Source: Lentisphaerota bacterium
GTDB lineage: Bacteria; Verrucomicrobiota; Kiritimatiellia; RFP12; JAAYNR01
Assembly (NCBI GenBank): GCA_016873675.1
Contig: VGWG01000006.1
Location: 1,200-65,199, forward strand
Length of the DNA: 64,000 nt
Direction of reading: 5' to 3'
In this document: piece after piece, positions 1 to 64,000 of the stretch
Position numbering within the stretch: position 1 is the first letter of the stretch
Layout of the letters: each line of letters starts with the position of its first letter
Notes under the pieces: model-generated
Seen by the model: the letters and a program-made list of their open reading frames with translations, nothing else
Database searches by the model: none
What the model was told of the DNA's origin: nothing
Translations under genes and position numbers: made by a program

Positions 1-1
1 C

Positions 2-1231
2 TTAATTCAGCGTGAGCAGGGCCAGTGCGGTGGCGTACAACTCGCCGCCGACCGGGGTCCAGCGGTCGGCGATGGCCCAGGCGCCGTCAACGGCCTGCAG
101 CGCGGCGACTCGCTGGCGGATCGCCGCGGCCTGGGCGCGAACGCCGGCCGCGTCCAGGGCCCGCGCGATGAAATAATCCCGGTAGAAGTCGGCGACCCGG
201 CCGGGGGATGCCGCTTCCTGGAGGGCCTGGGCTGCCTGACGGGCAAGGGCGAGATGGTCGGCCGCCGGGAGCGACGCTTCGAGCAGAATGGCGTACCCCA
301 TGGCGTCGAGGGTGGCGGTGGAGCCGCCTGCCGCGCGGTCATACGCGAAACGGCCGTCGCCGGTCTGCTGAGACTTGAGCCAGCGCACCGCTTTTCGGAG
401 GTGTCCGCCGGGATCGCCCCAGCCGCTGGCGCGGGCGCGGATGAGGGCGTCGGTCTGCCATACGGTGATCGCCGTGTTGGGGGCGATGCCGATGTCATAG
501 CCCCAGGCGCCATCGGCATGCTGAGTCGCACGGATGCGGTCGACGGCGAGGCGCAAAGGGGCTTCGGACACGGCGGATGGACGGATCTGTCGGATGGCGA
601 GGAGGGCGGCCGTGGTCATGCCGTGGTTGTAGGCGCGACACCTGCCGGGCGGCCCGAAGGCCCCATCCGGTTGCTGACCGGCGAGAAGGGCAGCAATCGC
701 GCGGTCGACGGCGGCCCGGTGCGCGGGCCCGAGACGTTCGAGGGCGAGGGCGGCGAGGGCGGTGAGCGCGGGAGTGTAGGGGGCGGTGGGGGTTGCGATG
801 CCGATCGGCTCCCACACACCATCCCGGTGCTGCGTTCGGGTGAGCCAGCGGCCCCTGTCGGAGGGCATGGCGCGACGCATCTGTTGGGCGGCGAACCAGA
901 GTGCCCCGGCCAGGAAAACGGCGGCCGCCGCCGCAAGACGGCGCCGGAGGACGAAACACCGGTGGCGCGGAGGGGGAAGGGCTGTAAGGATACGGTCCAC
1001 CAAGCCGGGTGACGGATCGGCCTCGGGCGCGCCACGAAGCCAGGCGACCGTGGCGCACGCAGCCTCGGCTTCGCGCCTGCAAACCGGACAGGCGGCACGA
1101 TGCGCCTCACGGGCGGCTGATCCGTTTGCCGGATTCAGAGCGCAGGCCACCGCCTCGGCTGCCTGAGGGCAGTTCATAGCCGCAGCGACATCAGTTTCTG
1201 CTTCCATCGCCCGCCTCCTTCCTTGCGTCAA
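2..1231 (-). CDS. Anti-sigma factor (zf-HC2 HxxxCxxC motif, one TM helix) fused to a periplasmic domain of prenyltransferase/squalene-cyclase-like QxxDGxW repeats
   Basis: Motif HRAACPVCRREAEAAC near the N-terminus, then a hydrophobic helix LAAAAAVFLAGALWFAA. Repeats QQPDGAFG, QHADGAWGY, QQTGDGRFAY and VDGAWAI follow. The gene sits immediately downstream of the ECF sigma gene on the same strand. Confidence 0.6.
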   Translation of the reverse strand: MTQGRRRAMEAETDVAAAMNCPQAAEAVACALNPANGSAAREAHRAACPVCRREAEAACATVAWLRGAPEADPSPGLVDRILTALPPPRHRCFVLRRRLAAAAAVFLAGALWFAAQQMRRAMPSDRGRWLTRTQHRDGVWEPIGIATPTAPYTPALTALAALALERLGPAHRAAVDRAIAALLAGQQPDGAFGPPGRCRAYNHGMTTAALLAIRQIRPSAVSEAPLRLAVDRIRATQHADGAWGYDIGIAPNTAITVWQTDALIRARASGWGDPGGHLRKAVRWLKSQQTGDGRFAYDRAAGGSTATLDAMGYAILLEASLPAADHLALARQAAQALQEAASPGRVADFYRDYFIARALDAAGVRAQAAAIRQRVAALQAVDGAWAIADRWTPVGGELYATALALLTLN

Positions 1232-1234
1232 CCT

Positions 1235-1798
1235 TCATGCCCGGTCCTCTCCCAACCGGGTCCGTAACATCCGGATCGCGTTGAACATCCGCGACTTGAC
1301 CGTTCCAGCCGGTATGTGCAGGATCCGGGCGACCTCCGCATAAGGGAGGTCCTGATACACGCCCAGCTCAATCACCTGCCGCATCGCCTCCGGAAGCGCG
1401 GCCACGGCGCCGGCGACATCGAGTCCGCCACGCTCCGGCGGCGGATCGCTTGCGGCGTTCGGCGGCTCGGGCTCACGCGCCAACGCATCGGCCAGCCGCG
1501 CGATCCGCTTGCGCCTCCGCAGTTCGTCAATCCAGACCTGCCTCGCCATCAGAAACAGGAATGTCGTAAACTTCGCGCTCGGCCTGTAGCGATTCCGATA
1601 GCGGTAGAGCCTCACAAACGTCTGCTGCACGAGATCCTCGGCATCGTATTGAACGCCCGAACGGAGGAAAAAGTTCAGCAGCATTTTCTGATGGCGCCTG
1701 ACGAGCACGGCAAACGCCTGCCGATCATCCGCGCGCGCCAAGGCCATCAGCGCGGCGTCGCTTTCCAGTTCGGCGGGGTTCGGGTCTGGTGTGTCCAT
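1235..1798 (-). CDS. ECF-type RNA polymerase sigma-70 factor
   Basis: 187 aa with sigma-70 region 2 (DLVQQTFVRLYRY) and region 4 (LPYAEVARILHIPAGTVKSRM). The stop lies 4 nt from the anti-sigma start. Confidence 0.85.
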   Translation of the reverse strand: MDTPDPNPAELESDAALMALARADDRQAFAVLVRRHQKMLLNFFLRSGVQYDAEDLVQQTFVRLYRYRNRYRPSAKFTTFLFLMARQVWIDELRRRKRIARLADALAREPEPPNAASDPPPERGGLDVAGAVAALPEAMRQVIELGVYQDLPYAEVARILHIPAGTVKSRMFNAIRMLRTRLGEDRA

Positions 1799-1854
1799 GG
1801 GTTGGGCGGTGTGGCGATTGACAGGTGAATGATGTGTCGTTCCCAGATTCAGGC

Positions 1855-3198
1855 CTATTCGTGCCTCAAGGCCTCGATTGGGTCGAGGTTTGCGGCCTTC
1901 CAGGCGGGATAGGTTCCAAAGACCACTCCGGTGATGATCGAGACGGCGAGGGACACGAGGACGCTGGGGAGCGTCACGGCCGTGTGCATCTCGGTGAGGC
2001 GCTCGACCAGGCGGGCGATCGCCACCCCCAGGCTGAGACCAATACCGCCGCCCAATGCGGTGAGAATGGTGGACTCGAACAGGAACTGAAGGAGGATGTC
2101 GCGCTTTTTCGCGCCCAGCGCCCGGCGGGTGCCGATCTCGCGGGTGCGCTCGAAAATGTTGGCCAGCATGATATTCATGATGCCGATGCCGCCGACCAGC
2201 AGAGAGATGGCCGCGATGGATCCCATCACGATCCGGAACACCCGCTGGGTCGACTCCTCTTGCAACATCAGCTCGTAGGGAACCTGTATCTCGTAATCGC
2301 GTGTTTCGCGTGTCGTGCCCAGGTAGCTCCGCAACCGCTTGACGGTGTCGGGAATCGAACTCACCGCGATCACCTTGATGTAGAGGAAGTCGTACTCCAC
2401 ATTGACCCGCTCGCGCCTCGAACCCTCGACCGGGATGATGCGGCCGTAGACGGCGTTGCCCGTCTCAAAGGGGATATAAACCAGATTATTCAGGTCGTAC
2501 TGTCCGGCCAGCTTCGCGCCGCGCGCATTTTTCAGGACCCCGACCACCTGGAACGTGCCGCCACCCGCGTTCACCGTCTGGTTGAGCGGATCGCCGATGC
2601 CAAACAGCGTCCGGGCGGCGTCGACGCCCACCACGCAGACGGGATTGCGCCGCAGTTCGTCGGTATCGGTGATCCAGCGCCCGCGGCTGTCCGCGAGTTC
2701 GCTGAAGGTCATGTTTAGAAACTCGGGCGTGGTGGCCATCACGCGGACGTTCGACCGCAGGCCGCCGACAAAAAGCCGTTGCTGCATGTCGCGCACCGGG
2801 ATGATCTGGCGGATGTTCTCGAACGTGGCCAGCATGTGCGCGACGTCTTTGGCCTTCAGGCCATAGTCCGCAAGGGTGCTGGCCGAGGCATTGTTCTGGG
2901 GCGCCCCCTCTTGGGTCGGCTTGACCGAGCGGATGACGATGCTGTCGATGCCCATGGCCCGGATCCGCTCGATCGACTCGCGGCGACCGCCTTCGCTGAT
3001 CGCCATCATGGCCACTACCGCGCCGACCCCGAGGACCACGCCCAGCGCCGCCAGAAACGCGCGGAAGGCGTGGCAGGAGAGATTGAGGAAGGTCATCTGC
3101 AACAGGCGTAAAAAATTGCGCACAGCTCCATCTTTCCGGCCGGGCAACCGGCCCCAAGCATCAGACCACCGGCTTGCCTCCCGGCCGGTCCTCGACAA
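1855..3198 (-). CDS. ABC transporter permease, MacB/FtsX family
   Basis: N-terminal TM helix, large periplasmic domain and a C-terminal FtsX-like 3-TM region. Downstream of the ABC ATPase and the adaptor. The true start may be the internal Met (MTFLNL, about 3096). Confidence 0.8.
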   Translation of the reverse strand: MSRTGREASRWSDAWGRLPGRKDGAVRNFLRLLQMTFLNLSCHAFRAFLAALGVVLGVGAVVAMMAISEGGRRESIERIRAMGIDSIVIRSVKPTQEGAPQNNASASTLADYGLKAKDVAHMLATFENIRQIIPVRDMQQRLFVGGLRSNVRVMATTPEFLNMTFSELADSRGRWITDTDELRRNPVCVVGVDAARTLFGIGDPLNQTVNAGGGTFQVVGVLKNARGAKLAGQYDLNNLVYIPFETGNAVYGRIIPVEGSRRERVNVEYDFLYIKVIAVSSIPDTVKRLRSYLGTTRETRDYEIQVPYELMLQEESTQRVFRIVMGSIAAISLLVGGIGIMNIMLANIFERTREIGTRRALGAKKRDILLQFLFESTILTALGGGIGLSLGVAIARLVERLTEMHTAVTLPSVLVSLAVSIITGVVFGTYPAWKAANLDPIEALRHE

Positions 3199-3856
3199 TC
3201 ACCCCGTCGTGCAGGCGGATCACCCGGTCGACGATGCGCGCGTAAGCGGGATTGTGGGTGACCATGACCACGGTGCGGCCGCTGTCAACCAGGCCGGTCA
3301 GGATGCGCATGACATCATTGCCGGTTTTTTCATCGAGATTGCCGGTCGGCTCATCGGCCAGCACCAGCGGCGGGTCATTGGCCAGCGCGCGGGCGATCGC
3401 CACCCGCTGCCGCTCGCCGCCCGACAACTGCGACGGCCGGTGGGTCAGGCGATGCCCCAGCCCGAGCAGATCGAGCAACTCATGGGCGCGATCCCGCATG
3501 GCCGTCGGCGGAACGCGGGCATAGCGCATCGGCGTGCAGACATTCTCAAACACGCTGAACTGGGAAAACAGGTTGAACGATTGAAAGACGATGCCAATCC
3601 GCCGGCAGCGGATTTCGGACATGGCGTTGTCGCTGAGAGACGACACGTCGGTGGTCTCGAGCGTGTAGGTCCCGGAAGTGGGGCGGTCGAGCATGCCGAC
3701 GAGGTTGAGGACGGTGGACTTGCCCGAACCCGATGCGCCCATGACCGCCACGAACTGGCCGGCCGGAATCGAAAAACTCACCGCGCGCACCGCCTGCACC
3801 GGGGTCTCGCCCTCGGTGTAGGTTTTGGTCACTTCATTGAATGTCAGTAGCCCCAT
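3161..3856 (-). CDS. ABC transporter ATP-binding protein (MacB/LolD-like)
   Basis: Walker A GASGSGKST, ABC signature LSGGERQRVAIARAL and Walker B LVLADEPTG. Confidence 0.9.
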   Translation of the reverse strand: MGLLTFNEVTKTYTEGETPVQAVRAVSFSIPAGQFVAVMGASGSGKSTVLNLVGMLDRPTSGTYTLETTDVSSLSDNAMSEIRCRRIGIVFQSFNLFSQFSVFENVCTPMRYARVPPTAMRDRAHELLDLLGLGHRLTHRPSQLSGGERQRVAIARALANDPPLVLADEPTGNLDEKTGNDVMRILTGLVDSGRTVVMVTHNPAYARIVDRVIRLHDGVIVEDRPGGKPVV

Positions 3857-3862
3857 AGTCCG

Positions 3863-5380
3863 TCACTTCGCCAGGCCGGCCTGATAGAGCGCAACCCGCT
3901 CACCCTCCTCGAGGCCCGAGAGAATCTCAACGAAGCTGTTCGAGGACCGGCCGGTGGTCACCGGCCGCTCTTCGACGCCCACCGCCCCCTTGACCCGCGC
4001 AAAGGTCTTTCCCTCGCGCTGAAAAATCGCCTCGATCGGCACGTGCAGGACGTTGGCGACCTGTTCGACAATGATTTCGACGCGCATCGTCATGCCGGGC
4101 ATCAGCCGGGGATCCATCGTGTCGGTGGCGATCTCCACCGGATAAATCTTGGGGCTTGAACGATCCCAGTTCACGACATTCTGCGCCATGGCCGCGATCA
4201 GCGAGACGCGCCCCTCCATCACCAGATTGGGAATCGCCTTGCTTCTCAAGACCGCACGGAGACCGGTGGAGATGCGGGATCGGAACTCCTCGGGCAGATC
4301 GACCCGGACCAGAAAACGCGATAAGTCGGGGATCGAGGCCAGCACCTGCCCCTCGTTGACCTGGCTGCCCACCTTGAGTTCCTCCGGCTGATTCCACGCG
4401 CGCCGTTGCGGATCGCCCATCGTGACGATCCCATCGCTCGGCGCCCGCACCACCAATGACTTGCGAATGGCGATCAATTGCTCCAGTTCCTCCTCCATCT
4501 GGCGGATGCGCGCCCGATGATTCTGAATGATCCGCTGATCCTTGACCAGATTGCCGGCGGCGGTGACCAGATCGCGCTGCAAGTCCATCTGCGCCTTGGT
4601 GCGGCCCTCCTGCAACAACCGCATTTTCTGGGGGTGGTCGTATTGCTTGAAGACCCGCAGGTTGCTGGACGCCAAATCGATCGCGTCACGGACGGCGTCA
4701 ACCGCCTGCGACTTGTCGAGCACCACTTTCTCCAGTTCGGGAACCCGTCCGGGATCCTGCATCTGCGCGGTGGACAACTGGGATCGGGCCACAGAGAGCT
4801 CCGTGCGGACTTGGGCGAGCTTGGCGCGCGCCGTTTGGACGGCGGCCTGCAGATCCGCGCGCTTGCGCCGCGCGTCCTCATCCTCGTAGCGGGAGAGCGC
4901 CTCCTCGCTGGCCCGAAGTTGATCGTTGGCGTTACGGATGGTGCTGAGATTGCCCGCACGGGTCATGTCGAGATCCTGCTCGGCCAGCTTCAGGCTGGTC
5001 TGCTCGTCGGCCAGCTCCAGTTTCAGTCTGTCCAGCTCGACTGCGTGCTTCTCATCTGAGAACCGGAACAGCAGGTCGCCGGTCTTCACCGCGCTGCGGT
5101 TTTCAACCAGTTCCACGATCTCCAGCCCATAACCGCGGCTCCCGGAGCGGGGCTCGGGGCGGATCATATGGTGCTTGATCGCGTCGAGGTTACCGTCAAT
5201 TTCCAAGGCGATGTTGAAATCGCCCCGGCGCACCGTCGCATAGCGATCCCGTGTCTCACCCTCCTGCGCCCCCCGACGATGAGCACCCAACTGCCGCCAG
5301 ACGATGACGCCGACGGCTGCCAGCAACCCGACCAGGAGCCACACGCGCCACCGACGCACTCTGGACGTCTGACGCGTCAT
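3863..5380 (-). CDS. Efflux transporter periplasmic adaptor subunit (HlyD/MacA family)
   Basis: N-terminal TM anchor and a long coiled-coil segment with many heptad-like stretches. It is first in the operon with the ABC ATPase and permease. Confidence 0.8.
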   Translation of the reverse strand: MTRQTSRVRRWRVWLLVGLLAAVGVIVWRQLGAHRRGAQEGETRDRYATVRRGDFNIALEIDGNLDAIKHHMIRPEPRSGSRGYGLEIVELVENRSAVKTGDLLFRFSDEKHAVELDRLKLELADEQTSLKLAEQDLDMTRAGNLSTIRNANDQLRASEEALSRYEDEDARRKRADLQAAVQTARAKLAQVRTELSVARSQLSTAQMQDPGRVPELEKVVLDKSQAVDAVRDAIDLASSNLRVFKQYDHPQKMRLLQEGRTKAQMDLQRDLVTAAGNLVKDQRIIQNHRARIRQMEEELEQLIAIRKSLVVRAPSDGIVTMGDPQRRAWNQPEELKVGSQVNEGQVLASIPDLSRFLVRVDLPEEFRSRISTGLRAVLRSKAIPNLVMEGRVSLIAAMAQNVVNWDRSSPKIYPVEIATDTMDPRLMPGMTMRVEIIVEQVANVLHVPIEAIFQREGKTFARVKGAVGVEERPVTTGRSSNSFVEILSGLEEGERVALYQAGLAK

Positions 5381-6750
5381 TCCGGCCGGGTCTCCTGCGG
5401 GCTGCCATCACGGAGCTGCTGGAGTTCGTCACGCAGGCGCGGCTGCGGCAGACGGAACTGAGACTCCGCGCGATCCATCTGCGCCTGTATCTCCGGCGGA
5501 AGCTCGAGGGTGCGCAGCGGCGGCAACTGGTCCAGAGCGCCAGCCAGAGCGGTCGCCCGCAGAAAAATGACCAACTGCGTCTGCACGCTGCTTTTGGTGG
5601 TGCCGCGGAAGAGGTGCCCGAGCACCGGGATGCTGGAGAGGATCGGCACCCGCCGCTGCCGTTCGACCTCCTCGCTGCGCAACAGACCGCCGATTGACAC
5701 CAGTTGGCCGTCTCCGACTTCCAGCTCCGTGTTGGCGCTGCGGACGGCGATGATCGGCGCGCCTGTGTTCTTGTCGGAGCGAGTCACATTGGAAACCTCG
5801 GGATTGATCTGCAGACGGATGCGGCCGTCGGCGATCATGATCGGGATCACCCGCAATTTGATGCCGACGCTCTTGAAGGTGGTCGAAATGCTTTCCCCCC
5901 CGGAGGTGATGGTCTTCGTCTGGATCGGAACCTCCTCGCCGGTAATGATGCTCCCCTCCGTGCCGCGCCGCAGGATCAGATTGGGGGAGGACAGAATCTT
6001 GGCCCGGCCTTTGTTTTCCAGAAAGCGGACAAAGGCGGTGATCAGACGCTCCGAGCTCGGATCCCAGTCCATATAGGAAAGACTGCCGCGGGTGGCCAGC
6101 GGATTGCTGCCCGGGTCGACAAAGGCGTCGGTGAGGCGCTTGACAAAAACCATGTGGTCGGCGGGGAGGTTGGGGATGGCCCCCACCTTCGCGAGCTTCT
6201 GGAATTCGAGGTTGATCTCCTTCTGATAATCACTGTCAACGCTGAACTCGACGATGCGGGCCTCGACCAGCACCTGGGTGACCGGCATGTCCAACTGGTC
6301 GGCGACCGCGAGCAACAGCGCCAGATTGTCCTCGACGTCCGAGATCACTACGAGGTCGGATTCCTCATTGGCGGAGACCGTCCCGGCCGGCGTCATGAAA
6401 TTCTCCAGCGCCTGCGCCATCGTCTCGCCGCGAATGTGCACACAGTGGTGGAATCGGACCTTCCGCTCGGTCTTCACGTCGGCGGCGAAGTTGGCCGCGA
6501 TTTGCGCATATTCATCGAGAGCGCTCACCGTTCCCGTCGATGCGGCGGAAGCCAGTTCTGCGGCCGTCGGCGTCGCCAGGTCCCGGACCGGATCAGCCAT
6601 GGGGTCTTGGGACAGCTCCCGGTTGTCGGTGCTGGCCGAGACAGCCGCCCGCTCGCGCGGCGGCCGTCCGGAAGGCTGTTGCGCCAAAAGACCGGCGCAC
6701 GACATCATGACCATCACCAGGGACATCGCCGGAAAAAGACCTTGTTTCAT
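5377..6750 (-). CDS. Secretin (GspD/PilQ family outer-membrane channel)
   Basis: C-terminal secretin signature region (ILSSPNLILRRGTEGSIITGEEVPIQ ... VPILSSIPVLGHLF). The likely start is MKQGLFPAMSLVMVMM, a signal peptide, at about 6750. The longer ORF-track N-terminus was rejected. Confidence 0.75.
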   Translation of the reverse strand: MKQGLFPAMSLVMVMMSCAGLLAQQPSGRPPRERAAVSASTDNRELSQDPMADPVRDLATPTAAELASAASTGTVSALDEYAQIAANFAADVKTERKVRFHHCVHIRGETMAQALENFMTPAGTVSANEESDLVVISDVEDNLALLLAVADQLDMPVTQVLVEARIVEFSVDSDYQKEINLEFQKLAKVGAIPNLPADHMVFVKRLTDAFVDPGSNPLATRGSLSYMDWDPSSERLITAFVRFLENKGRAKILSSPNLILRRGTEGSIITGEEVPIQTKTITSGGESISTTFKSVGIKLRVIPIMIADGRIRLQINPEVSNVTRSDKNTGAPIIAVRSANTELEVGDGQLVSIGGLLRSEEVERQRRVPILSSIPVLGHLFRGTTKSSVQTQLVIFLRATALAGALDQLPPLRTLELPPEIQAQMDRAESQFRLPQPRLRDELQQLRDGSPQETRPE

Positions 6751-6935
6751 TGCCGTGTTCCTGTCGCTTAAGCGCAACCTGCAACCAGAGTACGGCCGAA
6801 AGCATGACATACCCATGGGGTTAAGACAAGGAGTAAAAGTCAACAGAGTGATGCGTCAACGTTGTTGCATACTCCCTTGTGCGATGGCGTGCGACATGCT
6901 AACGTAGTCCGACGACGTGAGGTGGAGAAACGGGC

Positions 6936-8906
6936 ATGGATTTCAAACGGATAGGCGAGCCGCTTTTTGCGCAGGATCCCACGGGGCGGCCGCTGTCGCG
7001 CGTGGGGACTGTTTTTCTGCGCACGCCGGGGCTGGTCACCCTCCCGGGCGTGCATGCCATGCAACGGCTGGCCTGGCTTGACGGGCTCAACGCCGACCGG
7101 GCCTCAGCCGGCGCGCCGCCGCTCTCCGACGCGGAGACAGACGCCGAATTCGACGCCTCCGTGGACCTGCTGCTGGACGGAAGCGTCATTCTGATCCGAC
7201 CCGATCCTTCGCGCATGGATCTAGCCTTCCAGGCCGACGATTTCCTGCAGACGTTCGTTTCCAAGCGCCGCATTCGTTTTCTGAACACCGCCAACGAGAC
7301 GATTCGAGAGGCCCTCCGCCGGCGCGGAGAAAACTGGCGCATGAGTCCCCTGCCGCAGACGCAGGAGGAAATCATTGCCCTCATCGCCGACTCCCGGACC
7401 GCCATTCAGAATGCCCCCATCTACTACTACAACCGCGTCGGCGGCACCCGTTACCTCACCTGCGAATCCTTCCGCTGGCTGGCCACGCGGGATGATGCCA
7501 CGTTCCGGTCGCAGCTCGACGAGATCGCCCGCTTCTGCACCCGGCGCAACCGCCTCGGCCATCCCGAGATCGACGTCTTCCCTCCCGACTGCCCGTTTGA
7601 GCGCGCCGCCTTTGCGGCGCTCGCCCCGCCGGAAGACGCATCCCCCGCCGCCTGCGCCGATCTCCGCCGCCGCCACGCCGCGGTCGCAGCGGCCTACGAG
7701 GCCGCCGTGCCGCCGGTCCTCCGGGAGGACGCTCCCGGGGCGCCCGAATGGCGCCGGGCGATGTGCGCCGTTCTGGTCAGACAGCCGAATGCGGCCGTTT
7801 CGGACGAGATCGTCAGCGGCCTCTCCGCCGAGTTTTATCTGCAGATCGAATGGCTCCCCGGCGCGCGCATCGAGGATGGCGAGCTGATCTTTGATCCGCT
7901 GTTTGACGAGTGTGCCGTCCGTCCGGACGACGCCGAGCTGCGCGCCCTGTGCGACCTGCGCGCGCGCGGCATGATCTTTAACTACGTTCGCGAATTCCGC
8001 GAGATCGAATACATCAACATCGGACGGATCTCCCGCTCCCTCTCGCGCCGCGTCACCACCTCCCGGCGCCCCACGGTCTACATTGCCGAGGTTCAGCACA
8101 CCGGCGCCGATAAGCCGGTCGTGCGCATCCTGCGCCTCCAGAAATGGGGCATCGCCGAACATCTCGATGAAGGGAAGGACCTGCTGCAGTCGATCATCGA
8201 GGCCGAGGCCTACACCGACTACATTCTCGACCGCCGCCTCGGCTGCCAGCAGCTCGGCATGAACTTGCCGCCGCAGATCGTTCCCCGCCGCATCAGCGAG
8301 ACCTACACTGGAACGCACGCGCGCTACGTCGGCCAGACCTACTGGATCACCTACCTCGAGCGCCCCTATCTTTACGGGTGGGCATCGGCCAAGATCCCCG
8401 CGCACCACTACGAGAACGTCGAATTCAATCGCCGTCTGGCGGCCCTGCTCGGCGCGGCGGCGGCATCCAATCTCATCCTCGGCCGCACCGGGGTTAACGG
8501 CGCAGCCGTCCTGTTTGACGATGGCGACGAGATCGTCCTGTTTGACGACGACGGCCTGCCCCAGAGCCTGGTGGTCTCCGACCACACCGGGACGTTTTCG
8601 CACTACCGGGAGCCCTTGGCGGATTTGGCGCCGGCCTATGCCGCGCCGGTCAACCGGCGCGCGGAACTGATGCCCAACGCCAGCGAGTTTGCCGCAGGCT
8701 ATCTGGCTGCATTTGTCGAACGCTTCGATTACACGCGCCGGGAGTACCTCCGGCGCAAACGGGCGTTTGACACGCTCTTCAGCCACCGTGCCCGCGACGT
8801 GGCCGGCAGTTTCGCCTACCGTTGGGAATGCGTTCTCAACCGCCTCGCGGCGACCGCTGCAGAGCCGCTTGCGGGGGCGATCCGGGCCGCGATTAGAAAC
8901 AAGTGA
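6936..8906 (+). CDS. Hypothetical protein, 656 aa, no recognised domain
   Basis: Long ORF with a strong G/C third-position bias on the plus strand, so the antisense 521-aa ORF was rejected. Its stop is 9 nt before the HtrA start, which has a GAGGTGA ribosome-binding site, so the two are probably co-transcribed. Confidence 0.5.
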   Translation: MDFKRIGEPLFAQDPTGRPLSRVGTVFLRTPGLVTLPGVHAMQRLAWLDGLNADRASAGAPPLSDAETDAEFDASVDLLLDGSVILIRPDPSRMDLAFQADDFLQTFVSKRRIRFLNTANETIREALRRRGENWRMSPLPQTQEEIIALIADSRTAIQNAPIYYYNRVGGTRYLTCESFRWLATRDDATFRSQLDEIARFCTRRNRLGHPEIDVFPPDCPFERAAFAALAPPEDASPAACADLRRRHAAVAAAYEAAVPPVLREDAPGAPEWRRAMCAVLVRQPNAAVSDEIVSGLSAEFYLQIEWLPGARIEDGELIFDPLFDECAVRPDDAELRALCDLRARGMIFNYVREFREIEYINIGRISRSLSRRVTTSRRPTVYIAEVQHTGADKPVVRILRLQKWGIAEHLDEGKDLLQSIIEAEAYTDYILDRRLGCQQLGMNLPPQIVPRRISETYTGTHARYVGQTYWITYLERPYLYGWASAKIPAHHYENVEFNRRLAALLGAAAASNLILGRTGVNGAAVLFDDGDEIVLFDDDGLPQSLVVSDHTGTFSHYREPLADLAPAYAAPVNRRAELMPNASEFAAGYLAAFVERFDYTRREYLRRKRAFDTLFSHRARDVAGSFAYRWECVLNRLAATAAEPLAGAIRAAIRNK

Positions 8907-8914
8907 GGTGACCC

Positions 8915-10072
8915 ATGAACGCTCCGGCTTCCCGTTCCCCCGTCTTCACGGCGCTGCTGCTGGCGATTTTCGCGCTGCTGGTGTGGCGACTCGTTCACCG
9001 GCCGGGTGTAGAAGGTGTGCCCTCCGCCGTTCCGGTGCCAGGTCCGACCTCCGGACACCCCGCCGTTCCGGCGGTGGCCACGCCGCCACCGTTCGCGCCC
9101 ACCTCCGAGGAACGCACCGCCATCGCGATCTTCAGCCGCGTGTCGCCATCGGTCGTGGCGGTGGCCAACACGGGGCTCTTCCGCGCCGGGAGCTGGTTTC
9201 GGGGACTTCAGGTCTACGAGATTCCCCAGGGTGCCGGTTCCGGTTTTGTCTGGGACAAACAGGGGCACATCATCAGCAATTACCATGTCGTCCACCAAGC
9301 CAACGCGCTCACGGTGACCTTTCCCGACGGCGTGACATTCGATGCCCGGCTGGTGGGGATTGCGCCGGATCAGGATCTGGCCGTGCTGCGGATTGACGCC
9401 CCCCCCGAACGGCTGCACCCGGTTCGCGTCGCCGCGTCACGCGACCTGCAAGTGGGGCAGACGGTGCTGGCAATCGGCAACCCGTTCGGGCTGGACACCA
9501 CCCTCACCGTGGGAATCGTCAGTGCACTCGGACGGACCATCACGGCCATGACCGGCCGACGGATCAACGAGGTGATCCAGACGGATGCGGCGATCAACCC
9601 CGGCAATTCCGGCGGTCCCCTGCTCAATTCAGCGGGCGAGCTGATCGGCGTCACGACCGCCATCCTCAGCCCCAGCGGGGCCTATGCGGGGATCGGCTTC
9701 GCCGTGCCTGTCGACACCATCTCGCGCATCGTGCCCCAACTGATTGCCAAGGGACGCATCACCCGAGCGGGGCTCGGCCTCCAGCTTCTGCCCGATCACA
9801 TCATTCGCCGCGCTGGAGTTGCCGGCGCGGCCGTCTACGCCGTGCTTCCCCATTCCCCGGCCACCACCGCCGGAATCGCCGGCGTCTCGCAGTCTCCCCG
9901 CGGCCTGTTTCTCGGCGATGTGATCACCGCTGTCGATGGCAGGCCCGTCGCCGATGTGGAGGGCTACCACGCCATTTTCGACACCCTCCAGCCCGGCCAG
10001 ACCGTCGACGTGACCCTCACCCGCGACGGCCAGACACGCACCGTCTCCGTGCGCCTGATCGAATTGGAGTGA
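8915..10072 (+). CDS. Trypsin-like serine protease with a C-terminal PDZ domain (HtrA/DegP, S1C family)
   Basis: Signal/TM segment, then catalytic-triad context GSGFVWDKQGHIISNYHVV ... DLAVLRI ... NPGNSGGPLL, then a PDZ-like C-terminus. Confidence 0.85.
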   Translation: MNAPASRSPVFTALLLAIFALLVWRLVHRPGVEGVPSAVPVPGPTSGHPAVPAVATPPPFAPTSEERTAIAIFSRVSPSVVAVANTGLFRAGSWFRGLQVYEIPQGAGSGFVWDKQGHIISNYHVVHQANALTVTFPDGVTFDARLVGIAPDQDLAVLRIDAPPERLHPVRVAASRDLQVGQTVLAIGNPFGLDTTLTVGIVSALGRTITAMTGRRINEVIQTDAAINPGNSGGPLLNSAGELIGVTTAILSPSGAYAGIGFAVPVDTISRIVPQLIAKGRITRAGLGLQLLPDHIIRRAGVAGAAVYAVLPHSPATTAGIAGVSQSPRGLFLGDVITAVDGRPVADVEGYHAIFDTLQPGQTVDVTLTRDGQTRTVSVRLIELE

Positions 10073-10235
10073 CCGTGATTGCCGAGCGAATCCCGCTTGC
10101 CGCCGCTCGTCGTTTGCGTCTACAATTGGCCCGCGCGTCGGGTCTATTCACACCGCATCCGTCTTGACCCGGCGTGCGAACCCGTTGACCATAACGGTTG
10201 GACGCCCCTCCAACCCCATCTCAGGAGCACCCATC

Positions 10236-11129
10236 ATGCAAAGCATCCCCGTCCTGACCGTCCGAGGCGGTTCGCTTGCCGAAGCCTACGAGCGCGCCTT
10301 GATCGCCCTGTACCGCGGCGGCATCCGCTTCCGCACGCAGTACGACAAACCGGGCGACCCGTTAAGCCTCGATGCCACGATGAACATCACCATCGACGAC
10401 CCGCTGGCCGATCCCATGATCCACAAGGCTTTCCCCGGCGGCATTTCCGACCTGCGCGAATATGTCTACGAGCTGGAGGGACGCAAGGATCACTGGGTCA
10501 AGGCGATCAACGATCCCGCCGACACCCGCTGGGAGTACACCTATCACGGCCGCCTGCAGAACTATGGTCAGTGGAAGGAGCGCGGCGCCGACGGCAAAAA
10601 CCAGATTGTCGGCCCGTTTCAGGTCGATCAGATCGCCTATGTCATCGACAAACTGGTTGCGCAGCCCTTCACCCGGCAGGCGCAGATGATCACCTGGATG
10701 CCCAACCACGACCTCGCCTGCTACGACCCGCCGTGCCTGCAGTCGCTTTGGTACCGGATCTTGGAGGACGATACCGGCGTGCAGTGGCTCAACGCCAATG
10801 TCCGTTTCCGTTCCAACGACGCCTGGGGGGCGAACTTCATGAATATGTTCGGCTTCATCCAGTTCAACCAGACCGTCATCGCTGCCGAGGTCGCGCGCCG
10901 CTCAGGCAAGCCGGTGCGCCTCGCGCGCATGAATTGGCAGGCCGACTCTTATCACATTTACGGCAAGGACATCGAACAGGCCGAACAGCGGCTCTTCAGC
11001 CGGTTGGAAACGACCGCATTCGAAGACCGGATCTACTCTTTCCACGACCCGGCCATCACCGAGATGTACCACGAGGAGGAGGCCGCCATTCTCCGCAAAA
11101 TCGACGAGATGTCGCGCCGGATGGGATGA
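10236..11129 (+). CDS. Thymidylate synthase (ThyA)-family protein, divergent
   Basis: Alignable to the ThyA catalytic core. RQAQMITWMPNHD matches RRIIVSAWN. PPCLQSLWY matches the catalytic APCHALFQFY Cys. RSNDAWGANFMNMFGF matches RSCDVFLGLPFNIASY. ADSYHIYG matches GDTHLYSNH. The N-terminal phosphate-binding RTGTGT region is not conserved. AGGAG ribosome-binding site 9 nt upstream of ATG 10236. Confidence 0.7.
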   Translation: MQSIPVLTVRGGSLAEAYERALIALYRGGIRFRTQYDKPGDPLSLDATMNITIDDPLADPMIHKAFPGGISDLREYVYELEGRKDHWVKAINDPADTRWEYTYHGRLQNYGQWKERGADGKNQIVGPFQVDQIAYVIDKLVAQPFTRQAQMITWMPNHDLACYDPPCLQSLWYRILEDDTGVQWLNANVRFRSNDAWGANFMNMFGFIQFNQTVIAAEVARRSGKPVRLARMNWQADSYHIYGKDIEQAEQRLFSRLETTAFEDRIYSFHDPAITEMYHEEEAAILRKIDEMSRRMG

Positions 11130-11735
11130 CCCCGCCGGCCGGGCGCGGCGTCCCTGCCGCGCCGCAGATCATGACGAAGGCCACAGGGAATGCGCGTAAG
11201 AGGGTCTGTGAGTGTGGGAGTGTGGGAGAGTGTCTGCGCGAAAGCGGGCAGCGGCGTCTCGCCGCGCCGAAAGACAAAGGGAATGCGCGAAGCGGCGTGT
11301 GAGTTGTCGGGGGCGGGGCAGAATCCCCCTTTCATTTCGATAGCGATCCCGATCCCGATAGCGATCAATGTCTTTATCCATTCGCTTGCGGCGCGGCGGG
11401 ACGCCGCTTCACTGCCACTCACACACCCACACACTGTCACATACCCATCCTGTCACTAACCAACTACGCCGTTCCCCTTCATTCCGCTTGACCCGCCCGC
11501 CCATTATCTATACCCTTTTCGACATGGCGGGGGTGAGTTTCGCCCCGCCTCAGCCCGCCCGTGTGGGTTGGGTTGATCTAGTTCGGTGAGCCATAGCAGG
11601 GACGCAAAGCCTCAAAATGCTTCCGCAAGTGCTTGGAAATGAAGCAGACGGTTGATCTATAGGAAGGGAAGCCCTGCTATTTTCCCTGCTAAGTTTGATC
11701 CTTAATCAGAGGTCGGCAAGAACGGAGTAGATGAA

Positions 11736-12119
11736 ATGATGAAGCCAACGATCTCTTGTGCTCTGATTGCGATGGTTCTCGTTGGTTGTGCAACGTCCCC
11801 AGATTCAGGCGGAAGCGCGCAACGCACCAATACTGCTGTCGTTGCTGTCGCGCAGACACTCGAAAGACAACGTCCCCCTGTGTCGGTGAGTGAAGCCCTG
11901 AGCCGCGCAGAAAAGTACGTATCCGAGCAGAAGATCGACATCTCAAAACATTTCGTCAGTTCGGCGCACTATGTGGAGGCAGGCAGCTGGACAGATAGTT
12001 CGATCGGTAAGGGACCCTACTGGCAAGTCACCTACAAACTCCTTCAACGCGCTGACGGCGGACAGCACTTTATCCTAGTGTATATGGGCGGCAAGGTCGG
12101 TCACATTGGTGGACTGTAA
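11736..12119 (+). CDS. Small lipoprotein, unknown function
   Basis: Signal peptide with lipobox (ALIAMVLVGC). Lies inside a ~1.1 kb low-GC stretch. Confidence 0.45.
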   Translation: MMKPTISCALIAMVLVGCATSPDSGGSAQRTNTAVVAVAQTLERQRPPVSVSEALSRAEKYVSEQKIDISKHFVSSAHYVEAGSWTDSSIGKGPYWQVTYKLLQRADGGQHFILVYMGGKVGHIGGL

Positions 12120-12145
12120 GGAAACGGAGCCGAACATCGGCGTGC

Positions 12146-12469
12146 ATGGAAGGCTCGCAAGCTCGCCGCCCCTGCTGCGCAACGTTCGGACACGACAACA
12201 TGAGAAGCGCAGGAACGTTCTCTCCGATCAGTGTCGCCACGGCTACACAAATCGCCTCGGTGGGGTTCGCCGTGTGGTTTATGTTCACTTCCCTAAAACT
12301 GTCCTGTTCCATGTCGGGGAGCGTGGGTGCGGTCGCGATTCTTGCGCACACAATCAACTCCGTCTTGCTTCTCGTTGCGGTTCTTTTCGAGCGCCGGTGG
12401 CGCTTGATTTTCATTCCGATTGTGTCATGGTTTGTGGTTACGACTCTGGTTGCAATGTCGATGCACTGA
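12146..12469 (+). CDS. Possible small membrane protein
   Basis: Hydrophobic segments (IASVGFAVWFMF, VGAVAILAHTINSVLLLVAVLF). Low-GC region. A competing minus-strand ORF exists, so the call is weak. Confidence 0.25.
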   Translation: MEGSQARRPCCATFGHDNMRSAGTFSPISVATATQIASVGFAVWFMFTSLKLSCSMSGSVGAVAILAHTINSVLLLVAVLFERRWRLIFIPIVSWFVVTTLVAMSMH

Positions 12470-12703
12470 ACCATAATATGAATGTCCGAACACGCCGTCC
12501 TAGCCTCTCGCCGGGAAGCGCCATTCAGGCCTGTCCCTAGTCAGACCTCTTACACTTAACCGGATGCTTCGTCGCCACTTTTAACCGGATACCCTTAAAC
12601 GACCCACTATTACTGTCCTCGATGACCGCTCTTTGTCTCTTCGGGATAGATTAAGACCCGAGATTAAGATCTGAGACACAGGACCCAGTTTCCCTTATAC
12701 CTA

Positions 12704-14221
12704 TTACGATTTATGATTGGTTGCGATCTCCTGAAAACGCGCGAAGGTGGCGTCCCAAACGGCGGTGTCGCCGGGCAGGAAGGTCTTGATGGGGAAGGCG
12801 GACCGGATGAGCGGCTGCGCCTCGGCCATGCTGCTGATCACGCCGAGGGCCATGGCTTGCACCATGAGGTTGCCCACAGCGGTTCCCTCTTTCGGGCCGG
12901 CGTGCACCGGCCGGGCGATGGCATCGGCGGTGAATTGGTTGAGCAACGCATTGCCGCTGCCGCCGCCCACGATATGGACTGCCTGCGTCGGCGTGCCGCA
13001 GATCGCGCAGATCTGCTCGTTCACCAGCCGGTACTTCAACGCCAGACTCTCGTAGACGATGCGCAGAATGGCGCCGCGGTCGGCCGGCTGCCGCTGGCCG
13101 GTTTCGGCGAGGAAGGCGCGGATGGCGTCCTCCATGTTGGCCGGATTGTAGAAACGGGCGTTGTCGGGGTCGATGAAGGCGCTGAAGGCTGGCGCGGCGG
13201 GGGTGATCGTGTCGACCTCGGACCATTCCATGCGGCGGCCGTCGGCGGCCTCCCAGCCCCGCAGCAACTCCTGAACAATCCAAGTCCCCATGCAGTTTTT
13301 GAGGAACCGGGTGTTGTCAATCCCCCCCTCGTTGCTGATATTCGCGGTCATCGCTGCATCATGGGTGATCGGCTGGTCAACGAGCCGGCCCACCAGCGAC
13401 CACGTTCCCGAGCTGATGATGAGGGCGTGCCGGGCGTCTGCGACCGGGGCTGCGGCAAAGGCGCTGGCCGTGTCGTGCGAGGCGACGGCCACGATGGCGG
13501 CCTCGTTCAGCCCGAGCGTGGCGGCGAGCGGCGGGCGCAACGCGCCGATGACCGTTCCGGGGGCAACGATCGGCGGCATGATCCGCGCCGGGATCTTCAA
13601 TGCGCGCAGCACGTCGCGGGACCATGTCCGCCGCTTGGCGTCCATGAGCTGCGTCACGCTCGCCCACGAAGAATCCACCGCCGTGCACCCCCCGAGATAG
13701 AAATTGAACAGCGCCGGAATGGGGAGGAACAGGGCGGTGAGCTTGCGCAGCTCCGGCCGCCTCGTGGCGAACCAGCGCAACTGGTTGCTCATGTTGAAGG
13801 GCTGGAAGTGGATGCCGGTGATGCCGTAAAGCCGTCGCGCGTCGATGCACGCCTTGACCTCCTCGCACATCGTGTCGAGACGGTGATCACGGTAGCAATG
13901 GGTCTTGCCCAGCAACTCGCCGTCGGCGCTAAAATAGGCGCCATCCGCGCCCCAGGTGTCGAGGCCGATCGCGTCAAGCTGGCCGCCAAACGTTCGCTTG
14001 TAGGCATGAAGCCCCTTGATGATGTTGTCGTAGATCCAGGTGTCATCCCAATACGTCCGCTCGGTCACGGCGCCCGTCCGGTCCGCCAGAAAGAACGACG
14101 TGCCGCCGTGTGCGAAGCGGTGAACCTCCTGCATGCGGAAGCCGCCGCCCTCCGGAAAGATGCCCGCAAAACACTTGCCGCCCGAAGCGCCCAGATCGAC
14201 CGCCAACACCTTGATGTCCAT
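12704..14221 (-). CDS. rhaB: Rhamnulokinase (FGGY-family carbohydrate kinase)
   Basis: Blocks shared with E. coli RhaB: VLAVDLGASGGK, YRDHRLD, AVASHDTASAFA, SSGTWSLVG, ANISNEGG, LKNCMGTW and HIVGGGSGNALLNQFTADA. Start taken at MDIKVLAV (14221). The ORF-track N-terminal extension was rejected. Confidence 0.8.
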   Translation of the reverse strand: MDIKVLAVDLGASGGKCFAGIFPEGGGFRMQEVHRFAHGGTSFFLADRTGAVTERTYWDDTWIYDNIIKGLHAYKRTFGGQLDAIGLDTWGADGAYFSADGELLGKTHCYRDHRLDTMCEEVKACIDARRLYGITGIHFQPFNMSNQLRWFATRRPELRKLTALFLPIPALFNFYLGGCTAVDSSWASVTQLMDAKRRTWSRDVLRALKIPARIMPPIVAPGTVIGALRPPLAATLGLNEAAIVAVASHDTASAFAAAPVADARHALIISSGTWSLVGRLVDQPITHDAAMTANISNEGGIDNTRFLKNCMGTWIVQELLRGWEAADGRRMEWSEVDTITPAAPAFSAFIDPDNARFYNPANMEDAIRAFLAETGQRQPADRGAILRIVYESLALKYRLVNEQICAICGTPTQAVHIVGGGSGNALLNQFTADAIARPVHAGPKEGTAVGNLMVQAMALGVISSMAEAQPLIRSAFPIKTFLPGDTAVWDATFARFQEIATNHKS

Positions 14222-14374
14222 ACCGGCTCCTTGATCAAATGAGTGGGGCATCATAGCATGGTTTGAAACCAACCGCAACCGATGAACGGACCCCAGCAGC
14301 AAATGGGGCGCAGTCACAGTTTCTTTGCGACGCCAGCGGTTGTGTGCCTATGCCTTTCGGGTGGCAAAGGTGGG

Positions 14375-14431
14375 ACAGGCATTCTTGCCTGTCCGGATCA
14401 CGGATCGTAGAAAACAGGCAGGAATGCCTGT
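14375..14431. promoter_or_regulatory. Near-perfect 18-bp inverted repeat pair (ACAGGCATTCTTGCCTGT ... ACAGGCAGGAATGCCTGT) with a 21-nt spacer; candidate operator or structured element
   Basis: The second arm is the reverse complement of the first with one mismatch. Each arm is itself a small hairpin. It sits in the intergenic region between the rhaB start (14221) and the GT4 start (14567). Confidence 0.4.
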
Positions 14432-14566
14432 TTGACCTTCCGCGAGGATTTAAGCAAAGAAATTGTGACTGCGCCTAGGCCGAACGTGGCCATTGCATTC
14501 AGCTTCCGGCAGTGATAGAATAGCCCCCATTGACGTGGAAGAGTAATGTCCTTTTGGGGTGTTCCC

Positions 14567-15730
14567 ATGCGCGTGCTTCTGGTCGAAACGATTTCTGAAA
14601 TGGGTGGGGCTCAGTGGAGCCTGTTCGAGTTAGCGTGTCAACTCAAACACGATGGTGTTGACCTGCTCGCGTTGGTGCCTAGGGGACCGTTGCAGACCAG
14701 GCTGAAAGACGCGGGGGTTCCGGTCGAATCCATTCCCTCGTTCCGGGCGCGCCGCAAGCCGTTGGCTCTGTTGGCTCAGGTCTTGATGGGCGCGAGCGAA
14801 ACCGCGCAGATTCGCAAGACCACTTGGCTGTTCAAGCCAGACCTCATCCACGCCAACTCGGTCACCGCCGGGCTGCTCGTCCTGCCGCTGGCCCGCAGCC
14901 GGGCGGTCGTCTGTCACGTCCGTGACCTCCGTTTCCCGGTCAAGCCGATGCTCCAGATCGCCCGGCAGGCGCGGCGGATTGTGGCGGCATCCGAACCCAT
15001 AGACAATGCCTTGAGCGAATTTCTGCGCGGTTCGGCGCGAAGTCGGCTGGTTCGTGTCGTGAACGGCATCACGATCGGCCGCTTGGCGCCAGGCGATTCG
15101 GCCCCGGCGCGGCACGCCTGCGGGCTCCCCGCCGGCGTGCCGGTCATAGGCATGATTGCGCATCTGACGCCGTGGAAGCGGCACGAGGTCTTCATCGAAA
15201 TGGCGGCTCAAATCGCCCAGAAACGCCCCGATGCCCATTTTGTCAGCGTCGGGCGCGACCTGCTGGGCGAACACAAACTCTACCGAAAATCACTTCGCCA
15301 GCTTGTCGCCTCCCGCGGGCTCGATGCGGCGTTTCACTGGTTCGAAGAGATCAGCGACGTCCGCGAGGTTCTTCAGGCCATGGACGTCCTGGTCCACCCG
15401 CCTCACGACGAACCGTTCGGCCGCGTCCTCTGCGAGGCGATGGCCATGCGCAAACCGGTCGTCGCTGTCCGGCAAAACGGTCCGGTTGCCATCGTCGAGA
15501 ACGGGGTGAGCGGCCTCCTGGTGGGCGCCCCCCAGCCGGAATTTTTCGCGAAAGCGGTGCTTCAGATTTTGGATAACCCCGCTCAGGCCGAAGCGATGGG
15601 CGAAGCGGGACGGAAGCGGGTTAGTGACCGGTTCAACATCACCCGCACCGCCAGTCAGATGCGGGCCGTCTACAAGACGGCAATCAAGGATTTCGAGCTG
15701 GAGCGCCTCGCGCACACGGACGCGGATTAA
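14567..15730 (+). CDS. Glycosyltransferase family 4 (GT-B fold)
   Basis: C-terminal GT4 motif EPFGRVLCEAMAMRKPVVAVRQNGPVAIVENGVSGLLV. Start at MRVLLVE. Confidence 0.8.
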   Translation: MRVLLVETISEMGGAQWSLFELACQLKHDGVDLLALVPRGPLQTRLKDAGVPVESIPSFRARRKPLALLAQVLMGASETAQIRKTTWLFKPDLIHANSVTAGLLVLPLARSRAVVCHVRDLRFPVKPMLQIARQARRIVAASEPIDNALSEFLRGSARSRLVRVVNGITIGRLAPGDSAPARHACGLPAGVPVIGMIAHLTPWKRHEVFIEMAAQIAQKRPDAHFVSVGRDLLGEHKLYRKSLRQLVASRGLDAAFHWFEEISDVREVLQAMDVLVHPPHDEPFGRVLCEAMAMRKPVVAVRQNGPVAIVENGVSGLLVGAPQPEFFAKAVLQILDNPAQAEAMGEAGRKRVSDRFNITRTASQMRAVYKTAIKDFELERLAHTDAD

Positions 15731-15732
15731 AC

Positions 15733-16539
15733 CTAGCGCCCGTGCGCCAGCCACCCCAGCGACGCCGCTCCCGCGCAGAGGCAATAGACGGCGCAATGCC
15801 AGAACCGGTCGCGGCACAACAGACGCACCAGGAGCCCGATCGCCGCATAACCGACCCCCGCCGCCACGCACGCCCCGACGATGTAATGCGCCGTCCCGAG
15901 CGCGGCGCCGCTGGCGGTTGGCCCCTCCTGCAGGAAATCAACGGCCACGGCACCGATCAGCACCGGGATCGACATCAGGAAAGAAAACTCGGCCGCTTGG
16001 TCTGGTCGCACGCCCAGATGGCGCGCCACGGTGATCGTGCTCCCCGACCGGCTGATCCCCGGCAATAGGGCCATCGCCTGCATGCAGCCGATCCACCACG
16101 CGCGCCACACGGTCATCGGACCGCCGTCCGCGCGCCGGGCAAACCGCACCGAGAACAACAGGCCGCCCGTCACCAGCAGCAGCCACGAAGCCACGACCGC
16201 CGTCTGCCGCTGGTTGCCGAACAAGGCGTCAAGCCGATCACCAAACACGATCCATATCCCAATGGCCGGAACCGACGATAGCGCCAGCAACCCGCCCATT
16301 AGCCAGGCGGCTCGCGACCCCGTCAACACCCCCATCACGAGGTCCGCCAGCCGGTTGCGGTAGAAAGCCACCACCGCCATCAGCGTTCCAAGATGCAACA
16401 CGACTTCGAGGTGAACGCCGGGAGCGTTTAAGCCGAGGAGTTCCTTGCCGATGAGCAGATGCGCAGAACTGCTGACGGGGAGAAACTCGGTCACGCCCTG
16501 GACAACCGCCAGAATCAGCACGCTGACCCAATCGTGCAT
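15733..16539 (-). CDS. uppP: Undecaprenyl-diphosphatase
   Basis: N-terminal BacA motif VQGVTEFLPVSSSAHL and multi-TM topology. Start at MHDW (16539). The longer ORF-track N-terminus translates through the tRNA and was rejected. Confidence 0.85.
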   Translation of the reverse strand: MHDWVSVLILAVVQGVTEFLPVSSSAHLLIGKELLGLNAPGVHLEVVLHLGTLMAVVAFYRNRLADLVMGVLTGSRAAWLMGGLLALSSVPAIGIWIVFGDRLDALFGNQRQTAVVASWLLLVTGGLLFSVRFARRADGGPMTVWRAWWIGCMQAMALLPGISRSGSTITVARHLGVRPDQAAEFSFLMSIPVLIGAVAVDFLQEGPTASGAALGTAHYIVGACVAAGVGYAAIGLLVRLLCRDRFWHCAVYCLCAGAASLGWLAHGR

Positions 16540-16550
16540 CAACACCCCCC

Positions 16551-16580
16551 AAAAAAACCGCGTCCCGTGACGCGGTTTTT
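16551..16580. terminator. Bidirectional rho-independent terminator-like hairpin (AAAAAAACCGCGTC-ccgt-GACGCGGTTTTT)
   Basis: GC stem of 8-9 bp flanked by an A-run on one side and a T-run on the other. It sits immediately 3' of tRNA-Asp on the minus strand. Confidence 0.5.
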
Positions 16581-16597
16581 GGATGCTTCTTAAAAAT

Positions 16598-16674
16598 TGG
16601 CGGGAGCGACGGGGCTCGAACCCGCAACTTCCGGATCGACAGTCCGGTACGCTAACCAATTGCGCCACGCCCCC
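16598..16674 (-). tRNA. tRNA-Asp (anticodon GTC), 77 nt with encoded CCA
   Basis: Hand-folded cloverleaf. Acceptor GGGGGCG/CGCTCCC with one G-U pair, U8, D-stem GCGC/GCGT, anticodon stem CCGGA/TCCGG, loop CTGTCGA, T-stem GCGGG/CCCGT, T-loop TTCGAGC, discriminator G, then CCA. Confidence 0.9.
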
Positions 16675-16773
16675 GCAGAAAAGAGTCCACACTATATCGT
16701 TATCTGCTGGAGAATGCAAGCGTGATTTTAAAAAAATATCCGCTGGCCTCCCCAGCCCCCCCGTGTTATCGTC

Positions 16774-18087
16774 ATGCCAATGGTTCCACAGTGGATAATC
16801 GAGAAGAAACGCGACGGCCGCGAGCTCAGCGCCGACGAGATCGGCGCCTTTATTGAAGGGTACACCGCTGGCGACATCCCCGACTACCAGATGGCGGCCC
16901 TGGCGATGGCTGTTGTCTTCCGGGGCATGACGCCCGACGAGACCGCCGCGCTGACCGACGCGATGATGCGCTCAGGGGACGTCCTTTCCTTTTCCGACTG
17001 GCCCCGCCCGACGGCCGACAAGCACTCGACCGGCGGCATCGGAGACAAGATATCGCTGGTGCTCGGCCCCCTCGCCGCCTCTGCCGGCCTGGCCGTCCCC
17101 ATGATCTCAGGCCGCGGACTCGGCCTCACCGGCGGCACCCTCGACAAGTTGGAGTCGATCCCCGGTTTCACCACGCGGCTCTCGCCGGACGCCTTTCGAT
17201 CCGCCCTCGGCCGCGCCGGTTGCGCCATCATCGGCCAAACCGACCGCCTCGCTCCCGCCGACCGCAAGCTCTATGCCCTGCGCGATGTCACCGGCACGGT
17301 TCCGAGCATCCCACTCATCACCGCCAGCATCCTGTCCAAGAAACTCGCCGAGGGCGCCGCGACGCTCGTTCTGGATGTCAAGTGCGGGCGCGGCGCCTTC
17401 ATGCGTACACCCGAACAGGCTCGCGCGCTGGCCGATAGCCTGCTCCGCGTCGGCCGTGCCCTTGGCCGCAACATGGCCGCCCTGATCACCGACATGGAGC
17501 AGCCCCTCGGACGCACGGTGGGCAATGCCCTCGAAGTGCGTGAGGCGGTCGAGGTTCTCCGGGGTGGCGGCCCCGTCGATGTCCGCAGTCTGACCCTGAC
17601 CCTGACCGCCCGCATGTGCCTGCTCTCTGGGCTGGCCACTGACGCGGCGACGGCTGAACGGGAGCTCGCCGCGCGCCTCGACGACGGCCGCGCGCTGTCC
17701 GCTTTCCGCGATATGGTCGCCGCCCAAGGCGGCGACATCCGCGTGGCCGACGACCCTGGCGCGGTTTTGCCTGCGGCGGCGGCGATAGCGATCCTGCCCG
17801 CCCCCGCCGACGGATGGGTCGCCCGTGTGGACGCCGAGATCATCGGCCGCGTCGTCCTCCAACTCGGCGCGGGGCGCCGCCGCAGCGATGACGCCATTGA
17901 CCCTGCCGCTGGCGTGGACCGCCTCGTTCAGTGCGGTGACCAGGTCTGCCGCGGCGAGCCCCTCATGCGTCTTCATGCAGCGACTCCCGACCTGATTGCA
18001 GCCGTCCGCGATGCCGCCTGCGGCGCGGTCCTCCTCGCCCATGCGCCGGTCACACGACCGCCCCTGATTCTGGAAACCCGTTTGTAG
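16774..18087 (+). CDS. deoA: Thymidine/pyrimidine-nucleoside phosphorylase
   Basis: N-terminal IIEKKRDGRELS ... DKHSTGGIGDK phosphate-binding motif. 437 aa. Confidence 0.9.
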   Translation: MPMVPQWIIEKKRDGRELSADEIGAFIEGYTAGDIPDYQMAALAMAVVFRGMTPDETAALTDAMMRSGDVLSFSDWPRPTADKHSTGGIGDKISLVLGPLAASAGLAVPMISGRGLGLTGGTLDKLESIPGFTTRLSPDAFRSALGRAGCAIIGQTDRLAPADRKLYALRDVTGTVPSIPLITASILSKKLAEGAATLVLDVKCGRGAFMRTPEQARALADSLLRVGRALGRNMAALITDMEQPLGRTVGNALEVREAVEVLRGGGPVDVRSLTLTLTARMCLLSGLATDAATAERELAARLDDGRALSAFRDMVAAQGGDIRVADDPGAVLPAAAAIAILPAPADGWVARVDAEIIGRVVLQLGAGRRRSDDAIDPAAGVDRLVQCGDQVCRGEPLMRLHAATPDLIAAVRDAACGAVLLAHAPVTRPPLILETRL

Positions 18088-18104
18088 GAGGAGAGACACC
18101 GCCC

Positions 18105-18596
18105 ATGTCTAAACAGAAAACACCCCCTGACCCGCCAACGGCCCGATCACTCGCCGCCGCCGCCCGCAAAGCCGCGACACGCGCGCACGCCCCGTATTCC
18201 GGGTTTCACGTCGGCGCAGCGCTGCTGGCCGGGGACGGACGGATCTTCACCGGCTGCAATATTGAGAACGCATCCTATGGCCTGACCCTCTGCGCCGAGC
18301 GGGTGGCGCTCGCCAAGGCCGTCAGCGAGGGCGCGACAGACTTCCGTGCTCTGGCCATCGCTGGCGGCACCGCCGCCACCCCCGCCACGCCCTGCGGTGC
18401 CTGCCGCCAGGTCCTCGCCGAATTCTGTCCGCCCCGCATGCCCATCTGGTACGCCGGCCTGGCCGCCGGAACCGCTCGCGCCACCACCCTCGGCAAGCTC
18501 CTGCCGCACGCCTTCACACGGCCCCGCACACGAGGCTTGTCAGGTGCGCCCGCTTGCCGTATGCTTTCACCCACAGCCGCAGGGTCGCTGACGTAG
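18105..18596 (+). CDS. cdd: Cytidine deaminase
   Basis: Zn-binding motifs CAERVALAKAV and PCGACRQVLAEF. The 3' end overlaps the dapA start region. Confidence 0.8.
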   Translation: MSKQKTPPDPPTARSLAAAARKAATRAHAPYSGFHVGAALLAGDGRIFTGCNIENASYGLTLCAERVALAKAVSEGATDFRALAIAGGTAATPATPCGACRQVLAEFCPPRMPIWYAGLAAGTARATTLGKLLPHAFTRPRTRGLSGAPACRMLSPTAAGSLT

Positions 18597-18625
18597 CGTG
18601 GCCCGGCTGGGGAGGAATCTTCATC

Positions 18626-19492
18626 ATGTTCACCGGCACCTACACCGCGATTGTCACTCCTTTCAACCGGGATGGCTCGGTCGACTTCGGCTGCTTCAGC
18701 GCGCTGATCGACTGGCAGATCGCCTCGGGCGTGGACGGCATCGTCCCCGTCGGCACCACGGGCGAATCGCCCACCCTCGAAATGGACGAACATCTGAAGG
18801 TGATTGAAGCCGCCGTCGCAACCGCCGCCGGCCGCGTCCAAGTAATCGCAGGCACCGGCGCCAATTCCACAGCCGAGGCCCTCCAGCTCACCCGCGGCGT
18901 TCTGAACATCGGCGTTGCTGGCACGCTGCAAGTGACGCCCTACTACAACAAGCCGAATCAGGAGGGGCTGTATCGTCACTTCTCCGCCATCGCCGACCTC
19001 GGCCTCCCCGTCGTCCTGTATAATGTGCCGGGCCGGGCTTCGCGCGAAATTGCCGTTGAAACGGTGGTTCGTCTGGCCGCGCACCCCCAGATCGTCGCCA
19101 TTAAGGAAGCGGGCGGCAGCGTCGAGCGGGTCAGCGCGATTGTCGACGCCTGCGATCTCGTCATCCTGTCCGGTGACGACGGTCTGGCTGTGCCGATGAT
19201 CAGCGTCGGCGCCAGCGGCCTGATCAGCGTCGCCTCCAACGTCGCGCCGCGCGAGGTTGCCGGCATGGTCCGCGCCGCCTGCTCCGGCGACTTCCGTGCC
19301 GCTGGCACCGCCCACCGCCGTCTCTATCCGCTCTTCCGGGACCTGTTCATCGACACCAACCCGATCCCGGTGAAGGCCGCCCTCGCCCTCCTCGGCCGTT
19401 GCCCCGAAATCTACCGCCTCCCGCTCTGCGAACCCTCGGCCAAGATCCGTGAACAAATCCGCGCCACCCTCACGGCGCTCAAACTGGTGTGA
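18626..19492 (+). CDS. dapA: 4-hydroxy-tetrahydrodipicolinate synthase
   Basis: TAIVTPF ... VPVGTTGES ... KEAGG pattern of DapA. Start at MFTGTYTAIVTPF. Confidence 0.9.
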   Translation: MFTGTYTAIVTPFNRDGSVDFGCFSALIDWQIASGVDGIVPVGTTGESPTLEMDEHLKVIEAAVATAAGRVQVIAGTGANSTAEALQLTRGVLNIGVAGTLQVTPYYNKPNQEGLYRHFSAIADLGLPVVLYNVPGRASREIAVETVVRLAAHPQIVAIKEAGGSVERVSAIVDACDLVILSGDDGLAVPMISVGASGLISVASNVAPREVAGMVRAACSGDFRAAGTAHRRLYPLFRDLFIDTNPIPVKAALALLGRCPEIYRLPLCEPSAKIREQIRATLTALKLV

Positions 19493-19497
19493 CCGCT

Positions 19498-20289
19498 ATG
19501 ACAACAATCGCCATCCTCGGCGCGGCCGGACGCATGGGTCAGATGCTGATCCGCTGCGCCGCGCGCCTGCCTGAACTGCGCGTGACCGGCGCCTGCGAAC
19601 GGGCGGGGCATCCCGCGCTCGGCCAAGACGCCGGCCAGATCGCCGGGACCGGCCCGCTCGGCGTCGTCCTCGCCGATGCCTGGCCCGCCGACTCCGACGT
19701 CGTGATCGACTTCACCTTTCACACGGCCGTTGCAGCCAATCTGGCCAGCGCCGTCGCCCGTCGCCAAGCCGTGGTGCTCGGCACCACCGGACTCAGCGAT
19801 GACGATAAACAGCGCGTTGCCGATGCCGCGCAGACTATTCCCATTGTCTTTGCGCCTAACTTCAGCCTGGGCGTCAACCTCCTGCTCGATCTCGTCCGCC
19901 GCGCCGCCACCGTGCTCGGCCCCGCCTACGATGCCGAGATTGTGGAGATGCACCACCGGCTGAAAAAGGACGCCCCCAGCGGCACCGCACTCGGCCTCGC
20001 CGAGGCCCTGGCGGCGGGGCGCGGCGTGGATCTGAAGGATGTTGCCACCTATGGTCGCGAGGGGATCGTCGGCGAGCGTCCACGCGGCGAGATCGGCATT
20101 CACGCCGTCCGCGGCGGCGACGTCATCGGCGACCACACCGTCCTTTTCGCCGCCGACGGCGAACGGGTTGAGCTCACCCACAAGGCCACCTCGCGCGAAT
20201 CCTTCGCCAACGGCGCGCTGCATGCAGCCCTCTGGCTTCCCGGCAAACCGGCCGGACGTTACTCCATGCGGGATGTCCTGGGCCTGTGA
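19498..20289 (+). CDS. dapB: 4-hydroxy-tetrahydrodipicolinate reductase
   Basis: N-terminal Rossmann IAILGAAGRMG and DapB core. Directly follows dapA. Confidence 0.9.
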   Translation: MTTIAILGAAGRMGQMLIRCAARLPELRVTGACERAGHPALGQDAGQIAGTGPLGVVLADAWPADSDVVIDFTFHTAVAANLASAVARRQAVVLGTTGLSDDDKQRVADAAQTIPIVFAPNFSLGVNLLLDLVRRAATVLGPAYDAEIVEMHHRLKKDAPSGTALGLAEALAAGRGVDLKDVATYGREGIVGERPRGEIGIHAVRGGDVIGDHTVLFAADGERVELTHKATSRESFANGALHAALWLPGKPAGRYSMRDVLGL

Positions 20290-20328
20290 ACGCGCGGCCG
20301 GGCGTCCGGCAGTCGCCTGCCTTCCTCC

Positions 20329-20862
20329 ATGACCTGTGAATCCATTCTCTCCCTCGGCAGCAACCTGGGCGACCGGCTCGGCTGGTTGGAGACCGCCCGC
20401 GCCGCCCTTGCGGCGCTGCCCGGGACGCGCCTGACCGCCTCCTCGCGGGTCTACGAAACCGAGCCGGTGGACGTCCCCGAGGCGTGGCGCGCCCAGAGCT
20501 TTCTCAACGCCGTGGTGGTGGTCGAGACCTCCCTCGCGGTGGAGGTTTTCTCGGACGCGATCCATGCGATCGAGGCCACGCTGGGCCGCACCCGCGGCCC
20601 CGAGCGTCATGCGCCCCGGACGATTGACATCGACATCCTCTCCTTCGGCGATCTCATCTCAGACCGTCCCGGCCTGCGCCTCCCCCATCCCGGCTGGGCG
20701 CGCCGACGCTTCGTTTGCGAGCCTCTTGCCGATGTCCGCCCCGATCTCGTCCTTCCCGGACAGACCCGCCCCGTCTGCGCTATCCTGGCCGCGCTTCCCC
20801 CTGAACCCGCCGCCATCCCCGCCGCCCGGCAATGGGAGGGGGAAGAGAAAGCTGAAAACTGA
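20329..20862 (+). CDS. folK: 2-amino-4-hydroxy-6-hydroxymethyldihydropteridine diphosphokinase (HPPK)
   Basis: ILSLGSNLGDR ... RTIDIDILSFGD ... LPHPGWARRRFV motifs. Confidence 0.85.
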   Translation: MTCESILSLGSNLGDRLGWLETARAALAALPGTRLTASSRVYETEPVDVPEAWRAQSFLNAVVVVETSLAVEVFSDAIHAIEATLGRTRGPERHAPRTIDIDILSFGDLISDRPGLRLPHPGWARRRFVCEPLADVRPDLVLPGQTRPVCAILAALPPEPAAIPAARQWEGEEKAEN

Positions 20863-20959
20863 AAAGACTCAAACAACTCAAACAATTATTCGAAGGCTGG
20901 ACAAGTTCGCGGGAACGTGCAACACTTCTGAAATTCGTTTTGGGAATAAGGAGTCGGGG

Positions 20960-22216
20960 ATGAGAACAGACATGAGGCGGAATTGGGCGATCCTGTGCGC
21001 GATCGCGATCCTCGGCACGACGGCGGCGTCGGCGGCGTCGGACTGGGCTCAATTCCGGGGTCCGAACCGGGACGGAAAGGCCGCGGACGGCCCCGCGTTG
21101 CTGAAAACCTGGCCGGAGGGCGGGCCGAAGCAACTGTGGGTCAATGACACGCTGGGCGACGGATTTACATCGGCCACGGTGACGGACACCGCCATTTACA
21201 TCACAGGCATGAAGGGCAAAGAGGGATTCCTCTACGCGCTGGATCTGGATGGCAAGCAGATCTGGGCGGTCTCCTACGGGCGGGACTGGGAAGGCGGCTA
21301 CCGCGGATCGCGCACGACGCCAACTTTTCGCGCGGGCAAGCTCTACCTCATGAGCGGCTACGGCCGGGCGACCTGTCATGACGCAAAGACCGGCCGGGAG
21401 ATCTGGGCGGTGGACACGATGGCAAAATTCGGCGCCCGCAACATTCAGTGGGGCATCACCGAGTCGCCGCTCGTGCTCGATGACCGGGTGATCGTCACGC
21501 CCGGCGGCCCGAAGGCCGGGATGGTGGCGCTCCATCCCGAGACGGGCGAGACGGTCTGGGTCTGCTCGGAACTCGGCGATTCCTCGGGCTATTGCTCGCC
21601 GATCCTCATCGAGCGGGGCGGGCGGAAGATCATCGCGCAGCTCATGAACACGACGTTCGTCGGCATCGAGGCCACCACCGGTAAGCTCCTGTGGCGCGAA
21701 CCGCGCCAGCCGGCCCCGGCGCACGGCATTCAGGCGGTCTCGCCCGTTTATGCGGACGGCCGGTGCTATGTCACCTCCGGCTATGGCGGCGAGCGTGGCG
21801 AGATGTTCCAGTTGAGCGAAGACGGCTCCAGCGCGAAGTCGGTCTGGCGCGAGGCGCAACTCGACTGTCATCATGGCGGACTGGTTCTCCTGAACGGCTT
21901 TATTTACGGGGCGGCCGACCGCAACAAACGCAACCAATGGCTGTGCCTGAAGCTGGAGACCGGCGAGGTTGTCGCCAAGACCGGCGCGGTCGGCAAGGGG
22001 TCGATCGTGTTTGCCGACGGCCTGCTGTACACGCTGGGTGAGCAGGGAATGATGGGGCTGGTCGATCCCGACACCACTAACTTCCGCATGGTTTCGTCGT
22101 TCAAGATTCCTTCTGGCGGCAGCGGGCCCTACTGGGCCCATCCGTCGATCGCAAACGGCCGTCTCTACGTCCGACACGCCTCCCGTCTGTTCGCCTACGA
22201 CATCCAGGCCCACTAG
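20960..22216 (+). CDS. PQQ-like beta-propeller repeat protein (BamB-like), secreted
   Basis: Signal peptide (AILCAIAILGTTAASAAS), repeated WxxxxG/beta-propeller blades, AAGGAG ribosome-binding site 7 nt upstream of ATG 20960. The long upstream ORF extension overlapping folK was rejected. Confidence 0.7.
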   Translation: MRTDMRRNWAILCAIAILGTTAASAASDWAQFRGPNRDGKAADGPALLKTWPEGGPKQLWVNDTLGDGFTSATVTDTAIYITGMKGKEGFLYALDLDGKQIWAVSYGRDWEGGYRGSRTTPTFRAGKLYLMSGYGRATCHDAKTGREIWAVDTMAKFGARNIQWGITESPLVLDDRVIVTPGGPKAGMVALHPETGETVWVCSELGDSSGYCSPILIERGGRKIIAQLMNTTFVGIEATTGKLLWREPRQPAPAHGIQAVSPVYADGRCYVTSGYGGERGEMFQLSEDGSSAKSVWREAQLDCHHGGLVLLNGFIYGAADRNKRNQWLCLKLETGEVVAKTGAVGKGSIVFADGLLYTLGEQGMMGLVDPDTTNFRMVSSFKIPSGGSGPYWAHPSIANGRLYVRHASRLFAYDIQAH

Positions 22217-22287
22217 TCAGTGGACGGTTTTAAGCCGGCGCTGCGGCCCCGATCACCTGTCCGCTCACGGCGCAACGAAGGCTGTTG

Positions 22288-23310
22288 ATGAGCAAGAAAA
22301 ACACCTCGTTTTCCATCTGGCGGCGCATCGCCACGTTTCTCATGCTGGCGCTGGCTGCGGGCCTGATTGGCGCCAATTGGTTTGTCCATGAGCCGCGCGC
22401 ATGGCGCGAGAAACAGACGGCCTCGTGGCCCGCGCCCATCGTCCAGACGGTGGAGAACCTGGGCCATGCCTTTGCCGATTACACCGACGCCCTCGGGCTG
22501 AGCGGCAGCGATGTGTCGGTGGATCTGCCGGTGTTCACCCCTCCCAACGGCGTCGCCTTCGGCGGCCTTCCCGTGCCGATCCCCGGCGGGGCGGCGCGCA
22601 CGGATGTCGTGATCCTCCAGAAGCAAACCTTCATGCTCGGCTGGTCGCCATCGCTCCGGCATGCCGTGTGGGCCGCCTACCGCGTATCGCCCACCCAGAC
22701 GCCGCTGGATCTGATGCGCCCCTCGTCCTTTTCTCAGGACACGGCAGCCCGTAATGCCCCGCGGTCCGCCGATTACGCGCGCAGCGGCTATGACCGCGGC
22801 CACCTCGTCCCCAACCATGCCATCGCCTCCCGGTTCGGCAAAAAGGCTCAGGTCGAGACCTTTCTCACATCCAATATTGCCCCACAACGCCCGGCGTTGA
22901 ACCAAGGACCGTGGGCCGATGTGGAACGGCGCATCGCGGACGATTGGCCCGACCGTTTCGGCGATATCTGGGTGATTGTCGGAACCATCTCCCCTCAGCA
23001 ACGGCAGACGCTCGCCGCCGGCATCAACATTCCGACCGCCTTCTACCAGATCGTCGTCGCCCGCCACGCCGACCGCGTGCGCGCCTTTGCCGTGGTCATG
23101 CCTCAGCGGATCTCCCGCCTCGCCCGTCCGCGGGTCACGCTCGCCACCATCGACGAGATCGAACAGCTCAGCGGGTTTGATTTTCTATCGGCCCTGCCCG
23201 ACGAGGAAGAGACGGCGCTCGAGGCCGGTCGGCCCACACGCCTCTGGCCTTCCGGGTTCCGCAGCGTCGTCTCGATCATCAGACGGCGTCTCGGCGTGTA
23301 TTCGAACTGA
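22288..23310 (+). CDS. DNA/RNA non-specific endonuclease (Serratia NucA/EndoG family)
   Basis: Active-site DRGHLVPN motif and an N-terminal TM/signal segment. Confidence 0.8.
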   Translation: MSKKNTSFSIWRRIATFLMLALAAGLIGANWFVHEPRAWREKQTASWPAPIVQTVENLGHAFADYTDALGLSGSDVSVDLPVFTPPNGVAFGGLPVPIPGGAARTDVVILQKQTFMLGWSPSLRHAVWAAYRVSPTQTPLDLMRPSSFSQDTAARNAPRSADYARSGYDRGHLVPNHAIASRFGKKAQVETFLTSNIAPQRPALNQGPWADVERRIADDWPDRFGDIWVIVGTISPQQRQTLAAGINIPTAFYQIVVARHADRVRAFAVVMPQRISRLARPRVTLATIDEIEQLSGFDFLSALPDEEETALEAGRPTRLWPSGFRSVVSIIRRRLGVYSN

Positions 23311-23313
23311 CGT

Positions 23314-25221
23314 TCAGATCCATTCAATTCGAGCCAGCGGCTGCCCCTTGGAGACGGAGTCCCCGTGTTGGGCGAGGAACGCCACGATCCGGCACGTCTT
23401 GGCCGCCTTGATCGGATTCATCAGCTTCATCGCCTCGACAATGCAGACGGGCGCACCGGCCTCGACGACGGCGCCGTCGTCCGCCAGATGGGGCTTGCCC
23501 GGCGCAGACGTGCGGTAAAACGTGCCGGTCAGCGGCGCGTTGATCGTCGGCCCGGTCGCGACGGCGGTCGCAGGGGCCGCAGCCGCTGCAGCAGGCGCCG
23601 GTGCGGCAGTGACGACGGTGGCGCGTTCTTCAATCACGACTCCCGATCCGACCGCCACGCCGAGATGGCCGAAGAGATTGGCCATCAGCCGTCCGATTTG
23701 CGCATGACGGATGGTTTCGCTATCGTGCGCCGCCTGAGACGATACAGCCTGAGCAGCCGCCTCGGCTTTGGGCGCAGTCTTGGCTGTGATCTCGGCATCG
23801 GCCGGAGACGGCGGGCGCGACCCCTCGGGGAGGGCGCGCCACTTGAAGTAGCCGAGCGCGACCTCGGGGAAGAGGCAGTAGCTGAGGATGTCCTCTTCGG
23901 CCTGAATCAGCTTCGAATCCAGCTCTTTGGCCGCCTGCGGCAGCATCGGAGGCAGGAGGTCGGCCGGGCGGACCGTGACCGGCTTCGCGCCGGCGAGGAT
24001 GAGTTGGGCCAGTTTGGGTTCGATCGGCGCGGGCGGTTGGCCGTAGAGTCCCCCGACGTAGTCCCGGGTTTCCTGGGTCACCATGCCGTAGCGCTCGCCG
24101 CTCAAGACGTTGAGCACGGCCTGAACGCCGACAATCTGGCTGGTGGGGGTAACCAGCGGGGGGTAGCCCATGTCCTGGCGCGTGCGCGGCAATTCCTCCA
24201 GCACCTCGGGCAGGCGGTCCAGGGCATCCTGCTGCTGCAATTGCGACCGCAGGTTGGAGATCATGCCACCCGGAACATGGTGCAGCAGCACATCGACATC
24301 CACCACTTCGATCGCCGCATGGCTCGGTTCGCGCGCAGGTTTCAATTTCCGGAAATGGGTGTTCTCGCGATCCACGGCCTCGAGGTCCAGGCCCGTCTCA
24401 TAACCGGCCGACTCGAACACCTCGGCGAGCGTCTCCACCGCCGGCTGAGAGGAAAAGCCCGACATCGTCGCGACGCAGCAGTCCACCGCGCCTGCGCCAG
24501 CCCGGACGGCCTCGTAATAGGTCGCCACCGCCATGCCGCTGGTCATGTGCGAATGCACCTGGACCGGCAAGCCAGTCTCCCGGACCAGCGCGCCGATCAA
24601 CTCGGCCGCAGCGGCGGGCGAGAGGATGCCCGCCATGTCCTTGATGCAGAGCGAATCGATCCCCATAGCCTGCTGGGTTTTGGCGATTGCGACAAAGTTG
24701 GCGACGGTGTGCACCGGGCTGACGGTGTAGCAGAGCGTGCCCTGGGCGTGCCCGCCGTTCTTCTTGACCGCAGCGATGGCATGCTCCAGGTTGCGCGTGT
24801 CGTTGAGCGCATCAAAGATGCGGAAGATGTCCATGCCGTTGGCGCAGGCGAGGGCAACAAAGCGTTCGAGCACGTCGTCAGCATAATTCCGGTAGCCGAG
24901 GATATTCTGGCCCCGGAGGAGCATTTGCAACGGCGTCTTTTTGCAGACCGACTTGATCTGGCGCAGGCGCTCCCAGGGGTTTTCTCTGAGAAACCGGAGG
25001 CAGACGTCAAACGTGGCGCCGCCCCAGCATTCGAGGGAGTAATAGCCGGCGCGGTCAATCGTCTCGGCGATCCCCAGGATGTCGTCGGTGCGCATTCGCG
25101 TCGCCCACAAGGACTGGTGCGCGTCACGCAGCGTCGTGTCGGTAATTCGCACGCGGGGTTTGACAACGGCCGAGGCTGCCGACTGGGGTTGCGGATGGCG
25201 CTTTTTGTGTGCATCATTCAT
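23314..25221 (-). CDS. Pyruvate carboxylase subunit B / oxaloacetate decarboxylase alpha subunit (carboxyltransferase plus C-terminal biotinyl domain)
   Basis: VRITDTTLRDAHQSL TIM-barrel carboxyltransferase N-terminus. C-terminal biotin-attachment motif EAMKLMN. Confidence 0.85.
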   Translation of the reverse strand: MNDAHKKRHPQPQSAASAVVKPRVRITDTTLRDAHQSLWATRMRTDDILGIAETIDRAGYYSLECWGGATFDVCLRFLRENPWERLRQIKSVCKKTPLQMLLRGQNILGYRNYADDVLERFVALACANGMDIFRIFDALNDTRNLEHAIAAVKKNGGHAQGTLCYTVSPVHTVANFVAIAKTQQAMGIDSLCIKDMAGILSPAAAAELIGALVRETGLPVQVHSHMTSGMAVATYYEAVRAGAGAVDCCVATMSGFSSQPAVETLAEVFESAGYETGLDLEAVDRENTHFRKLKPAREPSHAAIEVVDVDVLLHHVPGGMISNLRSQLQQQDALDRLPEVLEELPRTRQDMGYPPLVTPTSQIVGVQAVLNVLSGERYGMVTQETRDYVGGLYGQPPAPIEPKLAQLILAGAKPVTVRPADLLPPMLPQAAKELDSKLIQAEEDILSYCLFPEVALGYFKWRALPEGSRPPSPADAEITAKTAPKAEAAAQAVSSQAAHDSETIRHAQIGRLMANLFGHLGVAVGSGVVIEERATVVTAAPAPAAAAAAPATAVATGPTINAPLTGTFYRTSAPGKPHLADDGAVVEAGAPVCIVEAMKLMNPIKAAKTCRIVAFLAQHGDSVSKGQPLARIEWI

Positions 25222-25406
25222 AAACGTGTGTTCTCCACTTCCCCGGACGGCCTTCCGATCTCAAGGGAAAGGTTTAAGTATGCCATGGTTTCTGATTCTT
25301 ATCAAGAGACAGATCGTGTTTGGACGTAATCAGTTACCATCGGTTCCCAGAGGTACCAGAAGATTGACGGGTTAGGGTCATTGATGATACCTTACCCCGC
25401 ACAGTC

Positions 25407-26213
25407 ATGAACACAGCCTTTTCAATAGAGACCCTCAAACAACTGACATCCCGATTGTCGGTGCCCCAGCGTTTGGAGATTCAGACGGTTCTGCGCATCC
25501 TTCAGGATGTCAATCTGGCAGGCAAGGCGTGTCTCGACATTGGCTTCGGCACGCCGGTTGCGTCGCGGGTGGTGCGGACAGCCGGCGGCTATTGGACGTC
25601 CGTCGTGCGTCATGCGGGTGAGGTTGGGACGGCGGCGGCGTTTCTGGACGAAGAGGTCGCGGCGCCCGGTCCGACGGGCGAACTGCCCTTTGAGGACAAG
25701 CAATTCGACGTGGTGGTGGTTGGCCATGGTTGTCTGACGGGTGATCCGGCCGCTGACGCCATCGCCCTGCGCGAGTGCCATCGCATCCTGAAGATCGGCG
25801 GGTTGATCGTGCTCACCGTCGAATTCAAGAAGCCGATCGGAATCGCCTACCTGCTCAACGGACGCCGGCTGGTGTCGCGCACCGGCGGGTGCTACTCCGA
25901 AGGCGCCATGTTTGATTTGATGAAGAGCGGTTTTGACGTGCTTGGCATGCGCCATTTCTGCCGTTTCTGGGTGCAACTGGTGCGGCAGTGGGCCGATCGG
26001 CGGCAGCGGCAATACGGCGAACATGACACGCGGCTCTCGCTGACGAGCATCCTCTATCCGCTGGCAGCGGGCTTGGATTTTCCGCTTTTCGGGTTCCGGG
26101 GCTATCTGCTCACGGCCTGTGGCCGGCGAAAGGGCTGGCGTCCGCGCGAGAAGCCGACCTTGAGCGATGGACGCAGCATTCAGGAGTGTGTGCTGCATGG
26201 CCTTGCGCGCTGA
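25407..26213 (+). CDS. Class I SAM-dependent methyltransferase
   Basis: Motif I-like LDIGFGTP, then DVVVVGH ... ILKIGGLIVL. Divergent from the carboxylase gene across an AT-richer intergenic region. Confidence 0.6.
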   Translation: MNTAFSIETLKQLTSRLSVPQRLEIQTVLRILQDVNLAGKACLDIGFGTPVASRVVRTAGGYWTSVVRHAGEVGTAAAFLDEEVAAPGPTGELPFEDKQFDVVVVGHGCLTGDPAADAIALRECHRILKIGGLIVLTVEFKKPIGIAYLLNGRRLVSRTGGCYSEGAMFDLMKSGFDVLGMRHFCRFWVQLVRQWADRRQRQYGEHDTRLSLTSILYPLAAGLDFPLFGFRGYLLTACGRRKGWRPREKPTLSDGRSIQECVLHGLAR

Positions 26214-26226
26214 GGCGCGTCCAACG

Positions 26227-27321
26227 ATGGAGCGGAAGATGGGAACAACCCGAGCGGTGCGGGCCGACAGTTGGCCGGACGCATGTGATTATGATGTTCC
26301 CGAAGGCACGCTGGAAGTCCGCACCGCTGTTTCCGAGGCGTCCGTGTTGCCGGTCCGCTCCCAGGCGGCGGCCGACCCGTGGGTCGCCCGGTTCCTGGCG
26401 CACCTGGCTGCGGAACGGAATCTCTCGGGGCACACGGTGGCGGGCTATCTGCAGGACGTCGGTCAGTTCACGGCATTCGTCTGGCCCGGCGAGGCCGAAC
26501 TCCCGCCGTACCGCTGGGCATCGCCCGACCGGACGCTGGCACGGCAATTCCTGGTCGCCTTCCATCGCGCGGGATGCGCGCCAGCCACGACCCGGCGCAA
26601 GCTCGCCGCGTTGCGGACGTTCTACCGCTTTCTCATACGCGAAGGATTGCTCGGAAAGAATCCCTTCTCCGGCCTGCGCGGTCCGCGGCGGACGCACGGC
26701 CTGCCGGTCGTCCTCAACGAAGGCCAGGTCGCGTCGCTCCTGGCCGCGCCGCTGCGAGAACTCGACACGCTGCAGGCCCGCGCGGCCGGAGGGATGCCCC
26801 CTGAAGCCGTTTACGCGCGGCTGCGGGACGCCGCGCTGCTGGAGGTTCTCTACAGCACCGGGGGGCGGGTGGCCGAGGTGGCGGAGCTGCGGATCGACCG
26901 GGTGGATCTGGCCGGCGGTGTAGCGCGCCTGCACGGAAAAGGGCGCAAGGAACGGCTGAGCGTGCTGGGACGCCCGGCACGCGCCGCGCTGGGCCGCGCG
27001 CTGGAATTCGCTGATCGCCTCTGGCCGAACGCGGCTGCCCGTGATGGTGTGCTCTTCCGCAACCTGCAGGGTGGCGTGCTGACGCCCCGATCCATCGAGC
27101 GCAACCTGAAGCACTGGCTCGCGGCTGCGGGGCTGCCGCCCGCCATCACCCCGCACAAGCTGCGCCATTCGTTTGCCACGCATTTGCTCAACGCCGGGGC
27201 GGACTTGCGCAGCGTCCAGGAGCTGCTGGGGCATGCGAGTCTCTCGACGACGCAGATTTATACCCACGTTTCGATCGAACGATTGAAAGCGGTTTATCGC
27301 AAGGCCCATCCACGGGCTTAA
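26227..27321 (+). CDS. xerC: Tyrosine recombinase XerC/XerD family
   Basis: Core-binding N-domain (FLAHLAAERNLSGHTVAGYLQD). Catalytic RHSFATHLL ... LLGHASLSTTQIYTHV with the nucleophilic Tyr. The exact start is uncertain, because the ORF-track start overlaps the methyltransferase. Confidence 0.8.
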   Translation: MERKMGTTRAVRADSWPDACDYDVPEGTLEVRTAVSEASVLPVRSQAAADPWVARFLAHLAAERNLSGHTVAGYLQDVGQFTAFVWPGEAELPPYRWASPDRTLARQFLVAFHRAGCAPATTRRKLAALRTFYRFLIREGLLGKNPFSGLRGPRRTHGLPVVLNEGQVASLLAAPLRELDTLQARAAGGMPPEAVYARLRDAALLEVLYSTGGRVAEVAELRIDRVDLAGGVARLHGKGRKERLSVLGRPARAALGRALEFADRLWPNAAARDGVLFRNLQGGVLTPRSIERNLKHWLAAAGLPPAITPHKLRHSFATHLLNAGADLRSVQELLGHASLSTTQIYTHVSIERLKAVYRKAHPRA

Positions 27322-27337
27322 ACCTTGGGGATAGGGG

Positions 27338-28663
27338 ATGGAACGCACACCCATGCGCTGGTTTATTTACAACCTATTCTTTGCGGTCGGGTACACGGCG
27401 ATGCTGCCGCACTTCCTGCTGCGGATGCGGCGGCGCGGCGGGTACCGCGCCCGGTGGCGCGACCGCTTTGGCCGTTATGACGACGCGACGCAGCGGCGCC
27501 TGCATGCGGCGGACGCGCCTCGGCGCATCTGGATTCATGCCGTGAGCGTGGGCGAGGTCTATGTGGCGGGACAGCTCATGCGCGAGCTGCGACGGCGGGC
27601 GCCCACGCTGCGCTTTGTCCTCAGCACCACCAGTTCGACCGGCTGGCGCGAAGCGGAAAAGCAGCTCGCCCCGGATGATGTGCTCATCTACAATCCGCTC
27701 GACTTCCCGGGGTGCGTGCGCCGGGCGCTCGACGCCGTCCGCCCCGAACGCTACATCCTGATCGAGTCGGAGATCTGGCCTAACCTGCTCCGCGCCTGCG
27801 CCGCGCGCGGCATTCCGGCCTATCTGGTCAACGCCCGCGTCTCCGACCGCTCGGCGCCCGGCTATCGCGCCCTCCGCGTGTGGTTCGGGCCCGTGCTGCG
27901 GAGCCTGCGGCTGATCCTGGCGCAATCCGATCTCGACCGGCAGCGACTGCTGGCGGCTGGCGCCGATCCCGAGCGGACACGGGTCGTCGGCAGCGTCAAA
28001 TTCGACGTGGCCGAACGGAACACGGAAAAGGAGGCCCTGGCGGCTGCGATTCTGGCTCGGGCGGACATGGGCAAAGATCGGGTGGTGCTCGTCGGCGGAT
28101 CGACCTGGCCGGGCGAGGAGGCCGCGCTGCTGAACCTTTACGCGCGGGCGCGGGCGTCGCAGCCCAACCTGAGGCTGGTGCTGATTCCCCGGCATTTCGA
28201 GCGCGCGGAGGCCGTCGTTGCCGAAATCGAGCAGGCCGGGTTTGTCTGCATCCGCCGCAGCCGAACGACGGCTGTGGATCGCCCCCCTGCAGACGGCGCC
28301 GCTGTACTGCTCGTCGACACCACGGGCGAGATGATGGGGTTCTACGGCAACGCCGACCTCGCGTTCGTCGGCAAGAGCCTGTGCGCGCACGGCGCGCAAA
28401 ACATGATCGAGCCGTGTCTGTGCGGCGTGGCGACGGTGGTCGGCCCCTACACCGAGAATTTTAGACCTGTGGTGGCCGACCTGCTCGCCGCCGACGCCCT
28501 CATCCAAGTTTCCGATGCGGCGGCGCTGGAGCGGGAACTGACCCATCTGGCGCACGATCCCGCTGCGCGCCGGGAACTGGGGCGCCGGGCGGCGGCGGCG
28601 GTCAACCGCCGCCGCGGCGTGGTCGGCATCTGCGCCGGGCTGCTGCTTGAACGAGAAAGATGA
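27338..28663 (+). CDS. waaA: 3-deoxy-D-manno-octulosonic acid (Kdo) transferase
   Basis: N-terminal membrane anchor, IWIHAVSVGE motif and GT-B C-terminal domain. 441 aa. Confidence 0.85.
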   Translation: MERTPMRWFIYNLFFAVGYTAMLPHFLLRMRRRGGYRARWRDRFGRYDDATQRRLHAADAPRRIWIHAVSVGEVYVAGQLMRELRRRAPTLRFVLSTTSSTGWREAEKQLAPDDVLIYNPLDFPGCVRRALDAVRPERYILIESEIWPNLLRACAARGIPAYLVNARVSDRSAPGYRALRVWFGPVLRSLRLILAQSDLDRQRLLAAGADPERTRVVGSVKFDVAERNTEKEALAAAILARADMGKDRVVLVGGSTWPGEEAALLNLYARARASQPNLRLVLIPRHFERAEAVVAEIEQAGFVCIRRSRTTAVDRPPADGAAVLLVDTTGEMMGFYGNADLAFVGKSLCAHGAQNMIEPCLCGVATVVGPYTENFRPVVADLLAADALIQVSDAAALERELTHLAHDPAARRELGRRAAAAVNRRRGVVGICAGLLLERER

Positions 28664-30342
28664 AAGACATGAGAACTACGCCGCACTGCTCGGCAAACAC
28701 GCTCACCGGCCGCTCAGGCGACCAAGGCGACGGGACTTTTCGCAACCCCGTGCTCGCTTTTGACTACAGCGATCCCTGTCCGATTCGCGTCGGACAAGAC
28801 TACTACTTGGCGAGTTCCACCTTCCAGATGTCGCCCGGCGTGCCGATCCTCCATTCGCGAGACCTCGTGAATTGGACGACCATCGGCGCGGCAATTCCCG
28901 ACCTCTCGGTGCTGGCGCCGGAATTCAACTGGGATCGCATGGACCGCTATGGCGGCGGCGTCTATGCTCCAAGCCTGCGCTACCATGACGGCCTGTTCTG
29001 GATCTTTGTGAATTGCTACACCGGCGAGGGATTCTATGTCTGCACGGCAACGAACCCGGCAGGGCCCTGGCAGGTGCGGCAGATTCAGGATAAGAACGGC
29101 CAGCCGCTGCGCACCACGGCCTGGACCGACCCGTGTCCGTTCTGGGACGACAACGGAAAAGCCTATCTGATCGCCAGTCGGCCGGGCAGTCACTGGTTTA
29201 GCTACCTCTTTGAAATGACCCCCGACGGTTCCCGCCTACTGGACGCCGACGTGGACCACATGAACGCCAGCGAGGGGCCGTATGCCTATCCCAACGGCGG
29301 CACGATGGTCGTGCCGTTCCACTCAGCCGAGGGGAACAAGATTTTCACCCGCAACGGCTATTACTACTTGGTCCACATCGAGTTCTTGAATAAAGGGCAG
29401 GGCCGCGGAACCTATATCTTCCGGTCCAGGCACATCTACGGCGTCAAACCCGACGGCACGCCTGGAAAGCCGGGCGATCCGGGCAAATACGAGGTCTTCA
29501 CGTTCGGTCCCGTCAGCGACGAAGCCTACGCACAGAATCTGGAACTGCCCGGGCAAGGCGGCTTTGTGGATACCCCGGACGGACGCTGGTTCTGGATCGG
29601 CCAGTTCAATCGCCGAGCCTCCGACGGCCGCCTTCCTCAGTTACTTCCCGTGACGTGGATCGACGACTGGCCTGTTCCCGGCGTGGATGTGCAGGATGGG
29701 CATGGCCGGATGGCGTGGCAATTACCCAAGCCGATTGCGGGGTATCCGGCCTGCACACCGCAAGGAAGCGATGACTTCACGCAGCCGGTGCTGAATCCCC
29801 GCTGGCATTGGAACCACCAGCCACGCGCGGATACGTGGTCGCTGACCGAGCGCCCGGGCTTTCTCCGCCTGCACGCCATCCCGCAGCTTGAACCCGGCAA
29901 GTTCTTTAAGACACGCAACGTGATCTGCCAGCGCCATACCCGCCGCGACCTGACGCAGGTTACGGTCAAGCTGGAGATGGCCGGTATGACCGACGGGCAG
30001 GAGGCGGGGCTGGTGCACTTCGGCCCGGGCAACACCTCGGCGTCCATCGCCGTGCGCAAGACCGGCACCTCGCTGGCCATTCGCTTCAATAAGGCCGACA
30101 CGCCCACGGATGGTCCTGCCCTTCCGGCAGGCACACCCGCCCTCTGGCTGCGATCGGTGGCGGGCTTTGATGACCAGTGCGTCTTCTCGTTCAGCACCGA
30201 TGGCCAGACGTTCTCCCCGCTCGGCGACGCCTACACCCTCGTCGGTGGCGGGTGGCGCGGTGACATCGTGGGTCTTTACACCTTCAACAATCAGGCCGAA
30301 GAGGGTTATATCGACGTCGATTCGTTCGATTATCGGTTCTGA
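28660..30342 (+). CDS. Glycoside hydrolase family 43 (beta-xylosidase/alpha-L-arabinofuranosidase-like), cytoplasmic
   Basis: GH43 N-terminal 5-bladed propeller signature (FRNPVLAFDYSDP ... YYLASSTF ... HSRDLVNW ... GGVYAPSL) plus a C-terminal beta-sandwich. No signal peptide. Overlaps the waaA stop (ATGA). Confidence 0.8.
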   Translation: MKDMRTTPHCSANTLTGRSGDQGDGTFRNPVLAFDYSDPCPIRVGQDYYLASSTFQMSPGVPILHSRDLVNWTTIGAAIPDLSVLAPEFNWDRMDRYGGGVYAPSLRYHDGLFWIFVNCYTGEGFYVCTATNPAGPWQVRQIQDKNGQPLRTTAWTDPCPFWDDNGKAYLIASRPGSHWFSYLFEMTPDGSRLLDADVDHMNASEGPYAYPNGGTMVVPFHSAEGNKIFTRNGYYYLVHIEFLNKGQGRGTYIFRSRHIYGVKPDGTPGKPGDPGKYEVFTFGPVSDEAYAQNLELPGQGGFVDTPDGRWFWIGQFNRRASDGRLPQLLPVTWIDDWPVPGVDVQDGHGRMAWQLPKPIAGYPACTPQGSDDFTQPVLNPRWHWNHQPRADTWSLTERPGFLRLHAIPQLEPGKFFKTRNVICQRHTRRDLTQVTVKLEMAGMTDGQEAGLVHFGPGNTSASIAVRKTGTSLAIRFNKADTPTDGPALPAGTPALWLRSVAGFDDQCVFSFSTDGQTFSPLGDAYTLVGGGWRGDIVGLYTFNNQAEEGYIDVDSFDYRF

Positions 30343-30377
30343 ACGCCCGCCGCTGATCCTCTGAAAAGGGAGCTCGC

Positions 30378-31388
30378 ATGCGAAGAAATCCATCCACTCC
30401 TGCTGGCGCGATTCATCGCTTGCACCTGAACAGTCGGGTGCTGGAGGACAATCGCCTCGGCGATCCGACCGTCCGCGAGATCGACGTCTACACCCCCCCT
30501 AGACATGACGGCCGTGGTCTGCCGCTGCTCGTCAACGTCGTCGGCTATACCTCCGGAGGCCCGGCGGAAGCGAGCTGGAAGAACTTTGGCGAGAACGTGC
30601 CGGAACGGCTTGATCACCTGATCGCCACCGGCGCGATGGCGCCGTGCGTGGTTGCGTTTCCCGACTGCTTTACCCGCCTGGGCGGCAACCAGTATGTGAA
30701 CTCGGTTGCGATGGGGCGCTGGGACGATTTCCTGTTGCTCGAAGCGATCCCCTTTGTCGAACGGCAGTTCGGCTGCGGCGGCGCGGGCAAGCGCGGGATC
30801 TTCGGTCATTCCAGCGGCGGTTACGGCGCGATCGTGCATGCCCTGCTGCACCCCGATTTCTGGAGCGCGGCTGCGGTGCATTCCGGCGATATGGGATTCG
30901 AGCTGCTCTACCGGCACGAATTTGCGGCGGTGCTGCGCGAGCTGTCCCCGACCGGCTTCGAGTTCGGCAAATGGGTGGATGCGTTCTGGGACGCGAAGAA
31001 GGTCAAGGGCTCCGACATCAACGTCATGATGATCCTGGCGCAGGCCGCGAGTTTCGATCCCGACCTCTCGGCGCCTTATGGCATCCGCCTGCCCGTAACG
31101 CACGACACCTGCGAACTCATTCCTGAGCGCTGGAATAACTGGCTGCAGTGGGACCCGCTGTCGCTGGTCGAGAAGCACGGTTCCGGCCTGAAGCGGCTGC
31201 GGGCGCTCTACATCGACTGCGGCGATAGCGATCAATACAATCTGGTTTATGGCGCGCGGCGCCTGCACCGCCGATTGGAATCGCTCGGCGTGCCGCATCG
31301 CTATGAGGAATTTCCCGATGACCATTCATCGGTCGATTACCGGCTGGACGTCAGCCTGCCGGTGGTGGTCAACGCGCTGAGTGTGTGA
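30378..31388 (+). CDS. Alpha/beta-hydrolase esterase (PF00756-type putative esterase)
   Basis: GHSSGGYGA nucleophile elbow. Fold similar to enterochelin esterase and S-formylglutathione hydrolase. Confidence 0.7.
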   Translation: MRRNPSTPAGAIHRLHLNSRVLEDNRLGDPTVREIDVYTPPRHDGRGLPLLVNVVGYTSGGPAEASWKNFGENVPERLDHLIATGAMAPCVVAFPDCFTRLGGNQYVNSVAMGRWDDFLLLEAIPFVERQFGCGGAGKRGIFGHSSGGYGAIVHALLHPDFWSAAAVHSGDMGFELLYRHEFAAVLRELSPTGFEFGKWVDAFWDAKKVKGSDINVMMILAQAASFDPDLSAPYGIRLPVTHDTCELIPERWNNWLQWDPLSLVEKHGSGLKRLRALYIDCGDSDQYNLVYGARRLHRRLESLGVPHRYEEFPDDHSSVDYRLDVSLPVVVNALSV

Positions 31389-31410
31389 CCCTGAAAAAAG
31401 GAGGTGGCCG

Positions 31411-32001
31411 ATGTCCTCGTTACCCATCAATCATGTGTCTGATGCAGTTCCTGTGCGGCTGAAATCGGCCCCCCCGCGACGGCACCGACTGATCGTAGCC
31501 GGGGCGATTGGGCTGGCGGGTCTCCTTTCGGGATGCGCCAGCACGAAGCAGGCCCCGTTGCCAACGGTGCCCGCAGTGGATCTGGCCCGGTATGCCGGCG
31601 TGTGGTACGAAATCGCGCGAACGCCCAACTGGTTTGAGGCGAAATGCGCTGGCGGTGTGCAGGCGCATTATACACTCGATGGCGACCGGGTGCGGGTGCG
31701 AAACCGATGCCTGACGTGCGACGGAAAGGTCACCGAGGCCCGTGGTGTCGCCCGAGCCGTTCCGGGAAGCGGCAACGCAAAATTGCGCGTCAGCTTTTTC
31801 TGGCCGTTCTACGGCGATTATTGGATTCTCGCGCTGGACCCCGACTACCAGTGGGCACTCGTCGGCGAACCCTCGCAGCGCTATGCCTGGATTCTCGCGC
31901 GCACCCCCGCGCTCGATGCGGCGGTGCTGGAGGAGACGCTCGCGCGCGCCGCCGCGCTGGGCTTTGACCGTGAGGCGTTTCTATTCACGCGGCAACCGTG
32001 A
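31411..32001 (+). CDS. blc: Bacterial lipocalin (outer-membrane lipoprotein Blc)
   Basis: Lipobox LLSGC, lipocalin motif GVWYEIAR and the C-terminal YAWILAR block. AAGGAGG ribosome-binding site 7 nt upstream of ATG 31411. Confidence 0.8.
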   Translation: MSSLPINHVSDAVPVRLKSAPPRRHRLIVAGAIGLAGLLSGCASTKQAPLPTVPAVDLARYAGVWYEIARTPNWFEAKCAGGVQAHYTLDGDRVRVRNRCLTCDGKVTEARGVARAVPGSGNAKLRVSFFWPFYGDYWILALDPDYQWALVGEPSQRYAWILARTPALDAAVLEETLARAAALGFDREAFLFTRQP

Positions 32002-33129
32002 TTACCGGACCGCATGGTACGCGCGGTCCCAGTCTTTGAGGACCGGATCAAAGCCGATGCGGGCGAGCGCTGCGCGGACCTCGGCGAGCGGACGGTGGTC
32101 GGCGACGTCGAACTGCGGTTCAGCGTCGGTCTTTTCCGAATACCCCCCCGGCGAGGTGCAGGCGCCCGCCGAGAGCTTGGTGGCGCAGATGCGGGCGAGC
32201 TGCTCGCGCAGACCCGCGGGTTCGCGGGTGGAGAGGGTCATCCCCACATCGGGAAGCTGGATGCGCAGCGCGGTCATGAGCTGCACCAGGTCGGCATCGC
32301 CGACGGGGCAGGGTGGGGGCATGCAACCGTGCGCCGGGCGCATCCGCGGAAACGAAATTGCCACATTGCTGCGCCAACACGTCCGCTGGAGGTGGTCGGC
32401 GTGGAGACCGGTGTAGAAGGCTTCGGTTCGCCAGTCGTGGAGGCCAAGAAGGGTTCCGATACCGAGAAAGGTAAGCCCCGCCGCAGCGGCGCGTTCAGGG
32501 GTGGCCAGGCGATCCGCATAATCGGCCTTGGGGCCGGCTGGATGCAGCGCGCGGTAACGCGCGGGGTCGTAGGTCTCCTGAAACATCGTGATGCCGTCGC
32601 AGCCGGCCGTGACGAGTCCGGCGTATTCCTCGCGCGAGAGGCCGTAGATTTCGGCCTGAATCGAGGCGAATCGGCCGGCGATGCGCGGAATGAGCGCCTC
32701 AAAATAGGCGGGAGGCGTGTGCATCCGGTCATCCCCCGCGACGAGCAGGAGGTGCGCGAACCCCTGCCGCGCCAGCCAGTCGGCCTCGGCCTCGGCCTCG
32801 TCAAGGGAAAGGGCGCGGCGGGCGACAGCGGCCCTGCGGTTGAACCCGCAATAGACGCAGGCGTTGCAGCAGTAGTTGGAGACATACAGCGGCGCGAAGA
32901 ACTGCATGGTCCAGCCGAAGCGGCGGCGGGTGACGGCCGATGCGGCCTGCGCCTGCGCCTCCAGTTCGGGCCGCGCCGCCGGGGCGAGCAGCGCCGCCAG
33001 GCGCCGCGGCTCGAAGCGCCCCGCCTCGGCCCGCGCGCGGCGCGCCTCGTCCGCGGTGGCCGCGGCGATCAGCGCCGCGACGCGCTCCGGCGGCCATTCG
33101 GCCAGCACGTTCTGGAACGGGGTGTCCAT
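32002..33129 (-). CDS. thiH: 2-iminoacetate synthase (radical SAM)
   Basis: Radical-SAM Cys cluster CNACVYCGF. Follows thiG on the same strand. Confidence 0.85.
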   Translation of the reverse strand: MDTPFQNVLAEWPPERVAALIAAATADEARRARAEAGRFEPRRLAALLAPAARPELEAQAQAASAVTRRRFGWTMQFFAPLYVSNYCCNACVYCGFNRRAAVARRALSLDEAEAEADWLARQGFAHLLLVAGDDRMHTPPAYFEALIPRIAGRFASIQAEIYGLSREEYAGLVTAGCDGITMFQETYDPARYRALHPAGPKADYADRLATPERAAAAGLTFLGIGTLLGLHDWRTEAFYTGLHADHLQRTCWRSNVAISFPRMRPAHGCMPPPCPVGDADLVQLMTALRIQLPDVGMTLSTREPAGLREQLARICATKLSAGACTSPGGYSEKTDAEPQFDVADHRPLAEVRAALARIGFDPVLKDWDRAYHAVR

Positions 33130-33131
33130 GC

Positions 33132-33908
33132 TCAGGCGGAGAGAAACCCGGTGAGGGGGCTGCTGGCCGAAGCCTCCGCGGACGCGGCCCGGGGGCCCGC
33201 GTCGACGCCCATCTCGGCGGCCCTGACCGCGCCGGCGAAGGCACAGGCCATCGCGACCGGATCGGCGGCGGTGGCGATCGCCGTGTTGATGAGGACGGCC
33301 GAAGCGCCCAGTTCGATCGCTTCGGCGGCGTGCGAGGGCAGGCCGAGACCGGCGTCCACAATCACCGGCACGCGCGCCTGCGACACGATGATCTCGATCA
33401 TGTCGCGGGTGCGGATGCCGCGGTTGGTGCCGATCGGCGAGCCGAGCGGCATCACCGCCGCCGCGCCGGCTTCCTCCAGCCGCTTGGCCAGAACCGGATC
33501 GGCGTTCATGTAGGGCAGCACGACAAAACCCTCCCGAGCCAGGATCTCGGTGGCCCGGAGGGTCTCGACCGGGTCGGGCAGCAAGTGGTGCAGGTCAGGG
33601 GTCAACTCCAGCTTGACCCAGTCAAACCCGCCCGCCGCGCGGGCGAGGCGGGCGATGCGGATCGCCTCTTCGGCTGTGCGCGCGCCGCTGGTGTTGGGGA
33701 CGATCACCACCCGGCTGCGGTCCAGGCGGGTCAGAATGGGGTCGTCCGCAGGCGCGGCGTCGAGGTTCACCCGGCGCAGCGCCACGGTCACCAATTCCGA
33801 GCCCGAAGCTTCCATCGCCCGGACCATGACGTCGTGCGAGCCGAACTTGCCGGTCCCGATAAAGAGGCGCGATCGGAAGGTCCGGCCCGCGATGATCAAC
33901 GGCAGCAT
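33132..33908 (-). CDS. thiG: Thiazole synthase
   Basis: [20 protein letters not shown]-terminus and TIM-barrel ThiG core. Confidence 0.9.
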
Positions 33909-33911
33909 GGC

Positions 33912-34112
33912 TCACCCTCCCCCGACAAAATGAATGATCTCGATCCGCGCGCCCGGCCGCACCGGCGTCGCCGCCAACTGGTCGCAGCGCACGATCGCGC
34001 CGTCGCACTCGACGGCGACGTTGCGCGCCTCGACGCCCAGGCCTTCCAGCAGAGCTGCCAGGCTCGACGGCGAGCCGACGTCCCGTTCCTGTCCATTGAT
34101 AGTCACATTCAT
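33912..34112 (-). CDS. thiS: Sulfur-carrier protein ThiS
   Basis: 66 aa, MNVTINGQ ... ends in GG. Immediately upstream of thiG. The ORF-track N-terminal extension was rejected. Confidence 0.7.
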   Translation of the reverse strand: MNVTINGQERDVGSPSSLAALLEGLGVEARNVAVECDGAIVRCDQLAATPVRPGARIEIIHFVGGG

Positions 34113-34246
34113 AGGGGGAGTATTGTGAACCCTGGCCGGATTTTTATAAAGCGAATTCTGCGCCAACCGCAAACCCGTACTTGCGCAGAACGCCGGAATG
34201 GGCGATACTAGTGCCCCCTTTTGAAAGACCCCTGGAGACTTGTAAG

Positions 34247-35011
34247 ATGCGTAAGACGATTGTCGCCGGCAACTGGAAGATGAACAAAACCGCCGCCGAG
34301 GCCAAGGCCCTGATCGCCGACATCCGCCGCGAGACGGCGGACGGCGCGGGCGCCGTCGAGGTGGTGGTGTGCCCGCCGTTCACAGCCCTGGCAAGCGCCG
34401 CCGCCGCGCTGGCCGGGTCGTCCATCGCCCTCGGCGCGCAGAACATGCACGCCGAGACCTCGGGCGCCTTCACCGGCGAGGTCTCGGCCGCGATGCTCGT
34501 CGAGCTGGGTGTCACCTACGTCATCCTCGGCCACAGCGAGCGCCGGACGCTCCTGGGCGAGACCGACGCCATCGTGCAGAAGAAGGTGCGCGCCGCCATC
34601 CGCGCCGGACTCATTCCCATCGTCTGCGTGGGCGAGACGCTCGACGAGCGCGAGGCCGGCCGGATGGTCGAGGTGGTCTCGACGCAGGTACGCGGCAGCC
34701 TCGCGGGCGTCACGGGCGACGAGATGAAGGCGGGCAAGTTGGTCATCGCCTACGAACCGGTGTGGGCCATCGGCACCGGCCGGACCGCCAGCAAGGAGCA
34801 GGCGCAGGAGGCTCATGCGCTGATCCGGCGGATCTTGGCGGAGCTGACCTGCGGCACGGCCGCGACGGCCGTCCGCATCCAATACGGCGGCAGCATGAAA
34901 CCCGATAACGCAGCCGAATTGCTCGCCATGCCTGACATCGACGGCGGCCTGATCGGCGGCGCCGCGCTCAAGGCCGATTCGTTCGCGGCGATCATCAAGG
35001 CGGGTTCTTAA
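34247..35011 (+). CDS. tpiA: Triose-phosphate isomerase
   Basis: IVAGNWKMN ... ILGHSERR ... VCVGE ... [11 protein letters not shown] ... YGGS motifs. ATG at 34247; the ORF-track TTG extension was rejected. Confidence 0.9.
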
Positions 35012-35033
35012 TCACAAACGAAAGGGCGGGACG

Positions 35034-35429
35034 ATGAACATTCTTTATTATGTGTTGTGCGTGGTCGAGGTCTTGGTCTGCCTGCTGTTGATCGGGGTCA
35101 TCCTGTTGCAACGAAGCAAGGACGGCGGCGCGGCGGGCCTGAGCATGGGCGGGGGCATGGGCGAAGCCATCTTCGGCGCGCAAATGGGCAACGTGCTCAC
35201 CCGTGTCACCGTGATCCTGGGGTTCATCTTCCTGACCAACACGCTCGTGCTGGCGGTCCTCTCGGCCCGCAAGGACAGCCGTTCACTGATGGATGGCGCC
35301 GTGCGGCAGCCACCGCCCGCAGCCACCCTGCCCTCTGATTTCACCGGCGCGGCGAGTCCCGAGGCCATGCCTGTCGAGATTCCGGACGTGACGCCGTCTC
35401 CCGCCGTCCCAACACCTCCTGCGGAGTGA
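35034..35429 (+). CDS. secG: Preprotein translocase subunit SecG
   Basis: LLIGVILLQRSKDGG ... GA SecG signature, two TM helices and a Pro-rich tail. Directly follows tpiA. Confidence 0.85.
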   Translation: MNILYYVLCVVEVLVCLLLIGVILLQRSKDGGAAGLSMGGGMGEAIFGAQMGNVLTRVTVILGFIFLTNTLVLAVLSARKDSRSLMDGAVRQPPPAATLPSDFTGAASPEAMPVEIPDVTPSPAVPTPPAE

Positions 35430-35435
35430 GCCGTC

Positions 35436-36116
35436 ATGAGCTTGAACCTCGTGGAGCGGATCGATGACCGGGTGGCGCTGCGGTACGCGCTCGTCAGCGT
35501 TTCGGACAAGACCGGTCTGGACACGTTCATCCCGGCCTTGCTGCGCGCCGCGCCCGGCATCCGGCTCTATTCGACCGGCGGCACCTACACCGCGCTGCGC
35601 GCGCTGCTGGGTGCCCAGGCCGATGGCACGCTCACCCAGGTCTCCGATTACACCGGCCAGCCCGAAATGCAGGGCGGGCTGGTGAAGACGCTCGACTTCA
35701 AGATCTATCTCGGGCTCCTGAGCGAAACCTACAACCCCGCCCATCAGGCCGACCTGAGCCGGACCGGCGCGGTGGCCTTCGACCTGGTCGTGGTCAATCT
35801 CTACCCCTTCCGCCAGGCGGTCGCGCGGCCCGACGCCACCCCCGAATCCGCCCGGACCCACATTGACATCGGCGGGCCCTGCATGGTCCGGGCTTCCGCC
35901 AAGAACTACCTGCGTGTCGCCGCAGTGACCGATCCGGCCGACTATCCCGCCCTCGCCGCCGAGCTGGCCGCCCACGGCGGCACCCTCGGACTCGCCACCC
36001 GCGCCCGGCTGATGCGCAAGGCGTTCCGCCATACCGCCGACTACGACGCCGCCATCGCCGCGTTCTTCGCCGGCACCGATGACGGCGCCATACGGCGCGC
36101 CTATTCCCTGGCGTGA
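35436..36116 (+). CDS. Standalone MGS-like / IMP-cyclohydrolase-like domain protein (homolog of the PurH N-terminal domain only)
   Basis: Alignable to PurH residues ~1-200: VSVSDKTGL, VSDYTGQPEMQGGLVKTL, DLVVVNLYPF, IDIGGPCMVRASAKN and TADYDAAIA. The conserved KTLHPKIHGG is replaced by KTLDFKIYLG. No AICAR-transformylase domain follows. Confidence 0.65.
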   Translation: MSLNLVERIDDRVALRYALVSVSDKTGLDTFIPALLRAAPGIRLYSTGGTYTALRALLGAQADGTLTQVSDYTGQPEMQGGLVKTLDFKIYLGLLSETYNPAHQADLSRTGAVAFDLVVVNLYPFRQAVARPDATPESARTHIDIGGPCMVRASAKNYLRVAAVTDPADYPALAAELAAHGGTLGLATRARLMRKAFRHTADYDAAIAAFFAGTDDGAIRRAYSLA

Positions 36117-36128
36117 GCGGAGGCGGCG

Positions 36129-37001
36129 ATGACCCCCTGGACCACCATTCTGACCGACCTGATCCGGCGCACCTCGTGCGACCTGCCCGAGGATGTCGAG
36201 CGGAGCCTCCGCACCGGCCGCGCCCGCGAGGCGTCCGGCAGCCGCGCCGCCGCCATCCTCGACACGATCCTCGAAAACACCGCGCTCGCCCGCGCCCAGG
36301 CGACCCCGATCTGCCAGGACACCGGCACGCTGACGTTCTTCTTCGATCTGCCCGACGACGGTTCCACGCGCCCCCCGGCGCTGGAGGAAGCCGCCCGCGA
36401 GGCGGTGCGCGAGGCGACGCGCCAGGGCTGGCTGCGCCGCAACACGATCGAGACGATCGGCGGCGGCTCGATTGACGACAATGTCGCCGCGGGCTCCCCG
36501 GTCTGCCATTTTGAGTTCGGGGCGCACCCGTGGTCCGAGGTCTCGCTGATGCAGAAGGGCGGCGGCTGCGAAAACATGAGCTCCCAGTACAGCCTCCCCG
36601 ACGAGGCGCTGGGGGCGGGACGCACGCTCGACGGGGTGCGGAAATGCGTCCTGCATGCCGTCTGGAACGCACAGGGACAGGGCTGCGCGCCGGGCATCCT
36701 GGGCGTGTGCGTGGGGGCCGATCGCGCCGGCGGATTCCTAGAAGCCAAGCGGCAATTGCTCCGCCCCCTGGAGGATTGCGCCCCCGATCCCCGGCTGGCG
36801 GATCTGGAGCGGCGGATCCTGGACGAGGCCAACACCCTGGGGATCGGGCCGATGGGCATGGGTGGAAAGACCACGCTGCTGGCGGTCAAGCTGGCGGCGC
36901 AGACCCGCCTCCCGGCCTCCTATTTTGTCACGGTCGCCTACATGTGCTGGGCCTGCCGCCGCCGGACCGTGCGGGTGGCGGCCGACGGCCGGGCCTGCTG
37001 A
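36129..37001 (+). CDS. Fe-S hydro-lyase alpha subunit (class I fumarate hydratase / L(+)-tartrate dehydratase alpha-type catalytic domain)
   Basis: N-terminal-domain motifs CQDTGT ... GGGSIDDN ... MGMGGKTT. 290 aa. No beta subunit is adjacent. Confidence 0.8.
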   Translation: MTPWTTILTDLIRRTSCDLPEDVERSLRTGRAREASGSRAAAILDTILENTALARAQATPICQDTGTLTFFFDLPDDGSTRPPALEEAAREAVREATRQGWLRRNTIETIGGGSIDDNVAAGSPVCHFEFGAHPWSEVSLMQKGGGCENMSSQYSLPDEALGAGRTLDGVRKCVLHAVWNAQGQGCAPGILGVCVGADRAGGFLEAKRQLLRPLEDCAPDPRLADLERRILDEANTLGIGPMGMGGKTTLLAVKLAAQTRLPASYFVTVAYMCWACRRRTVRVAADGRAC

Positions 37002-37197
37002 TCGCCGGGGCGCGTAACCCAGCAAGGGAAGGGCCTTGCGTCCACCCCATGTCATCCCGCCGAACGAATCGCGGCTGGAGGCTAATTGCTGGCGCGGTCT
37101 GGGGGGCTGACCGATTCAGCCGAAATGGCGGCTTTTCCGCAAGGTCAATGACGGGGGGTTAAGCGAAGGGTGTCCCCAGCCCGGCCGGCAATCGGTC

Positions 37198-37398
37198 TCA
37201 TTTCGCCGGATCAAATCCAAGCAGATGAATGCCGTTGAAATAGAAAATGATCATCGAGGCGACTGCCGAGTAGAGGACGGCGCACCCGACTACGATGATA
37301 GTCCTCTTGTACCAGACTGAATCCTTCTGGGGGCAAAAGACCACCTCAAAAGCACGCATGAAGATGTAGGCGCTAATGGCAAACAGTGGATATCCCAT
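37198..37398 (-). CDS. Possible small membrane protein (~66 aa)
   Basis: Two hydrophobic helices (FAISAYIFMRAFEVVF, IIVVGCAVLYSAVASMIIFYF). Lies in a locally low-GC stretch. Confidence 0.3.
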   Translation of the reverse strand: MGYPLFAISAYIFMRAFEVVFCPQKDSVWYKRTIIVVGCAVLYSAVASMIIFYFNGIHLLGFDPAK

Positions 37399-37616
37399 TT
37401 TGTTCTCTCCTTTCTTAAGTTGGCGAACAAGCGGTACGGCGTGTGTGATGGTGTCCATATGGCGAGCTACTTCCTTCAAGTGTTCTCGACCAGGTAACAC
37501 GCTGTCCAATGTCTAAAGTTCCTGTCGCAGAACGACACCATTATGACTGCCTCGCAAATTACGTCAAGCAGCGCTTGGATTTGTGCGGTCCTTTAGGGAC
37601 ATAGAAACTGAGGCAC

Positions 37617-37651
37617 GTGACTTGCCGGGGCTGCGTGACTTGCCGGGGCTG
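37617..37651. repeat. Perfect 17-bp tandem duplication GTGACTTGCCGGGGCTG x2
   Basis: Seen directly in the sequence, just upstream of the left island repeat. Confidence 0.7.
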
Positions 37652-37703
37652 ATGTCGGCATCAGTCCAGCACACGCGCCTGCCCCAACGCGCCCCTCCCA
37701 CGC

Positions 37704-37830
37704 CTCGAGCCTCAGCCATCTACACACTCAACCTTTCCGCGTCCAGCGTGTTGCGCACTGACACAGTTTCTCTACTGGCACAGATTCTCAGTCCCCGCAT
37801 CCCCCCAGATTCTCTGTCCCCGCATCCCGC
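37704..37830. repeat. Left copy of an imperfect ~100-130 bp direct repeat bounding the Wadjet-containing segment
   Basis: Shares ...TCGAG.C.CAGCCATC..CACAC.CAACCTT.TC.CGCGTCCAGCGTGTTGCGCAC(T/C)GAC(A/T)CAGTTTCTCT ... with the copy at ~46028-46131. Both copies carry an internal tandem sub-repeat ending in GTCCCCGCAT. Confidence 0.75.
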
Positions 37831-37951
37831 ACATTCCCTGTTGCATTGGCGCGGCCGAACGCGTTACGATTCAAGCTGTCGAGCGGGGTTTGGGCGATCC
37901 AATCCGCCTCTTTCCAAAGGCATTCCATCTCCCGCCAACGGAGGCTGCGCC

Positions 37952-38818
37952 ATGGGACGATTCATTATCGGCATCTACAACTACTGCGACTACTGGTGCG
38001 AACGCTGCGCCTTCACCCGCCGCTGCCGCAATTACAATGGCGGCTCCGCCGCCCGACGGCTGAAGGCGGCGGCGCGCGATGAGGATCGCGACGCGGTGAA
38101 CGCGTCGTTCTGGAACGATCTCGCCGAACGCCTGCGCGACGCGACGATCTTCGGCAGTATGGCGGACGACGCCGGATGCGAGGCGGACGACGCTGACGTC
38201 TGGGGCGACAGCGTTTGGGCCGACGAAGGTGGCGGCGCAGAGACCGACAGCCGGATCGACGCGGCAATGGATGCGAGGGATCGGGCGGTCAAAGCCCACC
38301 CCCTGACTCATCTGTCCCGTGACTACATGATGCGCGCGGGCCAATGGCTGAAGGACGCCGACGCCGACCTGAAGGGGCTGGCGGCGGAATGGCTGGCGCA
38401 GGCGGGCTCGCGCTACGACGACACCGATTACGAGGAGGCGGCCCACGAGGTCGGCGACCTGGTCGAGGTGGTCAACTGGTACCATACGCTCATTCCGCCC
38501 AAGCTGGCGCGCGCCCTCGGTAACCTGGCGGAGCCGGTTCTCGGCGACGGCGAATACGCGCGCATCATCCGCGAATCGCGCCTCTCCGACGCCAACGGCT
38601 CGGGGAAGGTCGCGCTGATCGCGGTCGAGCGTTCCATCGCCGCCTGGCTGCGGCTGCGCGAGCTCTTGCCGCGGCAGGAGGACGCGATTCTCGCCCTGCT
38701 GGTCCTGCTGGGACGCCTGCAGCGCGGCATCCGGACCGCCATCCCCGGCGCAGAAGCCTTCAAACGCCCCGGCTTCGACCCCGGTTCGACGTGCTTCGCG
38801 GATGACGAATCCAATTGA
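37952..38818 (+). CDS. Hypothetical acidic protein with an N-terminal Cys cluster (CDYWCERCAFTRRC), 288 aa
   Basis: GGAGG ribosome-binding site 8 nt upstream of ATG 37952. Lies inside the repeat-bounded segment, convergent with jetD. No recognised domain. Confidence 0.5.
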   Translation: MGRFIIGIYNYCDYWCERCAFTRRCRNYNGGSAARRLKAAARDEDRDAVNASFWNDLAERLRDATIFGSMADDAGCEADDADVWGDSVWADEGGGAETDSRIDAAMDARDRAVKAHPLTHLSRDYMMRAGQWLKDADADLKGLAAEWLAQAGSRYDDTDYEEAAHEVGDLVEVVNWYHTLIPPKLARALGNLAEPVLGDGEYARIIRESRLSDANGSGKVALIAVERSIAAWLRLRELLPRQEDAILALLVLLGRLQRGIRTAIPGAEAFKRPGFDPGSTCFADDESN

Positions 38819-39006
38819 CGACCGGGAGGATGGGACAACACATGCCGCGGCCGCAGTGTCAGCCAACGATCCGCCGCACCTCTCTCTTTCCCTCCACCCG
38901 GTCCAGCCCCGCCTTCTGGGATCGCTGGTAGAAACAGTTCCCGAGTCCTGAATATTTGAAAGCAGTAGGCCGCTCGCCATTCAGGCCCGTCCCTCGTGGC
39001 TCGCGC

Positions 39007-40212
39007 TCACACGTCGAAAAACATCTCCATGGTCTGCTCCTGCTCCAACCAGCCATGGGCGAGGGTGTGGCGCAGGCGGTCCGCATACGGAAAATCGGGA
39101 TGGTTGTCGAGGAAGCGCTCGGCGCGTCGGCGCTGGGCGTCGTCAAGCGGCAGCCGCGCGCGCGCCAGCGTTTCCGCGTCCGGCGGCATGTAGAGGCGGG
39201 TCGGCAGTACGCGGGCGATCTGTTCGGCGATGCGCAGGCCGTCGAGGTCGCTATCGCCCCAGTGCACCGCCGTCACACCCTCTTGCGCGAACCGGCGTAA
39301 CAGCGTCCGCACGGCCGCGTTCGGGTACCCCTCGGTGTAGAGGCCGGGGCGCAGCCGCTCGACCAGCCGCAAATACGGCGCCGCGTTTTCGCTGGTGGTG
39401 AGGCATGGGCAGGGCGCCTCCAAACGCACGGCGGTCAGACCCCGCACCGCCTCGCACGAAAGCAGCGCCGCCTCGCCCCTGCTCCACAGGCAATGCGGCC
39501 AGTCGAGCCACTCGCCCGCCCGCGTGCGGTAGGAGAAGGGCGCGAAAACCACAACATGCGCCGTGTAGGGGTTCTCAATGACGCCGGCGGCGGCGAGGAG
39601 CGTCTCCGGCGGATCGTCCGGATTGCCCGCCTGCACCCGGATCAGGTGCTCCAACTGCTGACGTCGCGCGCCAGCGCGCAGGGCCTTGCTGTCGTTGAAA
39701 CAGGTCGCGCCCAGCTCGGAGAGGGTGATGCCGGTCGGTGCGGCGCGCAAGGCGGCGAGCGCGTCAAAGAGCCGGACCAGATCGTCCGATGCCGTGGGGC
39801 AGCTTCTGAAGAAACGGAGGATTGACTCGGAATCCCGCAGCGTGTCAATGCAAGCGCATGCATCCGGGTGTAGCAGCTTGAGCCGTTGCAGTGTGCGCAC
39901 CACAAGCGCGTCACTGGTGTTTGACGGCTTTGCCGCCTGGGCCGCCACGCCCAGCAGCTCAACCAGCGGCTGCCAGCGGACGGGGTTACGCAGGCCGTCC
40001 TCAAGCCGCGCTTTCAGGCGGCCCGCCTCCTCGCGGCAGCCGGGAAAGATCTCCTCCAGCGCGCGGCGCACCGCCTTCTCCTGCGGCACCTCGCCGAGGG
40101 TGAGCGTGGCGGGCAGCGCCTCACCGGCGGCCGCCCGCCTCACCGCGCGCAGCAGCCATGGCCTCAAACCGGGGCAGCGTTCCAGCCGATCTTGCCAAAA
40201 CTCCTTGGTCAT
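39007..40212 (-). CDS. jetD: Wadjet JetD-like protein (DUF2220-type, C-terminal Toprim domain)
   Basis: 401 aa. Toprim acidic motifs ITSENAAPY (conserved Glu) and HWGDSDLDGLRIAE (DxD). It is the last gene of a four-gene operon after the SMC-like ATPase. Confidence 0.75.
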   Translation of the reverse strand: MTKEFWQDRLERCPGLRPWLLRAVRRAAAGEALPATLTLGEVPQEKAVRRALEEIFPGCREEAGRLKARLEDGLRNPVRWQPLVELLGVAAQAAKPSNTSDALVVRTLQRLKLLHPDACACIDTLRDSESILRFFRSCPTASDDLVRLFDALAALRAAPTGITLSELGATCFNDSKALRAGARRQQLEHLIRVQAGNPDDPPETLLAAAGVIENPYTAHVVVFAPFSYRTRAGEWLDWPHCLWSRGEAALLSCEAVRGLTAVRLEAPCPCLTTSENAAPYLRLVERLRPGLYTEGYPNAAVRTLLRRFAQEGVTAVHWGDSDLDGLRIAEQIARVLPTRLYMPPDAETLARARLPLDDAQRRRAERFLDNHPDFPYADRLRHTLAHGWLEQEQTMEMFFDV

Positions 40213-40293
40213 CCAACACCCGTGGGTTCGTCCTCATCGTTCACTCTGCATCCAAACCGATCACGGATCGCCGATTACTGGCCATCTCCGCTC

Positions 40294-43200
40294 TCACAAC
40301 TCCTCGCCGAAGGCGACCGGTCGTGGCTCGTTCTGCGCCGGGTTGAGCAGGTCGAGCTGCCGCGGTCCGGCGCTCCAGTGATAGGGGTAGAGGTGGACAT
40401 TGTACTGGCTGTCCTTGACCACCAAAATCGAGGTGGAGAAGGGAATCTCCCGCTTGACGCCGTCCTGGTCGGGCGAAGCGACGAAGAGCTGGAGGTCGAG
40501 GTCGCTGGCGAAGCCGAGCAACTGGTCGCGCCGACCGGCGTCGATGCCGTAGAATGCCTCGTCAAAAATCAGCACGGGGAGGCGGATCTTCTCCTTGTCG
40601 AAGAGGAAGTGCGCGATGGTGAGGATCAGCAGGTAGTTGGGGACGGCCTGTTCGCCGCCCGAGCCGATGCTCTTGACCTTGCGGTCCATGACGATGCCGT
40701 CCAAATCGGTGGTCAGCACCTTCAGCTCGTAGCGGAACCAGTTGCGGTAATCGAGGATCGGCGGCACTTCGCCGACCTCGGCGCTCATGATCTCCGCGGC
40801 GTGATCTTCGATGAAGGCGCGCAGCTCGGGCTCGGTCTTCTCGGGGTCGAGCGCGCGGTAGCCGCTGACGAGATCGTAGAGGCGCTTGCACGACTCCTGC
40901 GGCGTGATCGAGAAGGCGTAGCGGTTGTTGCCGAACGACCGCTGCTTCAGCAGGTGTCCGATGCGGCGCGCCATCTCAGTGAGACGGCGCACGCTGGTCT
41001 GCAGTTCGCTCACCAGTTTGTCCATGACCAATTGGCGGAAGAGCTTGAGCGTCTGCTCGTTGATCAGCTCCTCCTGTTCGCGCAGCTCGTGGAGCGTGCC
41101 TTGCCGCACCTCCTCCAGTGTGCGGCCGCGGCGATCGGTGAGCGCGTTCCCCGGTTGGTCATAGACGAAGCCGAAGGCGATCCCTTCGGGCAGCACCACC
41201 TTGCCGCGGATTTGCTCGGCCGTCACGGCGGCGGTCTCGCTGGCCGCGGCGGCGCGCGCGGTGAGCGCGCTGCGGCTGTCGGCGTCGGCGCCGCAGCGCG
41301 CGCGCGCGAACGCGTCGAGCGGCCCGTCGGGCACCACCAGCGCGAGCAACCGCTCCTGGACGGCGTCGCGCTCGGCGCGCGTGGCGGCGAGGTCTCTCAG
41401 CTTCTCTTCGCAGAAGGTTTTCAACCCCTTCACCCGCTGGTCGACGCGTCCGCATTCGAGTATGTTTTCGCGATGATCCGCTTTGAGCCGCTGCCACTTG
41501 CGCTCCACCTCGCGGAGCCGTTCCTCGATGCCTTCGAGGCCCTCCTTCTTCAAGGCGACAAGGAGGTCGGCATGGAGGTCCTGCCGGGTCTGGAGTTCCT
41601 CCTCGCACGCCTGGCAGGTCTCGCGCGAGTTGATCGTGTCGCTCTGGGCCAGGGTCAGCCGGGTGACCCCCTGCAGCACCGCGTCGCGCTGACGCGGCAC
41701 GTCTTCGCCGATCTCGTTGAGCAGCGTCCGGAAGAGGGCCAGTTGGTCGCGGCGGCCGCTCAGATCGGCGTGCTGGGCCGCCGTCTCCTTGCGATCCTTT
41801 TCGCACGCGACGCGTTTCTTCTCCAGCTCCCGCACCTCGCGCTCAAGCTCGCGGCGGCGGACCTCCTCGCCGATCAGCCGCGGCGGCGTCTCGGCGAGCG
41901 CCTGTTCACGCAGACGGAAATGGAGGATGTCGCGGTCGAGGAACTTCTCGGTGTGCGGACCGTGCCTGGCGGCGAGCTGGTGCTGGAGCACGGTCAAGGC
42001 GGCGGGGTCAGAGGCGCGCAGGTCGAAGAAGCGCTTGAGCCACTCCGCGAATGCGGCGGGCAACGGCTCGGTGTCGTCGCCGACCACTGCCAGGCTCTGT
42101 TCGGGGAAGTCGCGGAAGAGGAGTCCTCGCAAGTCGGCGGCGCTGGCGGCATCGGTCACCCAGGTCGCCAGCACGGCGTCGCCGATAAGCTGTTCGAGGG
42201 CGGCGAGCTCGCGGGTCGATGTCCCGGCTGCGGGCACGAGCCCGGCGTAGAGCGGCTGGGCGCGCAGCAGCCCTTGCCGGATCGCCTGCCAGGCTTGTGC
42301 GAAGCCTTTGACGGCGGGGACGGCCTCGCCGCGGCTCCGCTTTTCGGCTATTTCGGCCACGAGTTCGGCGAGGCGCTTATCGAGCCGTTCGAGGGCCGCT
42401 TCCGCGGCCTGGAGCTGGCGGTCGAGTCCTTGCGCGGCGGCATCCGCGGCGGTGCGGGTGTCGGCCAGGGGCAGCATGGCGAGGTCGGCTTCGGGATCTT
42501 CATTTTTGGGCGCGTCCGCGAGCACGCCCGCGAGCTGCGCGGTGGGGAACGGCATGGCGCGGCCCAGTTTGTGCAGCGTGCGGCTGAACGCCTGCACCTG
42601 CTTGCGCAGGGCTTCGCGGAGACGGGTCACGGCCTCGGTCGCCTCGCTCTGCCGGGTTTGGCAGACGACCAGTCTCTTCAGGGCCTGGTTGTTGCGGAGC
42701 TTGGCCTCGTCCACCCTCAGGCGCGCCTCGCGCTCCTTGGAGACCAGCCCCTGCGCGTCCTGGCGCTGCAGCTCCTGGAGGCGCAGGCCGGTCGTCTCGA
42801 CGAGAGTGTCGAGGCGCTGCTGCTGTTCGCGCAGGTCGGCGAGGCGGCGCTCCTCGGCGAGGCGCTGCTCGTCGCAGCGGTCGTAGGCATCCTGAAACTC
42901 GCGGCCGGCGAGGTGGCGCTCCTGCCAGAGGCTGGCGGCATGGTCGATGCGGGCGTTGGCGACCTGCTCGCGAAGGACCGCGAGATCCTCGGCGAAGCGG
43001 TGCTTGGCGCGCAGCTTGTCGAGATCCTGCTTGCTCTCCTCCAGCGATTTCAGATTGGCGATGACCTCCTCAAAAACCTCGTGCGGCGGCTCCTGCAGCA
43101 GTTGGCGGAAGAGCTGGTGGTAGTCGCTGGTGTGCGAGGCGATCTCGCGGTAGGCCTTGCCCGTGGCCAGGAAGCGGCAGATGTCCTCGAACGTCTCAGC

Positions 43201-43758
43201 ATCGGAGAAGAATCGGCTGGCCATCTCGTCGGCATAGGCGCCGATCTGGCCGTAATAGCCGGTGCCGCCCAGGGCGGCCTTGAGCTCGGCCTTGGTGGAG
43301 GGGCGGCGGCGTTCCCCATCGTTCTGAACCAGGGGCAGCGTGTCGAGTGGACACTCCTTGATCGCGCCCCAGCGTTCGACGTCCTCGTCCATGCTGCGCG
43401 TGCTGACGCCGATGGCGGCGGTGACGGGCCGGCCGTTGCGCCCGGCGATCTCGACCGCGGCGTAGGTGGTGCCGCCGTTGGGGTTGAGCGGGCCGTTGGC
43501 CTCGATATTGTAGCGCATCACCACGCCCTGCATACGGCGGCCGCCTGCGTGCCTGGCACCCGCCACGCGCGCGGCGGAGTTGAACTCCATCGAGCGGCCG
43601 GCGGTGAGCACGTAGTGGACCGCGTCCAACACGGTGGTCTTGCCCGAGCCGTTGTCGCCGAGCATGAAGAGGTGGCCGCCCGAGGGGATGTCGATGGTCT
43701 CGTCCACGAAGTTGTGGAAGTTGACGAGACGGAGCTTGGTGATGCGGTAGAAGTCCAT
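40294..43758 (-). CDS. jetC: Wadjet JetC-like SMC/MukB-family ATPase (~1154 aa)
   Basis: N-terminal Walker A LGDNGSGKTT. Very long central coiled-coil region. C-terminal ABC signature SGGEQ and Walker B LPVLIFDEAF. Start taken at MDFYRITKLRL (43758), since the ORF-track extension would overlap jetB by 88 nt. Confidence 0.8.
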   Translation of the reverse strand: MDFYRITKLRLVNFHNFVDETIDIPSGGHLFMLGDNGSGKTTVLDAVHYVLTAGRSMEFNSAARVAGARHAGGRRMQGVVMRYNIEANGPLNPNGGTTYAAVEIAGRNGRPVTAAIGVSTRSMDEDVERWGAIKECPLDTLPLVQNDGERRRPSTKAELKAALGGTGYYGQIGAYADEMASRFFSDAETFEDICRFLATGKAYREIASHTSDYHQLFRQLLQEPPHEVFEEVIANLKSLEESKQDLDKLRAKHRFAEDLAVLREQVANARIDHAASLWQERHLAGREFQDAYDRCDEQRLAEERRLADLREQQQRLDTLVETTGLRLQELQRQDAQGLVSKEREARLRVDEAKLRNNQALKRLVVCQTRQSEATEAVTRLREALRKQVQAFSRTLHKLGRAMPFPTAQLAGVLADAPKNEDPEADLAMLPLADTRTAADAAAQGLDRQLQAAEAALERLDKRLAELVAEIAEKRSRGEAVPAVKGFAQAWQAIRQGLLRAQPLYAGLVPAAGTSTRELAALEQLIGDAVLATWVTDAASAADLRGLLFRDFPEQSLAVVGDDTEPLPAAFAEWLKRFFDLRASDPAALTVLQHQLAARHGPHTEKFLDRDILHFRLREQALAETPPRLIGEEVRRRELEREVRELEKKRVACEKDRKETAAQHADLSGRRDQLALFRTLLNEIGEDVPRQRDAVLQGVTRLTLAQSDTINSRETCQACEEELQTRQDLHADLLVALKKEGLEGIEERLREVERKWQRLKADHRENILECGRVDQRVKGLKTFCEEKLRDLAATRAERDAVQERLLALVVPDGPLDAFARARCGADADSRSALTARAAAASETAAVTAEQIRGKVVLPEGIAFGFVYDQPGNALTDRRGRTLEEVRQGTLHELREQEELINEQTLKLFRQLVMDKLVSELQTSVRRLTEMARRIGHLLKQRSFGNNRYAFSITPQESCKRLYDLVSGYRALDPEKTEPELRAFIEDHAAEIMSAEVGEVPPILDYRNWFRYELKVLTTDLDGIVMDRKVKSIGSGGEQAVPNYLLILTIAHFLFDKEKIRLPVLIFDEAFYGIDAGRRDQLLGFASDLDLQLFVASPDQDGVKREIPFSTSILVVKDSQYNVHLYPYHWSAGPRQLDLLNPAQNEPRPVAFGEEL

Positions 43759-43769
43759 GGCAAAGCGGC

Positions 43770-44420
43770 TCAGGGTGCGGGTGGCTGGGGTGCGGGCGTT
43801 TCGTCGAGCGGGCGCGAGATCCGCTGGACGCTGTAGTGCCAGAGCGCGGGCAGGCACTCGTAGATGGTATCGTCGGGCGCGACCTTCTCATCGTCCGGCG
43901 GATCGAGCTTCAGCAGGAAGCGGTACTTCTCGAGCTGCGGCATGACCGGGCGGAGGATCTTGCGAACGTCCTCCTCGGCGTAGCCGTCGGGTTGCTCCGG
44001 GAAGAGTTCGAGGAAGCGATCGCGCGTGAAGAGGAGCAGGTCGCCAAAGCGGAAGCGGATGTTGTCGGGTTCCTCGATGCTGGCCGACTCCTCCTCCAGC
44101 TTGTGTTCGAAGAATTCGAGCAGAAGCATGAAGGCCAGGCACTCGTCGCGCCTGGTGAAATTGAACAAGTCGCGGTTGCCGGGGGTGATCCGATCATTGT
44201 ACCAGGTCTCCTTGTAGAGCCGGGCGCATTTGGGATCGGCCACGAGTTGCCAGCCGAAGGACTCCTCGAAGAAGGAGGCGAACTCGCGCTGGTGGCGGCG
44301 CAGGAAGTGGTAGTGCTCCTCGTGGTCGCTCTTGTAGAAATAGGGGGCTTCAAGCAGGATGTTCAACACAGCCTGCACGCGGGGTTTCTGCTTTTGGAGA
44401 AGGTCGTCAAGGGCGCTCAT
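43770..44420 (-). CDS. jetB: Wadjet JetB-like protein (DUF4194-sized, 217 aa)
   Basis: Size and position between the JetA-like and JetC-like genes. ATGA start/stop overlap with jetA. The called sequence is acidic and helical (MSALDDLLQKQKPRVQAVLNILLE ...). The Arg-rich upstream ORF-track extension was rejected. Confidence 0.65.
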   Translation of the reverse strand: MSALDDLLQKQKPRVQAVLNILLEAPYFYKSDHEEHYHFLRRHQREFASFFEESFGWQLVADPKCARLYKETWYNDRITPGNRDLFNFTRRDECLAFMLLLEFFEHKLEEESASIEEPDNIRFRFGDLLLFTRDRFLELFPEQPDGYAEEDVRKILRPVMPQLEKYRFLLKLDPPDDEKVAPDDTIYECLPALWHYSVQRISRPLDETPAPQPPAP

Positions 44421-45937
44421 GGGTGTGGCGGGGGTTGGGGCGCGGCGGGACGCAGCCGCAGCCGTTGGTCGAGGAAGGCGAGAGTGTGGCGATCGGCTTC
44501 GACGCGCACGGGGGCGGCGGTGGATTCCAAGGCGAATCCGAGCTTGGCGAGGCGCGCGCCGTTGCCGAGCAGACCGTTGCGGGCGAGTTCCAGCAGGCGG
44601 GGAAAATCCTCGAACGCGACGAAGGCGCCCTGTGAGACGAGTCGGGTTGCGTCCGCCGCGGGGAGCAGGCCGCGCTGGGCCAGCCACGTCTTGAGAGCCT
44701 CCAAGCGGGCCTCTTCGAGCGACTGGACGGGCGCTTCTGCGGCACGGGGCTTGGCGTCGAGCCACTGCACCGTCTCGGCACGCACGCGGTGGCGCTCCCA
44801 GTGCGGCTGGGGCGGCAGGGCCTTTTCGTTTTCATCCCAGAAGTGCATGTCGCCGACCAGACGGGCTGGCGCGAGCAGGCGGCGCAGGAAGGCCGCGGGA
44901 ACGACCGTAGCGGGAAGCGCGGCCATTTCCGAGACGCGCGCGCGCAGGTCTTCGAGACGGTGGCTGCGGCGCTCGAGTTCGCGCAGGTGGGTGAAGAGCT
45001 TGCGCCAGACGTGGAGCGCGGCGGTGTTGACGCGGCCGCAGAGCCGCTCCAGCGTGCCATCGGCGGCGTAGAAGACGGACAGGCCGGCCAGCGCGTGCTC
45101 AGGGTGGGGCAGCCGCGTGCGCATGAGGTGCGCGCTGGCGCGGCTCTCCTCCTGCATGAGAGCGAGGCACGCCTGCCAGCGGGCCGTGAGGCGGCCCTGG
45201 CGCAGCTTGCTGATTTCGGGAGTAATCTCGGTGCGAAGGGTGTGGATGCGGTTGAGAAACCTCTTGAGGAAGCGATCCAGTTCAGTGAGGATCAGACGCG
45301 CCGTTGGCGCGTCGTAGCGGCTGGTGGCGAAACCGAGGAGGCGGACGTTGAAATCGCCGAGGGTACGGCTGACGTCGTCGGTGAGAGCGCCCATGCGCGC
45401 GAGCCTGTAGAAGACGCCGCGCGCGGTTTCATAGTCGAGCGACTCAACACCGGTCTTGTTAAAAAGCCGGACCGTCTCGCGCAGTGTGCCGATGAGTTCC
45501 GAGAGGAGGTCGCGGGTGTCGGTGTCGGCCGGTTCGAGGTCGTCATGGCGGCGCGCCTCCAGCCAGAGGAGGAAAGCGGCGGCCTCATCGGCGAGGCGGT
45601 AGCGGAACTTGCGGCGGCGGTTATCCTTGTAGCCGCGCAAACGTTCTTTCTCGAGACGGTCGGTGATCAGGTTCCAGATCAGCAGTTGGCGCAAGTCCTG
45701 GTTGAAGAGTTCCGCCGTGTAGGCTTCGCCGCCCAGGGCGGAACGGACTGCGGCGTGGAGATCCTCGTGCAGCGGCTCCAGTTCGTGTTCGCGACGGAAG
45801 GCGAGCATCGCGGCAAGGAGGGTCACATAGGGGACGGCGCGTTCTGACAGGAGCAGGTGTCCCACGTTCCGGTTGCGACGCTCCAGGAGCTGGGCGGCGG
45901 GGTCTTGTGGCGATTCGGTTGGCGCGTCAATGGGCAT
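44417..45937 (-). CDS. jetA: Wadjet JetA-like protein (DUF3375-sized kleisin-like subunit, 506 aa)
   Basis: First gene of the operon. Size and position fit JetA/MksF. No enzymatic motif is expected for this subunit. Confidence 0.65.
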   Translation of the reverse strand: MPIDAPTESPQDPAAQLLERRNRNVGHLLLSERAVPYVTLLAAMLAFRREHELEPLHEDLHAAVRSALGGEAYTAELFNQDLRQLLIWNLITDRLEKERLRGYKDNRRRKFRYRLADEAAAFLLWLEARRHDDLEPADTDTRDLLSELIGTLRETVRLFNKTGVESLDYETARGVFYRLARMGALTDDVSRTLGDFNVRLLGFATSRYDAPTARLILTELDRFLKRFLNRIHTLRTEITPEISKLRQGRLTARWQACLALMQEESRASAHLMRTRLPHPEHALAGLSVFYAADGTLERLCGRVNTAALHVWRKLFTHLRELERRSHRLEDLRARVSEMAALPATVVPAAFLRRLLAPARLVGDMHFWDENEKALPPQPHWERHRVRAETVQWLDAKPRAAEAPVQSLEEARLEALKTWLAQRGLLPAADATRLVSQGAFVAFEDFPRLLELARNGLLGNGARLAKLGFALESTAAPVRVEADRHTLAFLDQRLRLRPAAPQPPPHP

Positions 45938-46027
45938 GTGGCAGACGATAGCAAACCGCCGCGCGGAAAGACAGCGCGAATTCGTTAGACGGGCTCAGGG
46001 ACAGGAAATCCTTGTCTACTCCCACGC

Positions 46028-46131
46028 ATCGAGTCCCAGCCATCCGCACACGCAACCTTCTCGCGTCCAGCGTGTTGCGCACCGACTCAGTTTCTCTGTC
46101 CCCGCATTCTCCTGTCCCCGCATTCTCCCGC
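46028..46131. repeat. Right copy of the imperfect direct repeat bounding the Wadjet-containing segment
   Basis: See the left copy (37704-37830). Located between the jetA start and the vapC 3' end. Confidence 0.75.
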
Positions 46132-46139
46132 GTGCGGCA

Positions 46140-46550
46140 TCAGCGGCGCGGCTTGCCGCGACCGCTGGGTGCCCGGGGGCTGGGCCTCGTGTATTCGACG
46201 CCCGGCAGCCCGGCAAAGTGTCCGTCCTGCGTCCAGAGCGTGGCCCGTTCCGACCAGGCGGTCGACAGGATCAGACTGTCCGCCATGGGCAGACGGTGCT
46301 TGAGGCTGATGAGCGCCGCACGCAGCGCAATCGCTTCGGTGACTTCAATCACTCGGCCTTGTTTCATCTGTCCAATGGCCTGCAGGGCCTTCGCCTCGTC
46401 GGCGACCGCATTCACTTTCTTGAAGACCTCGTACAGGCAAATCACGGGAACAAGCAGTTCGTCCACGTTCTCGACCAGAGGCGCAAACACACCTGCATGG
46501 CTTCCATCGAACAGGAACTCGATCCAGCCTGACGTGTCGACAACGTTCAT
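46140..46550 (-). CDS. vapC: Type II toxin VapC (PIN-domain ribonuclease)
   Basis: PIN acidic residues in MNVVDTSGWIEF ..., ... LYEV ... and ... DSLILSTA ... TQDGHF. ATGA overlap with the upstream antitoxin gene. Confidence 0.85.
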   Translation of the reverse strand: MNVVDTSGWIEFLFDGSHAGVFAPLVENVDELLVPVICLYEVFKKVNAVADEAKALQAIGQMKQGRVIEVTEAIALRAALISLKHRLPMADSLILSTAWSERATLWTQDGHFAGLPGVEYTRPSPRAPSGRGKPRR

Positions 46551-46756
46551 GCCCGGTCCTCCTCATCACGCTCAAACCGGGCATCATACCCCTTGAGAAA
46601 GCCCCGCATGCTGCGCATGGGGCGGAGCGGGATCAGTTCAATGCGATCGTCGAAACAGATGACCTGCAGGCGTTCGCCCGCGCGGATGCGGGCCCGCTCC
46701 CTGACGGCAACCGGAATGACGACCTGATATTTCGGGGATACGGTTACCGTGTCCAT
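46547..46756 (-). CDS. vapB: Type II antitoxin VapB (AbrB/MazE/SpoVT-type swapped-hairpin DNA-binding)
   Basis: 69 aa. MDTVTVSPKYQVVIPVAVRERARIRAGERL is typical of SpoVT/AbrB-fold antitoxins. Immediately upstream of vapC. Confidence 0.75.
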   Translation of the reverse strand: MDTVTVSPKYQVVIPVAVRERARIRAGERLQVICFDDRIELIPLRPMRSMRGFLKGYDARFERDEEDRA

Positions 46757-47024
46757 GCTATCGATCTCCTTTTGGTGCTACGTATACCAGATCGATTGGC
46801 GTCAGGTCAATACCTCTCTTCTGTCCCCGAACGATTCCATGTGTTTTCTTCGTGTTCTTTGCGTTCTCTCGCGGCAACCCCGGCCTCTGGAGTCCGCCTA
46901 GTGCTTCCTCATGCTCTTCTTGGCGGTTTTGATGAAGCGACCGAATGACCTGTCCTTTTTGCGCTTCTCGACGAGCGACAGATCGTAAAACTCGGTCTCT
47001 TTTCTGAGCTTGAGATAGCTCGAA

Positions 47025-47666
47025 TCAGGCGTTGACGACGAGGCAACCCGCCATCATGTCGTGCAGCCCCTGCTTGCGCTCGGTGATGCCGACCATGATG
47101 AAGCCGACAAACAGGGTCAGGACCGAAAGGATCTTGCCAAAGTGCCGGCCTGTGGCTTTGGCAAACGAAATGGGATTGCCGTCCACATCGGTGACCTTGA
47201 TCCCCAGCGCCATTTTACCGAGCGTGGCCTGTCGCGGCGAGCTTTCGAGCAAGGCCGAATAGAGCCACCCCATGACGACGCCAATCAGATTGCCGATGGC
47301 CTCCGCACCCTCGACAGATCCGGTCGCGGCCCCATACACCATCCCGAAGATGAACCCCACGACGAATCCGGCGACCATCAGGACGAAACCGTCAATGAGG
47401 CACGCCGCAAACCGTTTCCAGAATCCGGCGTACCCCGCGAACGCCGCGGCCACAGGCATCGCGATCGGAGGCGCGGGCGGCAGGTGTGAACCCGGCGGCA
47501 GAAGCCCCTCGACTGATGAGGCGCACATCCAATCCTTCATCGTTTCGGCCCAGACCAGAGTCTCCGGACGCAGCCGCTGGGACTGGAACAGTTGCTGGAG
47601 CGCACTTTCCGGAACGGGTCCCTCCTGACGGCCGTCAACCGCGTAGTACCACAGACGCTCACTCAT
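47025..47666 (-). CDS. RDD-family membrane protein with an N-terminal DUF4339/GYF-like domain
   Basis: RLWYYAVDGRQEGPV N-terminal motif. Multi-TM C-terminal half with RDD-family spacing. Confidence 0.7.
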   Translation of the reverse strand: MSERLWYYAVDGRQEGPVPESALQQLFQSQRLRPETLVWAETMKDWMCASSVEGLLPPGSHLPPAPPIAMPVAAAFAGYAGFWKRFAACLIDGFVLMVAGFVVGFIFGMVYGAATGSVEGAEAIGNLIGVVMGWLYSALLESSPRQATLGKMALGIKVTDVDGNPISFAKATGRHFGKILSVLTLFVGFIMVGITERKQGLHDMMAGCLVVNA

Positions 47667-47682
47667 CGGCATTGCTCCTTTC

Positions 47683-49434
47683 TTAGTCGGCGACCGGCAA
47701 CGGGCCGGCCAGCATCTCAAAGTCGGTGAGCGCGGAGGTTTCGCCCGAGCACACCTGTTCCTTAAGCATGCGTAACCGCGGCATCCGTTCCGCCAGCCAG
47801 CGCTTCGCGACCAGCAGCTTCTTGGGGCTGGCCGTGGCCTGGTCGCAGAAGAGCGCGGCCACGATCAGATCGACCGCCATGTCGACCAGCTTGCGGCCGT
47901 GGAGGTCGCGGTAGGCGTTGCTGGCCGTCTGCGCCTTGACGAACGCCACCGACTCGGCCAGCAGCGCCTGCCCCTCGCGGATATGGACCACCTGCGTCTC
48001 CAGCTCGTGCGGCCAGACGCGGTCGCCCAGGATATCCTGGATGACCTCGCCCACGGTGTCGCCGATGACGCCCGCCAGAGAGGCGACCACCTGGAGCTGG
48101 CTGGTGCCTTCGTAGATCGTGGTGATGCGGCTGTCGCGCAGGTGGCGCTCGACCGCGTAGTCCTTCATGTAGCCGCTGCCGCCGAGCACGGCCATCGAGC
48201 TGTTGGAGACGCGCATGGACATCTCGGACGAGAAGTACTTCGCCATCGGGGTCAGCATCTTGCTGAACGCCTTGTACTTGCGCTCCTCGGCGCGCAGACG
48301 CTTGAGCTCGTCGGGCGCGGCCTGCTGGGCCTCGGCGACGCAGACGCCCAGTCCCTCTTCCAGGTCCACGGAATAGGCCGCGTAGTAGCTCAGCGCGCGC
48401 GCCGCCTGCACATCGAGGCTCATGTCGAGGAGCAGGTCGCGCACCGCCGGGAAGTTCTCGATGGCGGTGTTGAACTGCTTGCGGCTGTGGGCGTAGGCGC
48501 GGGCGACGCGGTAGGCCGCCTCGCCAATGCCCAGGCTCTGCGCGGCGATGCCGATGCGCGCGCCGTTCATCAGGCTCATGACGTACGTGATCAGGCCGCG
48601 CCGGCGCTCGCCGATCAGCTTGGCCGGGGCGTCGTCAAAGCAGATCTCGCAGGTCGGGCTGCCGTTGATGCCGAGCTTGTGCTCCAGGCGGCGCACGCGC
48701 ACCCGCGGGCCGCGCTCGACCAGCAGGCAGGAGAGGCCGCGTCCGTCGGCGATCTCCGGCTCGGTGCGGGCCAGCACCAGCAGCACCTGGCCGCAGCCGT
48801 TGGTGATGAAGCGTTTCACGCCGCGGACCAGCCACTGCCCGGAGGCGTCCTGGTAGGCCTTGGTCTTCACCGCCTGCAGGTCGCTGCCGGCATCCGGCTC
48901 GGTCAGCACCATCGCGCCCGTCCATTCGCCGCTCGTCATGCGGGGGAGGTAGTCCCGCTTGATCTCCTCGCTCGCGAAGGCGTTGATGGTCTCGGCGATG
49001 CCCTGGAGCCCGTAAATGTTCATCAGCGCGGCGTCGGCCCGGCTGACGATGTCATTCGACATCGTGTAGAGCAGGTTCGGGCCGTTCAGCCCGCCGAAGC
49101 GGTAGGGCAGGATGAAACCCATCGCATCGGCCTGCCCGAGGAGCTTGACCGCCTCGGCGATTCCCGGCGCGTAGGTGACGCTGCCGTCGGCGTTCAGGAT
49201 GTTGCCGGCCGTGTCGGTGTCGGCGGCGGTCGGCGCCACGCGCTCGCCGGCGATCTCGCCGATGACCTCCAGAATGCGGCGGTAGTTATCGAGCGCCTCC
49301 GGCGCGTCGGCCGGCGCAAAGTCGAACTCCTTCGCAAAGCGGAAGTTCTGCTCCCGGAGAGCGGCCACGCGCGCCAGGTTCATGTGCTGGAAGAGGAACT
49401 GGATGTCCTCGTTGTCGGTGAAGAAATTCGCCAT
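47683..49434 (-). CDS. Acyl-CoA dehydrogenase family protein (long form, 583 aa)
   Basis: Acyl-CoA dehydrogenase middle and C-terminal signatures (GAMVLTEPDAGSDL, YEGTSQLQ). Start set at MANFFTDNED (49434). The 890-aa ORF-track call fuses out-of-frame sequence overlapping etfA and was rejected. Confidence 0.85.
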   Translation of the reverse strand: MANFFTDNEDIQFLFQHMNLARVAALREQNFRFAKEFDFAPADAPEALDNYRRILEVIGEIAGERVAPTAADTDTAGNILNADGSVTYAPGIAEAVKLLGQADAMGFILPYRFGGLNGPNLLYTMSNDIVSRADAALMNIYGLQGIAETINAFASEEIKRDYLPRMTSGEWTGAMVLTEPDAGSDLQAVKTKAYQDASGQWLVRGVKRFITNGCGQVLLVLARTEPEIADGRGLSCLLVERGPRVRVRRLEHKLGINGSPTCEICFDDAPAKLIGERRRGLITYVMSLMNGARIGIAAQSLGIGEAAYRVARAYAHSRKQFNTAIENFPAVRDLLLDMSLDVQAARALSYYAAYSVDLEEGLGVCVAEAQQAAPDELKRLRAEERKYKAFSKMLTPMAKYFSSEMSMRVSNSSMAVLGGSGYMKDYAVERHLRDSRITTIYEGTSQLQVVASLAGVIGDTVGEVIQDILGDRVWPHELETQVVHIREGQALLAESVAFVKAQTASNAYRDLHGRKLVDMAVDLIVAALFCDQATASPKKLLVAKRWLAERMPRLRMLKEQVCSGETSALTDFEMLAGPLPVAD

Positions 49435-49454
49435 GGTGGATAATCCTCGCTGTC

Positions 49455-50519
49455 TTATGCTTTGCTTGCGCCGGTAACCGCGTCGGACAGGCTCGCGCCC
49501 GAGCGGATGCTCTTGATCATCCGCGGTATGACCTCGTTCAGGTCGCCCACGATGCCGTAGTGCGCGACGCCGAAGATCGGCGCATCCTTGTCGATGTTGA
49601 TGGCCAGGATCTTGGCCGACTCCTGCATGCCGGCGCGGTGCTGCACCGCGCCCGACACGCCGCAGCAGATGTACAGCGCCGGACGGACCGTCGTGCCGGT
49701 CTGGCCGACCTGGTGGTCGTGATCCACGTATCCCAGGTCCACCGCCGCGCGGCTGCCGCCCACGGCCCCGCCGAGGATGTTCGCCAGGTCCCAGATCAGG
49801 CGGAACGCGTCGCGGCTCCCGACGCCCGCCCCGCCCGCGACGATGATCCGCGCGCCCTTGAGGTTGACCTTCTTGGCGCGGCGCTGCGACTCGACCACCT
49901 CCGTCGGCAGGTCGAGGCCGGCGAGGTTCACCGGGAACTTGATCGTCTTGCCCGTGCGGCCGGCCTCGGCCACCGTCATGCGCATCACCCCTTCGCGCAC
50001 CGTCGCCATCTGCGGCCAGCGGTGCGGGTTGACGATCGTCGCGATGATGTTGCCGCCGAACGCCGGGCGGATCTGCAGCAGCAGCTTGGCGATGTGCTCC
50101 TTGGTCTGCGGGTCGGTATGGTCGCCGATCTGCAGGTCCGTGCAGTCCGCCGTCAGCCCGCACTTCATGGCCGAGGCCACGGTGGGGGCCAGGTCGCGGC
50201 CGATCGCCGTCGCGCCGAACAGACAGATCTGCGGCTTGTAGGCGGTGATCAGGTCGCAGACGACCCGCGTGTAGCTCGCGGTCTGGTAGTGCGTCAGCAC
50301 GCCATCCTCGGCCAGGTAGATCAGGTCGGCCCCATGCTGCGCGAGCGTGGCGCACAACGGACGGACCTTGCTGCCGACGAGCACGGCCGCCAGCGGCACG
50401 CCGAGCTGGTCGGCCAGCTCGCGCCCCTTGCTCAGCAGCTCCAGCGGCACCTCCGAGAGATGGCCGGCCTCCTGCTCCGCAAACACCCAGACTTCGCCTT
50501 TTCGATTCACTTCGATCAT
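49455..50519 (-). CDS. etfA: Electron transfer flavoprotein alpha subunit
   Basis: FAD-binding C-terminal domain motifs (IVAGGAGVGS ... RAAVDLGYV ... QVGQTGTTVRPALYI). 354 aa. Confidence 0.9.
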   Translation of the reverse strand: MIEVNRKGEVWVFAEQEAGHLSEVPLELLSKGRELADQLGVPLAAVLVGSKVRPLCATLAQHGADLIYLAEDGVLTHYQTASYTRVVCDLITAYKPQICLFGATAIGRDLAPTVASAMKCGLTADCTDLQIGDHTDPQTKEHIAKLLLQIRPAFGGNIIATIVNPHRWPQMATVREGVMRMTVAEAGRTGKTIKFPVNLAGLDLPTEVVESQRRAKKVNLKGARIIVAGGAGVGSRDAFRLIWDLANILGGAVGGSRAAVDLGYVDHDHQVGQTGTTVRPALYICCGVSGAVQHRAGMQESAKILAINIDKDAPIFGVAHYGIVGDLNEVIPRMIKSIRSGASLSDAVTGASKA

Positions 50520-50538
50520 GTGGGATTCCTCGCTGTCT

Positions 50539-51450
50539 TCACCCGATGGTGTGGTCCTGGATCAACTCGCCGATCAGGCTCGCGATGCCGGCCTCGGTGG
50601 GCGGAAACTCCTTGTAATCGCCGCCCGCCAGCACGATGGACTGGATGCGGTGTACCTTGGTCGGACTGCCCGCGCCGCCGCACCACCCCAGGTCGGCCTC
50701 GATGTCGTCGAGGTTCCACTGGGTGATCAACAGCTTGCGGGCCTGCATCTCGGCGCACCGGTGCGCGGTCTCGGCGGCCTTCGCCTCGGCCGTGGCCGAC
50801 GCGCCCAGCGCGCCGTCCACCGCCTTGGCGATCTCGACCGGCGCGCGGGCCTTCTTGGCCTTCATGACCTTGAGCAACGCGGGCGGGCGCGGATGATTGG
50901 CCGTCTCCATGACGGTGAAGAGGGCGGGCAGGCGCGAACGGACCCGCTCGTAGCCGTTGCCGATGTTGCGCTTGACGCGCGCCGTCCGGCCGTCGAGTTC
51001 CAGCTCTTCGAGGTAGGTCACGAGCGTGTAGCCGAGCTTCTCGGCGAGCTGCGGACCGACCTGCGCCGTGTCGCCGTCAATGGCCTGGCGGCCGCAGAAG
51101 ACCAGGTCGGGCGTCAGCTTGCGGATGGCGCACGACAGAATGTAGCTCGTGGCCAGCGTATCCGAAGCGGCCGCCCGCCGGTCCGTGATCAGGATCGCCC
51201 GGTCGGCGCCGCGGAAGAGCGAATCCCGCAGCACGTCACACGCCGCGGGCAGGCCCATGGCGATCACCGTCACCGTGCCGCCATGCTGGTCGCGCACGCG
51301 CAGGGCCGCTTCGAGGGCGTTCAGATCCTCGGGATTGAAGATGGCCGGCAGGGCCGCGCGATTGACGGTGCCGTCCTCCTTCATCGCCTGGCCGGTAATC
51401 CGCTTGGTGTCCGGCACTTGCTTCACACATACGACGCAGGAATATCCCAT
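50539..51450 (-). CDS. etfB: Electron transfer flavoprotein beta subunit (with C-terminal extension)
   Basis: N-terminal CVKQVPD motif and EtfB core. 303 aa. Confidence 0.85.
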   Translation of the reverse strand: MGYSCVVCVKQVPDTKRITGQAMKEDGTVNRAALPAIFNPEDLNALEAALRVRDQHGGTVTVIAMGLPAACDVLRDSLFRGADRAILITDRRAAASDTLATSYILSCAIRKLTPDLVFCGRQAIDGDTAQVGPQLAEKLGYTLVTYLEELELDGRTARVKRNIGNGYERVRSRLPALFTVMETANHPRPPALLKVMKAKKARAPVEIAKAVDGALGASATAEAKAAETAHRCAEMQARKLLITQWNLDDIEADLGWCGGAGSPTKVHRIQSIVLAGGDYKEFPPTEAGIASLIGELIQDHTIG

Positions 51451-51487
51451 GGTGGTCGTTCTCCAGGTTCAGGGTTCCGGGTTCGGC

Positions 51488-51910
51488 TCACGCCTTACCC
51501 ATCATGCACACCCACTCCGCCTCGGCGGCGATCTCAGCGCCGACATAGGCCTTGCCGCGTTGACGCAGCAGGCGCGGGGAGGTCTTGACGTATTCGATCT
51601 CGAAGCGGACCGTCTCGCCGGGGCGGACCGGACGGCGGAACTTCGCCTCCGTCACGCTGGCGAGCAGGATGTTCTTCGAGTTGGCCAGGTCGCTCTCCAC
51701 CACGCCGGCGCCGCCGCACTGGGCCATGGCCTCGACGAGGATCACGCCGGGCACGACGGGAAAGTGGGGAAAGTGTCCCTTGAAGAAGGGCGTGTCGGGC
51801 TTAAACGTGTACTCGCCCACGCACCCATCCAGTCGGGCGTCGGTCAGCCGATCCAGAAACCGAAAGGGGTCCCGATGCGGCAGAAGTTCATCCAGGGTCT
51901 TTGTCATCAC
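51488..51910 (-). CDS. fabZ: 3-hydroxyacyl-ACP dehydratase (hot-dog fold)
   Basis: LPHRDPFRFLD ... HFPHFPVVPGVILVEAMAQ FabZ signature. Confidence 0.85.
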   Translation of the reverse strand: MMTKTLDELLPHRDPFRFLDRLTDARLDGCVGEYTFKPDTPFFKGHFPHFPVVPGVILVEAMAQCGGAGVVESDLANSKNILLASVTEAKFRRPVRPGETVRFEIEYVKTSPRLLRQRGKAYVGAEIAAEAEWVCMMGKA

Positions 51911-51918
51911 CGGGTTCC

Positions 51919-53172
51919 TTACGCATTGTCAAATCGTTTGATCACCACCGCCCCGTTGTGGCCGCCGAAGCCGAGCGAGGTCGAGACAGCGGCGCGCACC
52001 GGCATGGTGACGCCGACATTCGGCACATAGTCCAGATCGCAGGCGGGATCCGGGGTCTCGTAATTGATCGTCGGCGGGCAGAACCCATCACGGCAGGCGA
52101 GGACGCAGACGATCGCTTCGACCGCGCCGGCGGCGGCGATCATATGGCCGGTCATGCTCTTGGTGGACGAGACCTTGAGGCGGCGCGCCTCATCGCCAAA
52201 CGCGAGCTTGATCGCCTGCGTCTCCATCGGGTCGTTGATCGGCGTGGACGTGCCGTGGGCGTTGAAGTAATCAATATCAGTCGGCTTGAGACCCGCGTCC
52301 TGAAGCGCCACACGGATGGCGCGGGCCGCGCCGTCGCCGCTCGGTTCGGGTGCCGTCAGATGAAACGCATCGCCGGTGGCGCCGTAGCCCGCCAACTCGG
52401 CGTGAATCCGTGCGCCGCGCTTCTGCGCGTGCTCCAGCGTCTCGATGATGAGGATGCCCGCGCCTTCGCCCATGACGAAGCCGTCACGGTTCAGGTCGAA
52501 CGGGCGGCACGCCTTCTTGGGCGTGTCGTTGCATTTGGTGCTCAGCGCGCCGAGCGCGCAGAATCCCCCGATCGCCACCGGGGTGATCGCCGCCTCGGTG
52601 CCGCCGGTGATGACGACGTCGGCGCGACCCGAGCGGATCGCGTCGAGCGCGACGCCGATCGCGTCGGTTCCCGACGCGCAAGCGGTCACGATCGTCAGCA
52701 CAGGTCCCTTCGCGTTGAGCGTCATCGAGATGTTGCCGGCCGCTTCGTTGATGATCAGCTTCGGAATAGCCATCGGCGAGATACGCTGGGCGCCCTTCTC
52801 AAATAACGTTTTGTGCGCCTCGTGGTCGACCTCGCGGCCGCCAATGCCGTTGCCCAGGATCACCGCCGTCCGGTCGGGCATGGCTGCGGGCCCCTCGAAG
52901 CCGGCGTCGCGCCACGCCTCCTTGGCGGCCGCCACAGCGTATTGCGTGAACAGCGCCATCCGTTTCACTTCCTTGACTTCAAAATAGGCCTTGGGATCAA
53001 ACCCCTTGACTTCGGCCGACACCCGCGAGTCCAAGCCTGCAGTGTCACATTTGGTCAGCGGCCCGATCCCCGAAACGCCGTGCTGAATATTGTTCCAGAA
53101 GGTGGGCACATCGTTGCCAATCGGCGAAATCACACCCATACCCGTCACTACCACGCGCTGTCTGTTTTCCAT
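51919..53172 (-). CDS. fabF: Beta-ketoacyl-ACP synthase II
   Basis: VVVTGMGVISPIGN N-terminus, active-site TACASG and HGTSTPxND motifs. Confidence 0.9.
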   Translation of the reverse strand: MENRQRVVVTGMGVISPIGNDVPTFWNNIQHGVSGIGPLTKCDTAGLDSRVSAEVKGFDPKAYFEVKEVKRMALFTQYAVAAAKEAWRDAGFEGPAAMPDRTAVILGNGIGGREVDHEAHKTLFEKGAQRISPMAIPKLIINEAAGNISMTLNAKGPVLTIVTACASGTDAIGVALDAIRSGRADVVITGGTEAAITPVAIGGFCALGALSTKCNDTPKKACRPFDLNRDGFVMGEGAGILIIETLEHAQKRGARIHAELAGYGATGDAFHLTAPEPSGDGAARAIRVALQDAGLKPTDIDYFNAHGTSTPINDPMETQAIKLAFGDEARRLKVSSTKSMTGHMIAAAGAVEAIVCVLACRDGFCPPTINYETPDPACDLDYVPNVGVTMPVRAAVSTSLGFGGHNGAVVIKRFDNA

Positions 53173-53206
53173 TGTTCTGCACCTTTCGTTAAAACACGTA
53201 ATTCAC

Positions 53207-54220
53207 TTAAACGACCGCCAGCGGCGCGCTGCAGCCCCAGCGGACCAGAATGCCGCCATAGGTGAGACCCGCGCCAAAGCCGACAAAGATCAGAATGTCG
53301 CCCACCTGCAACCGGCTGTCGCTCACCAAGGCGTCCAACGCCAGCGGGATGCTGGCCGCCGATGTGTTGGCCACCTCCGCAATGTTGAGGAAGAACTTGT
53401 CGGTGCCGGTCTTCAGGCGCCGCGCCGCCGCGTCGATGATGCGGAAGTTGGCCTGATGGGGGACAATCAGCTTCACCTGATTGAGCGTCAGCCCCGACTT
53501 CTCCAGCAGTTCCGAGACGATCTCGTCGATCGCCTTGACCGCGAAGTTGAAGACGGGTTTGCCGTCCATGAACAGAAACGGACGGATCGATGGCACGTCG
53601 ATCTGCTCCGACAGATGGTGTCGGTTGCCTCCTTCGCGCCGGAGGGCAAAGGCGCCGTCGCTGTCCACCCGCAGGATGGACTCGCCCAGCCCCGCATCGC
53701 CCGTCCCCCGCTTCAGCACAACCGCGCCCGCGCCATCCCCGAACAACACGCAGACGTTGCGGTCGGTCCAGTCGACGATCCGCGTCATGAGATCCGCGCC
53801 AATGACCAACGTTGGCCGCGGATCGCGAGCCATGAGCCCCCGCGCAACGTCCATCGCGTACACAAATCCGGTGCAGGCGGCCGACACGTCAAACGCGGCC
53901 GCACGCCCCGCCTTCAATTCGCGATGCACCAGACAGGCCGTTGACGGCAGGGTGTAGTCGGGCGTGGACGTGGCCAGCACGATGCAGCCCAGCTCGTCCG
54001 GAGCAACCCCGGCCCGCTTCAGGGCGATCCGCGACGCCTGCACGGCGGCGGACGACGTGGTCTCCCCGGCCTGAGCCACATGCCGTGCATGAATGCCGGT
54101 ATGCGAGACGATCCACTCGTCGGTGGTGTCGAGCGTCTTCGCCAGCATGTCGTTGGTCACGCGATGCGACGGCACCCAAGAGCCTGTCGCGGCGATCTGA
54201 ATCCTATCCTGCTCTGCCAT
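53207..54220 (-). CDS. fabH: Beta-ketoacyl-ACP synthase III
   Basis: Active site AACTGFVYAM, plus VPHQAN and GFGAGLT motifs. Confidence 0.9.
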   Translation of the reverse strand: MAEQDRIQIAATGSWVPSHRVTNDMLAKTLDTTDEWIVSHTGIHARHVAQAGETTSSAAVQASRIALKRAGVAPDELGCIVLATSTPDYTLPSTACLVHRELKAGRAAAFDVSAACTGFVYAMDVARGLMARDPRPTLVIGADLMTRIVDWTDRNVCVLFGDGAGAVVLKRGTGDAGLGESILRVDSDGAFALRREGGNRHHLSEQIDVPSIRPFLFMDGKPVFNFAVKAIDEIVSELLEKSGLTLNQVKLIVPHQANFRIIDAAARRLKTGTDKFFLNIAEVANTSAASIPLALDALVSDSRLQVGDILIFVGFGAGLTYGGILVRWGCSAPLAVV

Positions 54221-54315
54221 GTCGCTGATTCTCCCGATAAAAGCATCCAGTATGACATTTATTTGATTTTTGTCAAGATGGAGTTCGGTTCACGCCAGAC
54301 CCCGACGTCCGGGCC

Positions 54316-54726
54316 TTATTCCCGCTCCTGAATGGGCGGCTTGATCTGGACGGGGCGGACATGAAGCGGGTAGCGCATCCGGAGTTGCTGGCCGAGCAGC
54401 ACTTCGACCCAGTGGGTGCCCGCGGTCGCCAACCGCACGTTAACGAACACCTCCACGCTGGTGGCATTCTGTTCCTGCCCCGAGAGCGTGATCGGCACCT
54501 GCTGCCCTTCGCAGACGACGGTCTGTCCGTCGGGGGCGATGATCCGCGAGCGCTGGGCGAACGTCCCTTCGCCGCAGCACCAGCGGTTGACGAGGCAAAT
54601 GCGGGGGAAGACGGCTGGCAGTTGCGTCACCACCAGTCCCTCGAAAATGCCGATCAGGATGAATTTGCCGTTCCGTTCCTGGCGCACATCGTCGCACAGC
54701 AGGCTGGCTTGAAGATCCGGTATCAT
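54316..54726 (-). CDS. Hypothetical protein (136 aa) between plsC-like and fabH
   Basis: In-frame ORF that overlaps the acyltransferase stop. No recognised motif. Confidence 0.4.
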   Translation of the reverse strand: MIPDLQASLLCDDVRQERNGKFILIGIFEGLVVTQLPAVFPRICLVNRWCCGEGTFAQRSRIIAPDGQTVVCEGQQVPITLSGQEQNATSVEVFVNVRLATAGTHWVEVLLGQQLRMRYPLHVRPVQIKPPIQERE

Positions 54727-55553
54727 TCGGTTTCCCCTTTCGCGGCCACGGGCATGCCCCACGCCCGCAGGCGTTCCTCGATAAACGCCACGCAGCGGCG
54801 GTGACGCTCCCCTTTCGCGAGGGTGTCCGACAGAGCCGGTCCCAGCGCAAACCGGATCGGGCGCGCGGGATCGACCATCCCGAAATCCTTGAGCACCCGT
54901 CCGATGCCTTGAAAATCGGTCTTGAGCGCCACCGGCACGAGCGGCACGCCCGCCGCACGCGCCAGCTTGTCTCCCATGGAATTGAACTGCTCCGCCTGGA
55001 AGACCGACCGGCGCGTCGCCTGCGGAAACAACAGCACCGAGCGTCCGGCCTCCAGCCGCAACCGCCCGGTCTCCAACACGGTGCGCAGGTCGTCGCGGGC
55101 GCTCCTGCGGGTAACGGTGATCGGCTGGATGCGACGCAACGGGGCGCCAAAGACCGGATAGGACAGGAGGCTCCGTTTCAGGACGATCGACAGCGGGGAA
55201 TGGGCCAGCAGCGCCGCAGGGAGGAGGAGCGTCTCCAACATGCTCATGTGGTTGGCCGCATACACAACCGGCCCGCGGACATCGCGCAGGGCGTCGAACC
55301 CCTCGACGGTGATCACCGCCCCCATCTTCTCCGCCTCGCGCCAAGTGTCGAACACCACGCGCGCCCAGCCCGCCGTGTCGAAGAGGCCGCGCCGATTCAA
55401 CCGCATCGCCGCCCAGATTGTACCGACCTCGCGCCACGAAAACCGCCACGTCGCCCGCCACCCGGCCCGCACCGGCACCGCCGGTCGTTCCGCCGCAGGT
55501 GTCTCGTACTGCCCCTCCCGCCGCAGGCCCTCATGAAATTGATCTACCGTCAT
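54723..55553 (-). CDS. 1-acyl-sn-glycerol-3-phosphate acyltransferase-like (PlsC family)
   Basis: NHMSMLET (NHxSxxD-type) and PQATR (FPEGTR-type) acyltransferase motifs. Confidence 0.75.
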   Translation of the reverse strand: MTVDQFHEGLRREGQYETPAAERPAVPVRAGWRATWRFSWREVGTIWAAMRLNRRGLFDTAGWARVVFDTWREAEKMGAVITVEGFDALRDVRGPVVYAANHMSMLETLLLPAALLAHSPLSIVLKRSLLSYPVFGAPLRRIQPITVTRRSARDDLRTVLETGRLRLEAGRSVLLFPQATRRSVFQAEQFNSMGDKLARAAGVPLVPVALKTDFQGIGRVLKDFGMVDPARPIRFALGPALSDTLAKGERHRRCVAFIEERLRAWGMPVAAKGETE

Positions 55554-55689
55554 GACGCCCACAGCATAACCGTTTGGAGACGGAAAGGCAACGGGCAAGA
55601 AAAGAGCGGGTCCGGGTAGGGTGGCCCGATTCTTTCAGGTGGCGGTTGCGCAGTGTTCATCCCGATGCGGCAGGTTGACGTTTCTCGGA

Positions 55690-56760
55690 TCATTGGGAAG
55701 GGTCAGGCTGCCGGCCCTCCATCCGTCCCGCCAACGCCGCGAGCCGATCCACCGTCGCCGGGCCGAGGTTGCCTTCCTGGAAAATTCCGACGTTGAAGGT
55801 GACGCCGCCGCCGACCGCCTTGAAGTCGCGCACCACGCTTTCCAGTTCGTCCGTGGAATACAGCGGACGCTCCATCTGGTTGGGTTCCGGCGGAACCCAG
55901 GCAAACGGCGGATTCTGACATTCATGAAACACGATGCGGGTTTCCCACATGCAATCGATCGGCACAAGGCAATGCCAGAGGCAGTTCGGCGGCGGTTGCG
56001 TGGGATGCGTGGCAGGCGTCAACAGAAGCATCGGCTCATTGGAAACCTTCCAGCCGGGCTGGAGGAGAACCTTGCCCTGAGCCAGAAACCACGTTTCCCC
56101 CGAGAGATAGTCCTGATCCGGGACAGGCGGAAGGGTCAAACTTGCGGCGAAGGACGCATCATTGAACGCCACGGCGCAATCCGCGTTTCCAGCCCGGGCC
56201 GCATCGAGCCAGAGCGTGGAGTAGCGCGGCAAATCGAAGTACGCCGGATGATTGGCGTAGAATCCGTCGAACCACCAGGCGTCCAGAAGCGTTCCGAAAC
56301 GCCGGGCGTACTCCGCAATGAATTCGGTGTAACGTCGCTGGGCCTCATCCATGGGAACGCCTTCCGGCTTCCAGTCGAAGCCAGTCTGCACGGCCTCAGG
56401 CGTACCCCCGACACCGGACGGAATGTAGGCGATAAACCGTCGTCCGAGTTGCTTCACTTCACGGGCGATCTCCAGCACCAGATCGCGTTTGGAGCAGTGC
56501 CCGGGGCCGATCAGGCGGTCCGCAACCGCATTCGGACTGGCATAACACCCCGTATTCTGGCCGATCGTAAAGATGAGCCAGTCGGCCTTAGAACGACGGA
56601 ATCCATCGATAAACCGCTCCAGATCGAACTGGTTGACGGCCTCATTGTGATCCGTGATCTCGTGCTCGTACTGCTGTGGCGTGCGATCCCCCAGCCAGTG
56701 CACCATCATCCCAAACTTGCCCTGCCGCATCCAGGAAGCCCGTGGGGTCCTCATGATCAT
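55690..56760 (-). CDS. Putative TIM-barrel glycoside hydrolase (alpha-L-fucosidase/GH29-like), no signal peptide
   Basis: FGMMVHW ... FD..RFI ... SKADWLIFT pattern reminiscent of GH29 (GLFIHWG ... AKYVVLTTKHHDGF), but the HHDGF block is replaced by QNTGCY. The family assignment is tentative. Start taken near MIMRTPRASW. Confidence 0.4.
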   Translation of the reverse strand: MIMRTPRASWMRQGKFGMMVHWLGDRTPQQYEHEITDHNEAVNQFDLERFIDGFRRSKADWLIFTIGQNTGCYASPNAVADRLIGPGHCSKRDLVLEIAREVKQLGRRFIAYIPSGVGGTPEAVQTGFDWKPEGVPMDEAQRRYTEFIAEYARRFGTLLDAWWFDGFYANHPAYFDLPRYSTLWLDAARAGNADCAVAFNDASFAASLTLPPVPDQDYLSGETWFLAQGKVLLQPGWKVSNEPMLLLTPATHPTQPPPNCLWHCLVPIDCMWETRIVFHECQNPPFAWVPPEPNQMERPLYSTDELESVVRDFKAVGGGVTFNVGIFQEGNLGPATVDRLAALAGRMEGRQPDPSQ

Positions 56761-57019
56761 GCCTTTCCCGTTGAACGCGTTGTCGGGATTCTTATCAATA
56801 ACCTGGAAAATTTCACGGAGGCAAGCATGCCAGAATCGGCCCGAAATGTACAGACCAGCGATTCTTCGGAGCCGCACTTATAATCTGGACGTCCGCATGT
56901 GTTTGCCCTACGCTGATGCCACGTTTTCCGGTCACGGGTCCGCTGCGGGCAGCCGCACGATTCGACGTGCCAGGTGCAGCGGCGGGGCGGCGGACCGGAT
57001 GCGGGACGGAGGATGAGGG

Positions 57020-57598
57020 ATGGATGCGATCAGGACGCTCACAAGCCCGTTTGACGAGCGACAGGTACGCGCCTTGAAGGCGGGCGAATCGGTCCGGCTA
57101 TCGGGGACGATCTATACCGGCCGCGACCGGCTGCACGCCTTTCTTCACAGCGGCGGCGAGACGCCGGTCTCGCTGCGCGATGCGGCGATCTACCACTGCG
57201 GGCCGGTCGTGGTTCCGGCGGACGGCGGCGGCTGGCGGGTGGTGGCCGCCGGCCCGACCACGTCATCGCGCGAAGAGCCCTATATGGCAGGGCTCATCGC
57301 GCGCCACGGCGTGCGCGTGATCCTCGGTAAGGGGGGGATGGGCGACAAGACCCGCGAGGCCTGCCGCACCCACGGTTGCGTCTATCTGCAGGCCGTCGGC
57401 GGCGCGGCGGCATCACTGGCCAAACGGGTGACCGCCGTGCGGCGCGTGTTTTTCCTGGATGAATTTGGAGCGACCGAGGCGATGTGGGAATGGACGGTCG
57501 ACGCGTTTGAAGCGGTTGTGGGGATGGATACGCACGGCCGGAGCCTGTTTGACGAGATCCGCCGGTCATCGGAATCGCGACTGGCGGAGTTGGTTTAG
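57020..57598 (+). CDS. Fe-S hydro-lyase beta subunit (class I fumarate hydratase / tartrate dehydratase beta-type C-terminal domain)
   Basis: 192 aa. Swivel-beta/beta/alpha-domain motifs GTIYTGRD ... IYHCGP ... ILGKGGMG. The partner alpha-type gene is at 36129-37001. Confidence 0.8.
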   Translation: MDAIRTLTSPFDERQVRALKAGESVRLSGTIYTGRDRLHAFLHSGGETPVSLRDAAIYHCGPVVVPADGGGWRVVAAGPTTSSREEPYMAGLIARHGVRVILGKGGMGDKTREACRTHGCVYLQAVGGAAASLAKRVTAVRRVFFLDEFGATEAMWEWTVDAFEAVVGMDTHGRSLFDEIRRSSESRLAELV

Positions 57599-57628
57599 CG
57601 CGGGTTTGTTGATTCTCACGTACGGCAA

Positions 57629-59725
57629 TCAGGCGCCAACCCGGGTTGGCGGCAGACGTGGCGGTTTGCCGGCGCGCGTCAGCCACGCTTCCGCCGCAGC
57701 CGGGTCGAGTCGCGCCCGATATCTCAGGCGCTGGTAGCCCTCCACCTGATCGCGCAAGTCCGCAAACGTCTCGGGCGGCAGCGCGGGCTGTATGCGCGTC
57801 AGCCAGGCCCCCCAGCCCTCGGCTTCGCGGCGGCGCAGATGCTCGAAGACCGCGCGCCGCGCGATGCGGCGCATCGCATCGGTTAGCGCTGCGCGCAGGA
57901 GGGACTCGTGCGTCGTCCGGCGGCGACGCGCGCGCCTCCGGAACCAGATGGCGGCCAGCCCGCCGACCGGCAGCAGAAAGCCTCCCGGACCTCGGAACAG
58001 CCGCCACGCCACGTCGACGAGCGACTCCCCCCCTGCGGCGATCACGGCCAGGAAGCTCATCGTCTTGAGCGTGGCAATCATCCGATCCCACAGGGCCATG
58101 CAGAGATCCCGAGTGCGGCGCACCAGTCCCGGCTTGGGATAGGCCGCTGGCCGACCATCCGGCGGCGTCGCCTCGACCAGCATCCACCGTCCCGCCTCGC
58201 GGTCCCACGCCTCCACCCAGGCGTGCGCCTCGCGCTCTCGCACCACCCACCGTTGTAGCCAGGGATCCCATTCGTCGCACGCATACCCGCCCACCACGCG
58301 GGCCGGGATGCCGATCGACCGGAGCATCAGCGCCGCCGCGCTTGCGAAATGCACGCAAAATCCCTCACGCCGCGCCATGAAATCGATCAGCGGGTCCGGC
58401 TTCGCCTGCAGGAGAACATCCGTGCGATACGCGAATGTCCGGGCGAAATGATCCTCAAGCGTCCGCACCGCCGCGCGCGCGGTTGGCGCTCCCGACAATC
58501 CCGCGCACGCCTGTGTCCAATTGGAGACCGCTCCCGCCAGCGCAATCGGCAACGCGAGATAAGCGGGATCGCCGAATCCATCCGGAGCCGGGTGGGCGTG
58601 CGCATCCGAGCGTGTCACGACGTCGACCTCGTACTGAAGGGGCAATGCGCCCTCGACCGTCAGCATGCCGTTGATATCTGCCCGGGGCTCCCCGCCGCCT
58701 TCGAATGCGAGCGTCACGGCGTTGCCGGGCACGCAGAAGGCCACCAGCATCCGCGGCGAGAGCACTTCGACCCGCACCTGATGGTCCACAGCCCCGGTCG
58801 GAACGGGCACCAGCGGATAGTCCTCGCCCGCGCGCCCCGAATCCCCGGCGCGAGGTTGAACCGGACCGCCCGGACTGGGCGCAAGCCAGCGACCGTCGGC
58901 GTAGGTCGTGAACACGCTCTCGCGCAAATAACCGGGCGACTGTTTGGCCTGGAGCAGCAGGACGATCCGCATCCGTCCGCTGAACCCCCGTGGCAGGGGG
59001 CGAGACAGCGGCAGGTCCGTGCCGCGCTGCTGGGCCTGTCCTCCCCGCGTCTGATAGGCCAGCCCCAACAGCCGTCGCTGCGCGGCCATCGCCACGTGCT
59101 CGATCGGCACGCGCAACCCGATCGCGAGGGCCAGCATCGCGGCCAGCCAGCCGCACCGCACCGTCAGTTCCCGCCAGCCAAACGGCCCTCGACCCGATTG
59201 CGTTTCCGCCGCCTGCCGCGCGTGCTCGAGTGCGCACACCAACCCCACAAACACCCAGATGCTGATGTGCGCGGCGATGGCGGGGGGGCGGCCGAACACG
59301 CCGTCTCGCCCGATCGTCAGCATCATCATGGGCAATGCGCCAGCCACGATTCGGGTGACGCCAACAGCGCTCATCCGGAAGAAGATCGCGCTCGCGGCCA
59401 ATGCATAGGCGGCGGTGGCGGTCCGGTCGATCACGTAGTTTTGCTTCCAGACGTCCACCGGCTCTGCCACCCGCACCAGGTTGGCGGCGAGACAGATCAC
59501 CGTGACGGCCAGCCACGTCCAGATCAGCCAGCGCGCGTTTCCCGGAAAGGGCCGCGGCAATACCACTGCGAGTCCAGCCAGCATGGCCGTCGTCCAGAGC
59601 AACCCCAATCCGTTCCCGTCGCGGCAATAGCCCCACGCGCACCACAGCAGCACCGCAGCCCCACACGCCACAACCCAGCGGCTTCGCGGCCGTCGATCCT
59701 CTTTCTGATGTGGTGTTGTCGCCAT
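57629..59725 (-). CDS. Transglutaminase-like membrane protein (TgpA-like: DUF3488 / transglutaminase core / DUF4129)
   Basis: Multi-TM N-terminus and a transglutaminase Cys-His-Asp core (GFCVHFASAAALMLRSIGIPARVVGGY ... EAHAWVEAW). Confidence 0.8.
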   Translation of the reverse strand: MATTPHQKEDRRPRSRWVVACGAAVLLWCAWGYCRDGNGLGLLWTTAMLAGLAVVLPRPFPGNARWLIWTWLAVTVICLAANLVRVAEPVDVWKQNYVIDRTATAAYALAASAIFFRMSAVGVTRIVAGALPMMMLTIGRDGVFGRPPAIAAHISIWVFVGLVCALEHARQAAETQSGRGPFGWRELTVRCGWLAAMLALAIGLRVPIEHVAMAAQRRLLGLAYQTRGGQAQQRGTDLPLSRPLPRGFSGRMRIVLLLQAKQSPGYLRESVFTTYADGRWLAPSPGGPVQPRAGDSGRAGEDYPLVPVPTGAVDHQVRVEVLSPRMLVAFCVPGNAVTLAFEGGGEPRADINGMLTVEGALPLQYEVDVVTRSDAHAHPAPDGFGDPAYLALPIALAGAVSNWTQACAGLSGAPTARAAVRTLEDHFARTFAYRTDVLLQAKPDPLIDFMARREGFCVHFASAAALMLRSIGIPARVVGGYACDEWDPWLQRWVVREREAHAWVEAWDREAGRWMLVEATPPDGRPAAYPKPGLVRRTRDLCMALWDRMIATLKTMSFLAVIAAGGESLVDVAWRLFRGPGGFLLPVGGLAAIWFRRRARRRRTTHESLLRAALTDAMRRIARRAVFEHLRRREAEGWGAWLTRIQPALPPETFADLRDQVEGYQRLRYRARLDPAAAEAWLTRAGKPPRLPPTRVGA

Positions 59726-59744
59726 GAAGGTCCCCGCCTTCCGC

Positions 59745-61073
59745 TTAGACTGCCGACGTTTCGCCCCGTAGCACGGCCAGCGCCATCAGGCACTGCGCCT
59801 CGGGCGGCAGTCCATCCGGCCGTCTTCCGTCCGGTGTAAGCAGCACGATCTTGAGTCCGACCTCCCAGGCTTCCAACTCAGCGACCAGCGCCGCGCGCCG
59901 CGCATCCCATGTGGTCAACACCAAGCACACGCTCTGAATCAGCCGGATTTCTTCGAACAGCAGCGGCTCCAGCTTGTCCAAGGGATCCTCCCGGCAGCAC
60001 TCGATTCCGGCGAGAATGTCCAGCACGTCTTCGAAATACCCCACGCGGCCCGCGCTGACGAAGCGATACACATCGGGACCGGCGATCAGCAGTTCGAGGA
60101 CGCGATCAGTCACCGACAGCGCCTCGACGATCGCCGCCGTCAGCGCGAGCGCGGCCTCAAAGGGGTTGACCTGTGGATGAAAATCCAGGCCCAGGCGCCG
60201 GATCGGGCGCCGGGTGTCCACCAGCAATGCCGTCCGCGAGCGCCCCTCGGACTGAAACTCCTTCACCACCGGAACCCCCAGTCGGGCGGACGAGCGGGGG
60301 TGCACATGGCGCAGGGCATCGCCCTCCCGATATTCGCGGCAGCCGTGAAACTCAAACGCCTCGCGTGACAAGTCCATCGACGCCGACAGCTCATGGCGGT
60401 TGCGGGGCCCCAACGGCAGGTCGAGCGATTCGAGGCGCGTATAGCGGGGATAGACAAACAGCACGCGCTCAACACGATCCGTTCGCCCCCATCGCCAGAA
60501 ACCGCACGGAAAATCGCTGTCCCAACGCAACGCCGGCAGGGTGTAAACGCCGCGCGCCAGTGCGCTCCCGCCGCTGGAGACGGTCTCTTCCTCTCCCGGA
60601 CCCAAGACGCCCAGCGTGGCGGAGCGCACCCGCAGGTGGGTCCATCCCGAGTAGACCAGCGTTTCGATGCTGATGCTGCGCGCGGTCCGACGGCCCGTGT
60701 TGCGTACCTGATAGCGCGTCTCAAACCGGCTGCCGCACTCCACGCGCGCGGGCATCTGACACGTCACGGCGAGGCTCGGACAGAGGAACAGCCCGAGCGC
60801 GATGCAGGCCACGATCCACGCAGTAACGGCGAATCCCACCAAAAACAGCGAAGTGACAAAAAATTCGGTGAGCATGAGGAAGACCGTCGGCACGACACCT
60901 ATCAGAACCGTGAGATACAGCCGCAGCGTCGCGTGGGAGGTCAGCCAGTAGTATAGCCCATGCACGAGCGGGAAGCGGTTGACGAGGCGCTCCTGCCGAC
61001 CATGCTGATGGCCCACGGGCGGATACCGCAGCAGCCGCCAGAGGGCCGCGCCGCGCTGACCGATTCCCTTCAT
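59745..61073 (-). CDS. DUF58 (vWA-like) domain protein
   Basis: Two N-terminal TM helices followed by a DUF58-like region. Canonical partner of the MoxR ATPase. Overlaps the MoxR stop. Confidence 0.75.
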   Translation of the reverse strand: MKGIGQRGAALWRLLRYPPVGHQHGRQERLVNRFPLVHGLYYWLTSHATLRLYLTVLIGVVPTVFLMLTEFFVTSLFLVGFAVTAWIVACIALGLFLCPSLAVTCQMPARVECGSRFETRYQVRNTGRRTARSISIETLVYSGWTHLRVRSATLGVLGPGEEETVSSGGSALARGVYTLPALRWDSDFPCGFWRWGRTDRVERVLFVYPRYTRLESLDLPLGPRNRHELSASMDLSREAFEFHGCREYREGDALRHVHPRSSARLGVPVVKEFQSEGRSRTALLVDTRRPIRRLGLDFHPQVNPFEAALALTAAIVEALSVTDRVLELLIAGPDVYRFVSAGRVGYFEDVLDILAGIECCREDPLDKLEPLLFEEIRLIQSVCLVLTTWDARRAALVAELEAWEVGLKIVLLTPDGRRPDGLPPEAQCLMALAVLRGETSAV

Positions 61074-62029
61074 GCGGGAACGGGCTCCGCCCGCAGCACC
61101 TCGGCGACCACCGTTTCGCCGGAAAGTCCGCCGTGGCGGGCCTTGATGTCCACAAGCAGCCGGTGCGCGAGCACGGGGACGGCCAGCCGCTGCACATCGT
61201 CGGGCCGAACCGCATCGCGGTCCGCCAGGAAGGCGGCGGCCTGCGCGCAGCGTCGCAAGTCCAGCGCCCCGCGCGGGCTCGCCCCGAGCCTCAGCCGTGG
61301 CTCGCGCCGCGTTCGCTCCACGAGACGCACGATGTAATCCAGAACCGACGCCTCTACCTCGACGCGCCGCACCGCCTCCTGCATCCGCGCCAGCGCCTCG
61401 GTCTCCAGCACCGGCGTCAGCACATCCAGCGGATGCGCGGTCTCCTGGTCACGCAGCAGTTGCAGTTCGTCCTCGCGGGCGGGATAGCCCAGCGCCAGTT
61501 TCATACAGAAGCGGTCGAGTTGCGCCTCGGGCAGCGGGTAGGTGCCGTTGTGCTCGATCGGGTTTTGCGTCGCGACCACCCAGAACGGGCGGGGAAGCGG
61601 ACGCGATTCGCCCTCGGTGGTCACCTGCCGCTCGCTCATCGCCTCCAGCAGCGCCGACTGGGTGCGCGGCGACGCGCGGTTGATCTCGTCCGCCAGCACG
61701 ATGTTCGCCTGCACCGGCCCCGGCCGAAAGGTGAAGCTGCCCGTGGCGGCTGAGTACACCATGCCGCCGGTGATGTCGGTGGGCAGGAGGTCGGGCGTGA
61801 ACTGGATGCGGGAGAACCGGGCCTTGAGCGAGACGGCCAGGGCTTTCGCCAGCGTCGTCTTGCCCGTGCCGGGAACGTCCTCGATCAGCACATGGCCGTC
61901 GGATAGCAGCGCCGTTAGCAGCAGGTCAATCACCCCGGACTTGCCCCGGATCACCCGTCCCAGGTTCGCCTTCAGTTGCGATAGCACCGCAATCGGTTCA
62001 CGCTCGTCCCGTCCCGTTGGATCTGCCAT
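61070..62029 (-). CDS. MoxR-family AAA+ ATPase
   Basis: Walker A VPGTGKTT, Walker B VLADEINRA and sensor motifs. 319 aa. Confidence 0.9.
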   Translation of the reverse strand: MADPTGRDEREPIAVLSQLKANLGRVIRGKSGVIDLLLTALLSDGHVLIEDVPGTGKTTLAKALAVSLKARFSRIQFTPDLLPTDITGGMVYSAATGSFTFRPGPVQANIVLADEINRASPRTQSALLEAMSERQVTTEGESRPLPRPFWVVATQNPIEHNGTYPLPEAQLDRFCMKLALGYPAREDELQLLRDQETAHPLDVLTPVLETEALARMQEAVRRVEVEASVLDYIVRLVERTRREPRLRLGASPRGALDLRRCAQAAAFLADRDAVRPDDVQRLAVPVLAHRLLVDIKARHGGLSGETVVAEVLRAEPVPA

Positions 62030-62320
62030 TTTCAGTCTCCTCGCATGACCGGTTAAAGTTCTCAGAGCGCGTCACTAGGGTTCTCGACCAGCGCTTGGGT
62101 AGTTGGATGCCTCCGGAAATAGAAAACAACCGCTGCCGCGCCGCCGATAGCTAATGGCAGACACCCAACGTAAGGGAAAACAGCGTTCTATGCCGCACGC
62201 ACCGTCGAAATAAGGAATGCCCAAAATGCGTAATATGCCAGCCCCAGCAAAAGCAACACAAAGGGGTGTCGCCTTCCCGACCATGGCGAGAGGATAGTCG
62301 TGAGAAGGGGGGGTGTCAAG

Positions 62321-62342
62321 AAGGATGTGGGAAGGATGTGGG
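62321..62342. repeat. Perfect 11-bp tandem repeat AAGGATGTGGG x2 in a low-GC intergenic region
   Basis: Seen directly in the sequence, 70 nt upstream of the DUF4143 ATPase start. Confidence 0.6.
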
Positions 62343-62409
62343 GAGGCAGTTCTATGTCTCGCAAAACTTTATGGTTGATAATTGAGCGCAACGGTGGCAA
62401 TATTCACGC

Positions 62410-63561
62410 ATGAAGATGCCAAGAAAACGACTTGTTAGCAGCGTTCAGGAGGCGTTGCGGCGCAGCCGCTGCGTCGGGCTGGTCGGCCCGCGCCAATGCG
62501 GCAAGAGCACGTTGGCGCGGGAGGTCGCCGGGGCGGATGCGGCCGCTTATTTTGATCTCGAAGATCCGGTGTCTGAGGCCCGCCTGCGCGATGCGAAGCT
62601 CGCATTGGAACCGCTCAGCGGCCTCGTCGTGATTGACGAGGTGCAGCGGCGGCCCGACCTGCTGCCGCTGCTGCGGGTCTTGGCGGACCGTGATCCGCTT
62701 CCCGCGCGGTTTCTGCTGCTGGGCAGCGCCGCGCCCGAACTGCTTCGCCATGCGTCGGAGAGCCTGGCCGGGCGCATTGAGTTTATTGAAATGCGCGGCT
62801 TCACTCTTGATGAGACGGGGGACGCGCAGGCGCGCCAGCTCTGGAGCCGGGGCGGATTCCCGTTGGCTTATCTGGCTGCGAACGACCGCGACAGCCTGAA
62901 ATGGCGCAACGCCTTTCTCCAGGCGTTTGTCGAGCGAGACCTGCGACAGTTGGGAGTGGATTTGCCGCCTGCGACGGTGCGGCGTCTGCTGACGATGCTG
63001 GCCCACTATCACGGGCAGACGTGGAATGCGTCCGAAGTGGGACGCTCGATGCAGCTTTCCCACACGACCGTCAAACGGCATCTTGACCTGCTGACCGGCG
63101 CATTGCTGGTGCGCCAATTGCCTCCGTGGTTTGAGAATGTCGGAAAACGGCTGGTCAAGGCGCCAAAAATCTACCTGCGCGACACCGGCCTGCTGCACGC
63201 GCTGCTGGGGCTGCAGACCCTGGCGGATGTCGAGTCACACCCCGTTCTCGGCGCATCGTGGGAGGGGTTTTCGCTGGAAACGCTCATCGCCTGGCGGGAT
63301 GAACCGGCTGCGTACTTCTGGGGCACGCACGGCGGGGCGGAACTGGACCTCTGCTGGATGTCCGGGCCGCGTCGGCTGGGCGTCGAATGCAAATACACCA
63401 GCAGCCCGTCTGTGACAAAGTCCATGCGCGTCTCGCTCGAAGACCTGGCGCTCGACCACCTCTATGTGGTCCATCCGGGACGGGGACTTTTTCCACTCGC
63501 CGACCGGATCACCGCCGCCGGGTTGTCGGACATGCGGGCCATCCTGGCAGATGAGCACTGA
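62410..63561 (+). CDS. AAA-superfamily ATPase with a DUF4143-type C-terminal domain
   Basis: Walker A GPRQCGKST and Walker B VVIDEVQ. The overall layout matches the widespread ATPase-plus-DUF4143 family. Confidence 0.75.
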   Translation: MKMPRKRLVSSVQEALRRSRCVGLVGPRQCGKSTLAREVAGADAAAYFDLEDPVSEARLRDAKLALEPLSGLVVIDEVQRRPDLLPLLRVLADRDPLPARFLLLGSAAPELLRHASESLAGRIEFIEMRGFTLDETGDAQARQLWSRGGFPLAYLAANDRDSLKWRNAFLQAFVERDLRQLGVDLPPATVRRLLTMLAHYHGQTWNASEVGRSMQLSHTTVKRHLDLLTGALLVRQLPPWFENVGKRLVKAPKIYLRDTGLLHALLGLQTLADVESHPVLGASWEGFSLETLIAWRDEPAAYFWGTHGGAELDLCWMSGPRRLGVECKYTSSPSVTKSMRVSLEDLALDHLYVVHPGRGLFPLADRITAAGLSDMRAILADEH

Positions 63562-63569
63562 TCGCGCGC

Positions 63570-64000
63570 TCACGGGCGCGGCGTCAGGAACCCGCCATGG
63601 CGGCGGGGAGAAGCCGTGTCGTCGTCGTCATTCGAACGCGATGTGTCCGTGCTGCCGGGAACGGGGGATTTCTCTTCCGGGAGCGCTTTTCCGGCGACCG
63701 GCTCTCCCCGGGGCGTGCGAACGGTCTCCGTTTGGGTCTCTGGCGTCCTGACGGGATTCGTCTTGATTTCCTGCGGTTTCACCGGCCCCGTCTGAGTCTC
63801 TTGCGGTGTAACGGACTCCATCCGGGATTTCATCCTGCTCGTATTAAACGCATTCCTTAGCGAATCGAGATGAGCCGGTGGCTCGACGGGTGTGATCCTG
63901 GGCGGCATGCGGGGCGTGGTGTCCGGTGGCTCGATGGGTGTGATCTTGGGCGGCGGCATGCGGGGCGTGGGGACCGGTGGCTCGACGGGTGTGATCTTGG
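63570..64000 (-). CDS. Partial ORF (3' end only) encoding Pro/Thr-rich ~16-aa tandem repeats
   Basis: C-terminal 129+ aa with repeated ITPIEPPDTTPRMPP units. The start lies beyond the window end. Confidence 0.4.
   Translation of the reverse strand, partial: KITPVEPPVPTPRMPPPKITPIEPPDTTPRMPPRITPVEPPAHLDSLRNAFNTSRMKSRMESVTPQETQTGPVKPQEIKTNPVRTPETQTETVRTPRGEPVAGKALPEEKSPVPGSTDTSRSNDDDDTASPRRHGGFLTPRP
63875..64000. repeat. Tandem ~48-51 bp DNA repeats (at least 2.5 copies, running off the window) underlying the Pro-rich protein repeats
   Basis: Unit CCGGTGGCTCGA(C/T)GGGTGTGATC(C/T)TGGGCGGC(GGC)ATGCGGGGCGTGG ... recurs starting at about 63875, 63923 and 63974. Confidence 0.7.

Follow-up and report, generated by a model that had tools for sequence, protein, structure and literature searches.

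A non-coding repeat of ~100–250 bp, which is a previously undescribed, lineage-specific element, was found at both ends of a Wadjet-carrying segment in a 64-kb stretch of DNA from a lake Lentisphaerota genome (the window) and again around a different defence module at a second locus. Only four distinct copies are known, and all of them lie at defence-module junctions: 66-aa ORF/Cys gene, Wadjet/VapBC, 198-aa gene/AbiE-like pair, and AbiE-like pair/BREX-4. We tentatively interpret the repeat as a non-palindromic junction element located at the boundaries of independent defence or toxin-antitoxin (TA) modules, in islands where mobile-element genes could not be recognised.

Repeat pair and bracketed genes

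The direct-repeat search revealed a 79-nt pair at 37695–37773 and 46019–46097, 87% identical, on the same strand and 8324 nt apart; no other direct repeat in the 36–48 kb part of the window came near it in length or quality. The initial annotation had reported two same-orientation repeats at 37704–37830 and 46028–46131; the pair is real, and its coordinates were slightly corrected. The invariant 20-mer GCGTCCAGCGTGTTGCGCAC occurred exactly twice in 64 kb, both times on the + strand (0.02 expected in shuffled sequence; 0 of 100 shuffles reached two), and an nhmmer profile made from the four copies detected only the left and right copies, in agreement with the earlier statement that the window contains no other. 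The tandem pair of short units described at the end of each copy corresponds to two GTCCCCGCAT units directly following each repeat, and all four exact occurrences of GTCCCCGCAT in the window are at the repeats (Table 1). In the tandem-repeat search, these tails appeared as a 25-nt unit x1.9–2.4 at 37781–37841 and a 16-nt unit x2.4 at 46092–46128. The 5' extension of the left copy included the palindrome CTGATGTCGGCATCAG (37649–37664) and an 18-bp unit x2.0 with 100% matching (37616–37651, TRF). The latter had been annotated as a perfect 17-bp duplication at 37617–37651; it is indeed a perfect tandem, with a unit of 18 rather than 17 bp. GC content was 0.569 in 37001–38000 vs. about 0.65–0.70 around it, as expected from the low-GC, gene-poor stretch noted to the left of the repeat; as a correction, the stretch does hold a 66-aa ORF with an RBS.

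The bracketed segment is 8.3 kb long and carries genes on both strands, five in all, which belong to two unrelated modules, the 4-Cys gene and jetABCD. Pfam and PADLOC analyses upheld the previous claim that it carries only the Cys-cluster gene and jetDCBA, with neither integrase nor transposase. The four-gene Wadjet operon is complete, since JetA, JetB, JetC, and JetD all had Pfam and PADLOC matches, and is of mixed type: the best matches of JetA and JetB were the 'A2/B2' models and those of JetC and JetD the 'C1/D1' models. A TTTGCTATCGT box about 15–25 nt upstream of the jetA ATG, common to the L043/L044 operon and only partly to L041/L042, is likely the operon's own promoter. For the 66-aa ORF between fumA and the left copy, no family match was found; a sigma70-like TTGACG-16-CATAAT at 37567–37540 reads toward it. 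The right copy is adjoined by a toxin-antitoxin pair, vapBC (46140..46756). No integrase was found in the 37–47 kb region. The only tyrosine recombinase in the 64 kb (26167–27321; Phage_integrase, N-terminal SAM-like domain) is located 10 kb away among housekeeping genes, between a methyltransferase gene and kdtA, and looks Xer-like.

Table 1. Features of the repeat copies and neighbouring genes in the window.
Feature	Position	Strand	Remarks
66-aa hydrophobic small ORF between fumA and left copy	37198..37398	-	RBS GGAGA; translation MGYPLFAISAYIFMRAF...; called as gene in L005-L007
14-nt motif TGTCCAATGTCTAA upstream of left copy	37503..37516	+	Exact-match search over window and all loci
5' extension of long form	37589..37696	+	Common to L009 copy B; begins with TCCTTTAGGGACATAGAAAC; alignments, TRF
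Left copy, 77-nt core CCCACGC...CAGTTTCTCT	37697..37773	+	87.0% to right copy, 96.1% to L009_B, 94.8% to L009_A
Left copy tail	37774..37841	+	17-nt insertion, then 25-nt unit CAGATTCTCWGTCCCCGCATCCCCC x about 2; GTCCCCGCAT at 37791, 37816
288-aa Cys-rich ORF	37952..38818	+	Invariant N-terminal CX3CX2CX5C; large uncharacterised family
jetD, 401 aa	39007..40212	-	Pfam JetD_C/DUF2399, PADLOC JetD
jetC, SMC-like ATPase, 1154 aa as called in L001	40294..43758 (longest ORF to 43857)	-	PADLOC JetC 2.8e-51; Pfam AAA_29, SbcC_Walker_B, SMC_N
jetB, 216 aa as called in L001	43770..44420	-	Pfam DUF2398/DUF4194/MksE, PADLOC JetB
jetA, 506 aa	44417..45937	-	Pfam DUF2397, PADLOC JetA2; homologues at 74-84% identity
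Right copy, 77-nt core, short form	46021..46097	+	Most divergent family member, 83-87% to others
Right copy tail	46098..46128	+	16-nt unit x2.4; GTCCCCGCAT at 46098, 46114; end ~10 nt from vapC stop codon
vapC (PIN)	46140-46550	-	Pfam PIN 1.3e-14; just outside right copy
vapB (AbrB/MazE-type)	46547-46756	-	Pfam MazE_antitoxin 1.9e-7; NCBIfam AbrB domain

Architecture of the element

A 77-nt C-rich core followed by a tail with two GTCCCCGCAT-containing units makes up the element, which exists in a long and a short form, the long one having an additional ~110-nt 5' extension. The core has sharp edges that are common to all four copies (CCCACGC...CAGTTTCTCT, then GTCCCCGCAT). A 21-nt run is invariant in four of four, and no dyad-symmetric recombinase-binding core was evident. 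The mismatches among copies, as read from the alignment, showed no codon periodicity, and the element is therefore considered non-coding. No terminal inverted repeats or dyad symmetry were found in it, and no significant fold: DNA folds of both strands of the four copies gave z = +0.2 to -1.3, hairpin potential over all fold tests ranged in z from 0.2 to -2.1, and the RNAalifold consensus of the copies reached -6 kcal/mol with 0 compensatory pairs and no covariation. A known structured RNA was rejected, as the Rfam scan of the window gave no covariance-model match at the gathering threshold except tRNA-Asp at 16.6 kb; a permissive scan yielded chance-level matches only (E >= 0.23). The element was absent from plasmids, phages, viral contigs, and GTDB species representatives.

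A second locus with a different defence module

An exact 20-mer scan of JGI metagenomes returned 19 contigs, an incomplete census which did not return the window's source contigs. The extended element was present in only two of the 19, L009 and L017, and the others contained bare 20–25-mers. L009, a 14.8-kb contig from another African-lake metagenome, has no DNA in common with the window outside the element. Two direct-orientation copies (A and B), 2.3 kb apart, bracket a 2.1-kb AbiE-like pair (an AbiEi_2-domain gene and a second ORF, probably a nucleotidyltransferase) beside a BREX type 4 operon, with BrxP (3e-232) and BrxC (E = 0) after the pair. No integrase was found in the 14.8 kb. The L009 copies were 95–96% identical to the left copy of the window, and over 132 nt the long-form match between the window and L009/L017 reached 94.7% identity. 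Copy A agrees with copy B at all but 1 of 77 positions; such near-identity is what one expects after recent recombination or conversion. The 14-nt motif TGTCCAATGTCTAA recurs 22 nt upstream of copy A. The repeat family bounding a discrete defence segment, which had been suggested from the window, is thus a real one; since in L009 it flanks a different defence cassette, it seems to mark recombination joints between defence modules.

Relatives and the site after fumA

In the relatives L043 and L041, jetABCD consists of the four genes alone and lies in unrelated contexts, with neither the repeat nor the 4-Cys gene beside it. Homology between the window and the L043/L044 operon extends from the jetD stop codon to a point about 30 nt upstream of jetA. 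Its presence as a bare unit at unrelated sites indicates that jetABCD is mobile within the clade, and because it is found elsewhere without the repeat, the latter is part of the island scaffold rather than of Wadjet.

The gene order thiH-thiG-thiS-tpiA-secG-MGS-fumA is kept in relatives, and the DNA 3' of fumA was different in every relative examined, being occupied by TA genes, an integrase fragment, or core genes. Relatives with fumA at 81–87% identity had a conserved left flank, entirely different right flanks, and no core copy. In L035, the closest relative, the 20-nt motif with which the long form starts also occurred, 9 nt after the fumA stop codon, with about 0.002 such matches expected by chance. 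An empty site, in which one copy would join the fumA side to the vapBC side, had been suggested as a check on insertion; none was found, the right flanks of the closest relatives differing altogether. Neither a deletion variant nor a circle junction was seen, and all of the 7–8 population contigs had the integrated arrangement.

Possible origin of the bracketing copies

The copies may be recombination joints between defence modules; of the readings considered this is the likeliest, credible though somewhat short of probable. DNA with one copy would recombine with a resident copy to give copy-module-copy, either via a recombinase supplied in trans or via RecA acting on 77–130 nt of homology, and the reverse reaction between direct copies could delete or circularise the module. 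Recombination at the element, its enzyme, and its direction are inferred. The initial annotation had proposed att-like scars or recombination-mediated insertion of a defence cassette. The bounded defence segment, the mobile jetABCD, and the variable DNA after fumA agree with this proposal; an empty site, a recombinase, and a fresh attL/attR pair are the parts that did not emerge. With the L009 copies the left copy shares 95–96% identity, and with the right copy only 87%, so the window's pair is neither a fresh attL/attR duplication nor the product of one recent event. The order of forms is long-cassette-short in the window vs. short-cassette-long in L009, and the long form retains both 'arms'; a simple attP x attB crossover therefore does not fit. 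Other points against recombination joints are that the segment bracketed in the window holds two unrelated modules and that the search for a recombinase acting on the repeats, as suggested earlier, yielded none linked to them and no dedicated one in the island or nearby. The evidence comes from two loci only, and n is small. A broader version is speculative and quite improbable: a hairpin-less, integron-independent cassette system with a ~90–240-nt site and an unlinked recombinase, by which multi-gene defence operons (Wadjet, AbiE, possibly BREX) would be inserted, excised, and shuffled in MGE-less defence islands of PVC-group bacteria.

It is rather unlikely, yet the foremost of the alternatives, that the copies are a passive dispersed repeat, i.e., a decaying lineage-specific intergenic element (a non-autonomous relic, MITE/REP-like) accumulating in permissive island DNA, with no role in insertion and flanking by coincidence. 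Long, short, and partly truncated forms with slippage-type tandem duplications, the location of both loci in low-GC intergenic patches of islands, and the missing linked recombinase are consistent with such a relic, and the greater similarity of the left copy to those on another contig than to its neighbour is expected for independent spread. However, terminal inverted repeats and hairpin potential are lacking, no target-site duplication was seen at the short copies when the sequence was read, and copies are few wherever they could be counted: two in 64 kb, none in about 450 kb of related loci (profile search), and none in GTDB representatives. Moreover, each of the two loci has exactly two direct copies, with one complete defence module between them.

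A shared regulatory or insulator module is unlikely. The reverse complement would then be a transcription-control region, with tandem ATGCGGGGAC as putative protein-binding sites plus the core, duplicated before island operons, so that the direct repeats would be paralogues lying upstream of two transcription units that run in the same direction. When reverse-complemented, four of four copies indeed precede a gene that reads away from the copy (66-aa ORF at ~300 nt, jetA at ~85 nt, abiEi at ~170 nt, and the L009 small ORF and 198-aa gene at ~100–200 nt); the short forms have co-directional units on their two sides and the long forms divergent ones, and tandem 10-nt units spaced by 16–25 nt resemble protein-binding arrays. 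On the other hand, no sigma70-like promoter was found inside the element, no regulator gene is common to both loci, and the box that is likely jetA's own promoter is situated between the ATG and the element; the L043/L044 operons share this box and function without the element. Identity of 85–96% over 90–240 nt before unrelated genes is also far beyond what a shared operator needs.

A one-off local duplication or assembly artefact without wider meaning, which two copies in a window from a metagenome-assembled genome could suggest, is very improbable and is contradicted by L009/L017, an unrelated locus from different samples, and by the arrangement itself, which independent assemblies of several samples gave in at least 7 contigs (7–8) and which is thus not an assembly artefact, while 87% identity excludes a recent duplication or assembly collapse. 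An integron-type array, with the repeats as attC sites and the segment as an integron or CALIN cassette, can practically be dismissed: direct repeats of about attC length (about 100 nt) do flank defence genes with a TA module adjoining, but the folding test contradicts attC, neither strand folding better than shuffles, no intI was found, the Xer-like recombinase is remote, and the 8.3-kb cassette is multi-gene, with genes on both strands and a putative promoter of its own.

Comparison with known systems

Taken as candidate recombination joints, the copies resemble several known systems in part. CIMEs lack integration and transfer genes and keep flanking direct repeats (attL/attR), and are mobilised by a recombinase acting in trans (PMC5704250). 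Like CIMEs and tandem accretion at att sites, the segments of the window and L009 have direct repeats at both ends and no integration or transfer genes, and modules are arrayed between repeated att-like copies. Unlike in CIMEs, neither a parent ICE/IME nor an integrase could be identified here, nor could a target gene (tRNA or gene 3' end); the copies of the window pair are only 83–87% identical with arms that are not chimeric, and excision is a proposal.

Defence cassettes are documented in chromosomal integrons, whose attC sites work only when folded as a single-stranded hairpin (10.1101/2024.07.02.601686). Integron cassettes share with the segments described here discrete defence units, a recurring ~100-nt direct site, and TA modules nearby (10.1101/2024.07.02.601686). 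In contrast to attC, the element has no hairpin-forming inverted repeats (R''-L''/L'-R') and no IntI, attI, or Pc; and unlike the short, mostly promoterless, co-oriented integron cassettes, the operons reach 8.3 kb, have their own putative promoters, and are of mixed orientation.

Short intergenic repeats offer another comparison. REP/BIME, ERIC, Correia, BOX, and RUP sequences have palindromes or TIRs, and their copies number in the tens to hundreds. The element is likewise short, lineage-specific, non-coding, and intergenic, with full and truncated variants, but it has no dyad symmetry and four known distinct copies.

MGE-less core defence hotspots, such as cDHS1/2 of P. aeruginosa and hotspot #37 of E. 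coli, are described in PMC10250203 and PMC10121019. As in these hotspots, the site after fumA is next to conserved core genes, varies in defence and TA content, and has no identifiable mobilisation. The hotspots as described there are set by conserved core genes on both flanks, whereas the relatives found here have kept the left flank only; an internal module-separating repeat, present here, is not mentioned for cDHS1/2 or hotspot #37 in the consulted parts of the two reports.

Significance

Should the copies turn out to be passive repeats or regulatory blocks, what remains is a new family of lineage-specific intergenic repeats, of modest interest. How MGE-less defence islands gain and lose single systems is an acknowledged open question (PMC10250203, PMC10121019). 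A short recurrent site located exactly at defence-module joints, in two loci with different cargo and in a poorly studied phylum, is a testable candidate for the missing recombination substrate.

Repeat pair and gene content

A repeat search recovered the left and right copies (L and R) as a direct repeat of 79 nt with 87% identity and 8324 nt apart, far longer and better than every other repeat in the 36–48 kb region. The repeat pair reported in the initial annotation is real, with the corrected coordinates given in the table. The invariant 20-mer GCGTCCAGCGTGTTGCGCAC occurred exactly twice in the window, both times on the plus strand (0.02 expected from shuffles), and a search with a profile made from four copies found no third one in the 64 kb, as had been claimed. 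Exact GTCCCCGCAT was present four times in the window, all at this locus and two behind each core, which together with the tandem arrays bears out the tandem pair described at the end of each copy. The duplication ahead of L was indeed perfect, with a unit of 18 bp instead of the proposed 17 bp. The low-GC stretch before L was also found (GC falls to 0.569 at 37–38 kb); it had been called gene-poor and carries a 66-aa ORF with an RBS. Both repeat junctions were recovered in independent assemblies from several samples. The window comes from a MAG of Lentisphaerota/Kiritimatiellia type, recovered from freshwater-lake metagenomes.

Features of the window and of the compared loci
Sequence	Feature	Position	Strand
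Window	384-aa tyrosine recombinase gene	26167-27321	+
Window	fumA (fumarase alpha, Fumerase)	36129-37001	+
Window	66-aa hydrophobic ORF with RBS	37198-37398	-
Window	sigma70-like promoter of 66-aa ORF	37540-37567	-
Window	20-nt start motif of long form	37589-37608	
Window	Perfect 18-bp x2.0 duplication (Tandem Repeats Finder)	37616-37651	
Window	Repeat copy L	37695-37773	
Window	25-nt unit x1.9-2.4 (Tandem Repeats Finder)	37781-37841	
Window	288-aa Cys-rich ORF	37952-38818	+
Window	jetD	39007-40212	-
Window	jetC	40294-43758	-
Window	jetB	43770-44420	-
Window	jetA	44417-45937	-
Window	Repeat copy R	46019-46097	
Window	16-nt unit x2.4 (Tandem Repeats Finder)	46092-46128	
Window	vapC + vapB	46140-46756	-
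Window	RDD/GYF protein gene	47025-47666	-
Window	Acyl-CoA dehydrogenase, ETF, fatty-acid synthesis genes	from 47.7 kb onward	
Window	Fumarase beta gene (Fumerase_C)	57020-57598	
Window	DUF4143/AAA_14 ATPase gene	62410-63561	+
L009	BREX type 4 operon	1-9731	
L009	12-nt x4.2 tandem repeat	9880-9930	
L009	20-nt start motif of long form	10149-10168	-
L035	20-nt start motif	8918-8937	
L035	190-aa DUF4143 fragment	9848-10420	
L040	74-aa integrase fragment	3574-3798	
L041	jet locus	10001-13237	
L046	Cluster with homologue of L009 flank gene	2-13751	

Along the window, fumA and the 66-aa ORF precede L, the Cys-rich ORF and jetD-C-B-A lie between the copies, and vapC/vapB and the RDD/GYF gene follow R. 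No integrase or transposase was present between L and R, and the gene content agrees with that noted initially. The GC content of the cassette (0.65–0.71) was like that of the host.

The 66-aa ORF, within the low-GC patch after fumA, is strongly hydrophobic, with a good RBS, a leader of ~140 nt and a sigma70-like promoter (TTGACG-16-CATAAT). It had no family match, and its product could be a small membrane toxin or peptide. The family of the 288-aa Cys-rich protein is large and uncharacterised (1776 cluster representatives at E<=1e-3, 250–290 aa in most), with invariant C12, D13, W15, C16, R18, C19, and C25 (YCDxWCxRCxFxxxC = CX3CX2CX5C). The protein is probably metal- or Fe-S-binding; searches of Pfam, NCBIfam, PADLOC, and PDB sequences gave no match, and the quality of the single-sequence AF2 model (pLDDT 42) was too low for fold comparison. 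The C-terminal RDD domain of the RDD/GYF protein matched PADLOC PD-T4-6 (6.6e-11, C-terminal 140 residues only), and therefore the accessory stretch may extend to about 47.7 kb. A distance of 20 kb separates the alpha and beta genes of the class I fumarase; in the relatives L035, L036, and L040, the former was likewise not linked to a beta gene.

Anatomy of the element

The element was aligned from its four distinct known copies, L and R of the window and A and B of L009, an African-lake metagenome contig. The core comprised 77 nt with sharp edges, CCCACGC...CAGTTTCTCT, followed by GTCCCCGCAT, a variable spacer, and a second (G)TCCCCGCAT. A run of 21 nt was unchanged across all four copies, and the element strand was C-rich (32 C per 77 nt). 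L and B are long forms sharing a 5' extension of ~110 nt, which begins with TCCTTTAGSGACAT and contains the CTGATGYCGGCATCAG palindrome, as well as the full second 25-nt tail unit (94.7% identity over 132 nt); R and A are short forms. A 14-nt motif, TGTCCAATGTCTAA, lay upstream of both L and A. Core identities were 98.7% for A–B, 96.1% for L–B, 94.8% for L–A, 87.0% for L–R, 84.4% for R–A, and 83.1% for R–B.

A protein-coding remnant was rejected, as the ten L/R mismatches were by our tally spread over all codon positions, with no periodicity. All three forward frames of the element were open; the ATG-initiated reverse-strand peptide, read by eye, was not conserved across copies. Neither strand folded significantly, as DNA or as RNA (z from +0.2 to -2.1), the consensus fold (-6 kcal/mol) had no covariation, and no Rfam family matched; folding and Rfam rule out a structured RNA. 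No sigma70-like promoter was predicted inside the element. It is not the upstream region of one gene family, since L and B, the long copies, are followed by unrelated genes (288 aa and 494 aa). Of a dif/Xer-like site, only a GTGCGCA heptamer resembled the XerC arm by eye, and the XerD arm was absent.

A second locus and wider distribution

JGI metagenome contigs were scanned for exact 20-mer matches, which turned up in 19 of them; by BLAST, the extended element was present only in L009 and L017, the remaining matches being bare 20–25-mers. This census is a lower bound, because the scan missed the window's own JGI contigs. In GTDB species representatives, all exact 20-mer hits were chance matches of 20–22 nt in unrelated taxa. 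Viral contigs yielded zero matches with two different 20-mers, and plasmids and phages yielded zero in distant blastn with the long form.

L009 (14.8 kb) had no other DNA in common with the window. In the element's orientation, a reversed 198-aa gene and a reversed small ORF come first, then copy A. Next is a two-gene cassette, again reversed, of an AbiEi_2-domain protein (1.5e-16) and a 272-aa ORF, with copy B after it. Behind copy B, a 494-aa gene, BrxP (3e-232), BrxC (E=0, 1833 bits), and an ORF that is cut by the contig end (at least 582 aa) make up a BREX type 4 operon. By this gene order, the element brackets a defence module other than Wadjet, at a locus with no further relation to the window. 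The 272-aa ORF, with no library match, is a candidate nucleotidyltransferase by a GG...DVD motif seen by eye. The 494-aa protein is PDC-S57-like, and the BREX operon (GC 0.52–0.58) lies below its flank in GC; a tandem repeat of GGCGACTTGTGC separates it from copy B. Homologues of the 198-aa flank gene (L045–L052) lay in a conserved cluster with 1580-aa PNP_UDP_1, 682-aa, 71-aa, and 342-aa proteins, the 186-aa homologue, DUF429, and a 1747-aa DEAD/UvrD helicase; this cluster looks like an uncharacterised system of defence type.

The site after fumA

Loci were collected through fumA homologues, through exact matches to vapC, to RDD/GYF or to the Cys-rich protein, and through the flank gene of L009; none had an empty site, a deletion variant, or further copies. 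The single copy expected to join the fumA side to the vapBC side was not found, and the right flanks of the relatives differed. Relatives with FumA of 81–87% identity kept the left synteny thiH-thiG-thiS-tpiA-secG-MGS-fumA. After fumA, L035 carried a BrnT-type TA pair and a DUF4143 fragment; L036–L039 carried core genes (ParA-like, Mur ligase, and FtsW); and L040 carried an integrase fragment, BrnT, and then Rnf genes. None of the right-hand genes of L035–L040 was present in the window, none of these loci had the element core, and no att-like repeats bounded the variable DNA in L035 or L040. The position after fumA is a variable hotspot, since the following DNA differs in each relative.

The 20-nt start of the long form, TC[CT]TTTAG[GC]GACA[TG][AG]GAAAC, also occurred in L035, the closest relative, 9 nt past the stop codon of fumA and with TA genes following (chance expectation ~0.002 in the 512 kb searched). 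It may be an old or ancestral island boundary. The DUF4143 fragment of L035, ~1 kb from fumA, was 48% identical to the ATPase near the window end, which hints at a rearrangement between the two regions.

Repeat and Wadjet operon

JetA homologues with 74–84% identity were common in the clade, and the Cys-rich gene was unlinked from Wadjet in relatives. L043 had the whole jetABCD with a glycyl-radical activase gene on one side and a Na/Pi transporter gene on the other, and L041 had a jetAB remnant amid unrelated genes; neither contained the Cys-rich gene, the repeat, or a flanking direct repeat of any kind. Homology of the window operon to those of L043/L044 stopped ~30 nt upstream of jetA, at a common TTTGCTATCGT box (matched only partially in L041/L042), and at the jetD stop. 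The repeat as part of the Wadjet unit was rejected on these homology limits and on the relatives' operons lacking it. The same limits and contexts indicate that jetABCD moves as a bare four-gene unit and that the repeat belongs to the island scaffold. In place of jetC and jetD, L041 has a gene for a 331-aa protein without Pfam match behind jetA and jetB, and its Wadjet operon has probably decayed.

Interpretation of the repeat copies

The copies best fit recombination joints for the insertion and loss of modules, a reading that we hold tentatively. Modules would enter or leave islands through the copies by a trans-acting site-specific recombinase or RecA. In its favour, a complete defence module is enclosed by exactly two direct copies at each of two independent loci, the edges are sharp and a 21-mer is invariant, A and B are nearly identical, and the copies are placed at module boundaries of islands lacking mobile-element genes. 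Against it, just two loci are known, no recombinant junctions between copies were observed, and L resembles the L009 copies more than it does R. The long and short forms lack the chimerism expected of an attP x attB crossover, and the two loci have them in opposite order. The search for a recombinase acting on the repeats, suggested initially, found none linked to the element: the only one in the 64 kb is Xer-like (SAM-like N-terminal domain and Phage_integrase), in housekeeping surroundings. The integrase fragment right behind fumA in L040 is 58% identical to it over 48 residues.

A passive dispersed repeat is rather unlikely; it would fit the truncated variants and the L–B similarity, but the element has no TIRs or TSDs and no sign of high copy number. 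Still less probable is a regulatory or insulator module: in reverse-complement orientation, each of the four copies precedes a gene that points away from it, but the box upstream of jetA is common to L043/L044, whose operons work without the element. An artefact or one-off duplication is excluded by the independent assemblies and L009, and an integron attC by the folding test, the absence of IntI, and the unfitting cassette architecture; we give either hardly any credence.

Among known systems, CIMEs and tandem accretion at att sites, in which attL/attR are kept and the integrase is lost (PMC5704250), are closest in behaviour to the repeat-bounded module, and flanking direct repeats are the one defining feature of theirs observed here. 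Integron cassette arrays also resemble it, but the element fails the tests that define integrons and attC sites, the latter of which need a single-stranded hairpin fold (10.1101/2024.07.02.601686). P. aeruginosa and E. coli have MGE-less defence hotspots (PMC10250203, PMC10121019) that likewise resemble the repeat-bounded island.

The att-like or recombination-mediated insertion proposed initially gains partial support from the second locus with its different defence module; with few loci, no empty site, and copies counted in the 64-kb window rather than genome-wide, the mechanism is unproven. The L009 locus lifts the finding above an ordinary intergenic repeat pair, and we class it as a repeat-bounded island module on a new, lineage-specific, hairpin-less site family.

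Follow-up and report, generated by a model that had tools for sequence, protein, structure and literature searches.

Does the four-gene cluster at positions 39007-45937 of the window (the whole 64,000-nt stretch of Lentisphaerota DNA that we analyzed) encode a Wadjet (JetABCD) system and, if so, to which Wadjet type does it belong? A first-pass annotation had described four co-directional minus-strand genes, and all four ORFs were present and intact. These are jetA (44417-45937; predicted kleisin subunit, 506 aa, from ORF and fold model), jetB (43770-44420; predicted single KITE subunit, from ORF, Pfam, and fold model), jetC (40294-43758; predicted SMC-type ABC ATPase, 1154 aa, from motifs and Pfam), and jetD (39007-40212; predicted Toprim nuclease effector, 401 aa, from Pfam and invariant residues). 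The protein sizes agreed with those first given except for JetB, which is 216 aa rather than 217 aa. For jetC, we took the ATG that begins MDFYRI as the start; the mechanical ORF extends to a GTG at 43857. Since GC3 is high (0.82-0.88) in the three large genes, we regard these genes as coding. As had been read earlier, an ATGA sequence holds both the stop of jetA and the start of jetB, and jetB is predicted from this overlap to be translationally coupled to jetA.

We examined the putative ATPase and nuclease subunits. JetC contains a Walker A motif (GDNGSGKT, residue 34), an ABC signature (SGGEQ, residue 1033), and a Walker B motif (LIFDEAF, residue 1063), all of which had been recognized in the first reading and are invariant in 29 relatives. 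The protein matches Pfam AAA_29, AAA_23, SbcC_Walker_B, and SMC_N, and is predicted to be an SMC/Rad50-type ABC ATPase, with a long coiled coil and a hinge lying between its head motifs. Searching the PDB with the JetC family profile revealed a sole significant match, type II nvJetC (9qe0_A, E=1e-21), with no type I JetC among the matches. JetC as a single sequence retrieved no solved Wadjet relative from the PDB, nor did the JetA, JetB, or JetD profiles. JetD passed the Pfam thresholds for both DUF2399 (29.9 bits, threshold 23.4) and JetD_C (26.9 bits, threshold 22). The acidic motif GDSDLDG noted earlier is present at residue 319, while the glutamate motif, previously given as ITSENAAPY, is TTSENAAPY. 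Residues E275, H317, D320, and D322 are invariant in 28 relatives. The C-terminal domain of JetD is thus probably, as judged from these motifs, a Toprim domain with the catalytic E and DxD.

The first two subunits had been assigned to DUF3375 (JetA) and DUF4194 (JetB), and neither assignment held. In Pfam, JetA matched neither PF18982 nor DUF3375 at E<=0.01 (type I reference JetAs, our controls, scored 189-374 bits with PF18982), and there was no JetA1 match in PADLOC. Its only Pfam match was DUF2397, at 24.4 bits (threshold 28.5; a canonical type II member, as control, scored 431 bits). The AF2 model of JetA, which is of medium confidence (pLDDT 75.5, pTM 0.43), contains an N-terminal winged helix, a helical bundle, a disordered linker (residues 358-403), and a C-terminal winged helix. 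The best Foldseek match was type II nvJetA (9qe0_E, E=6e-9), followed by MukF, while type I ecJetA matched weakly (E=0.045); whole-chain TM-scores of the fold matches were ~0.3. The predicted fold of this medium-confidence model, together with the sub-threshold Pfam match, suggests that JetA is a MukF/JetA-type kleisin.

For JetB, the best Pfam family was DUF2398, whose threshold it passed with 49 bits, covering only profile positions 2-83 of 363. Scores with DUF4194 (29.5 bits, threshold 32.7) and MksE (22 bits, threshold 27) fell short. Among JetBs of the same clade, DUF2398 was matched by 29 of 29 and DUF4194, at E<=0.01, by 21 of 29. The AF2 model (pLDDT 84.9, pTM 0.73) has two winged-helix domains, and Foldseek matched it to the nvJetB tandem KITE (9qe0_D, 5.5e-6), ecJetB (2.6e-4), paJetB (5e-4), and MukE (3e-3). 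On this model, JetB is predicted to be a single two-winged-helix KITE, not the tandem KITE of type II. The first-pass annotation had anticipated that weak family matches for the first two subunits would mark a variant system, and this was borne out by the Pfam search.

Since the HMM matches, predicted folds, and invariant catalytic residues fit a kleisin, a KITE, an SMC ATPase, and a Toprim nuclease, we conclude that the operon encodes a Wadjet-family (JetABCD) system. The earlier description of a complete Wadjet-like SMC operon thus stands, through Pfam for JetC and JetD and through predicted folds for JetA and JetB. We also considered whether these genes might specify a housekeeping MksBEF-like condensin, a case raised in the first-pass annotation, or an inactive remnant, with no active defence. 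The SMC, kleisin, and KITE architecture is shared with MukBEF/MksBEF, and MukF and MukE rank second or third among the fold matches for JetA and JetB. In addition, the operon lies among housekeeping genes (TIM, fumarase, acyl-CoA dehydrogenase, and ETF), has a GC content similar to that of its flanks, and is carried by all contigs from the same population. However, unlike MukBEF/MksBEF, the locus includes an intact nuclease gene, whose product, JetD, is full-length and has an invariant Toprim triad, and JetB is sub-threshold for MksE. Moreover, none of the four ORFs is disrupted, and GC3 is high in the three large genes; the flanking genes differ in the relatives examined (Pontiella and ENA loci), such that genomic context is not conserved; and the clade is spread patchily across phyla, occurring in 144 of 185,579 species genomes. 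A condensin or a remnant is therefore very improbable.

To place the system among Wadjet types, we used a Cohnella herbarum plasmid operon (type I) and a Streptomyces operon (type II) as references, as well as the family sets for type I (Pfam JetA PF18982, DUF4194, and JetD_C; examples are E. coli GF4-3 and P. aeruginosa PA14 JetABCD) and type II (TIGR02677-TIGR02680; Pfam DUF2397, DUF2398, and DUF3323+DUF2399). The only type II system with a structure is nvJET-II of Neobacillus vireti (PDB 9QE0/9QE1), whose hallmarks are a channel-less, MukB-like hinge and Mn2+-dependent cleavage (bioRxiv 10.1101/2025.03.10.642339). One interpretation is that our operon is a divergent type II Wadjet, defined by its DUF2397/DUF2398 affinities, in which one KITE lobe was lost and the coiled coil was trimmed secondarily. 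Consistent with this idea, the jetABCD gene order is that of type II, JetD passes the DUF2399 threshold, and the DUF2398 matches extend to every clade JetB tested. Likewise, most clade JetAs carry a precomputed match to PF09660, some being named "DUF2397 family protein" by NCBI, and the N. vireti subunits came out on top in the fold searches with JetA and JetB and in the PDB sequence search with JetC.

However, "most or all" type II-family systems have been proposed to have enlarged KITE and SMC genes (bioRxiv 10.1101/2025.03.10.642339). Type II JetBs are 388-491 aa long with four winged helices (canonical TIGR02678 JetBs are 450-522 aa among 120 listed), compared to 216 aa and two winged helices here. 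Type II JetCs are 1371-1387 aa, whereas our JetC has ~100 residues fewer in each coiled-coil arm; relative to it, the N-terminal arm of the type II reference JetC is longer by ~90-110 residues and its C-terminal arm by ~120. Neither the tandem KITE nor the enlarged SMC occurs in any of the 77 genome loci with the same build or in the three distant JetA-family members that we examined, which also have a single KITE. All four proteins scored 3- to 10-fold under the TIGR02677-80 cut-offs (for example, 26 bits versus 166 for JetA with TIGR02677 and 41 bits versus 196 for JetD with TIGR02679), and JetD did not match Pfam DUF3323, to which one relative alone gave a weak match. An exhaustive search of 1.84 billion (1.84e9) representative proteins with the JetA profile gave 213 matches in total, rather than retrieving canonical type II JetAs in bulk. 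Finally, the JetD and JetB profiles scored higher against the type I reference than against type II. Thus, a divergent type II Wadjet with secondary reductions is unlikely.

We asked how far the likeness to type I extends. A single KITE of ~200-240 aa, a JetC of ~1100-1150 aa, and a JetD_C match above threshold are all type I features, and our JetC is collinear in length with the type I reference. In hhalign comparisons, JetD aligned with the Cohnella JetD at 98.9% probability over 251 columns and with the Streptomyces JetD at 95.9%, and the JetD clade profile scored 75 bits against the type I reference and 38 bits against type II. JetB aligned with the Cohnella JetB at 94% probability, over the first winged helix only. 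When the single KITE was compared profile to profile with the Streptomyces tandem JetB, neither lobe aligned significantly; the profile of the latter is low in diversity, since all homologs recovered for it were from Streptomyces (all >=77% identical). In the PADLOC JetB2 models, the first winged helix of JetB fell on lobe 1 in three models and on lobe 2 in one. JetC matched both references at >99% probability, and its clade profile scored almost evenly (88 bits for type II, 86 bits for type I).

Unlike type I, JetA lacks a PF18982/DUF3375 match and has only a weak ecJetA fold match, the JetB score for DUF4194 is sub-threshold, and the operon scores 5- to 25-fold under a true type I member. 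With the PADLOC Wadjet models, the four proteins scored 27-173 bits, compared to 280-1300 bits for canonical type I and II proteins run as positive controls; the best JetC and JetD models carry a type I label. PADLOC includes type III Wadjet models, and none of its matches for JetA, JetB, or JetD was labelled type III. We conclude that the operon fits no described Wadjet type, as judged by reference operons for types I and II and by PADLOC labels only for type III. It combines type II-family kleisin and KITE sequences (DUF2397/DUF2398) with a type I-like build (an unfused KITE and a JetC of ~1150 aa).

The 77 loci with this build derive from Kiritimatiellia, Lentisphaerae, Fibrobacterota, Desulfobulbia, and others, and 40 contain a complete jetABCD operon. 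Median sizes over the 77 loci are 504 aa for JetA, 222.5 aa for JetB, 1154 aa for JetC, and 408 aa for JetD, with JetBs of 208-268 aa (68 loci). We found no clade members in viral contigs, and searching PLSDB plasmids with the JetC protein yielded distant matches only. Five matches of 952-972 aa resembled JetD-JetA fusions, with JetA in the C-terminal half. Since their N-terminal halves gave no match to the JetD profile and resemble wrong-frame extensions of low complexity, attributable to gene calling at high GC, we discarded them as artefacts. Together, the profile scores and distribution indicate that the operon belongs to a small, previously undescribed lineage that appears to be about equally distant from types I and II.

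A model that we consider probable is that the operon encodes a functional plasmid-restriction complex of the Wadjet family. We observed four intact genes, conserved ATPase and Toprim residues, predicted kleisin and KITE folds, an operon maintained across phyla, and variable genomic context; the model adds to these an inferred stoichiometry, loop extrusion, circular-DNA specificity, and anti-plasmid activity. By homology, each motor unit would consist of two JetC ATPases closed by the JetA kleisin, which would carry JetB, presumably as a homodimer of the single two-winged-helix KITE. The N-terminal winged helix and bundle of JetA would join two such units, and the resulting complex would load onto DNA and carry out ATP-driven loop extrusion; on a small circular DNA, extrusion would reach completion and stall. 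The stalled complex would then recruit a JetD Toprim dimer, resulting in plasmid cleavage.

Since the coiled-coil arms, the KITE, and the JetD N-terminal domain differ from those of characterized systems, the same SMC-nuclease chassis might instead respond to another target or trigger, such as a different DNA size limit, ion, or substrate class. The N-terminal region of JetD has no confident Pfam domain. In type I, an N-terminal motif of JetB and the JetC larynx dock the aCAP domain of JetD (10.1101/2023.11.03.565488). The aCAP folds are type-specific, and the N. vireti type II system requires Mn2+ (bioRxiv 10.1101/2025.03.10.642339), so the effector interface varies between lineages. Nonetheless, circular-DNA sensing is common to types I and II despite their large structural differences (bioRxiv 10.1101/2025.03.10.642339), and the catalytic and architectural core elements are all conserved in our operon. 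We therefore view a change of target or trigger as improbable.

Because matches to curated models are weak and partial, defence finders may miss this lineage or call it only in part. Such missed calls would mean that Wadjet is undercounted in Kiritimatiellota, Lentisphaerota, Fibrobacterota, and Desulfobulbia, to which the lineage extends the Wadjet range, including cultured Pontiella strains; P. sulfatireligans and P. desulfatans each have a homologous operon. Wadjet systems are natural experiments in SMC motor design, and this lineage allows a direct comparison of how loop extrusion and plasmid sensing depend on arm length and on fusion of the KITE.

We characterized the surroundings of the operon. 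As first annotated, it lies in a segment bounded by direct repeats, one at 37642-37825 (plus strand) and the other at 46018-46129 (plus strand), lying between vapC and jetA, ~80 nt upstream of the jetA start. The copies match over 79 nt at 87% identity (37695-37773 versus 46019-46097) and have a 21-nt core in common, for which two matches were reached in 0 of 100 shuffles. Near its 5′ end, the left copy, a context element, has a short palindrome able to form a hairpin (CTGATG-TCGG-CATCAG); it also has two TCTC[AT]GTCCCCGCAT sub-repeats. Rfam, promoter, and terminator scans of the repeats and intergenic regions revealed nothing informative. The ~130-nt repeat is dispersed: the left copy is 94.7% identical over 132 nt to one in an unrelated contig (L089), and in an unrelated contig the repeat also adjoins a BREX type 4 operon. 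For the tandem KITE of type II, the authors of its structure have proposed an origin by duplication and fusion (bioRxiv 10.1101/2025.03.10.642339). We tentatively suggest that our clade is a surviving unfused sister of type II and, separately, that the repeat may mark sites of defence-cassette exchange. In the former case, the single KITE would represent the state before duplication and fusion, the short JetC the state before arm lengthening, and the clade a natural intermediate between type I-like and type II architectures.

The VapBC toxin-antitoxin pair noted earlier (46140-46756, minus strand) lies immediately beyond the repeat-bounded segment; in this pair, a PIN gene (46140-46550; 55 bits) overlaps a MazE/AbrB-type antitoxin gene (46547-46756; MazE_antitoxin, 31 bits) by 4 nt. 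The broader claim of a defence-island context is thin, as the surroundings are otherwise housekeeping genes and two orphan ORFs. No mobile-element genes adjoin the operon within the window, and no empty-site variant was found, as every contig with an identical fumarase also holds the island; thus, the accessory status of the operon rests on comparison between genomes. One orphan ORF, orf288 (37952-38818, plus strand), lies within the repeat-bounded segment, convergent with jetD. It matches no Pfam or PADLOC family, is missing from related loci, and is not part of the conserved system; it occupies the same position in contigs L099-L101 from the same population.

The four co-directional minus-strand genes that the first-pass annotation read as a Wadjet-like JetABCD operon were all intact. 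jetA (44417-45937) encodes 506 aa, and jetB (43770-44420) encodes 216 aa rather than the annotated 217, with its ATG overlapping the jetA TGA as ATGA, as annotated. jetC (40294-43758) begins 11 nt past the jetB stop and encodes 1154 aa counted from its ATG (MDFYRITKLRL at the N-terminus), while jetD (39007-40212) follows after an 81-nt gap and encodes 401 aa; the sizes of JetA, JetC and JetD were as annotated. GC3 was 0.82-0.88 in the three large genes, matching expectation for real genes in sequence of 65% GC. The quoted motifs were present in JetC (Walker A GDNGSGKT at residue 34, SGGEQ at 1033 and LIFDEAF at 1063) and in JetD (GDSDLDG at 319), except that the JetD glutamate motif reads TTSENAAPY and lacks the initial I.

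JetC exceeded the Pfam thresholds for AAA_29, AAA_23, SbcC_Walker_B and SMC_N, and its Walker A, signature and Walker B residues were invariant among 29 relatives. JetD exceeded the thresholds for JetD_C and DUF2399, and E275, H317, D320 and D322 were invariant in an alignment of 28 relatives. The families proposed from size for the first two proteins (DUF3375 and DUF4194) were not supported by matches above threshold. JetA matched only DUF2397 in Pfam (24.4 bits, under the 28.5 threshold), and JetB matched DUF2398 (49 bits, limited to the initial 83 of the 363 positions in the profile), with DUF4194 and MksE both falling under threshold. In the AlphaFold2 model of JetA (pLDDT 75.5), winged helices at the two termini flank a long helical bundle followed by a disordered linker (358-403). 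The best match of this model among solved structures was the Neobacillus vireti type II kleisin nvJetA (9qe0_E, E=6e-9), followed by several MukF chains; the E. coli type I ecJetA was far weaker (E=0.045). The JetB model (pLDDT 84.9, pTM 0.73) is a two-winged-helix KITE that best matched a part of the tandem nvJetB (384 residues) about the size of one lobe (5.5e-6), then the type I proteins ecJetB (2.6e-4) and P. aeruginosa paJetB (5e-4), then MukE. Together, the Pfam matches, invariant residues and model matches reveal a kleisin, a KITE, an SMC and a Toprim nuclease, the Wadjet composition originally proposed.

All four proteins are distant from the described types. Against the curated type II equivalogs they scored 26, 34.5, 42.6 and 41 bits, compared to cut-offs of 166, 125, 463 and 196. 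On PADLOC models, the scores were 27 (JetA2, spanning just 63 residues of JetA), 46 (JetB2), 173 (JetC1) and 58 bits (JetD1). As positive controls, we used a canonical type II operon from a Streptomyces plasmid (L085) and a type I operon from a Cohnella plasmid (L086). Their proteins scored 561, 599, 1317 and 425 bits (type II) and 691, 284, 1183 and 416 bits (type I) on their own PADLOC models and 76-431 bits on their own Pfam families. Profiles built from the operon and its relatives (the clade) scored the type II and type I references equally for JetC (88 and 86 bits) and at 38 and 75 bits for JetD. The JetB profile detected the type I reference alone (33 bits), and the JetA profile detected neither reference JetA. 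In the PDB, the sole significant match to the JetC profile was the type II nvJetC (E=1e-21), with no type I JetC among the matches. Thus, the affinities are mixed and all distant.

Roisne-Hamelin, Liu and Gruber (bioRxiv 10.1101/2025.03.10.642339) define type II by three structural hallmarks: its KITE is a tandem of 388 aa with four winged helices, its coiled coil is longer and extended distal to the elbow, and its hinge has no channel. Unlike type II JetB, our 216-aa JetB is predicted to have two winged helices and is not a tandem KITE. Our 1154-aa JetC also lacks the longer coiled coil: in global profile alignments, the arms of the type II reference are longer by ~90-110 residues (N-terminal) and ~120 residues (C-terminal), while the type I reference is collinear with ours to within ~25 residues. 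The operon fits neither of the described Wadjet types compared (I and II). The first-pass annotation had anticipated a variant system if the first two subunits matched no known family, and the sub-threshold JetA and partial DUF2398 match of JetB bear this out.

A Wadjet operon is in itself ordinary, and since NCBI names some relatives "DUF2397 family protein" or "DUF2398 family protein", the proteins are already known as sequences. In the literature searched, we found no mention of a fourth Wadjet type or of Wadjet in Kiritimatiellota. What has not been described is the combination: a system whose kleisin and KITE have type II-family affinities but whose KITE is unfused and whose arms are short, and which lies equally far from types I and II. 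This lineage, which curated defence-system models match weakly, bears directly on whether the type II tandem KITE originated, as proposed, through duplication and fusion.

The clade is small, yet broadly distributed and uniform in build. The window matches the Lentisphaerae MAG protein FJ222_01830, and relatives turned up in 144 genomes when one genome was scanned for each species. These belong to Kiritimatiellia (among them Pontiella sulfatireligans), Lentisphaerae/Victivallales, Verrucomicrobia-labelled MAGs, Fibrobacterota/Chitinispirillaceae, Desulfobulbia and Myxococcia. Across the 77 loci analysed, 40 of which hold complete operons, median lengths were 504 aa for JetA, 222.5 for JetB (range 208-268, versus 450-522 for the 120 canonical TIGR02678 proteins among the matches listed), 1154 for JetC and 408 for JetD. 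No clade member was found in viral contigs, and PLSDB plasmids yielded only distant matches to JetC. An exhaustive HMMER search of 1.84 billion representative proteins with the JetA profile returned just 213 matches at E<=1e-3 (101 at E<=1e-30), so canonical type II JetAs are not recovered in bulk and the JetA family stands isolated in sequence space. Of the more distant full-length matches (~70-195 bits on our profile), the ten scanned all matched DUF2397 (31-82 bits). The three such contigs that we looked up encode a single-size KITE (242, 254 and 267 aa) downstream of JetA, and the only complete jetC among them encodes 1161 aa. Five apparent JetA fusions (P0388, P0390, P0393, P0395 and P0399; 952-972 aa) were rejected, as their low-complexity N-terminal halves are not JetD domains and look like wrong-frame extensions from high-GC gene calling. 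Gene order was circularly permuted to jetB-jetC-jetD-jetA in 7 of the 40 complete operons, as at L071 4517-11575, where adjacent genes overlap by a few bases. The permuted-order sub-clade (L071, L074, L076, L078, L079 and L082-L084) consists of rumen/gut Kiritimatiellae and Lentisphaerae MAGs.

By homology with characterised type I and II systems, JetA would close the JetC dimer into a ring and bind JetB, which is presumably homodimeric like its type I and MukBEF counterparts. Two such motors would pair via the N-terminal winged helix and the bundle of JetA and scan DNA by ATP-driven loop extrusion; full extrusion of a small circle would stall them and license the JetD Toprim dimer to cut. Our analysis shows the subunit identities and the conservation of catalytic residues and operon; we infer all dynamic steps.

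The alternative of a housekeeping MksBEF condensin with conserved synteny was also considered. In the window, the operon is surrounded by housekeeping genes (triosephosphate isomerase, a short PurH-like gene, fumarase, acyl-CoA dehydrogenase and ETF). A relative on an ENA contig neighbours housekeeping genes. The Pontiella locus is flanked by a HEPN/nucleotidyltransferase pair, a group II intron reverse transcriptase and an integrase-like gene. The differing flanks in the two relatives' loci examined argue against a syntenic housekeeping condensin. The PurH-like ORF (35436-36116, plus strand, 226 aa) has an MGS-like domain and only the first ~62 profile positions of AICARFT/IMPCHase; it is apparently a purH that is short or split, and has equal length in three contigs from the same population (L099-L101).

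The annotated direct repeat was located in two copies (~37642-37825 and ~46018-46129) that bracket jetDCBA and an orphan 288-aa ORF (37952-38818, plus strand). This ORF, convergent with jetD, carries a cluster of cysteines at its N-terminus (YCDYWCERCAFTRRC) and matches no Pfam or PADLOC family; it is missing from related Wadjet loci and conserved in same-population contigs. The repeat is a dispersed, non-coding element of ~130 nt, with no Rfam match and no recognised integrase adjoining it within the window. It was absent from 87 other loci compared, and a metagenome scan with the 21-mer common to both copies found true extended copies only in contigs L089 (10009-10139 and 12258-12367, same orientation) and L093 (1725-1865). 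L089, a 57% GC metagenome contig, has nothing else in common with the window by blastn. One of its copies, 94.7% identical to the window left copy over 132 nt, lies ~280 nt upstream of a BREX type 4-like operon (BrxP 771 bits, BrxC 1833 bits), and its two copies bracket a 383-aa orphan ORF. On the basis of two contigs, the repeat may serve as a boundary of defence cassettes or as a site of recombination.

The annotated VapBC pair (PIN/VapB toxin-antitoxin, 46140-46756, minus strand) lies just outside the repeat-bracketed segment. A PIN/VapB pair also directly follows the canonical type II operon of the Streptomyces plasmid (L085 9396-10057), and this adjacency may be a recurring association or coincidence. 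The window vapBC adjoins a GYF_2 and RDD membrane protein gene (47025-47720, minus strand), whose weak match to the C-terminal part of the PADLOC candidate PD-T4-6 (E=8e-11) is probably due solely to the common RDD domain. On a conjugative plasmid of Vibrio nigripulchritudo (L087 3091-7813), a type I jetC is interrupted by an IS3-family transposase, which would make it an inactivated Wadjet borne by a plasmid.
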